Shown here: piece after piece, positions 1 through 64,000 of the stretch
Layout: every line of letters begins with the position of its first letter
Numbering within the stretch: the first letter of the stretch is position 1
DNA from: Rhodospirillaceae bacterium
GTDB taxonomy: Bacteria > Pseudomonadota > Alphaproteobacteria > Rhodospirillales > Rhodospirillaceae
Direction: 5' to 3'
Assembly: GCA_038148375.1 (NCBI GenBank)
Contig: JAYQVH010000005.1
Span: forward strand, 43,441-107,440
Length of the DNA stretch: 64,000 nucleotides
The notes under the pieces: generated by a model
The model's database searches: none
Told to the model about the DNA's origin: nothing
The model's input: the letters and a program-made list of their open reading frames with translations, nothing else
Made by a program: the position numbers and the translations under genes

Positions 1-1196
1 CAGTGCGTCCATGGCATCGCGATCGTCGCGCAGTTCGCCATCGACGTTCGAGACGATATGCATGACGTGGCTATAGTATTCGATAACCATTTCCTCGGTC
101 ACGTCGACGGTCCCGGTTTTGACAACCCGCCCGACATCGTTGCGCCCGAGGTCGAGCAGCATGAGGTGTTCGGCGAGTTCTTTGGGATCGTGAAGCAGAT
201 CCTGCGCCAGCTGATCGTCTTCGGCCTTGGTGGCCCCGCGCGGCCGTGTTCCGGCGATGGGGCGGATACTGACTTTGCCACCGCGCACCCGCACCAGAAT
301 CTCAGGGCTGGACCCGACAATCGAGAATCCATCGAAGTTCAGAAAGAAGAGAAACGGCGAGGGGTTCAGCCGGCGCAGTGCTCGGTATAAGGAAAACGAG
401 GGATGTGCGAAGGGACGGCGCAAACGCTGTGACGGAACGACCTGAAATATGTCACCGGCGAGGATGTACTCCTTCGCTGCCTTGACCATCCGGTGATAAC
501 CCTCGCGGCCGACATTGGACACGGCCGCAACGGACTCCTCCGCCGCGCCGGCGCCGGATGCGGGCCGGTGGACGAGCGGACGATCAAGGGCCTTGATGAC
601 GTCTTCCAGCCTCGATGTCGCGGCGTCATAGGCAGCTTTTGCATCTAAATCCTGCTGCGGGCGCACAGGCGTGACAATGGTCATGGTGTCGGCGATGCAA
701 TCGAAGATCACCATCACCGTCGGACGCATGAACAGTCCCTCCGGAATTCCAATAGTGTCCGGATTGGCGTTGGGTATGTCTTCGATCAGCCGAATGGTGT
801 CGTAGCCCATATAGCCGATTAGACCCGCCGCCATTGGCGGCAGACCGGCGGGCAGGTCGATACGCGATTCATCGACCAGCGCCCGCAGGGCATCCAAGGT
901 CGGCTGCGCCATGGGTTCATACGTGGTGTGCGTGCCGGTTGCGTCGCGGCTGATTTCGGCCGCTTGGCCGTTACAGCGCCACACGATATCAGGCCGCAGG
1001 GAAATAAAGGAATACCGACCGCGCGTCGCGCCGCCCTCAACGGACTCAAGCAACGAGACAAACGGCTCCTGTGGGCCGAGCTTTAAAGCTGCGGAAACTG
1101 GCGTGTCGAGGTCGGCAACGAGCTCCGTCCAGGCGACCTGGGGCTTGCCCTCGTTATATGTTTTGGCAAACGCCGCAAAGTCCGGAAAAACGTCCA
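1..1196 (-). CDS. trpE: anthranilate synthase component I, N-terminal ~398 aa (3' end lies beyond window start)
   Basis: Absent from the ORF track because there is no stop in the window. My own minus-strand translation from the ATG (reverse complement of 1194-1196) gives MDVFPDFAAFAKTYNEGKPQVAW...DIFQVVPSQR...SPEILVRVRGGKVSIRPIAGTRPRG...HLMLLDLGRNDVGRV...IEYYSHVMHIVSNV. These are typical chorismate-binding TrpE motifs. Confidence 0.9.
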
Positions 1197-1219
1197 TGGC
1201 TGTGGCGCTGCCCGTCGGA

Positions 1220-3127
1220 TTATTGCGGCGTTAACGCGTCGACGGCTTCGCGGTTAACGAATACGTCATAAGGCGCGGTCACCGCATCGGAAAATGCCGC
1301 GACGAGATCATTTGCGAGAGTCGAACTCACGGACGTACTTATCTGCGCGCGTAAGTTTTCCAAGTCGGGGTCAGACGGTTCGATGACTTCGACCAGACGC
1401 GCGGCGATATGACCGTTGGCCACACGGGCCGACACGAGATCGCCAACTTCAGCTGCAAACAGCGTGTCCATAAAGGCCGGGCTGACCAAACGCGCGGGAA
1501 TAATGTAATCCAAACGCAGGCTGTCGCCGAAGCGCGTAACCGGTCCCAGGATCGCGTATTCAACGGCGTCGTCGGTGGCGGCTAGGTCCGGCAGATTCGT
1601 TGATGGCCCGATTTCAGCCATCATTTCTTCTGCCTTTGATTGAGACGCCGCCGCCCGCGCTTCGCTCTCCCACAACGCTTCGACTTCTGCGCGCACCACT
1701 TCGAACGGCTTCGGGGCCGGCGGAATGACGTCCGTCACACGCAAGACATAGGCGTACTCCATTGTCTCGACGAGCGGGGATTCAATTCCGGGATCGGCCG
1801 CGAACACCTGGATGAGAAAGCGTTCGCGATCGACGGGAAAGGTCTGAGGCGAGCCGTTGATGTCACGGCCATCGCGATTGAGGGAGTCGTACCGGACATA
1901 GGTGTATCCAGGGGTCTCGCCAATTTCGGCCATCGGAACACCACCGGCCAACTGGTCCTCAAGATAGACCGTCGCCTCGTACATTTCATCGAAGGCCCGA
2001 TCTTGAATTATGAAGTCGACTATTTCATCGCGCACGACGGGAAGGGCTTTGATAGTGCCGACCGTCAGATCCATGACCTCAAACAGATGCCAGCCGAAGT
2101 CTGTCTCGACCGGACCGGCGATGGATGTGTCGGTGACGGCGAAGATCGGGCTCAGGTCAAAGCCGATGGAATCTGTTTCATTAAGTGTGCCAAGATCAAT
2201 CGGAGCTCCGGCGCCGCTGCGTTCCCCGACCTCGACCAAAGTGTCTCCGTCTTCCCGACTGTCCAACGCGGCCTGCGCGTCCGCTTCGGTCGGGAATATG
2301 AGCTGACGCACCGTGCGGGTGGGCGGTGTGCGGTAGCGGTCGATGTTTTCGTCGTAAAACGATTGCAGCTCTTCCTGGGAAATACTCTCCGGCGGAACCA
2401 AGTCACGCGGCCGGATCACAATCATTTCAGCCGTCCTGAATTCAGGCGCCGTGAAAGACGAGATATTTTCATCGTAGACGGCACGTATGGCGTCTTCGTC
2501 TGCCTCGTCTTCGATCGAAATCAATTCGTCAGCGACGTAAAGGAGGTTGGCGACACGCTGTTCGGCTCTGTACTGAAACAAGGCATCAACCATCGGCGCT
2601 GGGGCATCGGCATTGGCGGCGACAGGCTGCAGTAGGGTCTGGCGCGTGACGTCCGCGCGAAGGAGATCAATGAACGCCTGTTCGGTCAGATTATTCGCCG
2701 CCAACACAGCGTTTAGCTGCATGCGGCTGAAATTGCCGAATTGGTCCTTGAATGCTGGCTGGTCCATCGCAACACGGCGAAGGGTGTCGTCCGCAACGTC
2801 GACATTGAGGTCCACGGAAGCAGCTTGCAGGGCAGCCATTTGCGAAAGCTCGGCAATCAGCGAGTCCATAATGCCAAGCTCAACGGCGTCTCGCGCGGTA
2901 AAATCGGGGCCGAGTGCATCGCGCAGATCTTCGTATTGACTGTTGAACCGGCGCTGCAATTCTTCCGACCGCACCTCGAACTGGTCCACTTTAATGGCGA
3001 CGTTGGGGTCAGCGGCAGGATTGACCGCATCGCCGATCCCGAATACGGCGAAACTGATCATCGCCAGGCCCAGGAATCCCTTCAGGAGCCAACTGCTGCC
3101 GATCGCGTCTTTCAATCCTTGAATCAT
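1220..3127 (-). CDS. ppiD: PpiD-like periplasmic chaperone / peptidyl-prolyl isomerase with N-terminal membrane anchor
   Basis: 635 aa ORF. N-terminus MIQGLKDAIGSSWLLKGFLGLAMISFAVFG is a signal anchor, followed by a long SurA-N-like region. Its position next to trpE and tpiA is usual in alphaproteobacteria. Confidence 0.75.
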   Translation of the reverse strand: MIQGLKDAIGSSWLLKGFLGLAMISFAVFGIGDAVNPAADPNVAIKVDQFEVRSEELQRRFNSQYEDLRDALGPDFTARDAVELGIMDSLIAELSQMAALQAASVDLNVDVADDTLRRVAMDQPAFKDQFGNFSRMQLNAVLAANNLTEQAFIDLLRADVTRQTLLQPVAANADAPAPMVDALFQYRAEQRVANLLYVADELISIEDEADEDAIRAVYDENISSFTAPEFRTAEMIVIRPRDLVPPESISQEELQSFYDENIDRYRTPPTRTVRQLIFPTEADAQAALDSREDGDTLVEVGERSGAGAPIDLGTLNETDSIGFDLSPIFAVTDTSIAGPVETDFGWHLFEVMDLTVGTIKALPVVRDEIVDFIIQDRAFDEMYEATVYLEDQLAGGVPMAEIGETPGYTYVRYDSLNRDGRDINGSPQTFPVDRERFLIQVFAADPGIESPLVETMEYAYVLRVTDVIPPAPKPFEVVRAEVEALWESEARAAASQSKAEEMMAEIGPSTNLPDLAATDDAVEYAILGPVTRFGDSLRLDYIIPARLVSPAFMDTLFAAEVGDLVSARVANGHIAARLVEVIEPSDPDLENLRAQISTSVSSTLANDLVAAFSDAVTAPYDVFVNREAVDALTPQ

Positions 3128-3353
3128 GTCGGTCCTTCGAGTGCTCTATGGTCTCGCACCGGGGCAAAAGAAATTCCTGACCACCGGCAAAATCGTTTGC
3201 AGGTATATAGCGTTCGGGGTTGTACGCGCCAAGACTCTGTGGGGCAAGAGCGCCTCAGGGATCGCGGCTAACCCGCCTGCCTTGGATTAAAACCGGAGGC
3301 TGTGCTAGAGCGAAACCGAGGGTAGCAACCGCAAGACAGAGACGGGATGGGCA

Positions 3354-4097
3354 ATGCGCAAACTCATAGCAGGCAATTGGAAAATGAACGGGTCGGTCGC
3401 CAGCGCCAAAGCGCTCGCCGCAGGCGTCGCCGCCCAGGTTACGGCCCATCCGGACGGTCCCGACGTCGCACTCTGCCCGCCGGCGCCGTTGATCGCACCC
3501 GTCCTCAAGGCCGTTGAGGGGAGCGGCATCTGGGTCGGAGGCCAAGATTGCCATGCCGCCGAGAGCGGAGCCCATACCGGCGATACAAGCGCGGTTCTGC
3601 TTAAGGACATCGGCTGCGCCTGTGTCATTGTCGGCCATTCCGAGCGGCGCGCCGACCACGGTGAAACCAGCGAACAGGTCCGGGTAAAGGCCGAGGCGGC
3701 CCAGGCCGCCGGTTTAACGGCAATCGTGTGTGTCGGCGAAACGCTTGAGGAGCGCGAAGCAGGACAGACGGAAGCGGTTGTGGGCGCGCAAATAGACGCG
3801 TCCCTGCCGGCCGGCGCCACCGCGCAGACCGTCGTCGTCGCTTACGAGCCGGTTTGGGCGATTGGCACCGGCAAGACCCCGACGCTTGAGGAAATCGAGG
3901 CGGTTCATGCCTTTATCCGAGACCGAGCGGCGCAGAGCCATGGTCTTCGGGAGGGGTTGCGTATTCAATACGGGGGGTCCGTCAAACCAGGGAACGCCTC
4001 TCAAATCCTGAGTATTTCTGGGGTCGACGGTGCGCTGGTGGGGGGCGCCAGCCTGACCGTGGATGACTTCTGGGGAATTATTTCAAGTTGCCCCTAG
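3354..4097 (+). CDS. tpiA: triose-phosphate isomerase
   Basis: 247 aa with MRKLIAGNWKMNGS, VIVGHSERR and YEPVWAIGTGKT motifs. Confidence 0.95.
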   Translation: MRKLIAGNWKMNGSVASAKALAAGVAAQVTAHPDGPDVALCPPAPLIAPVLKAVEGSGIWVGGQDCHAAESGAHTGDTSAVLLKDIGCACVIVGHSERRADHGETSEQVRVKAEAAQAAGLTAIVCVGETLEEREAGQTEAVVGAQIDASLPAGATAQTVVVAYEPVWAIGTGKTPTLEEIEAVHAFIRDRAAQSHGLREGLRIQYGGSVKPGNASQILSISGVDGALVGGASLTVDDFWGIISSCP

Positions 4098-4192
4098 CGA
4101 ACCTGCGAAAAGATGACTAAAACCTCAGCAACATCCGGCGCTGCACCTGCGTGTGGCCGGCCGGCATCACGTCGAATTCGAGCCCAAGACCA

Positions 4193-4561
4193 ATGATCAC
4201 CGTCATTCTCGTTATCCATTTGCTCATCGCCATCGCCATGATAGGCGTCATTTTGCTGCAAAAGAGCGAGGGCGGTGCCATGGGCGGCGGTCTGACAGGC
4301 GGGGCCTCGGCGACGGGCATGGCCCAGTCCCGCGTCAAGGCGACGCCGATCACCCGGGCGACGACGATCCTGGGTATTTGCTTTTTCGGGACCAGCCTGG
4401 CTCTGGCGATGCTCGCACGCCCGTCGGATACCCCGACATCGATCTTCGAGACCGCACCGGTGCAGGAAGATGGCGGCACGTTGCCGACGGTTCCGGTCGT
4501 TCCAGCCGTGCCCGATGGAGGGTCTGCGCCCGCCGTTCCCAGCGTTCCGACAGACGGCTGA
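4193..4561 (+). CDS. secG: preprotein translocase subunit SecG
   Basis: MITVILVIHLLIAIAMIGVILLQKSEGGAMGGG is the typical SecG N-terminus. Start moved from track position 4151 to the internal ATG at 4193. Conserved tpiA-secG-pyrG order. Confidence 0.85.
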   Translation: MITVILVIHLLIAIAMIGVILLQKSEGGAMGGGLTGGASATGMAQSRVKATPITRATTILGICFFGTSLALAMLARPSDTPTSIFETAPVQEDGGTLPTVPVVPAVPDGGSAPAVPSVPTDG

Positions 4562-4611
4562 TCCGGACTATTCGCGATGAGATACGCTTCCACCGCCCCG
4601 ACCCAAGATAA

Positions 4612-6303
<1,692 letters not shown>

Positions 6304-6351
6304 TGTTAGGACCCGCGGTGCGGGTACACGCGCTCTGCGAGAGTAAAATAT

Positions 6352-7209
6352 ATGGCTGATACAGCACAGGCTCAGCGTCACGTCACCGTCGGCCCGTACA
6401 CGGTAGGGAATGACTTACCGTTTGTGGTCATTGCCGGGCCGTGCCAGATCGAAAGCCGCGATCACGCGCTTGAAGTGTCCAGTGCGCTCAAGGAAATGGG
6501 CGAGGCCGCCGGCATCCCCATCATCTACAAAAGCTCTTACGATAAGGCCAATCGGACGAGCGTTAGTGCAACGCGTGGTTTGGGGCTTGATAAGTCCTTG
6601 TCTGTTCTCGCAGACGTAAAGGCCGCCACAGGATTGCCGACGCTGACGGATGTGCATGAAAAAGAACACTGTGCACCGGTTGCGGAAGTCGTCGACGTTC
6701 TGCAAATCCCGGCGTTTCTGTGCCGTCAGACGGATCTGTTGATCGCCGCCGGTGAAACCGGTGCGGTGATCAACGTCAAGAAGGGACAGTTTCTCGCGCC
6801 GTGGGACATGGCCAATGTCGCCGCCAAGGTCGCCTCGACGGGCAATGAGAACATCATCCTGACGGAGCGCGGCTCCTCGTTCGGATACAACGCCTTGGTG
6901 ACCGACATGCTGTCCCTGCCGCAAATGGCAAAGACGGGCTATCCCGTCGTCATCGATGCAACCCATGCCGTCCAACAACCCGGTGGAAAAGGCACAAGTT
7001 CGGGCGGCAACCGGAAGTTTGCTCCGGTGATCGCGCGGTCTGCCGTGGCCGCCGGTGTCGCGGCGGTGTTCATGGAAACGCACCCCGACCCGGAAAACAC
7101 CAAGTCTTCCGATGGACCGAACATGATTTTTCTGAAAGACATGCCGAAGATTTTGGCGACATTGAAAGCCTTCGACGATCTCGCCAAAGCCAACCCGGTT
7201 GAGATTTAA
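6352..7209 (+). CDS. kdsA: 3-deoxy-8-phosphooctulonate synthase
   Basis: 285 aa with VIAGPCQIES, KSSYDKANRTS and DATHAVQQPGG motifs. Confidence 0.93.
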   Translation: MADTAQAQRHVTVGPYTVGNDLPFVVIAGPCQIESRDHALEVSSALKEMGEAAGIPIIYKSSYDKANRTSVSATRGLGLDKSLSVLADVKAATGLPTLTDVHEKEHCAPVAEVVDVLQIPAFLCRQTDLLIAAGETGAVINVKKGQFLAPWDMANVAAKVASTGNENIILTERGSSFGYNALVTDMLSLPQMAKTGYPVVIDATHAVQQPGGKGTSSGGNRKFAPVIARSAVAAGVAAVFMETHPDPENTKSSDGPNMIFLKDMPKILATLKAFDDLAKANPVEI

Positions 7210-7223
7210 ACCAAAAACGTTAA

Positions 7224-8525
<1,302 letters not shown>

Positions 8526-8546
8526 CGCCGGCGGGGAGGAAAAGCG

Positions 8547-10235
8547 GTGGCGGATGACGACGCGCTCAGCGCCGCGGTCGCCGCCCATCGCACCGGCGAT
8601 CTTGAAACCGCGAAGTCCCTGTATCGCAAGGCGCTCGATCAAGATCCTGAGAACGCCGCTGCCCGGCACATGCTGGGTGTCGCGGAACGGGACAGCGGCA
8701 GCCTTAAGGCCGCCGAGCGCGCATTCACGGCCGTACTGCAGCACGACCCGAATAACGCCGAGGTGTGGTTCGATTACGGCCTGACCCTCAGACGCGCTGG
8801 TGTGCTCGATGCGGCCACCGATGCCTTCTCCAAGGCCACGGCGATCGATCCCGCTCAGGGGCCCGGATGGTATCAGTTGGGGCAGTGCTGCCGCACGGAA
8901 TGCCGGTTCGAGCCCGCCATGGCGGCGTTTGAGCGGGCCGTGGCGCTGATGCCGCAGGAGCCGGCCGTCTTATATGACGCGGCACAGACTCTTCTCAGTT
9001 TGGGCCGGTGCAGGGACGCCCTCGATCTGGTGCAGTCTCATGAGGACATCATTCTTAAATCGTCAGACCACGCGTTCTTGCGTGCAGAGGCATTGTGGTT
9101 CTGCGGGGATACCGATGCCGCCGCCGCGGCGTTTGAACAGGCGGTCCACACGCATCCGGGCAGTGTGTCCGTGCGCATCCGTTACGCGGATTTTCTTATT
9201 GCCCAGAGTGAGAACGAGGCGGCGCTGCAACTTCTTCACCCATTGAGGAGCGCGCACCCGGACCGCCTGGAGTATGCCAACCGGCTTGCCGGTTTGCTGT
9301 TCAGCGTGGGCCGCATCGAAGACGCCTGGCCGCTGCTGCGTCCCGCCAACGAGCGTGTCGGGTCGACCGGGCTTGCGTTGCGCCGCCGCGGGCAGCTGCG
9401 CTGGACCGGGCAGCCACTCGATGGCAAGCGATTGTTTCTCACCAAATACCAGGGACTGGGGGAGCAACTCATGTTCCTGTCTCTTATGCCGGACCTGCAC
9501 GCTCTCTGCGATATTGCCGCTGCGGAAGTCGATCCGCCGCTGCTGGCGCTGGCGCAGCGCACGTATCCGGGCATCAACATCGTTCCGTGGTCGAAACCGG
9601 CCCATGCGGATATCTCGCAGGGCGAGGCCGATTACTGGTCGACGGCGGGTGACTTTGCCGCAGCCGTCCGCCGCACCGCCGACGACTTCACCCATACGCC
9701 GCCGAAACTTCTTCCCGATGCGTCCCTCGTGGACCACTACGCGCGGGTGGTCCGGGAGCACGCGAACGGCAAGTTCGTCGCCGGTCTCAGCCATGCCAGT
9801 CCCGGTTCGCCGATCGGCGCCTTCAAAAGCGTGCCGCTGTCACAATTGGCCTGGCTCGGCGATATCGACGACCTGTGCCTCGTCTCTCTGCAATACGGCA
9901 CGGCCGGACATGATCTTGTCGGATGGGCCGCCGACACCGGAATCGATCTCGTGCCGCCGGTCGATGACGCCATGCTCAGAGACCCGGAGCATCAGGCCGC
10001 GCTGATCGCCGCGACGGACTTGGTGATGAGTGTCAGCACCACGACGATTCACATCGCCGGCGCCATGCAGCATCCCGCGTGGGTTTTGTTGCCCTTTGGG
10101 CGTTATACGTTCTGGTACTGGACCGAGAGTGCCGGCGCGCCGCTGTGGTGGCCGGCGGTCCAGCGCGTCCGTCCGCCCGACGGTACAGGTTGGGCGTTCT
10201 TGAAAGCGAAGCTTGAGCAGGAAATCGCCGGTTAG
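8547..10235 (+). CDS. TPR-repeat protein with a C-terminal glycosyltransferase-9-like domain
   Basis: GTG start. The N-terminal ~250 aa are TPR-like helical repeats (AKSLYRKALDQDPENAAARHMLG, VLQHDPNNAEVWFDYG). The C-terminal half (WTGQPLDGKRLFLTKYQGLGEQLMFLSLMPDL) resembles the heptosyltransferase-like GT9 fold fused to TPR in many proteobacteria. Confidence 0.6.
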   Translation: MADDDALSAAVAAHRTGDLETAKSLYRKALDQDPENAAARHMLGVAERDSGSLKAAERAFTAVLQHDPNNAEVWFDYGLTLRRAGVLDAATDAFSKATAIDPAQGPGWYQLGQCCRTECRFEPAMAAFERAVALMPQEPAVLYDAAQTLLSLGRCRDALDLVQSHEDIILKSSDHAFLRAEALWFCGDTDAAAAAFEQAVHTHPGSVSVRIRYADFLIAQSENEAALQLLHPLRSAHPDRLEYANRLAGLLFSVGRIEDAWPLLRPANERVGSTGLALRRRGQLRWTGQPLDGKRLFLTKYQGLGEQLMFLSLMPDLHALCDIAAAEVDPPLLALAQRTYPGINIVPWSKPAHADISQGEADYWSTAGDFAAAVRRTADDFTHTPPKLLPDASLVDHYARVVREHANGKFVAGLSHASPGSPIGAFKSVPLSQLAWLGDIDDLCLVSLQYGTAGHDLVGWAADTGIDLVPPVDDAMLRDPEHQAALIAATDLVMSVSTTTIHIAGAMQHPAWVLLPFGRYTFWYWTESAGAPLWWPAVQRVRPPDGTGWAFLKAKLEQEIAG

Positions 10236-11149
10236 TCGGTGACTGCAATATCCCGGACGACACGAAAGCCGAGCGAATAGGCAGCGACATGCGGCGAGGG
10301 CGCGCGGCTGCGGTTGGCGGCGCGCAGATGTCCCGGAAAGACGTTGCTGAAGCCGCCGCCGCGGTGGAGTACAATGCCGCACTTTCCGCCGGAGCCCCAG
10401 GCCGAACCGTCCGTCGGCGCGCCGGCGAAGGACTCCTGATAGCAATCCGCCTGCCACACCCACAAATTGCCGATGGTATCGTATAGGCCGTAGCCGTTGG
10501 GTAGATAGGACGCGACCGGCGCCGTGCCCAAGCCGACCCCGTCGTCGCAGTCGATGTAATTCCACTGCGGCACGTCGGCCTTGGCGCTTACGTCAGAGAC
10601 GTTGCCGTAGTCGCAGGCGTTGATCTCATCGCCAAAGGGGTAGGCGGTTTGGGTGCCGCCGCGGGTGGCGTATTCCCACTCCGCTTCCGACGGCAGGCGG
10701 TAGGTTTCGCCGGTGATATGCGACAGCCACTTGGTGTAGGCCGTGGCATCCCACCAGGACACGCAAGACACCGGATGATCGCCGGTGACCGGATGGCCGG
10801 GATCGACCCAGGATTTCGTTGGATCGAATGCCAATTTCTCGCCGGTCCACACCAGACACCCTTGGGTGTTCCAATGGCCTGTGGCTTCGATGAAGTCTTG
10901 GTACTGATCGCGGGTGACTTCCGTGCTGCCGATGGCGTAGGGCTGCGCGAAGGTGACGGTGCGCACCGGGCCTTCATCCGGACCGTGGTCGGGTTCGTCG
11001 TCCGGGGCGCCCATCTGGAACGTGCCCGCCGGAATCACCGTCATCTCCGGGCAGTCGCTGCAGTCTTTGAATGTGCTGCCGGGCGCGCCTGGCCCGGACG
11101 CACAGGCCGATAGAAGCGCGAACGCTCCGATGGCAAGGAGTGTGCGCAT
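10232..11149 (-). CDS. formylglycine-generating-enzyme (SUMF1/FGE-sulfatase) family lipoprotein
   Basis: Lipobox signal MRTLLAIGAFALLSAC. Also PEMTVIPAGTFQMG, YRLPSEAEWEYATRGG, LYDTIGNLWVWQADCY and GFRVVRD motifs. Confidence 0.8.
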   Translation of the reverse strand: MRTLLAIGAFALLSACASGPGAPGSTFKDCSDCPEMTVIPAGTFQMGAPDDEPDHGPDEGPVRTVTFAQPYAIGSTEVTRDQYQDFIEATGHWNTQGCLVWTGEKLAFDPTKSWVDPGHPVTGDHPVSCVSWWDATAYTKWLSHITGETYRLPSEAEWEYATRGGTQTAYPFGDEINACDYGNVSDVSAKADVPQWNYIDCDDGVGLGTAPVASYLPNGYGLYDTIGNLWVWQADCYQESFAGAPTDGSAWGSGGKCGIVLHRGGGFSNVFPGHLRAANRSRAPSPHVAAYSLGFRVVRDIAVTD

Positions 11150-11685
11150 CAGAGTCCGAGCTGCGCCTTCAACTGTGCCTCAAGGTGCGGCGCCGCGCCG
11201 ATCGCGCCATTATCGATATCGAGCAGCACCTTCCAGCCGTCCTCGGTCATTTCCAGGAGTGGGATGTAGCGGCCATTGACGAAATCGCCCACGGGCTGAT
11301 TGGTTTCCCGGTCGACGGTGACGGTAGCGTAACCGCACAGGATGTAGGCCCAGTCGCCGATATCGTCGCCATTAACCTCCATCTCCAGAACTTCGGACAC
11401 CAGTATGGGCTTTGTCGTCTTGCCATCCGCAAACGCCGAACTCCAGCTTTCTTCCAGCGTCTCGCGGCCGGTGATTTCCATGCCCGTGGTATGCGCGACG
11501 CGAAGGCGGTCGAGATAATCGCCGACCGCGCCATCGACGTCGCCGGAATTGAATTTGACGATGGCGTCGTCATGGAACGTCTGCACGGCGGCGTACTGCG
11601 CCTCCGTACCGCCACGGCGCTGCTGTTCGGCCAGTGCCGGGAGGCTGATCGCGCAGATCGTCAGAATACCGAGTATCGCTTTCAT
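11149..11685 (-). CDS. exported NTF2/SnoaL-like (DUF4440-like) protein
   Basis: Signal peptide MKAILGILTICAISLPALA. A small alpha+beta protein with an NTF2-like C-terminus (RYIPLLEMTEDGWKVLLD). Fold assignment is by eye only. Confidence 0.45.
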   Translation of the reverse strand: MKAILGILTICAISLPALAEQQRRGGTEAQYAAVQTFHDDAIVKFNSGDVDGAVGDYLDRLRVAHTTGMEITGRETLEESWSSAFADGKTTKPILVSEVLEMEVNGDDIGDWAYILCGYATVTVDRETNQPVGDFVNGRYIPLLEMTEDGWKVLLDIDNGAIGAAPHLEAQLKAQLGL

Positions 11686-11691
11686 CTGATT

Positions 11692-13542
<1,851 letters not shown>

Positions 13543-13611
13543 CTAGGCCGCAATGATGCGGAAATGTCGATCCGGGAAAGACAGACGGGGTGGCGGTTCA
13601 GCCGGAAGCCT

Positions 13612-13710
13612 ATGGACCATCCCTACGCCAGTTGACCTGGATCAGGTTCGAAGGGTCGTCACGCCGGAAAACCTCTTGTGACCTCTCAACCCCGATGCGC
13701 ACCTCGCGCC
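13612..13710 (-). promoter_or_regulatory. TPP (THI-box) riboswitch in the thiC leader
   Basis: The minus strand reads ...catcGGGGtTGAGAGgtcacaagaggttttccggcgtgacgACCCttcgAACCTGATCCAGGTcaACTGGCGTAGGGAtgg. This matches the conserved CUGAGA and ACCUGAUCUGG..CCAGCGUAGGGA cores. It lies about 85 nt upstream of the thiC ATG. Confidence 0.85.
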
Positions 13711-13871
13711 GGTGGGGCTCCCCTTTGGTGGCTTCGACCTTAAGACCTGCGCGCGCCCAGGGTCAACGGCGCCAGGACTTATCCACAGCCGGTAGGCGGT
13801 TGTTTCCTGTGCGCCTAGCCCAAGCGGCATATATTTGAGTAATATGCGCCAACAACAGGGGAGATTCTCGT

Positions 13872-14105
13872 ATGGCTTTGGAACCGAATGTTAATGCTGT
13901 CGACCGCGTGATTCGTGTGATCGTCGGCGCAGGACTCGCGGCTATTCCGTTTGTCGTGCCGACCAACGGCGAATGGGTGAGGGAACTGATGGAAGTGGTC
14001 GCCGGCCTGATCGGCCTGTCGCTCGTGGTTTCGGGGGCGCTGGCCTATTGCTGGATCTACAACATGCTCGGCATCAACACCTGCAAGTATTCCGGAAACG
14101 TCTGA
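13872..14105 (+). CDS. small inner-membrane protein, DUF2892/YgaP-like
   Basis: 77 aa. The NVNAVDRVIRVIVGAGLAAI motif plus two hydrophobic helices is typical of DUF2892. Confidence 0.55.
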   Translation: MALEPNVNAVDRVIRVIVGAGLAAIPFVVPTNGEWVRELMEVVAGLIGLSLVVSGALAYCWIYNMLGINTCKYSGNV

Positions 14106-14187
14106 TTTCCTGACGCAATTAAGGTCGCGCAGTTGTGACGGACTGCTCCCGCCCGTGATGTTAGACTGACCTCATGAAATTCAATCC

Positions 14188-14772
14188 GTGAGGTTCGCCA
14201 TGAACGCGCTCAAAGTCATCGTTGCCGTTGCTCTTCTGTTTGCCGCTCCCGTACAGGCGAGCGAATGGATCGACGTCGGCCCAGAAGTCGGCGCACCGAT
14301 CCCGGACGGCTTTGCCGCCAAGGACGCGACCGGGGAAACTCTGGGTCTGCCCAACATCGTTGGCGAAAAAAGTGTCGTGCTCGGCTTCGTGCGCTCGGCC
14401 AGTTGGTGTCCGTTCTGCCAGACACAGATGAAGGACCTGCAAAACATCGCCGCCGATCTTGCCGCGCGCGGTTATACGCTCGCGGTGTTGAGCTACGACG
14501 AACCGAAGATCCTCGATCAGTTCGCCAAAAAGCAGGGCATCACCTACACACTGCTGTCCGACGAGGACTCTGTCGTCATTGACGCGTTCAACATTCGCGA
14601 CCCGCAGTACGGGCCTGAGTCAATGGCGCATGGCGTGCCGCAGCCGGCGATCTTCATTATCGACCCGTCGGGTACGGTGCAGGGCAAGCTGGCGATGGAA
14701 GGCTACAAGGACCGTCCGCCGCTGGAGGACATCATGGCTGAAGTCGACCGCATCACCGGCGCGGCGTCTTAA
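14188..14772 (+). CDS. exported thioredoxin-fold redoxin / peroxiredoxin-like protein (AhpC/TSA family)
   Basis: Signal peptide MRFAMNALKVIVAVALLFAAPVQA. Active-site-like SWCPFCQTQM in a thioredoxin-fold context. Confidence 0.7.
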   Translation: MRFAMNALKVIVAVALLFAAPVQASEWIDVGPEVGAPIPDGFAAKDATGETLGLPNIVGEKSVVLGFVRSASWCPFCQTQMKDLQNIAADLAARGYTLAVLSYDEPKILDQFAKKQGITYTLLSDEDSVVIDAFNIRDPQYGPESMAHGVPQPAIFIIDPSGTVQGKLAMEGYKDRPPLEDIMAEVDRITGAAS

Positions 14773-14775
14773 GCG

Positions 14776-15468
14776 TTAGTCGCGGACGTTTAACTCAACC
14801 AAGTCGTAAATCTTGTTCCCTTCCGGGAACGTCATGCGGATCGGCAGGAAATCTTCGCCCGCCGTCGTCCACATGCACAGGGTCTTGCCGTCGCGCACCG
14901 GCCAATCCCAACGCTGGCAGGTATACGTACCCGACCTGACCTCAATGGTTTCCTCTCCCTTGTAAACATAGGGATAGCTGCGCATCGCCATGATCGGGCC
15001 GGACTCGCCCGAGGCCAGCGGCGAGGTGTTGACCGCGTTGTCCAGGATCACGGTTTCGCCCACCTTGGCCTTGGGCAATCGGGCAAGTTTCCAGATATCG
15101 GAGCAGATCGGGTGGCTGCCGAAGGCGTTGAGCGGGCGGTCGAGGCTGATGCGCTGGTGGAAGCGTCCTTCGGACACCGTAAAGCCTTCGCCTTCCGCAT
15201 AGGTGTCGGTGAAGCGGAACCACCCGCTGCCGAGCGCGCGGTCTTCCTCGGCGATGCGTACGTAGGCTTCGACCGGATGCCAGTCCGCATCCACGGTGTA
15301 GGTGACGTCGCGGGTCAAACCGATGTCGTCGAATTCGCACAGCACCCTGAGAGTGCGCAGGCCGTTGGCCTGCACACTCATCGAGAAGACTTCGCGGCCG
15401 AATTCGGTCTCAGGTTTGCCCGGCGGGTTCAGGCAATACGAGATTTTGCCGGAGATGAGACGCGGCAC
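14776..15468 (-). CDS. hypothetical protein, 16 nt downstream of and co-oriented with the Tat-FAD oxidoreductase
   Basis: 230 aa ORF with coding-like composition and no motif I recognise. The start codon is uncertain (alternative internal Met at MSVQANG). Confidence 0.5.
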   Translation of the reverse strand: MPRLISGKISYCLNPPGKPETEFGREVFSMSVQANGLRTLRVLCEFDDIGLTRDVTYTVDADWHPVEAYVRIAEEDRALGSGWFRFTDTYAEGEGFTVSEGRFHQRISLDRPLNAFGSHPICSDIWKLARLPKAKVGETVILDNAVNTSPLASGESGPIMAMRSYPYVYKGEETIEVRSGTYTCQRWDWPVRDGKTLCMWTTAGEDFLPIRMTFPEGNKIYDLVELNVRD

Positions 15469-15484
15469 GGACGGCTGTGTCCGC

Positions 15485-17062
15485 CTATATGTCGAACTTC
15501 ATGATGCGCTCACCGAGCAGCTTGCCGAAGGCAATCGCCGGGGTGACCAGCATCCCACCGCAGATCGCCCGGCCGGACGTCGCGCCGGTGCCGAGCAATT
15601 CACCCGCGGCGTAGAGATTGCCGATCGCCTTGCCGTCCTGATTGATGACTTCCAGATCCTTGTTCACGGCCAAGCCGGCTGTGGTGGTCAGGAACCAGCT
15701 GCGCATGTGGATGCCGTAGAACGGGCCTTTCTCGATCGGCAGCGGCATATGGGTGCGGCCGAAGTCTTCATCCACTCCCGTTTCTACCGACGTATTGTAC
15801 TTAGCGACCGTCGCCGCCAGACCTGCTGCACTGATGCCCATCTTGGTGGCGAGTTCTTCGATGGTGTCGGCCTTGTAGAAATTGGTCCAGCCCTCTTCGA
15901 ACGCCACCGGCAGGTCTTCGGCCAGCATTGTGCCGAAACTCGTCGAAACGTATTTCGGGGCGTTGTCGGCGATTTCCTGATCCCACACCGCCCAGCATTC
16001 TTCGCCAGGCTGCTCGACCAGGGCTTCTTCGTAAACCGCGTGACTCAGCACGTCTTCCTGCAGGAAGCGCTTGCCGTCGGCATCGACGATGATCTCCCAC
16101 GGCGGGCGGTCGCCGGGGAAGTGGCGCGCCACAGCGGCCATCGGCGAGGGGAAGTTGTCGTCCGCGAGGATCGCGCCCCACAGCGGCAGGTGGTTCTCAC
16201 CGTACCGCACGTAGCCGCCGACCGACTGACCCAGCTTGATGCCCGCACCCTGGCTGTAGGGATACGACACGTCGGAATAATCCTTCACGCCTTCCAGTTC
16301 TTCGAACATCTGCGCGTTGGAGGCATAGCCGCCGCTGGTCAGCAAGACATTCTTGCCCATGAATTTCTCAGCCTTGCCGTCGGCATTCACAGTGCCGACA
16401 CCGATGACGTTGCCCTTGTCATTGGTCAGCAGTTCTTTCGCCTCGGTGTTGGTCTTGACGGTGACCGTGCCGGACTCAATGTGCGGTGCCAGTTTCTGTT
16501 CGAAGATTTCGAGTACGCCAAGACCGAATTTCGGGCTCCAGGCATAGCGCGCATGACTATATGGCTCGTGCGTCGTGCCGGTGACCGGATGATGCGGATA
16601 CACTTCCAGGCCGCTATCCATAAGCCAGTCGAAAGCAGCTGCCGCGTTTTGCGTGGCCAGACGCAGAATGTCCGGATCGGCAGTGTTGTTGCTTATGCGC
16701 ATGACATCGTCGTAGTGAGACTGCCAGCTGTCTTCCGTAATGCCCTTGGACTTCTGCAGCTTGGAGCCGGCGGCGCTCATTTGCGCGGAGGATAGAAACA
16801 AGGTGCCGCCGATGCTCGAAGCGGCTTCGATGATCAGCACCTTTGCGCCGCGTTCGGCAGCGAAAATTGCCGCTGGCAAACCGGCCGTGCCGCCGCCGAC
16901 GATAACCGCATCGTATTGCGTCTCATGGCCGTCGGCGCGCGCGCCTTTGCTCATGGTTGCTGCGGTCATGGCGGCGACCGCGCCGGACAGGAATTCGCGC
17001 TTGGTCAGGCGTTGCGCCAAAGGCTTGAAATGGGTCAGCCACGAATCGGAAATCTTGGACAT
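15485..17062 (-). CDS. Tat-signal FAD-dependent oxidoreductase (FAD_binding_2; fumarate-reductase/KstD-like flavoprotein)
   Basis: Twin-arginine-like leader LTKREFLSGAVAAMTAATMSKGARA. Dinucleotide fold YDAVIVGGGTAGLPAAIFAAERGAKVLIIE. C-terminal NLYAAGELLG motif. Confidence 0.8.
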   Translation of the reverse strand: MSKISDSWLTHFKPLAQRLTKREFLSGAVAAMTAATMSKGARADGHETQYDAVIVGGGTAGLPAAIFAAERGAKVLIIEAASSIGGTLFLSSAQMSAAGSKLQKSKGITEDSWQSHYDDVMRISNNTADPDILRLATQNAAAAFDWLMDSGLEVYPHHPVTGTTHEPYSHARYAWSPKFGLGVLEIFEQKLAPHIESGTVTVKTNTEAKELLTNDKGNVIGVGTVNADGKAEKFMGKNVLLTSGGYASNAQMFEELEGVKDYSDVSYPYSQGAGIKLGQSVGGYVRYGENHLPLWGAILADDNFPSPMAAVARHFPGDRPPWEIIVDADGKRFLQEDVLSHAVYEEALVEQPGEECWAVWDQEIADNAPKYVSTSFGTMLAEDLPVAFEEGWTNFYKADTIEELATKMGISAAGLAATVAKYNTSVETGVDEDFGRTHMPLPIEKGPFYGIHMRSWFLTTTAGLAVNKDLEVINQDGKAIGNLYAAGELLGTGATSGRAICGGMLVTPAIAFGKLLGERIMKFDI

Positions 17063-17161
17063 TGGTCTCTCCCTGGTCGGATTTGATGGCAGATTAGCGC
17101 AGGGAGACGCGCCCCGATAGAGCGGTTGATACCCGGTCGCATCCGAGGGAAGGCTCGTGCG

Positions 17162-17533
17162 CTATGCCTTGGCGGACGCGATGGCCGCAAGCAACTGACC
17201 GGCGTCGATCGGTTTGGTCATGGTGCCGGCCACCTTGAGCCCGCCCGTTTCCGCCAAAATTCCGGCCTGGCGCACATAATCCTGACTCTTGCCCGAGACC
17301 AGTATCACGGCGCAACGGTGCGCTTAGTGTTTCAGCCAATCGATCAGCTCAAAACCGTCCCGCTCCGGCATGACGATGTCGATAACCGCCACCTGTGGCT
17401 CAAACTCAAAGAAGATGTCTTCAAATTCATCGGCGGAGGATGCGGTTCGGACCGTTAGTCCATGTTTTTCCACGATCCGCGAGACGAGGTCGGTAAAGCT
17501 TTCCTCGTCGTCCACGACCAAGACCTTATTCAC
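17162..17533 (-). pseudogene. single-domain CheY-like response regulator interrupted by an in-frame TAA (reverse complement of 17324-17326)
   Basis: The track ORF ends at MNKVLVVDDEE...VIDIVMPERDGFELIDWLKH*. My translation in the same frame continues AHRCAVILVSGKSQDYVRQAGILAETGGLKVAGTMTKPIDAGQLLAAIASAKA* (TAG at 17162-17164). That is the expected second half of a receiver domain. Confidence 0.75.
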
Positions 17534-17778
17534 GGCCGGGTTCCTTAACGTACTGCAATATCAACAAAAACTCTCGTTTCCTAATATAATTATCATAATA
17601 AAAATAGAGTTTTAAGCCTAGACCGCTCATCCGGCGTGCGCCCGGCTTACGACCGGCGCGCCGGTATCTCTTGCACGGCGATACGAACGGCGCGAGGCTT
17701 GCCAGCAGACACGTTGCCGTGACCAACCGCGCGGGCCGAAAAGGGGCTGGCCTGCGCCCCTATCACCGGAGGTCCGCC

Positions 17779-18993
17779 ATGTCCCGCTTGTTCAAAGACA
17801 CGACAACATCCCGCCGCGCGTTTCTGGCCGGCACGACCGCGGCTGCCGCAGTGGCGCTGCCGTCGCTCAAGGCTCTGGCCGAGGCGGCGGAGTGGGACGT
17901 CGAATGGCGTGGCACTAACGGCATCTTCGAGCGTCTGCCGTATCTCGACGTCGAGAGCGATCAGGATTTTTACCGCGGCTTTCGCCGCTGGATTAACAGC
18001 GACGTCATCAACGCGGCACGCAAGCGGGCTTTGGAAATCCTGGCCGAGAACGGCATCGCGCCGGACGAAGAGATTCCCATGGATCAGGTCATGGCGCTGA
18101 TGGAAAACGATCACATCATGGGGCTGTGCGTGCTCACCTGGCAAAATACACAGCTGGCTATGTGGCGCCAGATTCAGGACACCTATCACCGCGAAGCCGA
18201 CCTCTATCTGGATGAAATGGAGGCGGCGGAAAAGCTCGGTCCGGGCAGCATCGAACTGCATCCCGAAATGCGCATTCCGCCCTACGCCAGTTTCGAAATT
18301 CACCTCCAGCCCGGCGGGTATGTCGGCGACCCGTTCGCCGGCTACATCTACGTGCACGGCGAGAACGTCGTGTTCAGCAACGGCAACTACCAGGACAACG
18401 CCCAGCGCATGCTGGCCACGCGCGTCCCGGCACCGCCGGACGGCACCGTCAACCGCGTACTCGAACAGGGCTGCAGTTCCGGTCAGTTCACTGTGGCGCT
18501 CAAGCTCAAATGGCCGCAGGCGGAGGTGTGGGGCTCCGACGTCGGCACGCCGATGATCCGCTACGCCCACATGCGTTCGGTCGAGCTCGGCATCGAGACC
18601 CATTACATGCATGAGCTCAGTGAAAAGAGTAACTTCCCGGACAACCACTTCGACGTGGTCACCAACAATCTCTTGTTCCACGAAGTCCCGGCGGACATGG
18701 CCCGCGGCATCATCAATGAGGGCTTCCGCACCTTGCGTCCCGGCGGCATTTACTTCCCCATCGATCAGTTCACCGCCAATCCGCCGAGCAAGAGTGCTTT
18801 CGGCAAGTTCTGGGCGTGGCGGGATTTCCGCTGGAACGAGGAAGTGTGGCGCATGGAATACACCGATCTCGACATGGAAGGGGCGATGCGCGACGCCGGG
18901 TTCGAGGTCGTGAGAGGTCCGGTCGTGCGCATGGGCGGACTTTATTCAGAGCCCGGATCCCGCGGGAACCTTATGGGCATCAAGCCCGCTTAG
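17779..18993 (+). CDS. Tat-signal class I SAM-dependent methyltransferase, paralog A (404 aa)
   Basis: GGAGG lies 7 nt upstream of the ATG at 17779. Leader MSRLFKDTTTSRRAFLAGTTAAAAVALPSLKALA. Methyltransferase motifs VLEQGCSSGQ, EVWGSDVGTPM, FDVVTNNLLFHE and LRPGGIYF. Confidence 0.8.
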   Translation: MSRLFKDTTTSRRAFLAGTTAAAAVALPSLKALAEAAEWDVEWRGTNGIFERLPYLDVESDQDFYRGFRRWINSDVINAARKRALEILAENGIAPDEEIPMDQVMALMENDHIMGLCVLTWQNTQLAMWRQIQDTYHREADLYLDEMEAAEKLGPGSIELHPEMRIPPYASFEIHLQPGGYVGDPFAGYIYVHGENVVFSNGNYQDNAQRMLATRVPAPPDGTVNRVLEQGCSSGQFTVALKLKWPQAEVWGSDVGTPMIRYAHMRSVELGIETHYMHELSEKSNFPDNHFDVVTNNLLFHEVPADMARGIINEGFRTLRPGGIYFPIDQFTANPPSKSAFGKFWAWRDFRWNEEVWRMEYTDLDMEGAMRDAGFEVVRGPVVRMGGLYSEPGSRGNLMGIKPA

Positions 18994-19004
18994 GAGTCAG
19001 TTCA

Positions 19005-20189
19005 ATGCCCGATCGCAGAACCGCATTTCAGACCGCTGCCGCTGTCGCCGGTGGTGTCGCCGGACTGTTCGGCAGCCGCGCGTCACAGGCCAAGCTGCCG
19101 GCTTCGGCCGACGTCGAACCGCGCGGCACGGATCGCCGTCTTGAGCGGTTGCCTGAACTGGATGTGGAAAGCCGCGAGGATTTTCTCACCCGCTTTCGCA
19201 TCTGGGTGAACGGAGACGTCCGCCGCGCCGCATCGGAGCGCGGCGATAAGATCATGGCAGCCAAGGGGCTCGATCCGCGCGCGGACATCACCTACGAGGA
19301 AGCGGTTGAGTTGATCGGCGACGACCACATCGTCGGGCTGAGCGGCCGGGCCTGGATTAGTGCCCAGCAGCTGATGTGGAAGAACCTGCAAACCGCCTTC
19401 TACGACAACGCCGACGCTTACCTGGATGAGATGGAAGCGGCGGATAACGCCGGTCCGGGCAAGCTCGAACTCAATCCGGACATGTACATCCCGAAATACT
19501 GCAAGCATGAGATTCACATGCAGCCGGGCGGTTATGTCGGCGATCCCTTAGGCGGCTATGTCTATCACTACGGCACCAACAACTTCTGGGAAGGCCGCAA
19601 CAGCCAGGACGAGATGGACAAGCAACTGGCCGACGCCATTCCGACCCCGGCGGACGGCAAGGTCAAACGCATCCTGCACATGGGGTGCAGCGCCGGTCAG
19701 CTGACCCTGCGCATTCAGGAACGCTTCCCCGACGCCGAGGTCTGGGGCGTCGATGTTGGCGGCCCGATGGTCCGTTACGCCCACATGCGTGCCGTCGATC
19801 TCGGCATCGGTGCGAACTTCCGCCAGGCCCTGGCAGAGGACACCGGGTTCCCCGACGGCTATTTCGACATGGTGACATCCTTCCTGCTGTTCCATGAAGT
19901 CAGCTCGGAAGGGGCGGACGACATCATCAAGGAAGGTTACCGCGTGCTGCGGCCGGGCGGGGTGTTCTATTCCCGCGATCAGCGCGACTGGGATAAGCTG
20001 CCGCCGGCCACCGCCTTCCAGAAATACCAGAGCTTCTGGATCAACCGTTGGAACCACGAGGTCTGGCAGCGCGAGCACCGGTCGAACAACTATCCGAAGA
20101 TGCTCTCCGATGCCGGATTCAAGGTCGGCTCGCCGTTCGAGGGCGGCATGATCGCCCAGGCGTCGTTGATGGGGACCAAGCCGGTCTAA
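19005..20189 (+). CDS. Tat-signal class I SAM-dependent methyltransferase, paralog B (394 aa)
   Basis: AGGAG lies upstream of the ATG at 19005, 11 nt after the paralog A stop. Leader MPDRRTAFQTAAAVAGGVAGLFGSRASQA. Motifs ILHMGCSAGQ, EVWGVDVGGPM, FDMVTSFLLFHE and LRPGGVFY. Confidence 0.8.
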   Translation: MPDRRTAFQTAAAVAGGVAGLFGSRASQAKLPASADVEPRGTDRRLERLPELDVESREDFLTRFRIWVNGDVRRAASERGDKIMAAKGLDPRADITYEEAVELIGDDHIVGLSGRAWISAQQLMWKNLQTAFYDNADAYLDEMEAADNAGPGKLELNPDMYIPKYCKHEIHMQPGGYVGDPLGGYVYHYGTNNFWEGRNSQDEMDKQLADAIPTPADGKVKRILHMGCSAGQLTLRIQERFPDAEVWGVDVGGPMVRYAHMRAVDLGIGANFRQALAEDTGFPDGYFDMVTSFLLFHEVSSEGADDIIKEGYRVLRPGGVFYSRDQRDWDKLPPATAFQKYQSFWINRWNHEVWQREHRSNNYPKMLSDAGFKVGSPFEGGMIAQASLMGTKPV

Positions 20190-20296
20190 TTCCGGCTGCC
20201 CAAGCCATAACTGCGGCCTATAGCTGCTTCCGAGTTTTAAATTGGCGGTTATCCGCCAACGCGCCTATGTTTGGGCGAGTTTCAAGGAGGCCCAGT

Positions 20297-21484
20297 ATGC
20301 TCGACCGCAGAACCCTGTTTTCCACCGCCGCTGCCGGCGCGACCGCCGCATCCCAGCTTGTCGGAGGCCGCAAGGCCAAGGCCGCTAAATCCGGCTTCAA
20401 AGGCGATGTTGAAATGCGCGGCAGCAAGGGCCGCCACGAACGCCTGCCGACTCTGGATCTCGAAAGCCAGCAGGACTTTCTTACCGGTTTTCGCAACTGG
20501 ACCCAGCAGGGTTTCCGCACTCTTGCGCCGAAACGTATGGATCAGCGGCTGGAAGAGCGCGGCATCGACCCGAAGTCCGACCCGCCGATTGATATCGTTA
20601 AAGACATCGCCGACAACGACACCGTGCTCGGCTTGGCCGCGCACACCTGGCTGAACTGCCAGTATCTGACCTGGAAAACCATTCAGGATCATTTCCATGC
20701 CGACGCCGACCGCTATTTCGACGAACTCGAAGCAGCTGACAAGACCGGTCCGGGAACGCTGGAACTGAATCCGGATATGGATCTGCCGGATCACACCAAA
20801 CACGAAATTCACATCATGCCCGGCGGCTACGTCGGCGACCCGTTGGGCGGCTACGTCTTCCATCACGGCACCAACAACTTCTACACCAACCGCAACAACC
20901 AGGACGAACTGCATCAGGTCTATGCGGACTCCGTGCCGGTTCCCGAAGACGGTAAAGTCAGTCGCGTCCTCGAAGTCGGCTGCACCATCGGCCAGATGAC
21001 CATCGCCCTCAAGGAGCGGTTCAAGGACTCAGAAGTTTGGGGCATCGACGCCGGCGGCCCGATGCTGCGCTACGGCCACATGCTCGCCGTCGACCTCGGC
21101 GTGGATGTCAACTTCGCGCAGCGTCTGGCCGAAGACATGAAGTTCGAAGACAACAGCTTCGACATCGTGACGTCGTACATCCTGCACCACGAAATGCCGG
21201 CTGAGATTTCCAAGCAGCACATTCGCGAAGCCTTCCGGGTGCTGCGACCGGGCGGCGTGTTCTTCCCGATCGACTTCTACACCGGCGGCAACAAGCCGTC
21301 GCCGCTCGCCCACCGCAAGTACCGCCACTACTGGGATATGCGCTGGAACAACGAAGTGTGGTGGGACGAATACGAAAACCTCGACATGCTGGCGGCGATG
21401 AAGGATGCCGGGTTCGACGCTACGGACCAGGGGCCGCCGGCCTGGATCGGGCCGAACAACCTGATCGGCATCAAGCCCGCTTAA
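20297..21484 (+). CDS. Tat-signal class I SAM-dependent methyltransferase, paralog C (395 aa)
   Basis: AGGAGG lies upstream of the ATG at 20297. Leader MLDRRTLFSTAAAGATAASQLVGGRKAKA. Motifs VLEVGCTIGQ, EVWGIDAGGPM, FDIVTSYILHHE and LRPGGVFF. Confidence 0.8.
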   Translation: MLDRRTLFSTAAAGATAASQLVGGRKAKAAKSGFKGDVEMRGSKGRHERLPTLDLESQQDFLTGFRNWTQQGFRTLAPKRMDQRLEERGIDPKSDPPIDIVKDIADNDTVLGLAAHTWLNCQYLTWKTIQDHFHADADRYFDELEAADKTGPGTLELNPDMDLPDHTKHEIHIMPGGYVGDPLGGYVFHHGTNNFYTNRNNQDELHQVYADSVPVPEDGKVSRVLEVGCTIGQMTIALKERFKDSEVWGIDAGGPMLRYGHMLAVDLGVDVNFAQRLAEDMKFEDNSFDIVTSYILHHEMPAEISKQHIREAFRVLRPGGVFFPIDFYTGGNKPSPLAHRKYRHYWDMRWNNEVWWDEYENLDMLAAMKDAGFDATDQGPPAWIGPNNLIGIKPA

Positions 21485-22581
21485 TCGGTCTTTCTAGGCG
21501 TTCCGACGTAGATGCCGAGGCCGCGCGCGGTCTCGAGCATCTCATGATGCGGATCGACCACCCGCGGTCCGGTGATCGCCACGTCCATATCGACGGTGGT
21601 GACATGGCCGCCGGTCCAGGCAGACATTTTTCGTGTCTCGCCTTTCATCAAGGTGTCGACGGCGTTGACGCCCATCGCAGAGCCGAGCAGGCGGTCGAAC
21701 ACGGCCGGCGTGCCACCCCGTTGCAGATGACCGAGGACGGTACAGCGCGTCGACACGCCTGTTCCCTTCGCCAAGGCATCGGCCAGCACCGTGCCGACCC
21801 CGCCCAGCGCGCGGTTGGAGCCGAAATAAGGCATGCCGATCAGTGCGCCCTTGGGATCCGGGGTGCCTTCGGCGACGACGACCAGGATATGGGCGCGTTC
21901 TTTCGCGCGGATGCGTTTAATGTGCGCGATCAGGTCAGTGATGTCGTACCGCAGTTCCGGCATCAGGATGGCGTCGGCGCCGCCGGCGACACCGCCGTAC
22001 AAGGCAAGAAAGCCGGACTCCCGGCCCATGGTTTCCAGCACCATGATGCGGCGATGGCTGGTCGCCGTGGTGTGCAGCCGGTCGAGCGCGGAGCCGACGA
22101 TATCGACGGCGGTGATGAAGCCCACGGAGAAATCCGTGCCCGGAACGTCATTGTCGATGGTCTTGGGTACGCCCACCCAGGGGATGCCCGACGGCGTGAG
22201 GAGTTTGTCGAAGATGCGCATGCTGCCGTCGCCACCGATCACGACCATGGCGTCTACGCCGAGGTGGCGAATGGCCTTTATGATATCGCCGGAGCGATCG
22301 GACGTGCCGCCGCTTTCGTCGGGATAGGCCCAGGGATCGCCTTGGGTTGTGGCCCCCAGCATCGTGCCGCCGGCGCGCAGGAGTTCGCCCTCGAACAGGC
22401 CGAGCGTCAATCGCTGAAATCGCGGCGGATCGGCGAGCAAGCCGTGCTGGGCTTCGTTAATGCCAATGACCTCGCAGCCGAAATGTTCGATGGCGTGCTG
22501 GACGACACCGCGGATCACGGCATTGAGACCGGGGCAGTCGCCGCCGCTGGTGAGAATGCCAAGTGTTTTTATGGCGCCCAT
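21481..22581 (-). CDS. pfk: 6-phosphofructokinase (ATP- or PPi-dependent not resolved)
   Basis: 366 aa with LGILTSGGDCPGLNAVIRGVV, VVIGGDGS, PKTIDND and LGHLQRGG motifs. Confidence 0.9.
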   Translation of the reverse strand: MGAIKTLGILTSGGDCPGLNAVIRGVVQHAIEHFGCEVIGINEAQHGLLADPPRFQRLTLGLFEGELLRAGGTMLGATTQGDPWAYPDESGGTSDRSGDIIKAIRHLGVDAMVVIGGDGSMRIFDKLLTPSGIPWVGVPKTIDNDVPGTDFSVGFITAVDIVGSALDRLHTTATSHRRIMVLETMGRESGFLALYGGVAGGADAILMPELRYDITDLIAHIKRIRAKERAHILVVVAEGTPDPKGALIGMPYFGSNRALGGVGTVLADALAKGTGVSTRCTVLGHLQRGGTPAVFDRLLGSAMGVNAVDTLMKGETRKMSAWTGGHVTTVDMDVAITGPRVVDPHHEMLETARGLGIYVGTPRKTD

Positions 22582-22682
22582 TCACAACTCCTGCCGGGCG
22601 TGAGACCGATTGATTTTAATTAAAGCGCGGGACGCCGTGCAAGCCTATGATACCCCCCTCAGTTAACTACGTCACATGTGCC

Positions 22683-24173
22683 ATGTTGAAAATTCGCCGC
22701 ATACCGATCGATACGCTTGGGGAAAACGTCGTTTACCTGTCCGACCTCTGCCAAGTCTATCGCGTCGACGCATTCAAAGGCGGCAACAAAGTCGAAGTCG
22801 GTGCCAGCGGACGCCAGGTCATAGCCGTCATCAACGTCGTTCACGGCAATCATCTCCTTGAACCGGACGAAGTCGGGCTTTGCACCGACGCTTTCGAAGA
22901 ATTGGGACTGAGCGAAGGTACGCAAGTCGTCCTGAACCCGACCTTGTCGCCGGCCAGCATGGATTACGTCCGCAATAAAGTTTACGGCCAAACGCTCACC
23001 CGTGCCCAGTTGCTGGAAATCGTCACAGACATCGCCGGGCACCGGTACTCTCGCATGGAAATCACGGCATTTCTGATGGCCTGCGCCGCGTTCATGACGA
23101 CCGAGGAAGTGCTCGATCTGACGCTTGCGATGGCCGAGGTGGGCAGCCGCCTCGACTGGAAGCAGGAGATCGTCGTCGATAAACATTGCATCGGCGGCTT
23201 GCCCGGCAACCGCACGTCGATGATTGTCGTGCCCATCGTCGCCGCGCACGGACTGCCCATTCCGAAAACCTCGTCACGGGCGATTACATCTCCGGCGGGC
23301 ACAGCGGACACCATGGAAGTGCTGGCCAATGTCGATGTGCCGATCGACCGCATGATCGATATGGTCGCGGAGATCAAAGGGTGCTTGGCGTGGGGCGGTC
23401 ACGTCAATCTGTCCCCGGCGGACGATATTCTGATTTCGGTCGAGCGGCCGCTGGCCATCGACACGCCGGAACAGATGGTGGCGTCCATTCTGTCCAAGAA
23501 AATCGCCGCCGGATCGACGCATATGGTGATCGACATGCCGGTTGGGCCCACGGCCAAGGTTCGCTCGCACCACCAGGCCGTGAAGCTGCGCAAACTCTTT
23601 GAATTTGTCGGTCACGAAGTGGGCCTGAATTTGGACGTCGTGATCACCGACGGGACTCAGCCCATCGGCAACGGCATTGGCCCGGTGCTGGAGGCGCGCG
23701 ACGTTATGGCGGTCCTGCGCGGCGAAGACTCAGCGCCGGCTGACCTCCGCGACCGTGCGCTTTTGCTGGCGGGACACGTGCTCGAATTTGATACCAGCCT
23801 TCATGGCGGCGAAGGTTTCAACAGGGCACGCGAGTTGCTCGAAAGCGGAGCGGCACTGCGGACGATGGAACGGATCATGGACTATCAGGGCCCGCCGCCG
23901 GAGGCGTACGCGCTCGGCGAGTTGTGTCACGCCGTCACGGCGCCGGCCAGCGGCGTCGTGACGGCCATTGATTGCTACCGGATCGCGCGCATCGCGCGCG
24001 CTGCCGGCGCACCGGTGTTCAAGGGCGCGGGACTTGATCTGCATCGCAAGGTCGGCGATCCGGTCGAGCGCGATGAGCCTCTGTATACCCTTTATTCCGT
24101 GATCGAATCAGACGCCGCGAATGCACTGGCGATGGTTGAGGCGGACAACGCCTATGCCATTCAGGCGATCTGA
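22683..24173 (+). CDS. thymidine-phosphorylase-family protein of the long, archaeal AMP-phosphorylase-like type
   Basis: About 496 aa from the ATG at 22683. It has an extra N-terminal domain (MLKIRRIPIDTLGENVVYL...GTQVVLNPTLSPASMDYVRNKVYG). This precedes the glycosyltransferase-3 core (DKHCIGGLPGNRTSMIVVPI, TSSRAITSPAGTADTMEVL). Confidence 0.8.
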   Translation: MLKIRRIPIDTLGENVVYLSDLCQVYRVDAFKGGNKVEVGASGRQVIAVINVVHGNHLLEPDEVGLCTDAFEELGLSEGTQVVLNPTLSPASMDYVRNKVYGQTLTRAQLLEIVTDIAGHRYSRMEITAFLMACAAFMTTEEVLDLTLAMAEVGSRLDWKQEIVVDKHCIGGLPGNRTSMIVVPIVAAHGLPIPKTSSRAITSPAGTADTMEVLANVDVPIDRMIDMVAEIKGCLAWGGHVNLSPADDILISVERPLAIDTPEQMVASILSKKIAAGSTHMVIDMPVGPTAKVRSHHQAVKLRKLFEFVGHEVGLNLDVVITDGTQPIGNGIGPVLEARDVMAVLRGEDSAPADLRDRALLLAGHVLEFDTSLHGGEGFNRARELLESGAALRTMERIMDYQGPPPEAYALGELCHAVTAPASGVVTAIDCYRIARIARAAGAPVFKGAGLDLHRKVGDPVERDEPLYTLYSVIESDAANALAMVEADNAYAIQAI

Positions 24174-25075
24174 TGACGGTGCCGGCACAAAAGGTTGGCG
24201 TCGTAGGGTTCGAGCAGGACGCCCAAGCGGCCACGCGGTTGGCGCAGGCGCTGACCTGCGACTTCGGGATGATCGAACGTCACACGTTTCCCGATGGGGA
24301 GTCGTTGGTGCGCGCGCCGGAGTGCCCGGAGACAGTCGTGCTGTACGCCGCTCTTGATCGCCCCAACGCCAAGATCTTCGATCTGTGTCTGGCGGTGGAC
24401 GCGCTGCGCCGCCGCGGTGTCCGACGCATTGTGCTGGTAGTCCCCTACTTGCCCTACATGCGCCAGGACAAAGCGTTTCACTCCGGCGAGGCCGTGAGCC
24501 AGCAGGTGTTGGGCGCACTGCTGGCAGGCCGGATCGACGGCCTTGTAACCGTCGATCCCCATTTGCACCGGGTGAATGACCTGCAAGAGGTGTTTACAGG
24601 ACTTAAGACCGCCGCTGTCTCCGCCGCGCCGTTGGTCGCTCAGGCGGTTAAAACTCGCCTCGACAGCGGCCGCGCTGTTGTGATCGGGCCGGATGAGGAG
24701 TCCACGCCTTTGGTGCGCTTGCTCGGGGAAGCAGCGGGTTGCGCGTGGATGGCCGGGACCAAACGTCGCAGCGGCGACCGCCAGGTCGAGCTGACTCTCC
24801 CTGACGAGCCCAAACTGGCCTGCCGGACGGCGGTGATCTTCGACGATGTCGTGAGTTCGGGCACCACGGTTTGCGCCGTGGCTCAAGCGGCAAAGGACGC
24901 GGGCGCGGCGGAGATACTGGTCTACACCACCCACGCATTGTTCAGCGGTGAGGATGAGGCGCGCATGCGGGACGCGGGAGTGGCGTCGTTCGTTTCATGC
25001 GATGGCGTCCCCCACGCCACAAACGGCATTGCCCTTGCCCCTGTTCTGGCTGAGGCTGTTCAGTCATGTCTGTAA
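24173..25075 (+). CDS. ribose-phosphate pyrophosphokinase-family protein (Prs-like)
   Basis: 300 aa with VVPYLPYMRQDK and the PRPP-type loop VIFDDVVSSGTT. The start overlaps the upstream stop (TGATG). Confidence 0.8.
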   Translation: MTVPAQKVGVVGFEQDAQAATRLAQALTCDFGMIERHTFPDGESLVRAPECPETVVLYAALDRPNAKIFDLCLAVDALRRRGVRRIVLVVPYLPYMRQDKAFHSGEAVSQQVLGALLAGRIDGLVTVDPHLHRVNDLQEVFTGLKTAAVSAAPLVAQAVKTRLDSGRAVVIGPDEESTPLVRLLGEAAGCAWMAGTKRRSGDRQVELTLPDEPKLACRTAVIFDDVVSSGTTVCAVAQAAKDAGAAEILVYTTHALFSGEDEARMRDAGVASFVSCDGVPHATNGIALAPVLAEAVQSCL

Positions 25076-26703
25076 CTCTGACCTTTCACGGTGCATGCGG
25101 CATTGTCACCGGATCCTGTTTTCGGCTGAGCACCGCCAAGGCGACCGTGCTGATCGAATGCGGGTTGTTCCAGGGGACCAAGACGGTGCGCAATCTGAAC
25201 TACGGGCCGCTGCCGTTTGACCCGAAAAGCATCGCCGCAACCGTGCTGACCCATGCCCATATCGATCACTGCGGGCTTGTGCCCAAGCTGGTGCGCAGCG
25301 GGTTCAAAGGCGATATCTTCGCGACACCCGCAACCGGCGATCTGCTGAGTTATGTGCTGCCCGACAGCGGTCACATCCAGGAAATCGAAGTCGAGCGCCT
25401 GAACTGGCGCAATCGCCGGCGCGGTCAACCGCCGGTGTCGCCGATTTACACCCGCAAGGATGCCGAAGACGCGCTCTCCCGTATTGTGCCCAAGGAGTAC
25501 CAGGAGTGGTTTGACATCGCGCCGGGCATGCGCGGCCGGTATTGGGACGCCGGGCATATTCTGGGTTCGGCCAGCCTGGAACTCGCCGTCGAATTACCCG
25601 ATGAAGACAAACCGCTGTCGCTTCTGTTTTCGGGAGATATCGGGCCTGGCGGTAAAGTGCTCCATGACGATCCCGATGCGCCGCATGACATCGATGCGGT
25701 GATCATGGAGACAACGTACGGCGACCGGGAGCGCGATGATTTAACACCGGAGCAACGCCGCGCTCACCTTGGCGATGTCATTCAGCGGGGACTGGGAAAG
25801 GGGGGCCTTATTCTGATTCCCTGTTTCGCCGTCGAACGCACCCAGGAGCTGTTGGTTGATCTCGACGCATTGTTTGATTCGCGTGCGCTTCCCGAGGTGC
25901 CAGTTTACGTCGATTCCCCACTGGCAACGCGTGCGACCGAGGTATTTGACAGACATCTGGAAGACCTCGCCGATGATGGACCAACCCATCCGTTCCGGCG
26001 CGGCAACGTCCGGTTCGTCAAAGACGTCGAGGAGAGCAAGGGTCTCAGCCGCCTGAGCGGCGGGGCGATTATCATGGCCGGCAGCGGCATGGCCGATGCG
26101 GGCCGCATTCGCCATCACCTGCGCAACAACCTGCATAAAACCAATACGACCGTCTTGCTGGTCGGCTATCAGGCGCCTGGGACGATGGGACACTTGCTGT
26201 GCAACGGGCGCAAGATGGTGCGAATTCACGGTGAGGAAATCTCGGTCAAAGCCGAAATTGTCATGATTGACGAGTATTCCGGTCACGCCGACGACCGTGC
26301 GCTGTTGGCATGGCTCGGTGACAGGCTGCCGGTTCACAACGACATCTTCTTGGTCCATGGCGAGGAACCGTCCCGCGTGGCCTTCGCCGCGGCGGCACGG
26401 GAACGCTTTGGCGCGGATTTGCCGCTGCGGTTGCCGGTGATGGGGGAGACGGTCAGCCTGAGCAAATCCAAGCCGGCCAAGACCCTGGCGAAACGGCCTC
26501 CGCTCATCGATCCGGCGGATACGATCGCGGATTGGCACAATATGTATGCGGAGACGATATTGGCCCTGCGTCACGCTCTGGAGGCGGCGGCAAACGATAA
26601 GGAACGCCGTCATCTCTTGGAGCGCATGGCGAAGGTGATCGGCGACAAGCGCTCACATGCAAAGGACCGCCGGACCGTGCGGAGCCAGCGCAAGAAGGGC
26701 TAG
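25066..26703 (+). CDS. MBL-fold beta-CASP hydrolase (RNA-metabolising metallo-beta-lactamase family)
   Basis: 545 aa with THAHIDHCGLVP (HxHxDH), METTYGDR and DEYSGHAD motifs. It overlaps the upstream gene by 10 nt. Confidence 0.8.
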   Translation: MSVTLTFHGACGIVTGSCFRLSTAKATVLIECGLFQGTKTVRNLNYGPLPFDPKSIAATVLTHAHIDHCGLVPKLVRSGFKGDIFATPATGDLLSYVLPDSGHIQEIEVERLNWRNRRRGQPPVSPIYTRKDAEDALSRIVPKEYQEWFDIAPGMRGRYWDAGHILGSASLELAVELPDEDKPLSLLFSGDIGPGGKVLHDDPDAPHDIDAVIMETTYGDRERDDLTPEQRRAHLGDVIQRGLGKGGLILIPCFAVERTQELLVDLDALFDSRALPEVPVYVDSPLATRATEVFDRHLEDLADDGPTHPFRRGNVRFVKDVEESKGLSRLSGGAIIMAGSGMADAGRIRHHLRNNLHKTNTTVLLVGYQAPGTMGHLLCNGRKMVRIHGEEISVKAEIVMIDEYSGHADDRALLAWLGDRLPVHNDIFLVHGEEPSRVAFAAAARERFGADLPLRLPVMGETVSLSKSKPAKTLAKRPPLIDPADTIADWHNMYAETILALRHALEAAANDKERRHLLERMAKVIGDKRSHAKDRRTVRSQRKKG

Positions 26704-27004
26704 CCGAGCCTCTTGCGTCATTGACGTAGGCGGGCGCCATCCAAGGCCCATGAGCTCTAAAACTTCTATTTATAACAGTGGGTTATCGGGGCTTTTTTAC
26801 ACAATGTTCAAAGACCGTGGCAGGCCGTGCATGGGGTCGTTCGACGCGGAGTCCCGCATTGGAACAAAATTCTACGATTGACGCTGTTCGCAGGGGCGTT
26901 CGCCCACAAACCTGGCCCTTGAATTCCCTTTGATTTTCCAGGGCCGACGCTTCATCATCCCGACATAACAAATCCGCATCGACACCAGCTCAGGACACCG
27001 CTCC

Positions 27005-28195
27005 ATGCTCGACCGCCGTACTCTGTTTGGCGCCACAGCCGCCACATCCGCTTTCGTCTCCTCCCTGTTCAAGGGCCGCGCGCCGAAAGCCGCGACCAGC
27101 GCTGCCGTAACCTTCCAGGATGTCGAGAAGCGCGGCACCATGGGCCGCCTTGAGCGTCTGCCGGCGCTGGACCTCGAAAGCAGCCAGGACTTCCTCACCG
27201 GCTTCCGCAACTTCGTCAACCGCGACATGCGCCAGGTGACCCTGCGCCGGTTCACCAAGCTGCTCGAAGCCAACGGCCTCGATCCCAAGGAAGATCTGTC
27301 CATGGAGGTCGTGTTGCCGCTGGTCGAGAAAGACCCGATCCTGATGATGAGCGTGCGCGGCTGGGTTTCAAATCAGCAGCTGACCTGGAAGCAGGTTCAG
27401 GATTACTTCCACGCCAATGCTGAGACCTACCTCGCCGAGATGGAATCGGCCGATACCTCCGGACCGGGCTCGCTTGAACTCAATCCGGGTGTCGAGCCGG
27501 AATACACCAAGCATGAAATTCACATCCAGCCGGGTGGCTACGTCGGCGACGAATTCGCGGGCTATATTAACTACTACGGCGTCAATAACTTCTATGGCGG
27601 CAGCAACTACAACGACGAAGTGCAGGCGTCGATTGCCGAGCGGGTGCAGACTCCGCCGGACGGCAAGGTCAACCGCATCCTCGACATCGGCTGCGCCACG
27701 GGCCGTCTGACCATCGCGCTCAAGGACCGCTTCCCCGATGCCGAAGTCTGGGGTCTGGACGTCGGCGGACCGATGGTCCGCTTCGCCCATACCCGCTCGG
27801 TCGATCTCGGCAAGGACATTCACTACGTTCAGCGCCCGGCTGAGGACACCCGGTTCCCGGACAATCATTTCGATTTGGTGGCGGCCTATATCCTGTTCCA
27901 CGAAGTGACGTCGGAAGCCCAGGATCAGATCGTCGCCGAAGCCATGCGCATCCTACGTCCGGGCGGCGTGTTCTTCCCGATCGATTTCCGGACCGGCAAG
28001 CAAGCCGGCAAAGGCGACGCCTACCGCGCGTTCTCGACGTGGTGGGATCATCGTTTCAACGGCGAGCCCTGGCGTTTAGAATATGCGTCGCGTGATTTCG
28101 CCGACGTCATCCGCAGCCACGGCTTCGAAGTCAACGAAGACATTCCGGCGGCCCGCCGCGGCCACGGCGCCATCATGGCGGTCAAGCCGGCCTAA
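27005..28195 (+). CDS. Tat-signal class I SAM-dependent methyltransferase, paralog D (396 aa)
   Basis: Leader MLDRRTLFGATAATSAFVSSLFKGRAPKA. Motifs ILDIGCATGR, EVWGLDVGGPM, FDLVAAYILFHE and LRPGGVFF. Same overall architecture as paralogs A-C. Confidence 0.8.
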   Translation: MLDRRTLFGATAATSAFVSSLFKGRAPKAATSAAVTFQDVEKRGTMGRLERLPALDLESSQDFLTGFRNFVNRDMRQVTLRRFTKLLEANGLDPKEDLSMEVVLPLVEKDPILMMSVRGWVSNQQLTWKQVQDYFHANAETYLAEMESADTSGPGSLELNPGVEPEYTKHEIHIQPGGYVGDEFAGYINYYGVNNFYGGSNYNDEVQASIAERVQTPPDGKVNRILDIGCATGRLTIALKDRFPDAEVWGLDVGGPMVRFAHTRSVDLGKDIHYVQRPAEDTRFPDNHFDLVAAYILFHEVTSEAQDQIVAEAMRILRPGGVFFPIDFRTGKQAGKGDAYRAFSTWWDHRFNGEPWRLEYASRDFADVIRSHGFEVNEDIPAARRGHGAIMAVKPA

Positions 28196-28224
28196 AATTT
28201 ACCCGTCAGCACGTAAAACACATT

Positions 28225-28259
28225 GAGCCCCGCCACGAAAGTGACGGGGCTCTTTGTTT
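28225..28259 (+). terminator. probable Rho-independent terminator after paralog D
   Basis: gagccccgccac-gaaa-gtgacggggctc stem-loop (one mismatch) followed by tttgttt. Confidence 0.6.
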
Positions 28260-28328
28260 CCGGCTGAGGCCGCGGGGAGGGGTTGGGTCGCCTCACGCCG
28301 GACGGGGGTTGGACTGCTGGCGTCCCCG

Positions 28329-28808
28329 TTAGTCGGGATCGGTGTCGTCGACACTGTCGCTGTCCGCAAGTTCCAAGATGCCAAAGGTGGCCAAGGCGAG
28401 ACCGCCGGCGACGACGAACCAGCCTTGCGGTCCCATGCCGAGGACCGAATGCCGGGTGCCGTCGGGATCGTCCAAACGTGACGGCAGCAATGACCTGTTG
28501 GCCAGTTGCACGTCATCAAGGCCTTGCGCTGTAAAGCTGACGTTCATCAGCTGCGGAGAGTCGAACATCAGTCGCAGGTTTTGACTGCGGCCGCTGATGG
28601 GCATCTGCGAGAGCGCAAAGCCATATTCCGGCCCGGACTGATGGTCTTCAGCGTGGAGCGGTACTTTGAAATACACCATGCCGGTCGTGCCGCCCCGGAC
28701 ATCCCAGGCGTTCATCGGATCGAAATCGGCGGCGGAGGACTGGTTCGTCCACGTCAGGGCGATAGTCAGGCTGAAGAGAGTCGAATAGATTGATTTCCGG
28801 TTCATCAT
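28329..28808 (-). CDS. exported hypothetical protein with a C-terminal hydrophobic helix and acidic tail
   Basis: Signal peptide MMNRKSIYSTLFSLTIALTWTNQSSA. C-terminus GWFVVAGGLALATFGILELADSDSVDDTDPD. No recognisable family. Confidence 0.5.
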   Translation of the reverse strand: MMNRKSIYSTLFSLTIALTWTNQSSAADFDPMNAWDVRGGTTGMVYFKVPLHAEDHQSGPEYGFALSQMPISGRSQNLRLMFDSPQLMNVSFTAQGLDDVQLANRSLLPSRLDDPDGTRHSVLGMGPQGWFVVAGGLALATFGILELADSDSVDDTDPD

Positions 28809-28881
28809 TTAAATCTCCTATGTGTGAAGAATAGGGTGGGGAACCAATTTCCAGATTGGTTCCCCGCAGCGGTGATTGGAG

Positions 28882-30147
28882 TTACGGCGTGAAGAACTCG
28901 GTGAGTTCGATGCGGATGAGAGTTTCTTCCTCGTCCTCATCTCCGTCTTCTTCCTCGCCTTCCGCGTCAGGGTCGTCCGCTTCATCACCGTCGTCTTCGC
29001 CGGCATCCTCTTCATCTTCCGGTTCGACGGCTTTGGTTTCGAGGATCATACCGACACCAGGCGCGTAGTACTTCAGTTCGGTGACACCGGGTTCGAGCGG
29101 GGTGTAATCGCGGGTGACCAGGCAGGTGCCGGCACACATCGCCGCGGGCACGACCGCTGACCCTTCGGTATCGACGATGTCAGCGACATCCTCAGCTTCT
29201 GACACCAAGTACTCTTGGCGGTAGGTCAGGCCAGTCATCGGGTTGGCAAACATCAGGATGCCGGGTTGCGCGCTGTCGACACCGGCGGTCCACGATCCGT
29301 CGATATCGACGATGCGGCCGTCTTCATAATTCAGTGCGATTTCGCCGAAGTACCAGACGTTGCCGTCCAAATCCTGAGCGTAATAGTCCCTGGTGTCTTC
29401 GATCTCGACGCCGTCTTCGGTGACGAGGTCACGCACCACGACAACAGGAACATCCAGGATTTCAAAGACGTCTTCGGTGACCGTCACCTGAATGACTTCG
29501 CCGTCACCTTCGTAGGTCCACATCGTGCCCGCGACCAGGGGAAAGTAGGGGTTCGGATCGACGGTGACGCCGATATCGGCAGGATTGACGAAGTTCTCGG
29601 GGTCGATTGAGACTTCGAAGCGGGACTCGCCGAGATTGCCGCAGACGTCTTCGCGGGCTTCAAGTACGGCTTCGCACTCTTCCGTCGTTTCCTCAAAATC
29701 TTCGTAGGCGAAGTGACGGCAATCCGCGTGACCGATGGGATCGCTAACGTTCGTGCAATTCGACTGCGCCGTCCAGAAATCGTCCGCCGCATCGTAACCG
29801 CACGCGACATACGCGAGACGGGCCGTCTGGGTGCAAAACGCGGGGTCCGCATCGCTCTCGTCGGTGACGTCTTCCGCGAATGAAATGAGGTCCGCGACGA
29901 CGGCGTCATACGCGTCCAGCTGACCATCCAGATCTTCGATGATGTCGTCCGCATCTTCGATGTCCATTTGCACACCGTCGAATTCGTCTTCGAATTCATC
30001 TGCATGTGCGCGCAATGACAGGGATACGATTGCGGATAACATCACCAAAACGGCAAACACATTCAGAGCCCACGCAAGTAGATATCCCTGTGACTCGCCG
30101 CCTCGTGACTCCGTCCGCCGGCGCTTAAATAAATTATTGAGTTTCAT
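28882..30147 (-). CDS. highly acidic, Cys-containing exported or membrane-anchored hypothetical protein
   Basis: 421 aa. N-terminal basic stretch plus TM (KRRRTESRGG..YLLAWALNVFAVLVMLSAIVSLSL). Eight Cys residues. Poly-acidic C-terminus EPEDEEDAGEDDGDEADDPDAEGEEEDGDEDEEE. No recognisable family. Confidence 0.55.
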   Translation of the reverse strand: MKLNNLFKRRRTESRGGESQGYLLAWALNVFAVLVMLSAIVSLSLRAHADEFEDEFDGVQMDIEDADDIIEDLDGQLDAYDAVVADLISFAEDVTDESDADPAFCTQTARLAYVACGYDAADDFWTAQSNCTNVSDPIGHADCRHFAYEDFEETTEECEAVLEAREDVCGNLGESRFEVSIDPENFVNPADIGVTVDPNPYFPLVAGTMWTYEGDGEVIQVTVTEDVFEILDVPVVVVRDLVTEDGVEIEDTRDYYAQDLDGNVWYFGEIALNYEDGRIVDIDGSWTAGVDSAQPGILMFANPMTGLTYRQEYLVSEAEDVADIVDTEGSAVVPAAMCAGTCLVTRDYTPLEPGVTELKYYAPGVGMILETKAVEPEDEEDAGEDDGDEADDPDAEGEEEDGDEDEEETLIRIELTEFFTP

Positions 30148-30335
30148 CGTCTCGCTCCTTCAGCTCGATTTGAATTGTCGCGAAACCGGAAGGATGGGCC
30201 GGCCCCAAGTCCTGTGGTCTCGATACCTAGACGGCACCGGAGCGGCGTCACCTCCATTTTCTTTTCTCGGACAGAGTCGTCCGCAACCGCGTGTTGCGGT
30301 AGGATAGCCAAAGGGCAGAGGAGAGAACGCAGGGC

Positions 30336-30851
30336 ATGAACGATGACAGCCAGTTCCAGGCGGTGATCGCGTCGTTTCAGCCGCTGTTGCGGCGCTTCCT
30401 TGTTGCCCGGCTCGGCAACGAAGCGGATGCCGACGATGCCCTTCAGGACACATTGATCAAGTTGCATGCCGCCATGGCCGGCGGTGAGATCGACAATCCA
30501 AAAGCGTTCGCGTTTACGATTGCGCGAAACGTGTCGGTGGACATTGTCCGCCGCTCGGCGCGCGCCAAATCGCGTGACTCGGCGTACGGGGAAACACAAA
30601 CAGAGCGGGCAGGGGATGATTTTGTCGACCGCCAGCCCGGACCTGAACAACAGATGTCCGGCCGGTAACAGATCGACCTCGTCTTGAATGCCTTGGACGG
30701 ACTGTCGCCCAAGGTGCGCCGGGCCTTTGTCCTGCATAAAATCGACGGGTTGTCCTACGCGGAGGTGGCGGACCGCATGGGATTGTCCAAGAGCACAGTA
30801 GAAAAACACATGATCAAGGCATTGCGCCGGGTCGGAGAGGTGCTGCGATGA
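30336..30851 (+). pseudogene. ECF (FecI-like) sigma-70 family factor interrupted by an in-frame TAA at 30666-30668
   Basis: Region 2 lies in the track ORF (LLRRFLVARLGNEADADDALQDTLIKL, AFAFTIARNVSVDIVRR). It ends ...EQQMSGR*. The same frame continues QIDLVLNALDGLSPKVRRAFVLHKIDGLSYAEVADRMGLSKSTVEKHMIKALRRVGEVLR* (TGA at 30849-30851), which is a complete region 4. Confidence 0.8.
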
Positions 30852-30960
30852 TCGGATTCACCTATGTGACTGGCCGCCACATGGAGGCGGGACGGCGTCG
30901 GCGGCGTCTATACCTTGAAAGCGCGGGTCTTCTCGAGACCGGTGCGGTGAGACATGAGAT

Positions 30961-31965
30961 ATGACGGAACATGAACGCATAGAGGCCGAAGCGCTTCATT
31001 GGGTCGAACGCATGAATACGGGCGACCTGTCCGACCAGGACATGGAAGCCTATGTGGAGTGGATGGAGGCGGACTCCGCGCACGCCGATGCGTTCCGGCG
31101 ATTGGATGCCGCCTGGATCGCGACGGCAGACGCTGCGGGCGACATTCGTGCCCGATTCGGACCCGAAGCGCGGGCGGATGACGCGCCCTCAAGCCTGTCG
31201 GCCGCAGTTCTGGCGTTCTTGCGTCCCGGATTGACGCCGCGGTTCGCGGCGACTGTTGCCGCCGCTGTGGCGATCGTAATCGTCGCGCTACAACCGCCGG
31301 CGCCATCATCGACCGATATCATTGCTTACCGAGCGGGAGCGGATGTGCGCCGGGATGTTGAGCTTGACGACGGTACACGTGTGACGCTCAACGTGAATGC
31401 CGAAATGGCGGTCTCTTTTGACTCCGGTCAGCGCAATGTTCGGTTGCGGGCAGGTGAGGCCTATTTCGATGTGGCGCGCGATGAGTCCCGGCCGTTTGTC
31501 ATCGAAGCCGGTGACGGCCGGGTTGCCGTTCTCGGCACCGCCTTCAATATGCGTCTGACCGAGCATGGGTTTACCGTCGCGGTTACGGAAGGACGCGTCG
31601 CAGTCAGCCCGACACCGGATCTGCCCGATGCCAATTCGCAGGTTTTGACACCCGATCAGGCGGCGGACGTTGACACCCGCATCGCGGCTTTAACATTGTT
31701 CCCCGTGGATGCGGACGCGATCTCGGCCTGGCGCCGCGGACAGCTCATCTACCGGGATGCTCCGCTCGCTGAGGTGATTGGCGATATTTCCCGGTATGTC
31801 GGCGCAAACATCGTCCTGGATGATTCTGAACTCTCAAGCGAACTATTTACCGGCGTCCTCACCACCGATGTGCCAGATGCTATGGTGGAACGCCTGATTG
31901 AACTGATGGACCTTCATGCCGTTGCCGACGAAAGTGGGACGATCAGTATCTCGCGCCAAAAGTAG
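30961..31965 (+). CDS. FecR-family anti-sigma factor / transmembrane sensor
   Basis: 334 aa. N-terminal EAEALHWVERM..WMEADSAHADAFRRL anti-sigma motif, a central TM segment, and a FecR domain (TLNVNAEMAV, LRAGEAYFDVA, GTAFNM). Confidence 0.85.
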   Translation: MTEHERIEAEALHWVERMNTGDLSDQDMEAYVEWMEADSAHADAFRRLDAAWIATADAAGDIRARFGPEARADDAPSSLSAAVLAFLRPGLTPRFAATVAAAVAIVIVALQPPAPSSTDIIAYRAGADVRRDVELDDGTRVTLNVNAEMAVSFDSGQRNVRLRAGEAYFDVARDESRPFVIEAGDGRVAVLGTAFNMRLTEHGFTVAVTEGRVAVSPTPDLPDANSQVLTPDQAADVDTRIAALTLFPVDADAISAWRRGQLIYRDAPLAEVIGDISRYVGANIVLDDSELSSELFTGVLTTDVPDAMVERLIELMDLHAVADESGTISISRQK

Positions 31966-31969
31966 AGTC

Positions 31970-34453
31970 ATGGCCGCTCGCGTTTGCGCGGTCCTGGTGC
32001 TGATGACTGCCGGGCTGGCGCAGGCCCAGACACCCGTGCTTTTTCCGTCGCACCTTCAAGACCCATCGCGCTTGATCTATTTCGAGGTGGCGTCTCAGCG
32101 GCTGGCGGACGCATTGATCGCTTTCGCGCTTCAGGGAAATCTGTCGATCGGGGTAGACGATCCACGTCTTGCACAAGGCGACGTCCCGCGCCTCAGTGGG
32201 CTATTCACCGTTCATGACGGCCTGCGCCGGCTGCTTCAGGACAGCGGACTAACGTACCGCTTTGTCGATCCCGTCACCGTACGCATCTTCGAGAGCCAGT
32301 CAGCGATGCCGGTGCGGCGAGGGGTCCGCCGTCAGCCCCGTCTCGCTTCGGCTGCACGCTAGGCCGAATTGGAAGAGGTGATCGTAACCTCCACCAAACG
32401 GGAAGAGGACCCGCAGGACCTGCCGATGGGCATTACCAGTGTTTCGGCTGAACGCATGGCGTGTTTGAACGTGCGGGAGACGACGGATCTCGCACCCCTG
32501 GTCGCGGGACTCAGCATGACCAATCTGGGGCCCGGACGGAACAAGATGTTCTTGCGCGGTCAGTCCGATGGTCCGTTGGCGGAGCGCACTCAATCCACTG
32601 TCGGCGTTTACATCGATGAATCCCCGCTGGTGTTCAGCGATACCAATCCGGATTTCCGTCTGATCGATGTCGAGCGGGTGGAAGTGCTGCGCGGGCCCCA
32701 AGGCACGCTGTTCGGCGCGGGGTCGCTTGGCGGGACGTATCGCATCATCACGGCCAAGCCCGATCCTCACACCATCGCCGCGCGTGTCGGAGCGTCCGCG
32801 GGGTTTGTCCAACGCGGCGATCCGAATTTCGCCGCCGACGGAATGAACAACGTCCCGCTGTCCCCGCGTCGATCGGCAATCAGGCTGGCTGCGTTTTATG
32901 ACCGCTATGGCGGCTTTATCGACGATGCTGGCCTCCGTGAGCAAAACGTCAACGATACGAAAATTGCCGGGGCGCGCATTTCTTATGCAAACGGTCTTAA
33001 TGACCGGTGGTCTTTATTGATCACGGTGAACGGCCAGCAGATCGATCTCGACGACACGCAGTATTTTTCTCCGGACGTCGGCGTGCTGACACGATCAAAT
33101 CTCGTTCCCGAGCCCCGCAAGGATCGTATCTATCAGGCAGGCGTTGTCGTCGATGGCGATCTCGGCTGGGCGGACCTGACATCTGCATCGACCATCGTTT
33201 ATCGGCGGATTTCAAATCAGTCGGATGCGTCGCAGGCGGTCCCAAACTTGCTGGGGCTGGATCTTCAGCCAAGCCCGTTCACATCCAGGGACAAAATCCG
33301 CACGCTGGCGCAGGAAGTGCGGCTGGCCCATCAGGGGCGCCGGATGGACTGGCTGGTCGGCGGGTTTTATCTCAGTAGGGCGCAAAACCTGAAAACGTCG
33401 TTTGTGGTGCCGGGGGCGGGTCTCGCCTTTGCCGGCGACGGATTTCCGTCGAACGAAGTGTTTGCCGAGAACCGAGACGACGATATCAAGGAATATGCGG
33501 TATTCGGAGATATCGCCATGCACCTCAATGCGCGGTGGGAAGTCTCCGCCGGTCTGCGCGCGAGCCGCGGCGCGCTCGATGTGTCATCGCTGACGACCGG
33601 AGTGATCAGCGGACGCGAGGACGAAATCGATCTGCAAAACGCCAAGACAAGCGTTACGCCGCGTGTGGCGATCAGTTTTCGTCCCTCCGACCACTTGCAC
33701 CTGTATGCGCAGGCGGCAAAAGGCTTCCGTATCGGCGGGGTCAACATCAACACGATGATTTCAGCGTTGTTCGATCCTGGCCTCGATCCTGATGAAGCGC
33801 TGAAAACCCAGACTTTTACAGAGGACTCGGTATGGAACTACGAGCTCGGCGTGAAGGCTCGGGCGTTCGATGGCCGGCTGGAGACGTCTCTCGCCGGATT
33901 TTACATCAAGTGGGATGACATTCAGACCGATCAGCTGCTTCCGACCGGCTTCCTGTTTGTCACCAATGCCGGCAATGCAAAGAACTATGGTGTCGAACTT
34001 CAATTCGCTGGGCAGTTGAACGACCGAATTACCGTGACCGCGGCGGCGATCTGGAACGATCCGCATTTGGTCGAAGGCAACGGCTTTCTCAATGCGGCGA
34101 AAGGCGACCGGCTGCCCGCCATTGCGTCGTTCACCGGCGGGTTGAGCGTTGCGTATGAGCAGCCGGTGCGTCGCGGCGTCGAGTTCGCGGCAAGCGCCGA
34201 CTACACGTACGTCGGGTCGTCGTCGCTTTTTTTCCATAAGGATTTGTCACCGAGGATGGGCGACTTTCACCGCCTAGGTATTCGCGCAGGCCTGCAGAAC
34301 GAGTTGTGGCAGCTCGCGCTGTCCGTGACCAATGTGTTCAATACGCGGGGCAACACCTTCGCCTTCGGCAATAGTTTTAGCTTAAACGCAACGTCGCAGT
34401 ACAACCCGCTGCGGCCGCGTACGATGAGCCTGAATTACGTGCGCAGTTTTTAA
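31970..34453 (+). pseudogene. TonB-dependent transducer (STN signalling domain + plug + barrel) interrupted by an in-frame TAG at 32360-32362
   Basis: Track ORF 31916-32362 holds the signal peptide MAARVCAVLVLMTAGLAQA and the STN domain (LADALIAFALQGNLSIGVD...GLRRLLQDSGLTYRFVD). It ends ...RLASAAR*. The same frame continues AELEEVIVTSTKREEDPQDLP (plug) through to the terminal ...LNYVRSF. Confidence 0.85.
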
Positions 34454-34475
34454 GGCGCGCACGTTGCGCACGAAC

Positions 34476-35156
34476 TCAGCCGTCGGAGGGAGGAGGAACA
34501 TCGGCGTCGCCGAGAATGAGGGCCTTGGCATATTCCGGTGCGATCAGGTGACAATACAACGCGCCGCGGAAGGCTTCCGGCGTCATTTTGAAAAGCAGGT
34601 TGGTCCAATCCACTTGAAGGCGCTTCGATTGAATGTGCAGGGCGCCGCTTTCGCCGCGCCAGGCATAAGTATACGGCTCAACCCATTTCACTCCCATGAA
34701 GACCGTGGTGTCTTCTTCGAACATGATCTCATCGTCAGACAGCACGCGGCGTTCGGCTTCTTCAGGGGTGAAAGCGGCAATCACCGCGGCGACGTTCTCG
34801 CGATTCAGGGCTTCGCAGGTGCGCGGCTCCTCGACTGCGGCATTGTCGCCGTACACTTCGCGGATATGGTCGGCCGCTTTGAACTTGCACGATACCATCC
34901 TTGGTTCGCCATTCGGCCCGAGCGTCGTGAACTGTTCATTGCGCAGCGGGTCGACCGACGCCTTGGATTCCAGGAAGTCGTCCCAGGTCGGGTGGATCTT
35001 GGTCACCGCCGGTACTGAGTTGCTCATGATCGAATTCTGCATGGCGTTGCAGAACTCGTCTGAGATTTCGGTTTGGCCCGCGAACGCGGCACCACTGGCC
35101 ACGGCTGCGTTAAGGCCCAGGCCGGCCACGATTGCGACAGAAATACGGATCGTCAT
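34476..35156 (-). CDS. exported hypothetical protein (226 aa)
   Basis: Start set at MTIRISVAIVAGLGLNAAVASGAAFA (signal peptide). The longer track ORF, which extends to 35543, would overlap the MFS gene. No family recognised. Confidence 0.5.
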   Translation of the reverse strand: MTIRISVAIVAGLGLNAAVASGAAFAGQTEISDEFCNAMQNSIMSNSVPAVTKIHPTWDDFLESKASVDPLRNEQFTTLGPNGEPRMVSCKFKAADHIREVYGDNAAVEEPRTCEALNRENVAAVIAAFTPEEAERRVLSDDEIMFEEDTTVFMGVKWVEPYTYAWRGESGALHIQSKRLQVDWTNLLFKMTPEAFRGALYCHLIAPEYAKALILGDADVPPPSDG

Positions 35157-35173
35157 GAAGAGCAGCTCCTCAA

Positions 35174-36409
35174 TTAGGCGTGCGTTTCGTCCGGCTTCGG
35201 CATGGGCAGTACGTTCGCGAGGATGACGGCCAGAACCAAAAGCCCGGCGCAAATGTAAAACGGCGCTTGCGAGTTTATCTGATAAGAAATCGTCCCAAGC
35301 AGCGGTCCAATCATAAATGCGATGGCCTGGAACGCCGACGTCAAACCGGCGACGCTGCCCTGATTTTCCGGGCCCGCGGCGAGGGACGCCGCTGTCATGT
35401 AGGCCGGCCAGCCCACGCCGCCGCCGATGCCGAACAGCATCATCCCGCCAACCACAACCGGCATGCTGTGCGCGTTCATGACAATGAACACGGCAACCGT
35501 TGCGATGGGCAGCCCGACGGTAACCATGCGGCGCGGCGGCCATTTCACGCGGGTTATGAAGGCGACCTGAATCACGATTTGCATGATCGCGGATGCGGAC
35601 AGAGCAATGCCGACATCGCGGGCCGTCTGTGCCGCGTTGAGTTCGAAGGCGTCCTGAAAATGGAAGCCGAGCGCCGTAATCAGCGCAACGTTGCCGAGGA
35701 TCAACACCATGAACCCGCCGGAAATGCTCAGGATCAGGGGCGTCAGGACGTTACGGAACCGGACTCTGTCGGGTGCTTTGTGGCGTGCGGGCTCGTGCAG
35801 CCAGTACATATACATGCCGATGGCGGCCACACCCATGAGTGTCACCGCGTAGAACGGTGCCGTCGGCGTGAGAGCTGAAAAGATCGCGGCCATCGCCGGG
35901 CCGATCACCGAGCCGAAAGCCCAGGCTGCGCTGATCACCGCGACGCCAGCCGCCCGTTTGTCACGGCTGGTCATGTCGGCGACCAACGCCATGGTCGCCG
36001 GGTAAATCGCGCCCGATGTAAGGGTGTAAAGGCCACGGATCGCCGTGAGCAGCAGGAAGCATGTGATCGCGCTCATCACGCCGGACAGGCGAAGATCAAT
36101 GGTCAACGCAAATATGGCTGTCGTCACCACGTATCCGACGGCGCCCAATAGAATGACTTTTCTGCGGCCCCAGTCCTCGCTGACCCGGCCCCACACGGGT
36201 CCGGTAATCAGCATGAACACGCCGCCGACGGCGAGGATCACGCCGACCTGCCACTCGATAAAGCCCATTTCGCGTCCGAGCGGCGGCAAGATGGTGATCA
36301 GGAAGTTGTTGCCGATGGCGCTGATCAGCATGCCGTAGGACAGCACCAATCCTGTCAGTTTCGGCAGCGATCCCGGTTCGTAAGCGGCGGAGGTGGAGGC
36401 GTCTGACAT
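35174..36409 (-). CDS. MFS transporter
   Basis: About 411 aa from MSDASTSAAYEPGS, with about 12 hydrophobic segments and an MFS loop motif GPVWGRVSEDWGRRKV. Confidence 0.8.
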   Translation of the reverse strand: MSDASTSAAYEPGSLPKLTGLVLSYGMLISAIGNNFLITILPPLGREMGFIEWQVGVILAVGGVFMLITGPVWGRVSEDWGRRKVILLGAVGYVVTTAIFALTIDLRLSGVMSAITCFLLLTAIRGLYTLTSGAIYPATMALVADMTSRDKRAAGVAVISAAWAFGSVIGPAMAAIFSALTPTAPFYAVTLMGVAAIGMYMYWLHEPARHKAPDRVRFRNVLTPLILSISGGFMVLILGNVALITALGFHFQDAFELNAAQTARDVGIALSASAIMQIVIQVAFITRVKWPPRRMVTVGLPIATVAVFIVMNAHSMPVVVGGMMLFGIGGGVGWPAYMTAASLAAGPENQGSVAGLTSAFQAIAFMIGPLLGTISYQINSQAPFYICAGLLVLAVILANVLPMPKPDETHA

Positions 36410-36749
36410 AAACAAAGGGGCCTTAACAAAATGTCCGCGGCACGGCACTTATCCCTACGAAGAACCGGCCCGAGTCCGATCACTTTGGATCCTGTGGTGT
36501 CCGGCCTGACCGAAGAACGGGCGGGGCTTCTTATCGGCGTCTGATCCGTGAATTGCAAAGCAAAATCTTGCGATTTTAAGGGGCGAACGCATGCGGACCG
36601 CGAGGCGGATGGCCCAGTTTCGAGCCGCATACACTGAAATATTCTGGTAAAATTTGATCCCGATCAAACAGACGAAAGAGCTAATTCCCCATAAATCTCG
36701 TATAATTTCCTATATTGAGGACATCTGGCTGAGAGAGGACACGTCCGCC

Positions 36750-37922
36750 ATGTACATGAATTTCTGGTATCCGGTCTGTAAGACGAGCGAGCTGACCGAT
36801 AAGCCGATCCGGGTGCGAATCCTGAAGCACAATTTTGTGGCATTCCGGGATAACGAGGGCAGGCCGGCGCTGCTATCCGACACCTGCGTTCACCGCGGTG
36901 GCGCCCTGTCCGGAGGTAAATGCAAGGAAGACGGGACGGTCCAGTGCCCTTATCACGGCTGGCGCTTTACCCGCGACGGCGAATGCACGCGTATACCGTC
37001 GCTCGGCATCAACGGCAAGATTCCGCCGCGCGCGCGTGTCGATGCGTATCCGACTGAAGACAAATACGGCTTGGTCTTCGCATTCATCGGCGATCTGCCC
37101 GAAGCCGAACGTCCGCCGATCATGCCGATCGACGAATACGGCACCGATGGCTGGCGCGCGACGATCCAGACCTTCGACGTCAAGTACAACTATGAACGCT
37201 CCATCGAGAATGGCCTCGACCCGGCGCACAATGAGTATGTGCACTCGACCCACGGCTATAAGGGCGAGAAGGAAGAGGAATACAAAGTCAACGAACTCGA
37301 GCCCTACAAGAACAACGACTGGGGCTACGGATTCATGCACACCTTCGACGCCCCACCGCTCAAGAATTGGCTGATGAAGCGCTTCCGTCCGGCCGGCGGC
37401 AAGATGCAGGCGGGCTCAGGCACCTATGGGCCCAATCAGATGTGGACCTACATCCACTTGTCCAAGGGCATGTCGATGCATCAGTACATGTTCGAAGCGC
37501 CGATCGAAGAAGATCAAACGCGGATCTTCCTCGTCAACCTGCGCAGCATGGGCATCACCAAATACGAGTGGCTGAACAAGTTCCTCGATAAGAAAATCAT
37601 GGAACGCAACATGTTCGTCGCCAGCGAAGACATTGCGGTGGTGGAAAAACTGGAGCCTAAGCTGACTCCGCCGACGACCACCAAGGAAGTGATGATGCCG
37701 CACGACCGGGTGTTGGTTCAGTACCGTGGCAAACTCAAGGAATGGGACGAGAAAGGCTGGCGTCTCAATCATGAGGAACTGAACGCGATGTCAGGCCGCG
37801 GCAACGTCGTGACCGCCATCCCGTGCCCGGCACGCCGGGACAGCAAGGCCTGGGTGCTGGATCCGGCTCCTGTCTACCAGGGCCTTGGCGAACCCGAGCC
37901 AGTCCGCGAAGCCGCCGAATAA
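36750..37922 (+). CDS. Rieske [2Fe-2S] non-haem-iron oxygenase, alpha-subunit-like
   Basis: Rieske motif CVHRGGAL...CPYHGWRF. Mononuclear iron motif ENGLDPAHNEYVHSTH. Start set at the ATG at 36750, after GAGAGAGG. Confidence 0.85.
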   Translation: MYMNFWYPVCKTSELTDKPIRVRILKHNFVAFRDNEGRPALLSDTCVHRGGALSGGKCKEDGTVQCPYHGWRFTRDGECTRIPSLGINGKIPPRARVDAYPTEDKYGLVFAFIGDLPEAERPPIMPIDEYGTDGWRATIQTFDVKYNYERSIENGLDPAHNEYVHSTHGYKGEKEEEYKVNELEPYKNNDWGYGFMHTFDAPPLKNWLMKRFRPAGGKMQAGSGTYGPNQMWTYIHLSKGMSMHQYMFEAPIEEDQTRIFLVNLRSMGITKYEWLNKFLDKKIMERNMFVASEDIAVVEKLEPKLTPPTTTKEVMMPHDRVLVQYRGKLKEWDEKGWRLNHEELNAMSGRGNVVTAIPCPARRDSKAWVLDPAPVYQGLGEPEPVREAAE

Positions 37923-37954
37923 TCTTCCGTCAGCTGTTACCGAGCTAATACAGC

Positions 37955-37992
37955 GCCGGCCCTTGGTTAACCCAAGGGCCGGTGTTTTTTAT
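37955..37992. terminator. bidirectional Rho-independent terminator between convergent genes
   Basis: ccggcccttgg-ttaac-ccaagggccgg hairpin followed by tgtttttt. Confidence 0.7.
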
Positions 37993-38999
37993 TCCGCCGC
38001 GAGCTTCGCAATTTCGTCCGGCGTCAGGCGCTGAGTCTGGCGCAGCTGGTCATCATAGTCGCCAGCGAGAAACGCGGCGACGTCCTTGGCCACCAATTCG
38101 GGCTCTTCGATGTAGGGGTAATGGCCGAGCTTGGGATACTTCTTCACCATGGTCGGTGCACCGGTCATCCACAACTGAATGATGTTGGCTTCCAGGTGCA
38201 TCACCGTCGGGTTTTCCATTCCCCACAGGATCAGCGTCGGCGCTATTATGTCGTCGAGCACCTGCGACGGATCGCCGGTCACGTAATTACGCATGAACGT
38301 GCGCGCCGGCTCCCGGCGGCCTTCGCGGCGGTTCATATCATAGGCCATCTCGATGTGGTCTTCGGTCGGCGGGCGCGAGGTTACGGTTTGCGATAACGCG
38401 GTGACCCAGTAATCCCAATCCTGGTGATGGCTGTTAACCCAGCGGCTAAAGGCTGAACCGCGCGGGCGGTTGGGGTTGGTCACCGCGGTGCGCGGCATTC
38501 CGGCGGAGTTGATGAGAATTAGCCGCTCAACCTTATCCGAATTGTTCGCGGCATAGCGGAAGGCAACCGTGCCGCCCGATGATGTTCCGACGAGATGAAA
38601 TGTCTCAATGCCCAGGGCTTCGGTGAGCTGGGTGATGAGGTCCTGATAGAATTCAACGGAGTAGCGGTTTTTCGCATCCAGCCCCGTGAGGCCGGCATTC
38701 GGATAATCGAACCGAATGACGCGGTAGCGATCCGTCAGCGCCGCGGCCATGCCGTCCCACGCCCGCGTGCTGTGATAGGAGGCGTGTGACAGAACGACAG
38801 GCGGACCTTCGCCTTCGTCGATGTAGTGCACTTCGACACCGTCGAGGTCGATGTACTGCGAATTGGGTGTTTCGTATTTTGTACGGAGGTCTTCGATTGA
38901 AATGTCGAACGCGCCGTTGGTCAGAAGGAGAAGCCATCCGCCAAATGCGGCGCCGATAACTACGGCGATAGCCGCACTGCCCTTTAGTATCTTGCTCAT
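37989..38999 (-). CDS. alpha/beta-fold hydrolase with an N-terminal membrane anchor
   Basis: Start set at MSKILKGSAAIAVVIGAAFGGWLLLL. Nucleophile elbow HLVGTSSGG. C-terminal GHYPYIEEPE is typical of the fold. Confidence 0.8.
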   Translation of the reverse strand: MSKILKGSAAIAVVIGAAFGGWLLLLTNGAFDISIEDLRTKYETPNSQYIDLDGVEVHYIDEGEGPPVVLSHASYHSTRAWDGMAAALTDRYRVIRFDYPNAGLTGLDAKNRYSVEFYQDLITQLTEALGIETFHLVGTSSGGTVAFRYAANNSDKVERLILINSAGMPRTAVTNPNRPRGSAFSRWVNSHHQDWDYWVTALSQTVTSRPPTEDHIEMAYDMNRREGRREPARTFMRNYVTGDPSQVLDDIIAPTLILWGMENPTVMHLEANIIQLWMTGAPTMVKKYPKLGHYPYIEEPELVAKDVAAFLAGDYDDQLRQTQRLTPDEIAKLAAE

Positions 39000-39170
39000 T
39001 GGCTCTGCTCTCTCCGTGCTGCTGATGCGCTTCAGAATGACCGCTCCGGCTGACTTCGCGCAAGCCGGTATCGTGCCCCCGGGGCCGCCGTCCACCCAGT
39101 GAAGAACAGGTTTGAGGGCCGCGCGGGTCCCAACTAGACTGGCAAGGCGGGCAAACAACAGGGGCGTCGC

Positions 39171-39992
39171 ATGCGGTATCTAGCGGTTTTGGCACTAAGT
39201 CTGGGCGTGGCGGCGGGGCCTGCTCAGGCCGAGCGGGTGATTGTCTTCGGCGCGACGGGGAACACGGGATCGCGCATCGTCAAACATCTGGCGACGGCCG
39301 GACATGATGTCACGGCATTCGTGCGGCCGACGTCAACCCGGTCACGGCTGACAGGTTACGACGTCGACTACGCCGTCGGCGACGTAACTGAGCCGGAGAC
39401 GGTCTCCGCGGCTTTCGAACGGTCGAAACCCGAAGTGGTGATTGCCGTCCTGCAGAGCCGGCGCGGCCAACCGAGCCCGCACGGCGAACCCGAGGTGCGG
39501 ATGGTGGACCTGGCGGAGCAGCACGGAACCAAGCAGTTCATTTACCTGAGTTCGGTGGGCGCCGGGCCCGATACCGAGGAAAAACGCGCCCTCTATCCGG
39601 ATATAAATTTCGACCTCTTTGCGGAAGGGCTGGCCCGAAAAGGGCGGGTCGAAGACGCGCTGCGGGCGAGCCCGGTGGCCTACACCATCATCCGATCCGG
39701 CTCGATCCTCGTCGAGTTCGGCCGGGAGCCGCCGCCCGGGACCGGCCGCGGCTATTTCACGGAAGACCAAACGGTCATGGGGCCGATCACCTACGACGAC
39801 TTGGCGGTCCTTATGGCGCGCTGCCTCGGGGCGTCAGGCTGCGCCAATAAGACCTACCACGCCACGGACGACACGCTTTGGCCGGAATACAACCATTGGC
39901 GCTGCCGCCGGTTCGCCGAGACGGATGATCTCGACGCGGAGTGCGACCACCTGCGGCCAATCGGACAGACCGTCAAACCGCGCGAAAACTAA
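39171..39992 (+). CDS. NAD(P)-binding NmrA/atypical-SDR-like protein with an N-terminal signal-peptide-like segment
   Basis: MRYLAVLALSLGVAAGPAQA is followed immediately by the VIVFGATGNTGSRIVKHL Rossmann motif. Confidence 0.7.
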   Translation: MRYLAVLALSLGVAAGPAQAERVIVFGATGNTGSRIVKHLATAGHDVTAFVRPTSTRSRLTGYDVDYAVGDVTEPETVSAAFERSKPEVVIAVLQSRRGQPSPHGEPEVRMVDLAEQHGTKQFIYLSSVGAGPDTEEKRALYPDINFDLFAEGLARKGRVEDALRASPVAYTIIRSGSILVEFGREPPPGTGRGYFTEDQTVMGPITYDDLAVLMARCLGASGCANKTYHATDDTLWPEYNHWRCRRFAETDDLDAECDHLRPIGQTVKPREN

Positions 39993-40714
39993 GCGGCGGC
40001 GGGCTCTGCCTTTGCTGGCCGGCTGTCGCCTTTACCGAACCTGATCACTGCGGCGACCACGGCAAAGTTGAAGATCGGCTCTCCGGCGTTGCCGAGGATC
40101 GGACCAACCAGGCTCTGTGGCGTCGCCGCCGCGGCGAACATCACGATGCACCCGAGGGCCAGCCACGGCCACTTGTGACGGATCCAAATGGCGATGCCGA
40201 CCAACATGAGCGAGAGATTGACCAGGATCGCGGCGGCCGGCGAGACATTCATCCCAACGCCGGCCATCTCCGGCGTACAGGCCTGGCTTTCGGCTACTTT
40301 TGTGACGTAGCGCAGTGTTTCGGCGAAACAGGCCGGATAGAAGTCGACGATAAAGATGTGGCGGAAGTCTTCGATAATGAAGAACACCGCAACAACGCAG
40401 AACGCTCCCATGACGAACTTGTTTTCGGCGAACTTAAAACCGGCGCGGCGCAACAACATACCCGCGACGATGAACAAAAGGGGCAGGGCGCCCCAATGCA
40501 TGCCGTACCGCATATATGTGAAGGTCAGCAGCACCGGGCCTTCGCCGATCCACTGACCCACGGCGATGGCGAAAGAGTCAAACCACAGGAACAGAAGCGG
40601 GATGAGAGTCAGCAGCAGGATGGTCGACCGCTCGGCCAAATAGGCCTTGAGGCACCAAACCAAACACGCGAAGGCCGCTGCCGCGATTACAAGATATCCC
40701 AGTGTGATGATCAT
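39989..40714 (-). CDS. polytopic integral membrane protein, function unknown
   Basis: 241 aa with about 7 hydrophobic segments. No motif recognised. Confidence 0.5.
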   Translation of the reverse strand: MIITLGYLVIAAAAFACLVWCLKAYLAERSTILLLTLIPLLFLWFDSFAIAVGQWIGEGPVLLTFTYMRYGMHWGALPLLFIVAGMLLRRAGFKFAENKFVMGAFCVVAVFFIIEDFRHIFIVDFYPACFAETLRYVTKVAESQACTPEMAGVGMNVSPAAAILVNLSLMLVGIAIWIRHKWPWLALGCIVMFAAAATPQSLVGPILGNAGEPIFNFAVVAAVIRFGKGDSRPAKAEPAAA

Positions 40715-40967
40715 GGTTCGTCCCCGGTGCTCCCCGAATTGATATGCGCGGGCAGTGTCGGGCGAGTCCTCCCGTGTGCAAAAGCATCAGCGCGTGCAGA
40801 CTTCCTAGCGGACAATTGGCGCACACCGATTAGGGTTATGGTGTACGGCCGCGACGTTGGATTGCCCTCGAATCAATGTGAGTCGGAATTGTCACACCCT
40901 TGATTCTATTGACGGAATCTCGCTCGCGGCGCTTGACCTCCAGACTCGGCCGTGATTCCCTAACACC

Positions 40968-41279
40968 ATGAAACGCGCGTCTGATCAGTCTAAGAGAATT
41001 CGCCATGTTCTGGCTCCGTTGCTTGGGTCCGCGTTGATTGCCTATTTTGCCTATCACATGGTGCAAGGGGACCGTGGTCTGCTGGCCTGGTGGCAACTGC
41101 GTTATCAGATTGAAGCGGCGGACCAAGACTTGGCGCGGGTGACCGATGAGCGCGCCCAATTGACGCACCGGATCTCCCTCATGCGGCCCGAAAGCCTCGA
41201 CTTGGATATGCTCGACGAAGAAACACGTGACGTGTTGGCTTTGGCAAGGCCGAACGAGCTCCTGATCATCCAAAACTAG
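40968..41279 (+). CDS. ftsB: septum formation initiator family protein (FtsB/DivIC-like)
   Basis: 103 aa with one N-terminal TM segment and a coiled coil (GDRGLLAWWQLRYQIEAADQDLARVTDERAQL). Sits in the conserved position directly upstream of pdhA. Confidence 0.75.
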   Translation: MKRASDQSKRIRHVLAPLLGSALIAYFAYHMVQGDRGLLAWWQLRYQIEAADQDLARVTDERAQLTHRISLMRPESLDLDMLDEETRDVLALARPNELLIIQN

Positions 41280-41581
41280 ATTATCGCTCCGTTTAGGATG
41301 CTTTTGGCGGCCTAATGAACCGTCTTTTTTTATCCTGTTTCCGACAATTCAGCGTCTTGAACGGTCTCTCAGTGTAATTTTATTGCGCCATAGAGAAATG
41401 TTATGATGTTACTTGAAGGCAGGAACGCTTACGATTAACCGATAACGGGTTTATCACGAATTTGTGCAGTGCAAACAGTTACTTAACTATTGTTTCTCTT
41501 GCGCGGGCTCTCCGTCACTGCGATAACTCGGCCACCAAACGCCCTGGGCAAAAAGGGTGAATGACTTACCGGGGAGACAGC

Positions 41582-42646
41582 ATGGCCGCTCGCAAATCCG
41601 CCACTGCAAAGTCCACGTCCAAGAAGGCGCCGGCGAAAAAAAGCCAGAACAAGGCCGCGTCCAAATCAACGTCTTCGGAGCCCAGCGCCGAGACGAAAAT
41701 CAAATTTTATAAAGATATGCTGTTGATCCGCCGCTTCGAGGAGCGTGCCGGGCAATTGTACGGCATGGGTTTGATCGGGGGCTTCTGCCATTTGTACATC
41801 GGGCAGGAAGCTGTCGTCGTCGGGTTGCAAGCCAATGTGGCCGACGCCGATACGGTCATCACCACCTATCGTGATCACGGTCATATGCTCGCCTGCGGCA
41901 TGGATCCGAAAGGCGTGATGGCGGAACTGACGGGCCGCGAAGACGGTTACTCGCGCGGTAAAGGCGGCTCGATGCACATGTTCAGCCGCGAAAAAGGATT
42001 TTTCGGCGGCCACGGCATTGTCGGCGCTTCGGTGCCGATCGGCACTGGTTTGGCCTTTTCCCACAAATACAACGAAGACGGCGGAATCAATTACTGCTAC
42101 TTCGGCGACGGCGCGGTCAATCAAGGCCAGGTGTATGAAGCGTTCAACATGGCGGCGCTGTGGAAACTGCCTGTCGTGTACGTCATCGAAAACAACAAGT
42201 ACGGCATGGGCACATCGGTCGAACGGGCGTCCGCGTCAACGGATCTGCACCGCCGGGGTGAGGCCTACGGAATTCCGGGCAAAGTCGTCAACGGCATGGA
42301 CGTTTCCGAGGTCTACAAAGCCGGCCAGGAAGCCGTCGCTCACATCAAAAGCGGCAAGGGACCGATCATCCTCGAGATGAAAACATACCGGTACCGTGGG
42401 CACTCCATGTCCGATCCGGCGAAGTACCGTTCAAAAGACGAATTGTCGAAGATGCGCACAGAAAACGACCCGATTGACCGGTTGCGCCAGAAACTGATCG
42501 ACGAAAAGGTGATGGGCGAAGACGAATTCAAACAGATCGACAAAGACATCAAGGCCCGGGTGACCGAAGCGGCCGAATTCGCACAATCGTCTCCGGAACC
42601 GGATGCCAGTGAGCTGTTTACCGACATTCTGCGCGACGTTGCGTAG
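41582..42646 (+). CDS. pdhA: pyruvate dehydrogenase E1 alpha subunit
   Basis: Start set at MAARKSATAK after GGGGAG. Motifs FCHLYIGQEA, YRDHGH and GDGAVNQGQVYE. Confidence 0.95.
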   Translation: MAARKSATAKSTSKKAPAKKSQNKAASKSTSSEPSAETKIKFYKDMLLIRRFEERAGQLYGMGLIGGFCHLYIGQEAVVVGLQANVADADTVITTYRDHGHMLACGMDPKGVMAELTGREDGYSRGKGGSMHMFSREKGFFGGHGIVGASVPIGTGLAFSHKYNEDGGINYCYFGDGAVNQGQVYEAFNMAALWKLPVVYVIENNKYGMGTSVERASASTDLHRRGEAYGIPGKVVNGMDVSEVYKAGQEAVAHIKSGKGPIILEMKTYRYRGHSMSDPAKYRSKDELSKMRTENDPIDRLRQKLIDEKVMGEDEFKQIDKDIKARVTEAAEFAQSSPEPDASELFTDILRDVA

Positions 42647-42721
42647 CAACAATAAGCAAAGCACTCGATCACACTGAGTGCGCAACATGCCTGCAAGGGT
42701 TTTGCAAGGGAGAACCAATCC

Positions 42722-44104
42722 TTGGCGACGGAAATTCTAATGCCTGCGTTATCGCCGACCATGACCGAGGGCACGCTCTCGAAGTGGCTGGTGAAGGAAG
42801 GCGACACGGTGTCGGCGGGGGATGTCATTGCCGAGATCGAAACCGACAAAGCGACGATTGAACTCGAGGCTGTCGACGAAGGAACACTCGGCAAGATTCT
42901 GGTGTCCGAGGGCACGGAAGGCGTCGAGGTCAACAAGCCGATCGGCGTGTTGCTGGAAGAGGGTGAGGACGCCTCCGATATAGATAGCGAGGTATCTTCT
43001 AACGCCAAGCCGGCCGCTGAGTCTGAGCCAGAAACAGATGCCGAGCCGGCAGAACAGGCGCCGCGCCGTCCGGCGGCACCGAAACCGGTGATCGACGCGG
43101 ATGAACCGGACCTTGGCGAAACCCAGGAACTGACGGTGCGCGAAGCCTTGCGCGATGCGATGGCCGAGGAAATGCGCAAGGACGACAAGGTGTTCCTGAT
43201 GGGCGAGGAAGTCGCCGAATACCAGGGCGCTTACAAAGTCAGCCAGGGTCTGCTGGATGAATTCGGCGCCAAGCGCGTCATCGACACACCGATCACCGAG
43301 CATGGCTTTGCCGGTCTCGGCGTTGGCGCGGCCTTCGGCAAACTCAAACCCATTGTCGAATTCATGACCTTCAACTTCGCCATGCAGGCGATTGACCAGA
43401 TCATCAACTCCGCTGCCAAGACACTGTATATGTCCGGCGGCCAGATGGGCTGCCCGATTGTTTTCCGCGGACCGAACGGCGCGGCGTCACGTGTCGGGGC
43501 GCAGCACTCGCAATGTTATGCGGCGTGGTACGCGCACGTGCCCGGCCACAAGGTCGTGGCGCCTTGGTCCGGTGCGGATGCCAAGGGGTTGCTGAAAGCC
43601 GCGATCCGCGATCCGAACCCGGTCATCGTGCTGGAAAACGAATTGCTCTACGGCCAGAAGTTCGATGTCCCGGTGAGCGACGACTACGTTCTCCCGATCG
43701 GCAAGGCAAAGATCGAGCGCGAAGGGTCCGACGTCACCATCACGGCCTTTACGATCATGGTCGGCAAGGCGTTGGAAGCCGCGGAGAGACTGGCGGACGA
43801 GGGAATCTCCGCCGAGGTCATCAATCTGCGCAGCCTGCGCCCGCTGGACTCCGCAACGATCATCAAGTCGGTGCAGAAAACCAACCGGTGTGTCTCCTGC
43901 GAAGAAGGTTTTCCGTTCTCCGGTATCGGCGCCGAAATCTCCGCGCAAATTATGGAAAGCGCGTTTGATTATCTCGACGCGCCTGTGACCCGTGTCACCG
44001 GCGAAGACGTGCCGATGCCGTACGCCGCTAATTTAGAAAAACTCGCGCTGCCGCAAGTCGACAACATCGTCGCTGCAGCCAAAGCCGTGTGTTACCGCGA
44101 CTGA
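42722..44104 (+). CDS. pdhB: pyruvate dehydrogenase E1 beta subunit with an N-terminal lipoyl domain
   Basis: Lipoyl domain [13 protein letters not shown]...[12 protein letters not shown], followed by a transketolase-like core. The start is either the TTG at 42722 or the ATG at 42740; this is not resolved. Confidence 0.95.
42902..42960 (+). repeat. lipoyl-domain nucleotide repeat, copy 1 (in pdhB)
   Basis: 59 nt that differ at only 2 positions from 44308-44366. The first 38 nt (gtgtccgagggcacggaaggcgtcgaggtcaacaagcc) are identical. Confidence 0.9.
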
Positions 44105-44127
44105 TCGCGGTTTAAAGGACCGAACCT

Positions 44128-45429
44128 ATGCCTATCAATATTCTGATGCCAGCTCTGTCTCCCACCATGACGGAAGGGAAACTCGCCAAGTGGCTGGTCA
44201 AAGAGGGGGACGACGTTTCGTCCGGTGACATCATCGCCGAGATCGAGACCGACAAAGCGACGATGGAATTGGAAGCCGTCGACGAAGGCAAGATTGGCAA
44301 AATTCTTGTGTCCGAGGGCACGGAAGGCGTCGAGGTCAACAAGCCCATCGGCGTGCTGCTGGAAGAAGGAGAGGACGCCGGCGACATAGGCGACGCTGCG
44401 GCCGCCGCTTCTGCACCGGTACCGAAGAAAGAAAAGAAGGAACAGAAAGCCGAAGCGCCGGCGAAAGCGGAGCCTGCGCCGGAGCCAAAGAAATCTGCAC
44501 CTGCGCCTACGACCGCGCCGCCGTCTGCTGACTCAGACCGCGTCGTGGCAAGCCCGCTGGCCAAGCGTATTGCTGAGAATGCGGGTGTGGATCTCGGCTC
44601 AATCAAAGGCAGCGGACCGAATGGCCGCATTGTCAAAGCCGATGTCGAAGCCGCGATCTCTGGCGGCACGGCGAAAAAGGGCGCGGCCGCAGCGCCTGCA
44701 TCGGCGGTCAGCAGCGCCTCTGCTGATGTTCCGGATTACGGTCAGGCGTACACCGAGGAACCGAACTCGTCCGTGCGCAAGATCATCGCGCGGCGCTTGC
44801 TGGAAGCGAAGCAGACGATCCCGCATTTCTATCTCACCATTGATTGCGTCATCGATGATCTGCTCGGCCTGCGCAAGTCCTTGAACGCGCGCGACGGCGC
44901 CGATTACAAGCTGTCGGTCAACGACTTCGTCATCAAGGCGTGTGCGTTGGCGATGAAGAAAGTTCCGATGGCCAACGCGACGTGGACCGACGAAGCGATC
45001 CGTCTGTATGACAACGTCGATGTGTCCGTCGCTGTGGCCACGGACGGCGGGTTAATCACCCCGATCATCCGCAACGCCGATCGAAAAGGCCTGGCCGCCA
45101 TCTCAAATGAGATGAAGGAACTGGCCGGCCGCGCCCGCGACAACAAACTCGCGCCGGAAGAATACCAAGGAGGCGGGTTCTCGATTTCGAATCTCGGCAT
45201 GTACGGCATCAAGGAATTTTCCGCGATCATCAATCCGCCGCAAAGCGCGATCTTAGCGGTTGGGGCTGGTGAGCAGCGCCCGGTTGTCAAAGATGGCGCG
45301 CTGGCCGTCGCGACTGTGATGACCTGCACGCTGTCTTGCGACCACCGCGTTGTCGATGGAGCGGTGGGTGCCGAGTTTCTCGCCGCCTTCAAGCCGCTGA
45401 TTGAAGATCCGCTGAGCCTGATGCTGTAG
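44128..45429 (+). CDS. pdhC: dihydrolipoamide acetyltransferase (PDH E2)
   Basis: Lipoyl domain, an E3-binding region ([16 protein letters not shown]), and a catalytic domain with DHRVVDG. Confidence 0.95.
44308..44366 (+). repeat. lipoyl-domain nucleotide repeat, copy 2 (in pdhC)
   Basis: See copy 1. The lipoyl domains of PdhB and PdhC are nearly identical at the protein level over about 75 aa. Confidence 0.9.
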
Positions 45430-45440
45430 GCGGGACGGAC

Positions 45441-46838
45441 ATGGCAGATACAAATTTCGACCTCATTGTTATTGGCGGCGGGCCCGGCGGTTACGTCACC
45501 GCGATCCGCGGTTCCCAACTCGGGATGAAGACCGCGCTGGTCGAACGCGAACATCTCGGCGGCATTTGCCTGAACTGGGGCTGCATACCCACCAAAGCGT
45601 TGCTGCGGACGTCGGAAGTCTATCACCTGATGCAGCATGCCGAGGACTTTGGCCTGTCGGTGAAAGACGTAAAGTTCGACATCAAGAAAGTCGTCGAACG
45701 CTCACGCAAAGTCGCCGGGCGTCTGTCCGGCGGCGTCGGCATGCTGATGAAGAAGAATAAGATTCAAGTGTTCGACGGCCACGGCGCTCTCGCTGGCAAA
45801 GGGCAGGTCAAAGTCGCCAAGGACAAGAAAGACGTTGCGACCCTGAAGGCCAAGCACATCATCCTGGCGACCGGCGCGCGGGCGCGCACGCTGCCCGGCC
45901 TGGAGCCGGACGGCAAACTGATCTGGACGTACAAAGAAGCCATGGTGCCTGAGTCCATGCCGAAGTCGCTGCTGGTTATCGGATCGGGCGCCATCGGGAT
46001 CGAGTTCGCGAGCTTCTATCGGACTCTCGGCGCAGAGGTGACCGTGGTCGAAGTGCTCGACCGGATCCTTCCGGTCGAAGACGAGGAAATTTCAGCGTTC
46101 GCCCACAAAGCTTTCAAGAAGCAGGGCATGAACATCATCACCGGCGCGTCGGTGAAGGAGCTCAAGACCGGCAAGGACAACGTCACCGCGACCATCGACA
46201 AGGGCGGTAAGACCGAGAAGGTGACGGTCGACCGGGTGATCCTCGCTGTCGGCATCGTCGGCAATGTGGAAAACATCGGCCTCGAAAACACCAAGGTGAA
46301 GGTCGAGAAGACCCACGTCGTCACCGGAAAATACAGCGAGACGGATGAGCCGGGCGTTTACGCCATCGGCGATCTCACCGGTCCGCCGTGGCTGGCGCAC
46401 AAGGCGAGCCATGAAGGGGTGATCTGCGTTGAGAAGATCGCTGGCCAGAATCCGCACCCGCTCAACACGTCGCGCATCCCTGGCTGTACATACTGCCATC
46501 CGCAGATCGCCAGCGTCGGCATGACCGAAGCCAAAGCCAAGGAGGCGGGCCATAAGGTTCGCGTCGGCCGCTTTTCCTTCGTCGGCAACGGCAAGGCGAT
46601 TGCCCTGGGCGATGACCAGGGGCTGGTGAAGACCATATTCGACGACAAGACCGGGGAGCTTCTGGGCGCGCACATGGTCGGGGCCGAAGTGACCGAGCTG
46701 ATTCAGGGTTATGCCGTGGCGCAAACCCTCGAAACCACCGAGGCGGAACTGTTGGAAACCGTGTTCCCGCATCCGACCCTCTCGGAGATGATGCACGAAG
46801 CTGTGCTTGATGCGTACGGCCGGGTGATCCATTTATAA
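45441..46838 (+). CDS. lpdA: dihydrolipoyl dehydrogenase (E3)
   Basis: DLIVIGGGPGGY, redox-active GGICLNWGCIPTK, and C-terminal HPTLSE. Confidence 0.95.
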   Translation: MADTNFDLIVIGGGPGGYVTAIRGSQLGMKTALVEREHLGGICLNWGCIPTKALLRTSEVYHLMQHAEDFGLSVKDVKFDIKKVVERSRKVAGRLSGGVGMLMKKNKIQVFDGHGALAGKGQVKVAKDKKDVATLKAKHIILATGARARTLPGLEPDGKLIWTYKEAMVPESMPKSLLVIGSGAIGIEFASFYRTLGAEVTVVEVLDRILPVEDEEISAFAHKAFKKQGMNIITGASVKELKTGKDNVTATIDKGGKTEKVTVDRVILAVGIVGNVENIGLENTKVKVEKTHVVTGKYSETDEPGVYAIGDLTGPPWLAHKASHEGVICVEKIAGQNPHPLNTSRIPGCTYCHPQIASVGMTEAKAKEAGHKVRVGRFSFVGNGKAIALGDDQGLVKTIFDDKTGELLGAHMVGAEVTELIQGYAVAQTLETTEAELLETVFPHPTLSEMMHEAVLDAYGRVIHL

Positions 46839-46841
46839 GCC

Positions 46842-47765
46842 ATGACCGAAGTAGCCCCCATAAAGGACCAGCCCAAGCGCGCGCCCAAGCCGGATTGGCT
46901 TCGGGTGAAGGCGCCGACGTCGCCGGAGTACGGTCAGACCCGCAAGCTGATGCGCGATCTGAACCTGCACACGGTGTGCGAAGAGGCGGCCTGTCCGAAC
47001 ATCGGGGAGTGCTGGGCGCAAAAGCACGCGACCATGATGATCCTAGGGGACACCTGCACCCGCGCCTGCGCCTTCTGCAACATCAAGACCGGCAAGCCGA
47101 ACAAGGTGGATGCGGACGAACCTCAACATGTCGCCGAAGCGGTCGCCAATCTCGGACTGCGTCACGTGGTTATCACGTCCGTTGACCGCGATGACCTCGA
47201 GGACGGCGGCGCCGCGCACTGGGTTGCGGTCATCGAAGCCGTCCGCGCCGCATGCCCGGACACGACCATCGAAGTCCTGACGCCCGACTTCCGCAAGAAA
47301 CTCGGCTCGACGGATTTGGTCGCGGCGGCGAAGCCGGACGTGTTCAACCATAATCTTGAGACCGTGCCGCGGCTGTACCGCAGCATTCGCCCCGGGGCCC
47401 GATACTTCACGAGCCTGCGCTTGCTTGAGCGCGTCAAGGAAGTGGTCCCGTCGGTGTTTACCAAGAGCGGCATCATGGTCGGCCTCGGCGAAGAGAAAGA
47501 CGAGGTGCTGCAGGTCATGGACGATATGCGCGCCGCTGACGTCGATTTCCTGACCATCGGCCAGTACCTGCAGCCGACGCCGCGCCACGCGCCGGTCGAC
47601 CGGTTCGTCACACCGGATGAATTCGCCGAATACGAAAAATTGGCCCGCGCCAAGGGTTTCCTGATGGTTTCGGCCAGCCCGCTGACACGCTCGTCCTACC
47701 ACGCCGATGCCGATTTCGCGCGCCTGCGCGATGCCCGGGAGGCGAAACTCGCCGCCGCCCGCTAA
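46842..47765 (+). CDS. lipA: lipoyl synthase
   Basis: [13 protein letters not shown] plus the radical-SAM motif CTRACAFCN. Confidence 0.95.
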
Positions 47766-47785
47766 GCCCGGAACACCGCGCGCCC

Positions 47786-48223
47786 ATGGCTGTTCACAAC
47801 GAAACGCGCATTCTTCCTTACACACCGGAACAGGTGTTTGAGCTCGTCGCCGACGTCGAGCGCTATCCGCAATTCCTGCCGTGGTGCGTGGCCTGCCGCA
47901 TCACCAAACGTCTTGACGACGGTTTTGAAGCCGACCTTGCGATTGGATTTAAGATGGTGCGGGAGAAGTTTTCATCCCGCGTGACTTTGAACCGGCCGGA
48001 CAAGATTGTCGTGGGCTACAAAGACGGACCGTTTAGCTATCTCAGCAACACTTGGAATTTTAAGCCCGGTCCCGACGGGAAGGGGACGCAGGTCGACTTC
48101 CACCTGGAATTCGAATTCCGGTCGCGCATGCTGCAGTCGATTATCGGCGTGCTGTTCGAGGAGGCGGTGCGGCGCATGGTGGGCGCGTTTGAAGCCCGCG
48201 CCAAAGAGCTTTACGGGTCCTGA
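47786..48223 (+). CDS. SRPBCC/START-fold protein (RatA / COQ10-like)
   Basis: 145 aa with VADVERYPQFLPWC. Sits in the conserved position after lipA in alphaproteobacteria. Confidence 0.8.
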   Translation: MAVHNETRILPYTPEQVFELVADVERYPQFLPWCVACRITKRLDDGFEADLAIGFKMVREKFSSRVTLNRPDKIVVGYKDGPFSYLSNTWNFKPGPDGKGTQVDFHLEFEFRSRMLQSIIGVLFEEAVRRMVGAFEARAKELYGS

Positions 48224-48772
48224 TCAGGCCTGCATCTCGTCTTCTTCGTCGTCCTCAAAATATTCATCGGGTTCTTCGAGGCGGCTGAGCATTAATTCAA
48301 GGGCGGCGCCAACGGTTGAACGGCGGATATCGTCACGCGTTCCGGCAAAAACGTATCGTTTCACCACCGCGTCCTCGCCGCGTTCCGCGAGCGACAGATA
48401 GACAAGTCCGACCGGTTTGTCGGCGGAGCCGCCGCCGGGACCGGCAATGCCGGTGACGGCGACCGCGATGTCCGCGCCTGAATGCGCGACGGCACCTTCG
48501 GCCATGGCCGCGGCGACGATGTCACTCACCGCGCCGAACTCCGAGATCGCATCGGATGGCACACCCAGCAGGCGTGTCTTAGATTCGTTCGCGTAGGTCA
48601 CAAATCCAGAAATAAATACATCTGAGGAGCCGGGGACGGCTGTGAGACAACTTGAGATCAGTCCGCCCGTGCAGGACTCAGCCGTTGCCAGGCATTTGCC
48701 GTGATCTGCCGCAGCCTGGATGACGGCGGCGGCCATACTTGTGAGATCGTCCGGGAGCGTCGCCAAATTCAA
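48224..48772 (-). CDS. CinA-family nicotinamide-nucleotide amidohydrolase domain protein
   Basis: TAESCTGGLISS and GIAGPGGG motifs, with an acidic C-terminal tail. Confidence 0.85.
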   Translation of the reverse strand: MNLATLPDDLTSMAAAVIQAAADHGKCLATAESCTGGLISSCLTAVPGSSDVFISGFVTYANESKTRLLGVPSDAISEFGAVSDIVAAAMAEGAVAHSGADIAVAVTGIAGPGGGSADKPVGLVYLSLAERGEDAVVKRYVFAGTRDDIRRSTVGAALELMLSRLEEPDEYFEDDEEDEMQA

Positions 48773-49221
48773 GAACCCAATGCCAGCGAGACAACGTATG
48801 TGAGCAGACCCGCATAAACTGCGGCCGCGATATCGTCAATCATAACGCCGAGCGCGCCTGGGACGTTGCGCTCCAAGGTCCGGATCGGCCAGGGCTTGAA
48901 AATGTCAAATACCCGAAACGCGATGAATCCAACGGCGTAGATCAGGGGCTCGGGCGTGACAAAAGCGAGCGTCAGCCATTGGCCGGCCACTTCGTCAATG
49001 ACAACCCAGCCCGGGTCGTGGCCGGCGTCTGGCGTCTTGGCGGCAACGGCCCAGCCAATGAGGAACGCCAGACCGGCGGCTGCAACCAGTCCGATCGGTC
49101 CCCAAGTGCTGAAAATGATCCAGGCGAAGGGTAGTGCCGCCAACGATCCTGCGGTTCCGGGCGCTTTCGGAGCGTATCCGGTTCCGAACCATGAAAGCGT
49201 CAATCTGGCTAAAAAATTCAC
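48769..49221 (-). CDS. pgpA: phosphatidylglycerophosphatase A
   Basis: 150 aa with GTGYAPKAPGTAGSLAA and DPGWVVIDEVAGQW motifs. Confidence 0.85.
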   Translation of the reverse strand: MNFLARLTLSWFGTGYAPKAPGTAGSLAALPFAWIIFSTWGPIGLVAAAGLAFLIGWAVAAKTPDAGHDPGWVVIDEVAGQWLTLAFVTPEPLIYAVGFIAFRVFDIFKPWPIRTLERNVPGALGVMIDDIAAAVYAGLLTYVVSLALGS

Positions 49222-49579
49222 GTTTTCCGCGTTCTTTCTCTATCTAATCGCCATGCGTGCGCATATCTGACAACGGTCCGCCTAACGCTCGGATCATGTG
49301 TAATAGGGCACTGGCCGGTGTCAGGAGCGACAAAGTTTGTACCAGAAGTGGCGTGTGGCGTCTTTGTGTTTGAAATATCTACCAAAAATCGACACAATCC
49401 GCCCATTGGGCTATCTGGACCGGACGGCCGGTCCATGTATGTGGGGTTTCTTAATACATTCGGGGCACACCCTCAGCGGACGGGGCCTGAAATAAAAATT
49501 AAGTTCGCCCATCACCTGCTGCCGATTGCCTTGTCGCTTTGGGTTAGCGGACGGTGGAGTTGTGTTCTTGGGGAAGCGC

Positions 49580-50983
49580 ATGTCGAAGTTTGATCCGAAT
49601 GACCGCAGCCTTTCGTCGTTTCAGCGACGACTGCAAAGATTCTTTCCAGAGCGGCAAATCATATTGCGCACCGAAGAGCGGATGCGCACGTTGCGGCTCA
49701 CGACGATGCGTCAGGCCATCGCGACGTGTTTTGTTTCCGTGGTCGGCGTCTGGTTGCTGATCAGTTCCGGATTGGTTGTCAGTCACAGTGACCGCATCCG
49801 CGCGAAGGAAAGTGAAATCAAAGACGCGCGATCCGGCTATGAACAATTGCTCGCTCAGTTAACCGTATACAAGAAGCGCATCGACTCAATTACAGACGAC
49901 CTCAACGACAACAACTCGCGTATGGTCAATCTCATCGACCGGCAGGTGACGCTGCTGGATCGGAAAACACCCCAAGGCGCATTGGCCTCGGCAGCGCGCC
50001 AGCGCAAACCTGACCTCGAAAGCCGCAATTCAGACGATGCGGATTGGACAACGGATCCGGAGGAGATCGAGGTCGCGATTGGCCGAGTTGAACTCGAACG
50101 TCTGCGCGTTGCCGAAGAGCGCGCGGCGTTGCGCCAGCAGCTGACCCAGCTCAAAACTGACATGACCGACGTGTCGCGCGTGCACGCGGGGACTGATTAC
50201 ATCGATCCGAATGCCTTGGACGTTCGCCAGCTCGTTATAGAGCGCGATCTCGCGGCAAGTGAGCGTGACACGCTGAATTCAAAGGTCGTTGAACTCGAAG
50301 ATCAAATTCGCGAAATGGAGAGCACGCAACTTCTGCTGTTCCATCGTTTCGCGGAAGTGGCCGACGAAAAGATCGAGCACATCGAAGCATCGCTCGATGG
50401 AACCGGGCTAGAGGTCGACGCCTTGCTGGAAAACCGCCGCGGTGAGTTCGGCAGCGGTGGTCCGTTTATCCCGCTCGAATCCGTGCCGCGGGAGCAGGGG
50501 CCGCTCCATGAGTCGCTGGTGTCGCTGAATCTTCAGCTCGAGCGCTTGACGGAGCTGCAAAACCTGGCCGCCGTCATGCCCTTGGAAAAGCCATTGTCGA
50601 AATACTGGATCACCAGCGGTTTTGGGGTGCGAAAAGACCCGTTTACCGGCGGATATGCCCGCCATCTCGGCCTGGATTTTGGCGGTCCGTATAAATCCCC
50701 GGTTTTAAGTCCGGGCGAGGGCAAGGTAATCCACGCCGGATGGCGCGGGAAATATGGCCGTATGGTCGAGGTCGACCACGGCATGGGGTTAACCTCCCGC
50801 TATGGCCATTTGGCCAAAGTTTCTGTAGAAGAAGGGGAATATGTCGGTCGCGGAACCGAACTTGGCCTCCTGGGAAACAGCGGCCGGAGCTCTGGGCCGC
50901 ACCTTCATTTCGAAGTGCTTTACGGTGGGAAACAGTTGAACCCACTCAAGTTCATCAGAGCTGGCAGCGATGTTCTCAAATAA
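49580..50983 (+). CDS. membrane-anchored coiled-coil M23 family metallopeptidase
   Basis: Start set at MSKFDPNDRS. One TM segment, a long coiled coil, and a C-terminal M23 domain (HLGLDFGG, VDHGMGLTSRYGHL, GRSSGPHLHFEV). Confidence 0.85.
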   Translation: MSKFDPNDRSLSSFQRRLQRFFPERQIILRTEERMRTLRLTTMRQAIATCFVSVVGVWLLISSGLVVSHSDRIRAKESEIKDARSGYEQLLAQLTVYKKRIDSITDDLNDNNSRMVNLIDRQVTLLDRKTPQGALASAARQRKPDLESRNSDDADWTTDPEEIEVAIGRVELERLRVAEERAALRQQLTQLKTDMTDVSRVHAGTDYIDPNALDVRQLVIERDLAASERDTLNSKVVELEDQIREMESTQLLLFHRFAEVADEKIEHIEASLDGTGLEVDALLENRRGEFGSGGPFIPLESVPREQGPLHESLVSLNLQLERLTELQNLAAVMPLEKPLSKYWITSGFGVRKDPFTGGYARHLGLDFGGPYKSPVLSPGEGKVIHAGWRGKYGRMVEVDHGMGLTSRYGHLAKVSVEEGEYVGRGTELGLLGNSGRSSGPHLHFEVLYGGKQLNPLKFIRAGSDVLK

Positions 50984-51017
50984 AACAAACGGGCAAGCAC
51001 AAGGACAGGGCGCACGC

Positions 51018-51449
51018 ATGAGCGAAGGTCAAACCAAATCTGTTCCGTCGATTATCAGCATCGATTTGTCCGTTCAGGGTAATTTGTCGAGCAACGGCGA
51101 AATCCAGGTTGATGGCACCGTCAACGGCGATATTGCATGCAAGGCTCTCATCGTCGGGACAAAGGGATCCGTCAGCGGAGAAGTGAAAGCACAGACCGTG
51201 CGTATTCACGGCAGCATCAAAGGCCAAGTCAAAGCCAAGTCGGTGTTTTTGGCATCGACCGCTCAGATGTCAGGCGACATCGAGCACGAAAGCGTTGCCA
51301 TCGAGCCCGGCGCGTTCATGGAAGGGCATTGCAAACGCATCGCCACGGAAGCGCCGCAACCGGCTAAGTCCGAACCAGTGGAAATCAAAGCAAACCTCCG
51401 TCCGGCAAAACTGGAGGAGGCGGCTGTCGCCCAAGCAGCGGCGTCGTAA
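51018..51449 (+). CDS. bactofilin (polymer-forming cytoskeletal protein)
   Basis: Repetitive beta-helix sequence VQGNLSSNGEIQVDGTVNGDIACKALIVGTKGSVSGEVKAQTVRIHGSIKGQV. The start is the ATG at 51018 (or 50970, overlapping the peptidase gene). Confidence 0.85.
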   Translation: MSEGQTKSVPSIISIDLSVQGNLSSNGEIQVDGTVNGDIACKALIVGTKGSVSGEVKAQTVRIHGSIKGQVKAKSVFLASTAQMSGDIEHESVAIEPGAFMEGHCKRIATEAPQPAKSEPVEIKANLRPAKLEEAAVAQAAAS

Positions 51450-51473
51450 CACGTCATTCATCGAGAATGAAAC

Positions 51474-51500
51474 AAGGCCGGCCAATGCCGGCCTTTTTCT
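51474..51500. terminator. Rho-independent terminator between bactofilin and the convergent slt gene
   Basis: aaggccggc-caat-gccggcctt hairpin followed by tttt. Confidence 0.7.
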
Positions 51501-51504
51501 ATGC

Positions 51505-53631
51505 CTAATTGACCGCAGGTGTCGCCGGGCGTGACAGGTCGGATGGCAGGGTCTGGGCCAATTGCTGCGTATTGTCGAGCACGGCGCGGTAGACCTGCAG
51601 GTTTTCCATAACCCGCTGCACGTAGTTCCGGGTTTCCGTAAACGGAATTTGCTCGACCCAATCGATCGGGTCGACTTCAGGAGTCCGCGGATCGCCGAAT
51701 TCCCTGATCCATCGTCGGACCCTGTGCGGTCCGGCGTTATAGCCGGCGATCGCCATGATATACGAGCCGTCGAATTGGTCGATCAGATCGCCCAGATACT
51801 TTGAGCCAAGACGGACATTGTATGCCGCGTCGACCGTGAGAGCGTCGCGGTCATACCGTTCATTGAGCTGACGCGAGACCACGCGGGCCGTTGCGGGCAT
51901 CAGCTGCATCAGCCCTCGCGCGCCCGCCCAGCTGCGCGCGGCGACATCGAAATTGCTTTCCTGGCGTGTGATGGCCAGCAGCAACGCGCGTTCAGGCTCG
52001 TCCGGGTATTCCAATTGCGGGGCCGGAAAGCCGTATTTCAGAAGGACGATATGCTCTTGCGCCGCCCTCCGGGCGATCCACACCCCCAGGTCCGGGCGGT
52101 TGAACCTGCTCACCATTTCGGCGGCGAGGTGGCGCTCGGTGGCAAAATCCGAGGCATCCGCCGCGGCTAAGACGAAACTGCGCAGGTAATCCGTGTTGCC
52201 GATTTCCACCAGCATGCGCACGACCTGCGCCAAATCGCTTTGATGGAACGTATTGCGTTCCGTCATGGTCGGCAGTGGGTCCAACGGAAGCTGGGGCAGG
52301 GTGCCACCGGTCAGTTTCGCCAATGCGAGCTGGCCGTAATAGGTGGTGACATGAATCGCGGCCTTTTCGTACCAGCTGCGGGCGAGGTCCGCATCGCCGC
52401 CGGCTTCCGCCGCGCGGCCAATCCAGTAGGCGCCGCGTGACAGGCTGACGGGGAAGGCCACCGCGTCGTAAACTTTGTAGAAGTGCGGCAAGGCCTGTTC
52501 GGGATCCTTGAGGAACCGCAATTGAATCCAACCGGCCAGCCACTCCGCCTCGAACACAGACAGCGCGTCCGTTGCCTTATGTCGGGATGCGATGTCGTAA
52601 GCGTCCGTAACGCGGCCTTCTGACAGCGCTTCGCGCGCCAGGATATGACGCTCTTTCCACCACAGGTCGGGCCGCTCCTGATCCACATTTTCCGCGCCGA
52701 GGAGTTCGGCAGCGCTGTCATAGCGGCTGCGTTTACGCCGCCATTTCAGACGGTCGTAAACAAGACCCGAGTCCGATTGGAGCGCGGCGGGCACCTTAGC
52801 GATGGCGCTGTCGACACCGTAAGACGACGTCATCAACGCGATGCGGGCTTGAGCAAGCTTCCGTGTGTCCTCGTCGACGCGGCGCAGCATGCGATTGGCC
52901 CCGGTCGTGTGCTCGTCCCACAACAGGCGATTGAGTCTCGCCTTATGATCTTCGGGCGTTAGGGCATCATCGAATTCCCGGAGAAATTCACGTTCCTCCG
53001 CACTCGTAAATGTACCCTCTCGCCACGCCGTATGGGCAAGGTCTACGGCATCCTTTTCGCGTCCGGTGTTTTTGTACGCATACGCCAGTTGAGCCATGCC
53101 CGAACCGGTCAAAGGCGGAAAATCTTCGAACCATGCAATCAAGTCTTCGTCCGAAAGGGTTCCGTCTCTTGCGACATCCTCGGAGCGCTGGCGTATCGAC
53201 GTAATGTCCGGCCAATCCGCGTGCGCCCGGATGAATTCGGTTCTCGCCTTGAACGGCGTGCGCGCGCCGGTTTCACGGAGATACAGCCAAGCGATGACGT
53301 GTCCGGGCAGGGGGTTTTCAATTTCTTCGACAAGGTCGATGGCACTTGCCCAGCGCCTGCGCTCCGCAGCTGACAGCGCGCGCGAAAACGTCTCGCGGTC
53401 GTCCTTCTCCAGAAGGTAGGCGTAATCAGCGCCAAACGGGCCGAAATAAGGCGGCTTGCGGGTTGGCAATACCGGGGCAGCGACGGTTCGTATCGCCGGA
53501 CCGTCCGGTTTGGCGACGGGCAGTACGGGCGCATCGGCGGCATGTGCCGTGGCCGACAGAAGAAGCACTCCGGCGGCGAAACCGGCACCGGGCTTAAACC
53601 AGTTCACGCGTACGGCCATAAACTCAAACAC
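51505..53631 (-). CDS. slt: soluble lytic murein transglycosylase (Slt70-like)
   Basis: 708 aa. Signal peptide, a superhelical N-terminal region, and a C-terminal SLT domain (ITRQESNFDVAARSWAGARGLMQLMPATA). Confidence 0.85.
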   Translation of the reverse strand: MFEFMAVRVNWFKPGAGFAAGVLLLSATAHAADAPVLPVAKPDGPAIRTVAAPVLPTRKPPYFGPFGADYAYLLEKDDRETFSRALSAAERRRWASAIDLVEEIENPLPGHVIAWLYLRETGARTPFKARTEFIRAHADWPDITSIRQRSEDVARDGTLSDEDLIAWFEDFPPLTGSGMAQLAYAYKNTGREKDAVDLAHTAWREGTFTSAEEREFLREFDDALTPEDHKARLNRLLWDEHTTGANRMLRRVDEDTRKLAQARIALMTSSYGVDSAIAKVPAALQSDSGLVYDRLKWRRKRSRYDSAAELLGAENVDQERPDLWWKERHILAREALSEGRVTDAYDIASRHKATDALSVFEAEWLAGWIQLRFLKDPEQALPHFYKVYDAVAFPVSLSRGAYWIGRAAEAGGDADLARSWYEKAAIHVTTYYGQLALAKLTGGTLPQLPLDPLPTMTERNTFHQSDLAQVVRMLVEIGNTDYLRSFVLAAADASDFATERHLAAEMVSRFNRPDLGVWIARRAAQEHIVLLKYGFPAPQLEYPDEPERALLLAITRQESNFDVAARSWAGARGLMQLMPATARVVSRQLNERYDRDALTVDAAYNVRLGSKYLGDLIDQFDGSYIMAIAGYNAGPHRVRRWIREFGDPRTPEVDPIDWVEQIPFTETRNYVQRVMENLQVYRAVLDNTQQLAQTLPSDLSRPATPAVN

Positions 53632-53833
53632 ATCATGTTGAAAAGAACACCCGCAAAGGATACCAAGTCTCGTGGTGTTTCGGTAGAGGCTTCAAATATT
53701 TAGCCCTCTGCGGCGGCCCGTTTGCTTGCCGTCAATAGCCACCAAAGCTATGGTGCGGCATCCTAAGAAATGTGCGACGCAGCGACCGTGACGTGTAATC
53801 CAGGCGCACGCGTGGCCTTCGAGAGACGAGTTC

Positions 53834-54709
53834 ATGTTCACTGGCTCAATTACTGCCCTCATCACCCCATTCAAAGATGGCGCCGTCGATGAATCTGCTT
53901 TTCAGGAATTTATCGAGTGGCAGATCGCTGAAGGGACGCACGCTGTCGTGCCCTGCGGTACGACGGGTGAATCTCCCGTGCTGTCTCACGACGAGCATAA
54001 GCGTGTCATTGAATTGTGTATTGAAGTCGCCAAGGAAAAAATTCCGGTAATCGCCGGCACGGGATCGAACTCCACCGAGGAGGCGATAGACTTCACCAAA
54101 CACGCCGCAAAAGCCGGTGCCGACGCGGCGCTGGTTGTCGTGCCCTATTACAACAAACCGACCCAAGGCGGGATGATTGCGCACTTCCGCGCTGTGGCGG
54201 ATTGCAGCGATTTGCCGATCATCATCTACAACGTCCCGGGGCGTACGGTTGCGGACATGTCTGTTGAGACCATGGCCGTTCTCGCGGAGCATCCCAATAT
54301 TGTCGGTGTGAAAGATGCGACCGGTGATCTGGCCCGCCCGTTGGCGTCGCGTATCGAGATCGGACGCGAGTTTTGTCTGTTGTCTGGCGATGACGACACG
54401 GCCGTGGCTTATCTTGCTCAGGGCGGTTTCGGGTGTATTTCCGTATGCTCTAACGTCGCCCCCAGACTCAACGCCGAAATGCATGACGCCTGGCGCAACG
54501 ACCGCTTCGATGATGTATGGCGCATACGCGACATACTTTATCCCCTTAATGCGGCTTTGTTCTGCGAACCCAATCCGGCGCCAGTGAAGTTCGCGTGCAG
54601 CATGCTGGGCAAGTGTCTGCCCGACGCGCGGCTGCCGATGGTCCCGCTGTCGACCAAATCCATGGCGCGCGTGGAAGAGGCTATGCGCGACGTTGGCCTG
54701 TTCGACTAA
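53834..54709 (+). CDS. dapA: 4-hydroxy-tetrahydrodipicolinate synthase
   Basis: 291 aa with GSITALITPF, VPCGTTGES and YNVPGRT motifs. Confidence 0.95.
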   Translation: MFTGSITALITPFKDGAVDESAFQEFIEWQIAEGTHAVVPCGTTGESPVLSHDEHKRVIELCIEVAKEKIPVIAGTGSNSTEEAIDFTKHAAKAGADAALVVVPYYNKPTQGGMIAHFRAVADCSDLPIIIYNVPGRTVADMSVETMAVLAEHPNIVGVKDATGDLARPLASRIEIGREFCLLSGDDDTAVAYLAQGGFGCISVCSNVAPRLNAEMHDAWRNDRFDDVWRIRDILYPLNAALFCEPNPAPVKFACSMLGKCLPDARLPMVPLSTKSMARVEEAMRDVGLFD

Positions 54710-54721
54710 GGCACCATAAAC

Positions 54722-55195
54722 ATGGCGAAGGCAGGGTGGATTTCGACGGGTACGGTTGCCCAGAACCGTAAGGCGCGTCACGACTACGCGATTGAAGATA
54801 CAATCGAGGCCGGCCTCGTTTTAACGGGAACAGAAGTCAAATCGCTGCGCCTCGGACGGGGTAATATTCAGGAATCGTATGCCGCCGCTGAAGACGGCGG
54901 GCTATACCTCATCAACGCTTATATCCCGGAGTACGAAGGGGCCAAGCACTTCGGGCATGAACCGAGGCGCAAGCGTAAACTCCTGTTGCATCAGCGCGAA
55001 ATCGACAAGCTGTCCGCCGAGACCGCCCGTAAGGGTATGACGCTCGTGCCGCTCGCGCTGTATTTCAATGACCGCGGCATTGCGAAGCTGAAACTTGGTC
55101 TGGCGCGCGGCAAGACCAACATCGACCGCCGGGAAACCATCAAGGAACGTGACTGGAACCGGCAAAAGTCACGCCTGTTGCGGGACAAAGGCTAG
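54722..55195 (+). CDS. smpB: SsrA-binding protein
   Basis: 157 aa with QNRKARHDY and [11 protein letters not shown] motifs. Confidence 0.95.
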
Positions 55196-55202
55196 CTGGT
55201 TT

Positions 55203-55856
55203 ATGGCGGATCCACCGCGCAATGAAAAACTCATCAAGACCAAGGAACAGTGGGCGCGGGACGGCCGCGCGCTGACCGGCACGGAGTCCGATCCCACCAA
55301 ATCTCGCCTTCCGCCTGGGCAGCATATCGTCAAAGACTTTCCCGTTTTGGATCTGGGCGATCAGCCGAATCTCAGCCAGCGGGAATGGACATTGACCACG
55401 GCGGGCCAGATCGGGCGGCCGGTGCGCTGGTCCTTCGATGATCTGATGAAGCAGCCCCAAGTGGAACTGACCTGCGACATCCATTGTGTCACGACGTGGT
55501 CACGCTACGACAACCGGTGGAAAGGTGTGAGCGCCAAGCATTTGTTATCGGAGTGTCAGCCGAAGCCAACCGCCGCTTATCTTATGGTCCGCAGTTTCGA
55601 CGGCTATGCGACCAATGTTCCGCTGTCCTGGTTCGATGACGACGATGTTCTTCTTGCTCATACATGGAACGGTGCCCCGCTGACGCGGGACCATGGTGGT
55701 CCGGTGCGCCTGGTCATACCCAAATTGTACTTCTGGAAATCGGCCAAGTGGGTCCGGCACATCACGTTCATGGAAAAAGATGCGCCCGGCTACTGGGAGG
55801 CGCGTGGCTATCACGCCGTCGGCGACCCCTGGAAAGAAGAACGCTACGGCGGCTAG
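55203..55856 (+). CDS. sulfite-oxidase-like molybdopterin-binding oxidoreductase domain protein
   Basis: Start set at MADPPRNEKL. Motifs CDIHCVTTWSRYDNRWKGV and GGPVRLVIPKLYFWKSAKWV. Confidence 0.8.
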   Translation: MADPPRNEKLIKTKEQWARDGRALTGTESDPTKSRLPPGQHIVKDFPVLDLGDQPNLSQREWTLTTAGQIGRPVRWSFDDLMKQPQVELTCDIHCVTTWSRYDNRWKGVSAKHLLSECQPKPTAAYLMVRSFDGYATNVPLSWFDDDDVLLAHTWNGAPLTRDHGGPVRLVIPKLYFWKSAKWVRHITFMEKDAPGYWEARGYHAVGDPWKEERYGG

Positions 55857-56914
55857 GCGGGTTTGCCGACCGTCATAGAAAGTGTTGACGGGGCTTCCGG
55901 CGGATACACGGTCTCCAATTCAAACCTTGCCGAATTGAGTACGTCCTTCATTTCAGATTCGGTGCGTTCGCGTCCCCGCAACAGAGTCATAATTCCAAGG
56001 TCGAGAAACTTGTTGGGGTCGGGTTCGTTCCCTGGTTTCAGCAAGGCATCGATGATGACGACGCGCCCATCGCCGGGCATCGCCTCACGTACCGAGGTCA
56101 GGATGCGTCCGGCATCGGCGTCGGACCAGTCGTGCAAAATACGCTTCAGGAGGTATACGTCGCAATCCGGTGGAGCGGTTTCAAAGAAGTCGCCAGCAAT
56201 CAGATCACAGCGATCAATCATACCCGCGGCGTTGAGGTGCGCAGGTTCGGCGATCACCTGACTTTGATCGAACAGGACGCCGTGAATATTGGAATGCCGT
56301 TTGAGGATAGCGGCCAGCAGTCCGCCCTGGCCGCCGCCGATGTCGCAGACGCGACGAACACCCTCGAACGGGAAAGTGGCCGCGATCACGTCGTTTTCAG
56401 GCCCTGACATCATCGCCATGGCGGCGTCGAACAGCGCGTTGAGGTCGGGGTTCTCGGCCAGGAAATCGAAAAACGGATTGCCGTGGGCGAGATCGAACGC
56501 CGGAATGCCGGTGGGCGACGCAACGGCTTCGGGAAGGGCGCGGTAGACGTCCCAAGTCACGTCCTGCCATCGCTGACGGACCAGCATGCGGACCGATCCC
56601 GGCACACCGTCGCGCAGTACATCGGACTGCGGCGTATTGACAAAGGTCCCGTCCGGGCGCTCTTCGAAAATACCGATCGACGCGAGGTAGCGTAAAATAC
56701 GGTACAGCGTCGGAGCGTGAGCGCCACATTTCTTGGCGAGGTCTGCCGCCGTTTTTGGCTCGTTTGCCAGATGCTCGGCTACGTTCAGTTCGGCGACGAC
56801 GCCGATGCATCGCGCCGGCAGGACCTGACCGGTAATCTTTAGAATAGCCGCCTGGGGCGGCGCGGAAGGGCTGTCCTCTGCCATGGGGGTGTTCACATCC
56901 TTTTCATCGGGCAC
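55853..56914 (-). CDS. family-2 O-methyltransferase (dimerisation domain + class I MTase)
   Basis: N-terminal winged-helix/dimerisation region. SAM motif VCDIGGGQGGL and DVYLLKRILHDWSD. Confidence 0.75.
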   Translation of the reverse strand: MPDEKDVNTPMAEDSPSAPPQAAILKITGQVLPARCIGVVAELNVAEHLANEPKTAADLAKKCGAHAPTLYRILRYLASIGIFEERPDGTFVNTPQSDVLRDGVPGSVRMLVRQRWQDVTWDVYRALPEAVASPTGIPAFDLAHGNPFFDFLAENPDLNALFDAAMAMMSGPENDVIAATFPFEGVRRVCDIGGGQGGLLAAILKRHSNIHGVLFDQSQVIAEPAHLNAAGMIDRCDLIAGDFFETAPPDCDVYLLKRILHDWSDADAGRILTSVREAMPGDGRVVIIDALLKPGNEPDPNKFLDLGIMTLLRGRERTESEMKDVLNSARFELETVYPPEAPSTLSMTVGKPA

Positions 56915-57031
56915 AGGATTGCAATGTCCTGGGGACTTGGCGAGACTAGGGTATCAATGTTGGCTTCGAAACCGAACCCATGGCCGGTACCGCAATTCAA
57001 CCGGACGGTCGTATCCCGAAAGGACTTTTCC

Positions 57032-57586
57032 ATGCTTCGACGCACAGTGGCATCCATATTTTTTTCCGCAGCAGTGGCTTTGACGGGGGGCTCAACCGCG
57101 ATGGCTGATACGGCACACGATTTCTCATTCGAGTCCATCGATGGCGGCGCGATCACAATGTCGAGCTATGAAGGCAAAGCCGTGCTGGTCGTGAACACGG
57201 CGTCTTTCTGTGGCTACACGCCGCAGTACGAAGGCCTGCAAAGCCTGTGGAGCGAGTACAAAGATAAAGGCCTCGTTGTTCTCGGTGTGCCGTCCAATGA
57301 CTTTGGCGCCCAGGAGCCGGGCTCAGCGGAAGAAATCAAAGATTTCTGTGAAGCCAATTTCGACGTCGACTTCCCGCTCACGGCCAAGCAAGTCGTGAAG
57401 GGTGGCGATGCGCATCCGTTCTATCAATGGGCCGCGGCTGAGAAGGGCGCGGAAAATGCGCCGCGCTGGAACTTCCACAAGTACCTGGTCGGTCCGGACG
57501 GTTCGCTCTTGGCGGCGTTCCCAAGCAAAGTTGAGCCGATGAGCAAAGATATCGTCTCGTCGGTAGAGGCGGCGCTGGCCAAATAA
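57032..57586 (+). CDS. glutathione peroxidase (exported form)
   Basis: Signal peptide MLRRTVASIFFSAAVALTGGSTAMA. Motifs VVNTASFCGYTPQY, LGVPSNDFGAQEPG and WNFHKYLV. Confidence 0.9.
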   Translation: MLRRTVASIFFSAAVALTGGSTAMADTAHDFSFESIDGGAITMSSYEGKAVLVVNTASFCGYTPQYEGLQSLWSEYKDKGLVVLGVPSNDFGAQEPGSAEEIKDFCEANFDVDFPLTAKQVVKGGDAHPFYQWAAAEKGAENAPRWNFHKYLVGPDGSLLAAFPSKVEPMSKDIVSSVEAALAK

Positions 57587-57610
57587 GCACCGAATCCGTT
57601 TCAAGTTCGG

Positions 57611-57644
57611 AGGCCGCCGGCAGAAATACCGGCGGCCTTTTCTT
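57611..57644. terminator. Rho-independent terminator after gpx, between convergent genes
   Basis: aggccgccgg-cagaaata-ccggcggcct hairpin followed by tttctt. Confidence 0.7.
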
Positions 57645-58590
57645 ACGAGAACACGAGTCTCGGGAAATAGAACGCGACAACCCAATTCGGCTGATCGACG
57701 ATCTCGGTGATCCGCAGGTCGCCGCACACGCTCATCAGCATGTAGGCATCCGCGGGGGCGCATTTCTGTTCACGCACCAGCAGGTCGACCATGGCCCGGC
57801 ACGCGTCGCGCGCACCCGCCATTAGGTCGGGTCCAACGCCGGTCGTCACCCAATATCCCTCTGCATCCAGGTGGCGGGTGACGGGACCGGGCGTGGAAAA
57901 TTGCGGCGCCCGCGGCGCGCCCCTCTTGATTAAGTCAAATTGCAGAGAAACGGTCATCGGGCTTTCAATGGCGGTGCCGCAAATTTCGCCGTCGCCTTGG
58001 GCGGCATGCATATCGCCAACCGAAAACAGCGCACCCTGAACCTCAACCGGGAGAACAAGTTCGGTTCCGACAGAAACATCGCGTGTGTCGATATTTCCAC
58101 CTGTTCGCCGTGGCGGGATCATGCTGTGCGCACCGGCCTCTTCAGGCGCAACCCCGATCGTTCCGGTGAAGGGTTTGATCGGAACTTTTGCCAGCGCGTT
58201 CCACAAGGCCGGTTCGCGTCCAGCCGTGTCGTATGACCATGTATGAAGCGCCGGCTCGTCAAAATCGTCGGCCAGCAGCCCAAATCCGGGAAAGATCGCC
58301 GTCCATCCCCATCCTGACGGTGCGATATCGAGAATCTTGACGACCAAGCCGTCACCCGGCTCCGCACCGTCAACAAAAACCGGGCCGGTTACCGGATTTG
58401 CGAGGCTCATATCGAATGCCGCCAAACCGGCGACTGTGGAGGCGGGGTCAATCTGACCGTTGGAGGCGTCTTTGCACTCGAAGGTCACGCGCTCTCCCGG
58501 TGCCACGGTCAGGACCGGCGCAATCGAGTTGTCCCAGCTACAATGGGAGTGCGTGGAGTGAAGGGTGTGGTGACCGATCGTCGAGGACAT
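57643..58590 (-). CDS. acetamidase/formamidase family amidase
   Basis: 315 aa with GGNIDTRDV and GDMHAAQGDGEICGTAIE motifs. Confidence 0.8.
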   Translation of the reverse strand: MSSTIGHHTLHSTHSHCSWDNSIAPVLTVAPGERVTFECKDASNGQIDPASTVAGLAAFDMSLANPVTGPVFVDGAEPGDGLVVKILDIAPSGWGWTAIFPGFGLLADDFDEPALHTWSYDTAGREPALWNALAKVPIKPFTGTIGVAPEEAGAHSMIPPRRTGGNIDTRDVSVGTELVLPVEVQGALFSVGDMHAAQGDGEICGTAIESPMTVSLQFDLIKRGAPRAPQFSTPGPVTRHLDAEGYWVTTGVGPDLMAGARDACRAMVDLLVREQKCAPADAYMLMSVCGDLRITEIVDQPNWVVAFYFPRLVFS

Positions 58591-58625
58591 AGCGATCTCC
58601 GTGATACGGTGGCCTTATGCGGCGC

Positions 58626-59252
58626 CTAAACGAGATTGAACACGGCCTCAAACATTGCGGTCGTGAGACGGCCCGTATTCACGTTGTAACGCGAGCAGTG
58701 ATAGCTGTCGATGAGGCGTCGGCCGTCCGGCAGCGGATGGCAGGCGGCGTGACCAAACGGGTGATCCTTCTTCCGCAGCCCCAGTGTCGATAGCACCGCT
58801 TCGTGCGCGATGCGTCCCAAGGCGATGATCGTGCGCAAAGATGGAAGGGCGTTGATCTCGTCGACCAGGAAAGGACGGCAGGCCTTCTGTTCGGCACCGG
58901 TCGGTTTGTTCTGCGGCGGCACGCAGCGCACGGCATTGGTGATCCGGCTCTTGACCATGCGCAGGCCGTCGTCCGGTGACTGTCCGTATGCGCCTTCGGC
59001 CCAGCCGAACTTGATTAGGGTCGGGTACAGAAGATCGCCGGCGTAATCGCCGGTGAACGGCCGCCCTGTGCGGTTCGCCCCTTGCAGACCGGGTGCCAGC
59101 CCGACAATCAGCAATTCGCAGTCCGGCACACCGAAGGCGGGCACTGGTGCGTTGAACCAATCAGGATGGGCGGCGCGATTGGCGTCCCGAAACTCGGCAA
59201 GCCGGGGGCAAAACTGGCAGTCGCGTGGCGGATCTTGCGGTGGGGATGCCAT
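58626..59252 (-). CDS. uracil-DNA glycosylase, family 4/5 type
   Basis: LLIVGLAPGLQGANRTGRPFTGDYAG, with C-terminal HCSRYN. Confidence 0.8.
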   Translation of the reverse strand: MASPPQDPPRDCQFCPRLAEFRDANRAAHPDWFNAPVPAFGVPDCELLIVGLAPGLQGANRTGRPFTGDYAGDLLYPTLIKFGWAEGAYGQSPDDGLRMVKSRITNAVRCVPPQNKPTGAEQKACRPFLVDEINALPSLRTIIALGRIAHEAVLSTLGLRKKDHPFGHAACHPLPDGRRLIDSYHCSRYNVNTGRLTTAMFEAVFNLV

Positions 59253-59255
59253 CCG

Positions 59256-59885
59256 TCAGGAATTGGACTCGTAATCGTCGTCGTAATCGTCGTCGTCATA
59301 GTCGCTATCGTCCTCGTCGTCCGGGGCGTTGGCGCTTTGGTTTCTGCCTCCGCCGTGGCCGGCGCGGGCAATCGCTTTTTGCAGATCGGCCATATCGATG
59401 AAGTTATCGGCTTGGCGACGCAACTCATCGGCGACCATGGGCGGTTGAGACCGGATCGTACTGACCACGGAAACGCGCACGCCCTTGCGTTGGACCGCTT
59501 CGACCAGGCTGCGGAAATCGCCGTCGCCGGAGAAAATGACGATGTGTTGAACGTGCTCGGCCATCTCCATCACATCGACGGCTAGTTCGATGTCCATGTT
59601 GCCCTTGACCTTGCGCCGGCCCTGGTGATCGGTGAACTCCTTGGCGGGTTTGGTGACCATGGTGAACCCGTTGTAATCCAGCCAGTCCACGAGCGGGCGG
59701 ATGGGCGAGTAATCCTGGTCTTCCATCAGCGCGGTGTAATAGAAAGCCCGCACCAGCTGCCCTTTGGAGATGAACAGATCGAGCAGACGCCGGTAATCGA
59801 TGTCGAACCCGAGGGCTTTGGCCGCGGAATACAAGTTTGCCCCGTCGACAAAAAGGGCCATGCGTTCATTGGGATAGAAAAGCAT
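59256..59885 (-). CDS. NYN-domain (LabA-like) protein with an acidic C-terminal tail
   Basis: MALFVDGANLY...VIFSGDGDF motifs. Tail DDEDDSDYDDDDYDDDYESNS. Confidence 0.8.
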   Translation of the reverse strand: MLFYPNERMALFVDGANLYSAAKALGFDIDYRRLLDLFISKGQLVRAFYYTALMEDQDYSPIRPLVDWLDYNGFTMVTKPAKEFTDHQGRRKVKGNMDIELAVDVMEMAEHVQHIVIFSGDGDFRSLVEAVQRKGVRVSVVSTIRSQPPMVADELRRQADNFIDMADLQKAIARAGHGGGRNQSANAPDDEDDSDYDDDDYDDDYESNS

Positions 59886-60014
59886 TGAAATATCTCCTTG
59901 AATATTGAGTAAGTTACAAAACAGGGTTGCGTTAAAAAGCTCGAAATATCAGCAACTAAAGTCGCCGGTCTCGGTAATGATAAAACACAAACCAACTATG
60001 CGATTACTTATAGC

Positions 60015-60545
60015 TTGTCCGTTGAAGCATTCAAGCCGGAGTCTGTTGCGGTGATTCTGATTGCGTTTGGCGCAAACCTCGACAGTCCGGTGGGATCGCC
60101 GCGCGAAACCATTGCTGCGGCGCTGGCGGAACTGGCCCGGCGCAGCATCGAGCCGGTGCGCCGCTCAGCATTGTTTGAAACCGCACCGGTTCCCCCGTCC
60201 GGGCAGCCGAACTACATCAACGGCGTCCTCGAGGTGGTGACGGCCCTGCCGCCGGACCTCTTACTTGCAGACCTCTTGGACATTGAGCGTCAATTCGGCC
60301 GGGAGCGCGGCGATGAGAAAAACGCCCCCCGCAGCCTCGATCTCGATCTGATCGCCTATGGCACGGTGGTGCAGGACGGGCCGCCCATTCTGCCCCATCC
60401 CCGTATGGCGGAGCGGGCCTTTGTCTTGCTTCCCCTGTTTGAGATCGCGCCGGAATGGGTCCATCCGGTCCTGAATCTGGCAGTTCCGGACCTGCTGGCC
60501 CGCCTGAAAGCCCCGGACTCCCAGGCGATCCGGGTATCAGGCTGA
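60015..60545 (+). CDS. folK: 2-amino-4-hydroxy-6-hydroxymethyldihydropteridine diphosphokinase
   Basis: ILIAFGANL, SALFETAPV, PRSLDLDLI and RAFVLLPL motifs. The true start is uncertain: TTG at 60015 or GTG near 60051. Confidence 0.85.
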   Translation: MSVEAFKPESVAVILIAFGANLDSPVGSPRETIAAALAELARRSIEPVRRSALFETAPVPPSGQPNYINGVLEVVTALPPDLLLADLLDIERQFGRERGDEKNAPRSLDLDLIAYGTVVQDGPPILPHPRMAERAFVLLPLFEIAPEWVHPVLNLAVPDLLARLKAPDSQAIRVSG

Positions 60546-60703
60546 GGCCCAACCGAATGGGGAAAAGCGAAAAAGCCTTGTTTTTCCGCCACTTTCTCTT
60601 TAAACACGCGGCCAATCTCAAACCAACAGGCGCGCGGCAGGAATTTGACCGCGAGCAGCCGTAAACAGGCTGCGTCTGCGCCTTCCAGCATCAGGATGGA
60701 CTT

Positions 60704-61138
60704 ATGGCTCGCGTTACCGTCGAGGATTGCGTTGAAAAGGTTTCAAACCGGTTCGAACTGGTCGTTGTAGCGGCACAGCGCTCGCGTGAAATTTCAGCCG
60801 GCGGCGAGCCGCTCCTGGACCGCGACAACGATAAAAACCCGGTAATCGCGCTGCGTGAAATCGCCGAGGACAAAGTGGTTCCGGACGAATTGATGAACGG
60901 CGTGATCCAGGGCATGCAGCGCCATGTCGAGGTCGATGAGCCGGAAGAAGACGGATTTGACGCCATTGCCGATGGCCGCAACATCACCGGGGCCGAGCAG
61001 GAATACACCGACGAGGTTGCCGCGGCGACGGGCATGACCATCGAAGGTGGCAGCGCGGATGACGGCGACGACCCGCATCCGGCTGTCAGCTATGAAGATG
61101 TCACCAGCGACGAGGCGGCGGCGCTCCAGCGCGGCTAA
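60704..61138 (+). CDS. rpoZ: DNA-directed RNA polymerase omega subunit
   Basis: [30 protein letters not shown]. Confidence 0.95.
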
Positions 61139-61166
61139 GACAAGCCAACCGTCTGAAACCGTTCAG

Positions 61167-61203
61167 CCGCGCCGCGACAGCCAGTCCGGCGCGGTTTTGT
61201 TTG
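61167..61203 (+). terminator. probable Rho-independent terminator or attenuator after rpoZ
   Basis: ccgcgccg ... cggcgcgg stem followed by ttttgttt. Confidence 0.55.
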
Positions 61204-61269
61204 CGGTGGTCCTTTTGCATCGCCTGCTGTGTTACTATGTCCTGGTTAGACAACTAGGACGTCAATGGC

Positions 61270-63411
61270 ATGCTGCGCCAATTTGAATTGGTTGAGCGGG
61301 TAAAGTCTTACGACCCCAATGCGGACGAAGACGCCATCAACCGTGCCTACGTCTACGCCATGAAAATGCACGGCTCGCAAATGCGGGCCTCGGGCGACCC
61401 GTATTTCTCGCATCCGATCGAGGTTGCGGGCATCCTCACCAACTACCGTTTGGACTCCGCCTCCATAGTCACCGCGCTGCTGCACGACACCGTTGAGGAC
61501 ACCGGCGCGACGACCGAGGACATTACCAAAATGTTCGGGGAAGAGGTTGCCAAACTTGTTGACGGCGTCACAAAGCTGACCCGCATTCAGCTGCAAAACG
61601 TTGAGGCCAAGCAGGCGGAGAACTTCCGCAAGCTCCTGGTGGCGATGTCGGAAGACATTCGCGTGCTGCTCGTTAAACTGGCCGACCGTCTGCATAACAT
61701 GCGCACCCTGAACCACATCAAGAAAGCCGACAAACGCAAGGCCATCGCACTTGAGACCATGGAAATCTATGCTCCCTTGGCCGAGCGCCTCGGGATGCAG
61801 GAGATCAAGACCGAGCTGGAGGATCTGTCGTTCGCTGAACTCCACCCGGAAGCGCGCGCGTCGATCCTGACCCGGTTACGCTACCTGGAACGGGAAGGGG
61901 GTGATCTGGTCGGGCGCATCATGGATGAACTGGATCAAACCATTCGTGAGTCCGGGCTGACCGGATACGTCTCCGGCCGCGAAAAAACGCCCTATTCGAT
62001 CTGGCGCAAGATGCAGATCAAGGATGTCAGCTTCGAGCAGCTCTCGGACATCATGGCGTTCCGCATCATGGTCGAAAATCAGGAAGACTGTTACCGAGCC
62101 CTGGGCGTGATTCACACCACCTACCGCACTGTGCCCGGCCGGTTTAAGGATCATATCTCGACGCCGAAACGAAACGGCTACCAGTCCATCCACACCAGCG
62201 TCATCGGTCCGGCACGCCACCGCATTGAAATTCAGATCCGCACCCATCGCATGCATGAAATTGCTGAACTGGGTGTCGCCGCGCACTGGCAATACAAGCA
62301 GGGCGTCACACCCGTCGCCGGCAATCAGTACAGCTGGTTGCGCGAACTCCTGGACATCATGGAGCATGCGCAGTCGCCGCAGGAGTTTCTGGAACACACC
62401 AAGCTGGAAATGTTCCAGGACCAAGTGTTCTGTTTTACGCCGAAGGGCGAGTTGATCACCTTGCCGCGCGGCGCCAGTCCAGTTGATTTTGCTTACGCGG
62501 TGCACACGGAGATCGGCAATACCTGTGTCGGTGCAAAGGTGAACGGACGTATCGTCCCGTTGAGGGTCGAATTGCACACCGGCGATCAGGTCGAGATCGT
62601 CACCTCGAAAGGTCAAAAGCCGTCTCCCGAATGGGAAGGTTTCATAGTGACTGGCAAAGCCCGGGCGCACATCCGCCGGCGCATCCGGATGGACGCCCAC
62701 AATGAGTACGCCAAGCTCGGCAAGGAGATCCTGGCCAAGATGTTCGAAAAAGAAGGCTACGATCTGACCTCCGACGGACTCACCGAGGCAAGTGACAAAC
62801 TCGGCTGTGCAGATAAAAATGAGATATATGCGGGTGTCGGTGAGGGCCGTTTGATGGCACGGCAGGTATTGGAGGCCGTCTATCCCGGCATCCGGTCGCA
62901 CGGAGAGACCAAAGTCGTCAACTTCGCGAGCGCCCGCGGCAAAGCCGATGGGGCCGAGAAATCAGCCATCCCGATCAAAGGCCTCACGCCGGGTATGGCC
63001 GTACATTTGTCGGAATGCTGTCATCCGCTACCCGGCGACCGGATTGTTGGGATTCTCATGCCCGGCAAGGGGGTCGACATACATGCGATCGATTGTGAGT
63101 CCCTTGTTCCATTCTCAGATGAAACGGAGCGGTGGCTGGACGTCGTTTGGGACACCAACAAAGTCGGCAACATGCATCTCGGCCGGGTCAATTTGATCGT
63201 CTTGAACGAACCGGGGAGTCTGGGGGCGCTGTCGACAGTCATCGCCCAGAACGGCGGCAATATTTCGAACTTGAAGATCGCTAGCCGCTCAAACGATTTT
63301 TTCGAGATGGACCTCGACATTGAGGTCACAGGTGTGAAGCATTTAACGAACATTATTGCGGCGTTGCGCGCATCCCCGGCCGTCAATTCGGTAGAGCGCG
63401 CGCGCGGATAG
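61270..63411 (+). CDS. spoT: bifunctional (p)ppGpp synthetase/hydrolase (RSH family)
   Basis: 713 aa with an HD domain (HPIEVAGIL, LLHDTVEDT), a RelA/SpoT synthetase domain, then TGS and ACT domains. Confidence 0.95.
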   Translation: MLRQFELVERVKSYDPNADEDAINRAYVYAMKMHGSQMRASGDPYFSHPIEVAGILTNYRLDSASIVTALLHDTVEDTGATTEDITKMFGEEVAKLVDGVTKLTRIQLQNVEAKQAENFRKLLVAMSEDIRVLLVKLADRLHNMRTLNHIKKADKRKAIALETMEIYAPLAERLGMQEIKTELEDLSFAELHPEARASILTRLRYLEREGGDLVGRIMDELDQTIRESGLTGYVSGREKTPYSIWRKMQIKDVSFEQLSDIMAFRIMVENQEDCYRALGVIHTTYRTVPGRFKDHISTPKRNGYQSIHTSVIGPARHRIEIQIRTHRMHEIAELGVAAHWQYKQGVTPVAGNQYSWLRELLDIMEHAQSPQEFLEHTKLEMFQDQVFCFTPKGELITLPRGASPVDFAYAVHTEIGNTCVGAKVNGRIVPLRVELHTGDQVEIVTSKGQKPSPEWEGFIVTGKARAHIRRRIRMDAHNEYAKLGKEILAKMFEKEGYDLTSDGLTEASDKLGCADKNEIYAGVGEGRLMARQVLEAVYPGIRSHGETKVVNFASARGKADGAEKSAIPIKGLTPGMAVHLSECCHPLPGDRIVGILMPGKGVDIHAIDCESLVPFSDETERWLDVVWDTNKVGNMHLGRVNLIVLNEPGSLGALSTVIAQNGGNISNLKIASRSNDFFEMDLDIEVTGVKHLTNIIAALRASPAVNSVERARG

Positions 63412-63425
63412 GAGACCTGGCAGAG

Positions 63426-64000
63426 ATGTTTCGCAGCCGGGCAAGGCCGTCCGTTTTATCCCTAATCACCAAGGTTGTTTGGCCAAAATCGGGCTGGCGG
63501 CGCGCGGGTGGATATCTGATGCACCGGCTACATCGCTTGCCGGGCACGCCTTATTCGATAGCGGCGGGTCTGGCTAGCGGCGTCGCCATGTCGATGACTC
63601 CGTTTATCGGCGTGCATTTTTTTATGGCCGGCGGCTTGGCCTGGCTTATCCGCGGTAACGTTCTCGCCTCCGCCTTCGGCACGATTGCTGGCAACCCGTG
63701 GACATTTCCCGTGATCTGGATCTCGAGCCACCGGATTGGCACATGGATGCTGGGGGAAGAGTCGGCAGCCGCCGCCGGAGGGCACAACTTCAGCGACATG
63801 TTTTCGGCTCTGGTGCGGTCGCTGATCGAAGGCGATGGCGACTTGTTTCTCGATCAGGTGTGGCCCGTGTGGTGGCCGATGATTCTCGGCTGCATACCGT
63901 TGACCCTGATCGCCTGGATAGGTGTCTATACCCTGTTCTATCGTCCGATTGAGGTGTATCAGGTTCGGCGGCGGGCGAAGCGCCTGTCGCGTCAACAGCA
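63426..64000 (+). CDS. DUF2062-family membrane protein (3' end beyond the window)
   Basis: Absent from the ORF track (no stop in the window). My own translation from the ATG at 63426 gives MFRSRARPSVLSLITKVVWPKSGWRRAGGYLMHRLHRLPGTPYSIAAGLASGVAMSMTPFIGVHFFMAGGLAWLIRGNVLASAFGTIAGNPWTFP... and stays open to position 64000. Confidence 0.7.
   Translation, partial: MFRSRARPSVLSLITKVVWPKSGWRRAGGYLMHRLHRLPGTPYSIAAGLASGVAMSMTPFIGVHFFMAGGLAWLIRGNVLASAFGTIAGNPWTFPVIWISSHRIGTWMLGEESAAAAGGHNFSDMFSALVRSLIEGDGDLFLDQVWPVWWPMILGCIPLTLIAWIGVYTLFYRPIEVYQVRRRAKRLSRQQ

Follow-up and report, generated by a model that had tools for sequence, protein, structure and literature searches.

The described enzymes closest to the proteins considered here are generic class I methyltransferases of the Methyltransf_11/25 type (YcgJ, 1xxl; LahSB, 6uak; RebM, 3bus; Coq5, 4obw; DsyB, 7wdq; and further the phosphoethanolamine N-methyltransferases 5wp4/5wp5) and the calcium-dependent carboxyl O-methyltransferases CysG/BelI (PDB 9fc*, PMC11408123), the latter being among the best sequence and fold matches. 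In CysG/BelI, a His–His pair just after strand 4 and an acidic residue bind the divalent metal, an Arg holds the substrate carboxylate, and a dedicated hydrolase later cleaves the methyl ester (PMC11408123). Glucose-fructose oxidoreductase (GFOR) of Zymomonas mobilis is not homologous and serves as a working analogy only. It is a nucleotide-cofactor enzyme exported in the folded state by Tat and retains its NADP, without exchange, once in the periplasm. Binding of NADP is a precondition of its export (Halbig et al. 1999, as cited in PMC7317946). To LepI, SpnF, and RdmB, no specific sequence relationship of the present family was found. All three belong to the O-methyltransferase family 2 type and serve natural-product pathways in the cytoplasm. 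They share the class I fold, with bound SAM or SAH as a structural or electrostatic cofactor, and use SAM without net methyl transfer. Roles of SAM other than methyl donation are reviewed in PMC10491745. Such chemistry is one way of being active where SAM cannot be replenished. The locus described here, from a marine alphaproteobacterium, encodes four related methyltransferase-type enzymes, all with a predicted signal for exporting folded, cofactor-loaded proteins; if exported, they would carry out an unstudied kind of chemistry beyond the cytoplasm, and no supply of the usual methyl donor is known there.

Within the window (the whole stretch of DNA analyzed, 64 kb), tblastn finds exactly four copies of the family, here termed A, B, C, and D (Table 1), with pairwise identities of 46–49%; D is taken as the fourth of the proteins to which the original list of checks refers. 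The original prediction of three consecutive same-strand genes agrees with both the ORF list and the sequence in the lengths of A, B, and C, and re-reading gave the same gaps of 11 nt (A–B) and 107 nt (B–C), with a Shine-Dalgarno sequence (GGAGG, AGGAG, and AGGAGG, respectively) 6–8 nt before each ATG. D is parted from C by a block encoding pfk, a putative thymidine phosphorylase, a ribose-phosphate diphosphokinase, and a beta-CASP hydrolase, which was not found within 10 kb of the orthologous arrays in seven related loci (L003, L004, L005, and L007–L010). Orthologs of A (72–83% identical) and of B (72–80%) occupy array positions one and two, respectively, in L003, L004, and L007; the nearest homolog of C, in L003, is 94% identical, and D orthologs (73–86%) lie directly 3′ of C or C duplicates in seven related genomes. 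The order A, B, C, D is kept across metagenome-assembled genomes (MAGs), and the orthologs are 64–94% identical whereas the paralogs are below 50% to each other, which argues for distinct, retained functions; the four genes plausibly form a conserved cassette of anciently diverged paralogs belonging to one uncharacterized enzyme family. The 716-nt intergenic region upstream of A contains, in an AT-rich patch, a candidate promoter, and a riboswitch scan of positions 13400–28400 gave none except a TPP element belonging to thiC.

Table 1. Features of the array and its surroundings (positions in the window)
Feature	Position	Strand	Description	Basis
Conserved 230-aa protein	14776..15468	-	No assigned function; always adjoins the flavoprotein gene in syntenic loci	
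Flavoprotein, FAD_binding_2	15485..17062	-	Divergent from the array; T-K-R-E-F-L leader	Pfam, 174 bits
Sigma-70-like promoter match	17561..17590	+	TCAACA-18-TATAAT, 10/12 matches	Consensus match only
Paralog A	17779..18993	+	404 aa; leader, helical N-domain, class I methyltransferase domain	ORF, Shine-Dalgarno
Predicted Tat signal peptide of A	17779..17880	+	MSRLFKDTTTSRRAFLAGTTAAAAVALPSLKALA; putative cleavage after ALA	
Paralog B	19005..20189	+	394 aa	ORF list and sequence
Leader of B	~19005-19091	+	MPDRRTAFQTAAAVAGGVAGLFGSRASQA	
Paralog C	20297..21484	+	395 aa	ORF list and sequence
Leader of C	~20297-20383	+	MLDRRTLFSTAAAGATAASQLVGGRKAKA	
Intervening block, outside the cassette	21481..26703	.	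Parts C from D	Pfam and NCBIfam matches
Paralog D	27005..28195	+	396 aa; fourth cassette member, displaced by the intervening block	
Leader of D	~27005-27106	+	Strict AxA absent	

The class I SAM-type fold, proposed from the motifs in the C-terminal half, is borne out by Pfam, AlphaFold2, and Foldseek alike, and all the motifs quoted are present and conserved. Methyltransf_25 (55–77 bits; cut-off 27) and Methyltransf_11 (50–71 bits; cut-off 21) are matched by all four paralogs, the former at residues 227–323 of A (55 bits), 223–319 of B (70 bits), and 224–320 of C (71 bits), and with 77 bits in D. The AlphaFold2 model of C (mean pLDDT 84) consists of disordered residues 1–32, a helical domain (~53–212), and a Rossmann domain (223–392) with the expected sheet, and its Foldseek matches are all SAM or SAH complexes. 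The generic methyltransferases share the Rossmann core and all the SAM-binding motifs (profile E-values 1e-11 to 1e-13 over residues ~214–364; Foldseek probability 1.0; TM-scores 0.3–0.44 normalized to the query), but the match covers the C-terminal half only, and none of them has a signal peptide; no NCBIfam equivalog is reached, examples being UbiE/MenG (25–52 bits versus 158) and CpaM (47–64 versus 180). The helical N-domain of ~180 aa in each paralog, plausibly packed onto the Rossmann domain, has no match in Pfam, NCBIfam, or PDB. For the whole protein, there is no Pfam or NCBIfam model, PDB matches cover the generic Rossmann core only, and the literature yielded neither a characterized relative nor a paper on periplasmic SAM methyltransferases, so that the earlier statement that no characterized family of this architecture could be named holds after these searches.

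Among 272 sequences, motif I reads [DE]xGC[GST]xG, with G228 and G232 in 271; position 251, which binds the ribose, carries an acidic residue in every sequence (D in 261, E in 11), E279 occurs in 269 and D280 in 233, and F288 and D289 are present throughout. H172, G232, H298, E299, R314, and E353 are invariant in both the exported and the leaderless branch (all but G232 counted in 41/41 exported representatives), and conservation of D251, H261, and D289 reaches at least 95% in either branch. Arg258, also invariant, lies with His261 on the helix after strand 2, and His298 occupies the motif-IV position. Because the SAM-site residues are fully conserved, the proteins very probably bind SAM or SAH. 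As compared with CysG/BelI, the family has [F/H]297-H298-E299 at the place of the His–His pair and Arg258 as a counterpart of the substrate-holding Arg, and alpha/beta hydrolase genes recur beside it. However, CysG/BelI are cytoplasmic proteins of ~215 aa without the N-domain, only H298 of the pair is invariant here (position 297 is Phe in 123/272), and the likeness of the putative metal sites is one of sequence position, at the His pair.

The twin-arginine leader originally read at the N-termini of A, B, and C was found again on re-reading, with RR, an uncharged stretch, and a basic c-region, and D has one likewise. In A, SRRAFLAG (RR at residues 12–13) is followed by 17 uncharged residues and K-ALA; in B, DRRTAF by 19 and R-ASQA; in C, DRRTLF by 19 and RKAKA; and in D, DRRTLF by 17 and KGRAPKA. 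The curated Tat HMM TIGR01409 (cut-off 16.7 bits), named as a check, recognizes A (17.5 bits for the whole protein, 21.9 for the isolated N-terminus) but not B, C, or D; it passes one of five tested homologs. In a 42-sequence alignment (50–70% identity), R4 and R5 are invariant, and the leader consensus is [DN]-R-R-[TS]-L-F. By simplified in-house pattern rules, from which all the leader statistics given here derive, the strict RR-leader pattern occurs in 129/159 family ORFs of related loci, in 42/1201 other ORFs of the same loci, and in 0/56 ORFs of two cytoplasmic neighbor families. The RR leader is more frequent than chance in the family and is a family-wide trait, no annotation accident.

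The family occurs in two forms, one of ~390–410 aa and a leaderless one of ~350–365 aa that begins exactly at the start of the mature domain. Among 80 full-length representatives, 41 have an N-terminal extension of at least 25 aa, all of RR type, and the start codons of the other 39 lie no more than 13 residues from the mature domain. In a neighbor-joining tree, the deep branches are leaderless forms, among which the Tat forms are nested as a crown clade; orthologs retain the RR segment, and relatives without it belong to the separate, deeper branch. The ancestral form may thus have been cytoplasmic and leaderless, one clade having gained a cleavable twin-arginine signal peptide before a massive radiation in aquatic Rhodospirillaceae, in whose MAGs the exported form is heavily expanded (at least 22 copies in one). 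The leaderless form frequently comes with a small helical partner protein.

Judging from these sequence features, the proteins are probably exported by Tat, and the overall reading that we favor, and consider about evenly balanced against the others together, is that SAM or SAH is loaded in the cytoplasm and the proteins act in the periplasm after folded export. Each protein would fold in the cytoplasm and take up the nucleotide ligand, possibly together with a divalent metal at the invariant His/Glu/Asp set (H172, H261, H298, E299, D326, and E353), as residue identity suggests; the Tat translocase would then move the folded protein out, and the leader would be cleaved. The substrates would be small molecules, probably bearing a carboxylate or phenol, since the invariant Arg258 and the motif-IV His298 suit them. 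Neither a pool of SAM in the periplasm nor a general exporter for it is known, and for this reason the most economical reading would be that the nucleotide is a non-exchanging cofactor, either structural or electrostatic without net methyl transfer, as in LepI, SpnF, and RdmB, or a methyl shuttle that strong donors, for example sulfonium compounds or methyl halides, would recharge in situ. By analogy with GFOR, we tentatively propose, at somewhat less than even odds, that the cofactor is retained and not consumed, although tight nucleotide binding, a fact in GFOR, is hypothetical for the present family, and the sequence gives no sign of unusually tight binding.

Export by Tat has to be weighed against two other accounts of the leader. 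If the leaders were Sec signal peptides with a chance RR, the proteins would cross unfolded and fold in the periplasm without the nucleotide; Tat and Sec signals do overlap in hydrophobicity, and many of the former are able to engage Sec (PMC7317946). Of 124 family members examined, however, 120 match the leader pattern, and 119 of these have RR and none KR or KK, which is telling because Lys and Arg are interchangeable in the n-regions of Sec signals (PMC7317946). The polar-L-F that follows RR as in the Tat consensus, the basic c-region residue (a Sec-avoidance feature) in 119/120 leaders, and the Gly-rich, Leu-poor h-regions (Ala 32%, Gly 17%, Leu 9%) likewise correspond to what distinguishes Tat signals from those of Sec (PMC7317946), making the Sec account highly improbable. 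The proteins might instead remain cytoplasmic or attached to the inner membrane, the leader being an uncleaved anchor or serving regulation or quality control, in which case the compartment paradox would be only apparent. Some Tat substrates do stay anchored via an uncleaved signal, and the failure of B, C, and D against TIGR01409 and the lack of a strict AxA in D fit this account. Nevertheless, an uncleaved Tat anchor would still place the catalytic domain outside the cytoplasm, AxA is present in 114/120 leaders in addition to the basic c-region, and the h-regions, rich in Ala, Gly, Ser, and Thr, are short (13–23 uncharged residues, median 19) with a mean Kyte-Doolittle value of 1.3, unlike transmembrane segments. 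Moreover, RR is strictly kept over the large radiation despite leaderless paralogs in the same arrays, indicating that folding does not require the extension and that selection keeps it for a function of its own. We therefore regard retention in the cytoplasm or at the membrane as improbable.

Granted export, the methyltransferase fold could have been reused for non-catalytic periplasmic ligand-binding or sensor proteins, expanded like solute-binding-protein families, which the large lineage-specific expansion and the recurrent TonB-dependent receptors and MFS transporters in the neighborhood do resemble. This is very unlikely, as ABC or TRAP membrane components are not consistently adjacent and no SAM-site or putative catalytic residue of the leaderless branch has been lost from the exported one, which is even more constrained at the adenine-binding D280 (34/41 versus 14/39 representatives); with these residues as invariant in one branch as in the other, binding without any catalysis is the least favored of the uses first considered. 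A less remote, though still unlikely, alternative is that the exported proteins are conventional SAM-consuming methyltransferases, supplied by a hypothetical SAM export or uptake route or acting in a single turnover of the carried molecule, for example on a periplasmic or envelope target. The active site, with His298, Arg258, and His261, looks much as in ordinary small-molecule methyltransferases; leaderless relatives carry these residues as well and presumably act as normal methyltransferases in the cytoplasm; and a LysE/RhtB-type exporter gene (cluster 28) adjoins the family in seven loci. On the other hand, besides the lack of a known SAM source, no SAM/SAH-handling genes were noticed in an informal look at the neighborhoods, a single turnover would be very costly at 22 or more copies per genome, and SAH would build up as an inhibitor without a periplasmic nucleosidase. 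The invariant motif-IV His and Arg also resemble an ordinary general-base site, in parallel with the Foldseek matches CouO and CysG/BelI (PMC11408123), a likeness that favors real methyl transfer over a cofactor-only role.

Under the favored reading of folded export with a loaded cofactor, the proteins may act in the periplasm alongside further Tat-type enzymes encoded in these loci, above all the flavoprotein whose gene is divergent from the array. Its best PDB relatives are urocanate reductase (1e-43) and the Shewanella flavocytochrome c3 fumarate reductase (1e-40), both of which (UrdA and flavocytochrome c3) are periplasmic reductases; every score against NCBIfam equivalogs is below the cut-off. 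It has its own Tat-type leader, which reads S/T-K-R-x-F-L in almost every copy and RR in a single one. The flavoprotein family is present in 17/78 related loci and adjoins the array in several different paralogous contexts, suggesting a link by gene neighborhood, part of which is simple vertical synteny among related genomes. The TonB-dependent receptors and MFS transporters that recur beside the family also agree with this reading. The 230-aa protein, without a match in Pfam, NCBIfam, or PADLOC, is found at the same position in L003, L004, L005, L007, and L010 (cluster 33), and on synteny only may belong to the functional unit. A glyoxalase-like neighbor of the family has an RR leader in 8/10 copies.

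Exactly four copies of the protein family are encoded in the window (tblastn), and these paralogs, designated A–D, share 46–49% pairwise identity. A, B and C lie on one strand with intergenic gaps of 11 and 107 nt, each with a Shine-Dalgarno sequence 6–8 nt 5′ of its start; the original prediction of three consecutive same-strand genes with these lengths, gaps and ribosome-binding sequences is confirmed by the ORF list and sequence reads, and its interpretation of the products as methyltransferases with twin-arginine (Tat) leaders is supported in silico. The intergenic region 5′ of A is unusually long and contains, in a genome of 60% GC, a strongly AT-rich patch and a sigma-70-like match (10/12 positions). 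No Rfam family was matched in this region, and the riboswitch search 5′ of the array detected only a TPP-type element belonging to thiC, for which the full-length model was matched with E = 1.4e-7 at 50.6 bits, slightly below the Rfam gathering score of 54.3.

Coordinates of the paralogs, their neighbours and selected features in related loci (L numbers denote loci from other genomes)
Feature	Sequence	Position	Strand	Remarks
thiC	window	11692–13530	minus	
TPP riboswitch-like element	window	13604–13734	minus	just 5′ of thiC
230-aa protein	window	14776–15468	minus	immediately adjoins flavoprotein gene
FAD_binding_2 flavoprotein	window	15485–17062	minus	525 aa; divergently upstream of array in window and related genomes
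Flavoprotein gene-to-A intergenic region	window	17063–17778		716 nt
AT-rich patch	window	17560–17615		within intergenic region
Sigma-70-like match	window	17561–17590		within intergenic region
Paralog A	window	17779–18993		404 aa; ORF list and start-region read
Paralog B	window	19005–20189		394 aa; ORF list and start-region read
Paralog C	window	20297–21484		395 aa; ORF list and start-region read
Intervening block	window	21481–26703		four genes between C and D; pfk on minus strand
Paralog D	window	27005–28195		396 aa; fourth copy, 5.5 kb beyond C
421-aa ORF	window	28882–30147	minus	downstream of D; overlapping-stop pair with the 221-aa ORF
221-aa ORF	window	30144–30809	minus	downstream of D
FecR-type gene, TonB-dependent receptor, MFS transporter, VanA-like Rieske oxygenase, alpha/beta hydrolase	window	30961–39158		follow the 221-aa ORF
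Leaderless paralog in mixed array	L048	11218–12330		
Leaderless paralog in mixed array	L072	9983–11089		
Leaderless paralogs in mixed array	L076	6462–7586; 7612–8814		
Leaderless paralogs in mixed array	L078	9959–11092; 11125–12336		
Small protein c1	L079	7687–8004		further copy
Small protein c1	L083	6681–7004		further copy
Small protein c1	L084	6555–6968; 5400–5663		further copies

By domain, motif and fold alike, A–D belong to the class I SAM methyltransferase superfamily, so that the assignment made from motifs in the C-terminal half is borne out. Pfam places Methyltransf_25 (55–77 bits, cut-off 27) and Methyltransf_11 (50–71 bits, cut-off 21.2) at residues ~223–325 of all four proteins. 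In an alignment of 272 sequences, motif I comprises [DE]226 followed by G228 and G232 (271/272), with a variable central position 230 (G in 98, S in 92, T in 46); position 251 is acidic throughout (D 261, E 11), E279 is present in 269, and F288 and D289 in all. Of the SAM-site residues, G228, G232, D/E251, E279, F288 and D289 are essentially invariant, as are H172, R258, H261, H298, E299, R314, D326 and E353. The AlphaFold2 model of paralog C, built on a 42-sequence alignment (mean pLDDT 84), consists of a disordered segment at residues 1–32, matching the expectation for a signal peptide, an all-helical domain (~53–212) and a Rossmann domain (223–392) with strands at 223–228, 246–251, 272–275, 288–294, 316–325, 374–379 and 388–392. 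A Foldseek search of the PDB with this model gave 762 matches at E ≤ 0.001, the top 50 all being methyltransferases of generic class I type, such as DsyB, Coq5, phosphoethanolamine N-methyltransferases, CysG/BelI and CouO. The TM-scores of 0.3–0.44 on query length indicate that the match is limited to the C-terminal half, and PDB sequence and profile searches likewise matched residues ~214–364 only; in none of these searches was a solved structure found that covers the preceding ~180-aa helical part (N-domain).

The original reading could name no characterized family with such an architecture; we found no characterized member, and A–D reached no NCBIfam family cut-off. The best matches (CpaM, UbiE/MenG, BioC and ArsM) scored far below cut-off with alignments covering the Rossmann core alone, and membership in these named subfamilies was rejected. 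For CpaM, the top match (NF043040), the scores were 47–64 bits against a cut-off of 180; for UbiE/MenG/COQ5 they were 25–52 bits against 158 (TIGR01934) and 18–47 bits against 216–378 (PRK00216 models). The "UbiE" label (JGI) carried by relatives is a generic domain-level name, and leaderless relatives likewise returned only generic labels in a name look-up. A hint of the chemistry may come from CysG/BelI, calcium-dependent carboxyl O-methyltransferases with metal-binding His122, His123 and Asp191 (PMC11408123), which are recognized by a His-His-Asp metal motif together with an N-terminal Arg holding the substrate carboxylate. Their His-His pair (PMC11408123) lies in the region just after strand 4, where H298 sits in the present family. 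Here H298 and R258 are invariant, H297 is present in 107/272 sequences, and E299, D326 and E353 are candidate acidic metal ligands; any residue-to-residue correspondence with the CysG/BelI site would be tentative. Given this position of H298, it is a reasonable guess, though no more, that a carboxylate or phenolate would be attacked with the aid of a metal and an Arg.

The leaders themselves carry the motif SRRAFL in A and DRRT(A/L)F in B, C and D, in each case followed by an uncharged run of 17–19 residues and then by a basic c-region; a small-x-small site is found in A, B and C, and a strict AxA is absent from D. The first homology search returned >1350 relatives, nearly all of 390–405 aa at 100% coverage, and an RR leader is present in 119 of the best 120 of these. 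Among the 120 of 124 sequences fitting the leader pattern used, RR occurs in 119 and KR or KK in none, within a consensus [DN]-R-R-[TS]-L-F (L at +3 in 105/120, F at +4 in 93/120); R4 and R5 are invariant in a further alignment (A2). In these leaders the stretch free of charged residues is 13–23 residues long (median 19), has a mean Kyte-Doolittle value of 1.33 and is made up of 32% Ala, 17% Gly and 9% Leu; a basic residue comes immediately after it in 119/120, and AxA is present in 114/120. The Tat-like leader originally described, with its RR, weakly hydrophobic h-region, basic c-region and AxA site, is therefore a family-wide feature (n = 120), D lacking only the strict AxA. Tat signals are set apart from Sec signals by a near-invariant RR in SRRxFLK, by h-regions with much Gly and little Leu, and by a basic residue that serves to avoid Sec, and Lys is equivalent to Arg in Sec signals (PMC7317946); judged by these features, the family leaders would be of the Tat rather than the Sec type.

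Two further comparisons bear on the specificity of the leader. The strict RR-leader pattern was found in 129/159 family ORFs of the fetched loci, as against 42/1201 of their other ORFs and 0/56 in two cytoplasmic neighbour families. The TIGR01409 Tat-signal model (cut-off 16.7) recognized A, at 17.5 bits for the whole protein and 21.9 bits for the N-terminus, and the homolog P0041 at 16.7 bits, these being the two that pass among nine family N-termini tested. The model, which is 29 positions long, reported neither B, C and D nor the remaining four homologs; HMMER filters drop weak short matches. This is a weak point of the Tat assignment, the check holding for A but leaving the other three paralogs of the window unreported. 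Mis-called start codons as the source of the RR were rejected, since the leader is conserved in homologs 50–94% identical, with the RR invariant.

The relation of the leader to the enzyme becomes apparent from the N-domain, whose profile, searched against 1.84 billion representative proteins, matched 238 clusters (defined at 50% identity) at E ≤ 1e-3 and 50 at E ≤ 1e-30. Full-length matches fall into two length classes, one of ~390–410 aa in which the domain starts at residue 35–57 and one of ~350–365 aa in which it starts at residue 3–14. Forty-one of 80 full-length sequences have ≥25 residues ahead of a conserved RG, every one of these extensions being an RR-type leader; the remaining 39 have ≤13 residues there. 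In a rough midpoint-rooted NJ tree, indicative only, the leaderless forms occupy deep branches and the Tat forms a nested crown clade. The invariant SAM-site and putative catalytic residues are common to both branches, with constraint if anything tighter in the predicted exported one, e.g., at D280, R49, R349 and W355. The two length classes, the RR-only extensions and the common residues together suggest that the enzyme has otherwise stayed unchanged, the leader being a module that was added to it and is under selection of its own. The main check that could have refuted the original prediction, namely whether orthologs start downstream of the RR or lack it, thus came out in favour of the prediction. 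Leaderless paralogs also occur inside arrays with Tat-bearing ones, so that a single locus encodes predicted cytoplasmic and predicted exported versions; such sisters with the same active site offer a clean natural experiment on adaptation to a co-substrate-free compartment.

It is most likely, from the leader and domain comparisons, that these proteins form a clade with the class I methyltransferase fold whose members are exported by Tat as folded enzymes. That they are instead routed through Sec, are not exported at all, or serve a non-catalytic binding role is in each case disfavoured, these alternatives being set back by the specific leader, length-class or residue data. The paradox over the compartment is a real one that extends to the whole family and is of ecologically sizeable scope, and a search of the accessible literature on periplasmic or Tat-dependent SAM methyltransferases returned nothing relevant. 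Because no periplasmic SAM supply is known, we prefer the view that SAM or SAH would be retained as a non-exchanging cofactor. The Tat system largely moves proteins that need cofactor loading in the cytoplasm, its known cargo carrying metal clusters, molybdopterin, flavins, NADP or copper. The preference for Tat over Sec would be explained here if the nucleotide ligand, and perhaps a metal too, had to be acquired in the cytoplasm. A precedent for a retained cofactor is NADP in Tat-exported glucose-fructose oxidoreductase, whose export depends on binding of the cofactor (Halbig et al. 1999, as cited in PMC7317946), and the family would by analogy retain SAM/SAH likewise.

The retained nucleotide might act as a structural or electrostatic cofactor, or as a methyl shuttle recharged by strong donors, in which case methyl groups would pass to acceptors from donors in the environment, namely methyl halides or sulfonium compounds (DMSP, for example). 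In its full form, namely that Tat exports the whole family preloaded with non-exchangeable SAM/SAH serving as methyl shuttle or electrostatic cofactor, and that marine Rhodospirillaceae transform dissolved organic matter with dozens of such enzymes, the proposal is a tentative one, and we consider it rather unlikely to be correct in every part. The ordinary-looking His/Arg active site leaves room for a conventional alternative: a SAM-consuming methyltransferase with a postulated SAM supply, or a single-turnover enzyme. The novelty would lie in the occurrence of a known fold in a compartment where it is not expected, together with a new N-domain and a new partner protein. If the retained-cofactor proposal is true, it would represent the first periplasmic SAM enzymology; a SAM-/SAH-loaded methyltransferase fold would be a new class of Tat cargo and would call into question the usual premise that chemistry dependent on SAM takes place in the cytoplasm only. 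If active outside the cytoplasm, the enzymes could influence the modification of dissolved organic compounds by marine and lake bacteria, and possibly also the making and consumption of volatile methylated compounds.

A scan of species-representative genomes yielded 553 stretches encoding relatives, of which the best 80 derive, apart from one in Povalibacter, almost all from Rhodospirillaceae or Alphaproteobacteria MAGs of marine and Lake Baikal origin, and hold 156 distinct copies in 24 assemblies. With at least 22 copies in one aquatic Rhodospirillaceae MAG, counted within these best 80 loci, and with the numbers of stretches and N-domain clusters, the family is more than a one-genome curiosity. 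Tandem arrays are the rule in related loci, and that of the window is orthologous to contiguous A-B-C(-C′-C″)-D arrays in seven related genomes (orthologs 64–94% identical vs <50% for paralogs). The block between C and D encodes pfk, an archaeal-type putative thymidine phosphorylase (TIGR02645, 608 bits), a PRK07199-type ribose-phosphate diphosphokinase and a beta-CASP metallo-beta-lactamase-fold hydrolase. As it is absent within 10 kb of the seven orthologous arrays, an insertion or rearrangement in the window has separated D. PADLOC returned no defence-system match for this block or for the neighbours of unknown function.

A candidate partner is the small helical protein c1 (~105–140 aa), encoded immediately beside family genes, usually directly upstream, in 28 related loci (L014, L021, L022, L025, L028–L034, L036–L038, L040, L045, L047, L049, L053–L055, L059, L062, L064, L067, L068, L073 and L074) and not found in the window. 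Its 369 relatives in the database are without exception annotated as "hypothetical". AlphaFold2 models it as a two-helix hairpin (pLDDT 73) without a Foldseek match, neither Pfam nor PDB sequence searches gave a match, and comparison showed it to be unrelated to the N-domain. A role as Tat-specific proofreading chaperone was rejected as stated, since c1 homologs also precede leaderless members, in 3/4 contexts examined; this distribution points to a partner of ancestral origin and not to a chaperone for Tat export. The protein c1 could be a subunit co-exported without a signal of its own. An apparent c1–enzyme fusion (P0159) was set aside as a read-through or frameshift artefact, its internal MINRR leader being still visible.

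The FAD_binding_2 flavoprotein, encoded in the window and in L003–L011, L046, L052, L055, L056, L072 and L075, recurs beside family members in other paralogous contexts as well. Structurally it is most closely related to the periplasmic urocanate reductase and flavocytochrome c3 fumarate reductases, which also have a heme or FMN-binding domain, whereas the present protein consists of the FAD domain only. Nearly all copies seen bear a leader S/T-K-R-x-F-L, and one only has RR; the former is a variant of the Tat motif in which Lys-Arg is conserved. The adjoining 230-aa protein is conserved in syntenic genomes, has no signal peptide and, like the 421-aa and 221-aa ORFs, gave no Pfam, NCBIfam or PADLOC match. 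The last part of the block downstream of D is syntenic with related arrays, and DUF1838 proteins, alpha/beta hydrolases, VanA-like Rieske oxygenases, MFS transporters and TonB-dependent receptors are co-recurring neighbours. In seven loci (L018, L024, L035, L048, L052, L058 and L075), a LysE/RhtB-type exporter gene (205 aa, called by eye) lies convergently right after a family member, and adjoining it is a glyoxalase-like protein with its own RR leader in 8/10 copies.

Follow-up and report, generated by a model that had tools for sequence, protein, structure and literature searches.

The region that precedes the methyltransferase core in four paralogous proteins encoded within a 64,000-nt stretch of Rhodospirillaceae DNA (the window, meaning the whole stretch that was analysed) elaborates a class I SAM-methyltransferase in a way that is new and particular to this family, and it is not a transferable domain. 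We consider it somewhat more probable than otherwise that this region, residues 45–215 of copy A (hereafter the N-region), represents a specificity cap together with a catalytic loop on a class I small-molecule methyltransferase, and the conserved loop, with its invariant histidine, probably completes the active site. Since class I methyltransferases gain their specificity by add-ons around a constant core, an unnamed cap is in itself unsurprising.

A tblastn search using copy A as the query revealed exactly four copies in the window, which are listed below with the segments of copies B–D equivalent to the N-region of copy A.

17779–18993, plus strand: copy A, 404 aa
19005–20189, plus strand: copy B, 394 aa
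19110–19640, plus strand: equivalent N-region of copy B, residues 36–212
20297–21484, plus strand: copy C, 395 aa
20405–20935, plus strand: equivalent N-region of copy C, residues 37–213
27005–28195, plus strand: copy D, 396 aa
27119–27646, plus strand: equivalent N-region of copy D, residues 39–214

An earlier note on this DNA had placed the region in copy A at 17911–18423, which agrees with residues 45–215 when counted from the copy A start at 17779, and a four-way alignment confirmed that it is common to the four paralogs and lies ahead of a class I SAM-methyltransferase core. The copies had been judged by eye to differ at about half of their positions; the measured pairwise identity was 46–50% for all pairs (46–49% for copies B–D against copy A). 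Identity within the N-region was 47–48%, about the level of the whole protein, and 54 of its 177 columns were identical in copies A–D. Thus, particular blocks, rather than the N-region as a whole, stand out by their conservation. The blocks that had been described were largely reproduced by the alignment: Y(L/F)(D/A)E(M/L)E(A/S)A(D/E)xxGPGx(L/I)EL(N/H)P, (H/F)EIHxxPGGYVGD followed by GY, and the C-terminal (I/T/V)KP(A/V) were present in all four copies as written. ERLPxLDxESxxDFxxxFRxW was also found in all of them, except that its final W is F in copy D, and the helix-like W/Q stretch was present with a spacing that had been off by one, the true pattern being W-x3-Q-x3-W-(K/R)-x2-Q.

We then compared the N-region with known domains. 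When the four N-regions were scanned alone, Pfam returned zero matches at E ≤ 10, and a Pfam and NCBIfam scan of the full-length proteins gave no match on residues 45–190; the methyltransferase models of these collections began at about residue 192–225. A PDB profile generated from 45 full-length homologues matched solved structures over positions 217–340 only. A separate PDB profile of the N-region gave a lone marginal match, to 9dyt ('R699'; E 0.003, 20.7 bits, few identities), which Foldseek did not see and which we therefore treated as chance. One matching protein, P0175, with 1521 aa and 16 stretches that matched, consists of low-complexity repeats and was discarded as spurious. Foldseek searches of the PDB with an AlphaFold2 model of the isolated N-region detected no significant neighbour (best E 3.6). 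With the full-length model, 1127 matches were obtained at E ≤ 0.001, and those listed had the methyltransferase fold, with TMq ≤ 0.42. DsyB, SgvM, SibL, Rv2258c, and 3ocj were considered as homologues of the N-domain and rejected, because these whole-length rows had an rmsd of 12–18 Å and TMq ≤ 0.42, indicating that only the cores match. Against Pfam, NCBIfam, and the PDB, the region thus stays unassigned, as the earlier note had held.

The suggestion that the region is specific to this family was also borne out. A protein search with the N-region gave 97 protein clusters with E values down to 1e-111, and the N-region profile found 234 representatives at 50% identity among 1.84 billion proteins, always before the same methyltransferase core. 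The genome scan gave 215 matching stretches, all in MAGs; the host MAGs were Rhodospirillaceae (marine and Lake Baikal), other Alphaproteobacteria, Gammaproteobacteria, Marinimicrobia, and Rhodobacterales.

The full-length AlphaFold2 model of copy A (pLDDT 86, pTM 0.85) placed helices at residues 56–90, 101–108, 112–138, and 140–151, followed by a strand (157–159), a loop (160–186), and helices 187–197 and 204–214, with β1 beginning at residue 226. Combined with the sequence analyses, it divides copy A as follows.

17779–17880, plus strand: predicted twin-arginine leader, residues 1–34, with an SRRAFLAG motif, an Ala-rich h-region, and a cleavage-like site between ALA and E
17896–17943, plus strand: conserved extended segment DVExRGxxGxxERLP, residues 40–55, pLDDT 55–80
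17944–18231, plus strand: variable helical bundle, residues 56–151, the proposed specificity cap
18232–18336, plus strand: most conserved stretch, residues 152–186, with GPG, a strand, the Pro-rich P167 loop, E173-I174-H175, and P178-G-G-Y181-V-G-D184
18295–18330, plus strand: EIHxxPGGYVGD signature, residues 173–184, from the alignments and family conservation
18337–18426, plus strand: helices 187–197 and 204–214, which the class I fold usually has at its N-terminus
18427–18993, plus strand: class I core and C-terminal lid, residues 217–404, from Pfam, the PDB profile, Foldseek, and conservation
within 18427–18993, plus strand: core elements, namely the G-loop (G231–G235), D254, E282, and the C-terminal KPA
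18679–18684, plus strand: H301-E302, after strand 4
18835–18843, plus strand: N353–E355, in the lid

The bundle (residues 56–151) had a pLDDT of 87–98 in the full model and 84–97 when it was modelled without the core. Conversely, the pLDDT of residues 152–186 fell from 76–90 with the core to values from below 50 up to 70 without it; residues 152–216 as a whole dropped to 45–72, and the EIH/PGGYVGD loop was below 50. These results suggest that the bundle is self-folding and that the conserved loop needs the core. Accordingly, the earlier description of a single domain of about 170 residues had to be revised: the region is composite, with only about residues 56–151 folding alone and residues 152–186 needing the Rossmann core. 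Residues 187–216 had likewise been counted almost entirely within the unassigned domain, but they are ordinary class I helices, and the Pfam MTS model aligned from residue 192 onward (Methyltransf_23 from residue 218).

The core itself is assigned to the class I SAM-methyltransferase superfamily by its profile matches, its SAM-binding positions, and the seven-stranded, Rossmann-like strand order of the model. Methyltransf_25 scored 55.2 bits in copy A and 77.3 bits in copy D against a cut-off of 27, and Methyltransf_11 scored 50.1 and 71.4 bits, respectively, against 21.2. The positions of the SAM motifs were conserved among 280 family sequences (G231 93%, G235 100%, D254 97%, and E282 98%), and the middle Gly of the G-x-G-x-G loop is replaced by S, A, or T. 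All named NCBIfam equivalogs (CpaM, UbiE/MenG, BioC, Tam, and RquA) scored far below their cut-offs, including the best of them, CpaM (NF043040; 46.9 and 64.4 bits against 180), and the UbiE models (25–52 bits against 158). Generic Methyltransf_11/25 enzymes such as YcgJ (1XXL), UbiE/Coq5, and CpaM (NF043040) share the same SAM motifs, and none of them has the N-region.

Conservation was assessed in an alignment of 280 non-identical family sequences collected from protein searches and 84 loci. The mean frequency of the top residue was 0.72 in the strand and loop (residues 152–186) and 0.67 in the Rossmann core (217–330), and in both 31% of columns were conserved at 90% or more. The corresponding values were 0.48 and 3% of columns in the helical bundle (56–151) and 0.44 and 4% of columns in the C-terminal lid (331–404). 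The strand and loop are therefore the most conserved part of the protein; variation is greatest in the bundle and the lid. P167, H175, G235, D292, H301, E302, and R317 were conserved in 100% of the sequences, and G179, G180, Y181, G188, D254, R261, H264, E282, E314, N353, and E355 in at least 95%, with N353 and E355 at 95–99%. In the extended segment (residues 40–55), R44, G45, and R52 reached 88–89% family-wide. The EIHxxPGGYVGD motif had been called invariant; within the motif this holds only for H175, whereas G179 was conserved at 99%, Y181 at 96%, G180 at 95%, and E173, I174, P178, G183, and D184 at 90–94%. At this depth, the family-wide signature shrinks to P167...(E-I)-H175-x-x-P-G-G-Y181. 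Conservation of the blocks is far beyond chance. Between orthologues, dN/dS was 0.03–0.20 in the signal, bundle, loop, and core alike, and the N-region is under purifying selection equal to that of the methyltransferase core.

We also predicted contacts from covariation by mean-field DCA on the 280 sequences (Meff 161). The strand pairs expected for the fold were recovered (S253–M277, L228–F291, V227–V293, and F300–Y325, which include β2–β3 and β1–β4). Strong couplings connected M147 with Y189 (rank 2), M128 with V197, and W129 with G194, packing the bundle on helix 187–197, and V192 was coupled with Y262 at rank 5. In addition, S157 and H161 were coupled with residues 274–279 at ranks 10, 12, 39, 45, and 51, and S157–M277 and S157–E279 were in the top 12. 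These couplings indicate that residues 157–161 form an extra edge strand beside β3, adjacent to where the adenine and ribose of SAM would be bound.

The couplings of the loop were weaker: Y169–V255, F172–E354, A170–P304, A170–F344, L176–Q330, L176–D349, P178–W347, and Y181–Q236. Eight of the 13 couplings in the top 300 that link residues 165–186 to the core fell on G-loop, D254, post-β4, or lid elements, a set that makes up about 25% of the core and was defined after the data had been seen. Weak couplings were also detected from residues 44–54 and the 157–170 loop to the G-loop/D254 side, and from residues 40–55 to the side of the core with β1, β2, and the G-loop. The column-shuffle control had a maximum of 1.75, which only eight real pairs exceeded, so that couplings are individually trustworthy only within about the top 8–30; the loop-pocket couplings scored 0.8–1.3, a range in which a third or more may be noise. 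Judged against this control, they are mutually consistent and suggestive, not individually significant, and as a set they suggest that loop 169–181 lies over the SAM and substrate pocket.

The same data bear on whether the bundle is instead mainly an oligomerisation domain, in which case residues 56–151 would serve to dimerise the protein and not to cap the substrate, as in the plant-type O-methyltransferases, DsyB, and SgvM. DsyB (7WDQ), SgvM (8FTV), and SibL (4QVG), which belong to plant-type O-methyltransferase family 2, combine a helical N-domain with a Rossmann core, as do the proteins described here, and SgvM is metal dependent. The top full-length Foldseek rows (DsyB, 7wdq; SgvM, 8ftv; SibL; and Rv2258c) carry N-terminal helical dimerisation domains, and two long helices, of 35 and 27 residues in copy A, are typical of dimer interfaces. 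However, the full-length alignments of copy A with DsyB/SgvM-type proteins had an rmsd of 16–18 Å and a TMq of 0.36–0.42, with the cores alone superposing, and the isolated N-region had no structural neighbour in the PDB. Membership in O-methyltransferase family 2 was rejected, because PF00891 was below its threshold and appeared only in copy D (E 0.039, 13.7 bits against 22.3). The strong covariation, moreover, puts the bundle on helix 187–197 of its own chain, although covariation cannot separate inter- from intramolecular contacts. We regard a mainly oligomeric function of the bundle as unlikely.

To place the invariant residues, we turned to the nearest characterised enzymes. In class I methyltransferases, SAM is bound at the C-terminal edge of strands 1–3, catalytic residues come right after strand 4, and substrate contacts are made by an N-terminal segment and by an insertion after strand 5. 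The best sequence-profile match in the PDB (E 1.6e-13), which was also among the top Foldseek rows, was CysG/BelI, carboxyl O-methyltransferases of the cystargolide and belactosin pathways (PDB 9FCD, 9FCE, and 9G0K) that have a class I core too. HMMER aligned the invariant H301-E302 to His122-His123 of CysG. The His-His pair of these enzymes lies directly after strand 4, like H301-E302 here, and binds the catalytic Ca2+ of CysG together with Asp191, a third ligand from the region after strand 5, while the active site is covered and gated by the N-terminal segment (PMC11408123). The differences are nevertheless considerable. CysG/BelI are cytoplasmic proteins of 215–230 aa with a short N-terminal tail, as against 394–404 aa and a 170-aa N-region in the present paralogs, and they are without the helical bundle, the EIH/PGGYVGD loop, and the Tat leader. 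The pair here is His-Glu and not His-His, only residues 217–334 are matched, at about 20% identity, and CysG Asp191 has no aligned counterpart, E355 or N353 being candidates by position only. We rejected membership in the CysG/BelI family, given the limited match and the difference in length and N-region.

Phosphoethanolamine N-methyltransferases (PfPMT, 3UJ7; AtPMT, 5WP4/5WP5) were also high-ranking core matches, and their catalytic His after strand 4 falls within one alignment column of H301. In PfPMT, a Tyr of the N-terminal lid pairs with the catalytic His, a possible analogy to Y181 or H175. Their N-terminal lid, however, has about 40 residues and no bundle, and their substrate and non-core sequence are unrelated.

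The alignment of H301-E302 with the CysG His-His pair and the position of the phosphoethanolamine N-methyltransferase His near H301 led us to propose a loop-borne catalytic centre. The variable four-helix bundle (56–151) would be seated on the first core helix (187–197) and, with the equally variable C-terminal lid (331–404), would form a substrate-choosing cap, the site at which paralogs A–D differ and by which their specificity would be set. Strand 157–161 would join the β3 edge of the Rossmann sheet, from where the loop would run over the SAM-binding C-terminal edge of the sheet and bring H175 and Y181 beside H301-E302 (after β4) and N353/E355 (in the lid). These six residues may jointly constitute the catalytic centre, either as an acid–base set of His, Tyr, and Glu or as a divalent-metal site resembling the one in which CysG/BelI hold Ca2+ with a His-His-Asp motif, and the centre would prime a small-molecule nucleophile to accept the methyl group. 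The metal version, drawn by analogy, is tentative, and we hold it to be clearly less probable than the cap and loop as such. The data directly show the blocks with their conservation and purifying selection, the lack of a known domain match, the two-part behaviour of the AlphaFold2 models, the contacts of the strand with β3 and of the bundle with its helix, and the alignment of H301-E302 with the CysG pair; we infer that the loop lies above the pocket, that a metal is bound, that the bundle acts as a cap, and that methyl is transferred at all. The earlier proposal of a substrate-binding or cap domain specific to the family holds in part: the region is family-specific and a cap role fits the model, the conservation, and the covariation, but it is not one domain.

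Orthologues and gene neighbourhood were examined as well. In two further MAG loci from Rhodospirillaceae, every paralog is matched by an orthologue of its own, at 80–95% identity in one (L001) and 69–79% in the other (L004), indicating that the paralogs are old and individually retained, which fits separate specificities. L004 also contains a within-locus duplicate (L4c is 82% identical to L4b). In the window, a flavoprotein gene lies upstream of, and divergent from, copy A.

15485–17062, minus strand: Tat-leader flavoprotein

This protein is closest to urocanate reductase and flavocytochrome c fumarate reductases. A conserved 230-aa partner protein follows it. On the 3′ side of copy D are genes for two acidic exported proteins, an ECF sigma factor, FecR, and a TonB-dependent receptor, and the gene cluster of the window recurs in L001 and L004. 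Other family loci contain up to at least nine paralogs along with TonB receptors, SBP_bac_5 proteins, and MFS transporters. Among 85 loci, a TonB receptor related to that of the window was found in 26 and a related flavoprotein in 24, as raw counts with no background rate. This gene context points to the periplasmic handling of imported organic compounds.

All four copies carry predicted Tat leaders, as judged from the motif, the h-region, and the A-x-A site in their sequences. TIGR01409 scored 17.5 bits in copy A against a cut-off of 16.7, the Pfam TAT_signal model remained below its cut-off (13 against 22.7), and the leaders of copies B–D, judged by eye, have DRRT(A/L)F and Ala/Gly-rich cores. 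R12 and R13 were invariant in 45 homologues, and an RR leader was present in 154 of 172 family ORFs. Among full-length members, 111 of 145 had the RR leader; the other 34 were without it, and these leaderless proteins (about 355–365 aa) have the N-region at their very start and preserve the motif. Because these 34 retain the N-region, it belongs to the enzyme and not to the export signal, and we rejected the idea that it is an export device.

A related explanation, that the N-region takes no part in catalysis and instead serves export, either as a pro-region or by docking a dedicated cytoplasmic chaperone, appears very improbable. A gene for a conserved cytoplasmic helical protein of about 120 aa immediately precedes 36 family genes that encode a leader and none of the 18 that lack one, which would suit a chaperone. 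That gene, however, is absent from the 64,000-nt window, the leaderless members retain the N-region, and the strongest conservation falls on single polar residues (H175 and Y181), a pattern expected for chemistry and not for docking.

The leader also raises the question of cofactor supply. We know of no SAM supply for a SAM-consuming enzyme behind a Tat leader, which makes ordinary methyl-transfer turnover questionable, and a literature search for periplasmic or Tat methyltransferases gave nothing relevant to this family and no description of a periplasmic methyltransferase. The N-terminal elements might instead enclose SAM, and perhaps a metal, as a permanent cofactor of a Tat-exported holo-protein with a non-methylating SAM-assisted, single-turnover, or ligand-binding role in the periplasm. 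The conservation of the twin-arginine leader, with its TIGR01409 score above the cut-off, is in line with such a protein, as are the SAM-binding positions, which are just as well conserved in leader-bearing members; the weak couplings of the 44–54 segment and the 157–170 loop to the G-loop/D254 side; and the clustering of the genes with a Tat flavoprotein, TonB-dependent receptors, and a FecR/ECF module. Conversely, the leaderless and presumably cytoplasmic relatives share the N-region and its invariant residues, which argues that the architecture is not an adaptation to export. We rate this explanation as improbable, to the same degree as an oligomerisation domain. Slightly less probable still is a specific form of it, in which the N-terminal strand, loop, and lead-in would lock SAM inside the folded protein, possibly together with a divalent metal bound by H175, H301, E302, and E355, and Tat would export a pre-loaded holo-enzyme that uses its SAM in the periplasm, non-consumed or in a single turnover, on compounds imported by TonB receptors. 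If true, such an enzyme would represent a periplasmic SAM enzymology not described so far.

Together, these results identify the N-region as the defining feature of a rare, coherent, and completely unstudied family, seen only in uncultured aquatic bacteria. Its constellation of an invariant His, a His-Glu pair, and an Asn-Glu pair looks like a new catalytic or metal centre, and, given the Tat leader on most members, one has to ask how an enzyme that depends on SAM could function beyond the cytoplasm. The main value of the specificity cap and catalytic loop proposed here is that the residue list H175, Y181, H301, E302, N353, and E355 makes this puzzle testable. Arrays of four to at least nine paralogs beside TonB-dependent receptors and periplasmic flavoproteins suggest that the family takes part in the processing of imported organic compounds in aquatic bacteria.

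The four methyltransferase paralogs of the array are split by a 5.5-kb block between copies C and D (21481-26703), carrying phosphofructokinase, thymidine/AMP-phosphorylase-like, Prs-like, and beta-CASP genes. This block is absent from L001, the closest relative's locus, where the four paralogs are contiguous. The flanking features are as follows.

14776-17062, - strand: FAD flavoprotein with Tat leader, then a 230-aa protein
28329-30147, - strand: a pair of exported proteins of 159 and 421 aa, both strongly acidic
17171-17530, - strand: response regulator, in-frame TAA at 17324-17326
30336-30848, + strand: ECF sigma factor, in-frame TAA at 30666-30668
31946-34450, + strand: TonB-dependent receptor, in-frame TAG at 32360-32362

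For the flavoprotein, urocanate reductase and flavocytochrome c fumarate reductase were the nearest matches (E 1e-43 for PDB 6t85). No family match was found for the 230-aa protein, relatives of which occurred in 15 of the 85 loci bearing members of the methyltransferase family. The acidic proteins likewise matched no family in Pfam or NCBIfam, and the pair was conserved next to the array only among the closest relatives (4/85 loci). Comparison with intact orthologues in L001 and L004, loci of two other Rhodospirillaceae MAGs, revealed one in-frame stop in each of the three signalling/transport genes around the array. Unlike these neighbours, the FecR gene and all four methyltransferase genes were intact.

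Paralog expansion within the family was extreme. One 21-kb stretch, the whole of locus L007, contained at least nine methyltransferase genes, six of them matched by the profile of the N-region, the conserved part ahead of the methyltransferase core, and one Rhodospirillaceae MAG (CBDHFR01) had at least ten separate family loci (L011, L049, L050, L052-L054, L057, L059, L061, and L075).

A conserved family of leaderless helical proteins of ~120 aa was found in 37 of the 85 methyltransferase loci, with no homologue within the window. Examples are listed below.

L002: 8119-8490; 11259-11621
L005: 9574-9987
L006: 6317-6688; 11203-11568; 16554-16895 (- strand)
L007: 4102-4467; 5705-6067

Their gene lay directly upstream of twin-arginine-leader methyltransferase genes in 36 cases, but of none of the 18 leaderless ones. 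A role as dedicated chaperone or partner is possible for the ~120-aa protein.
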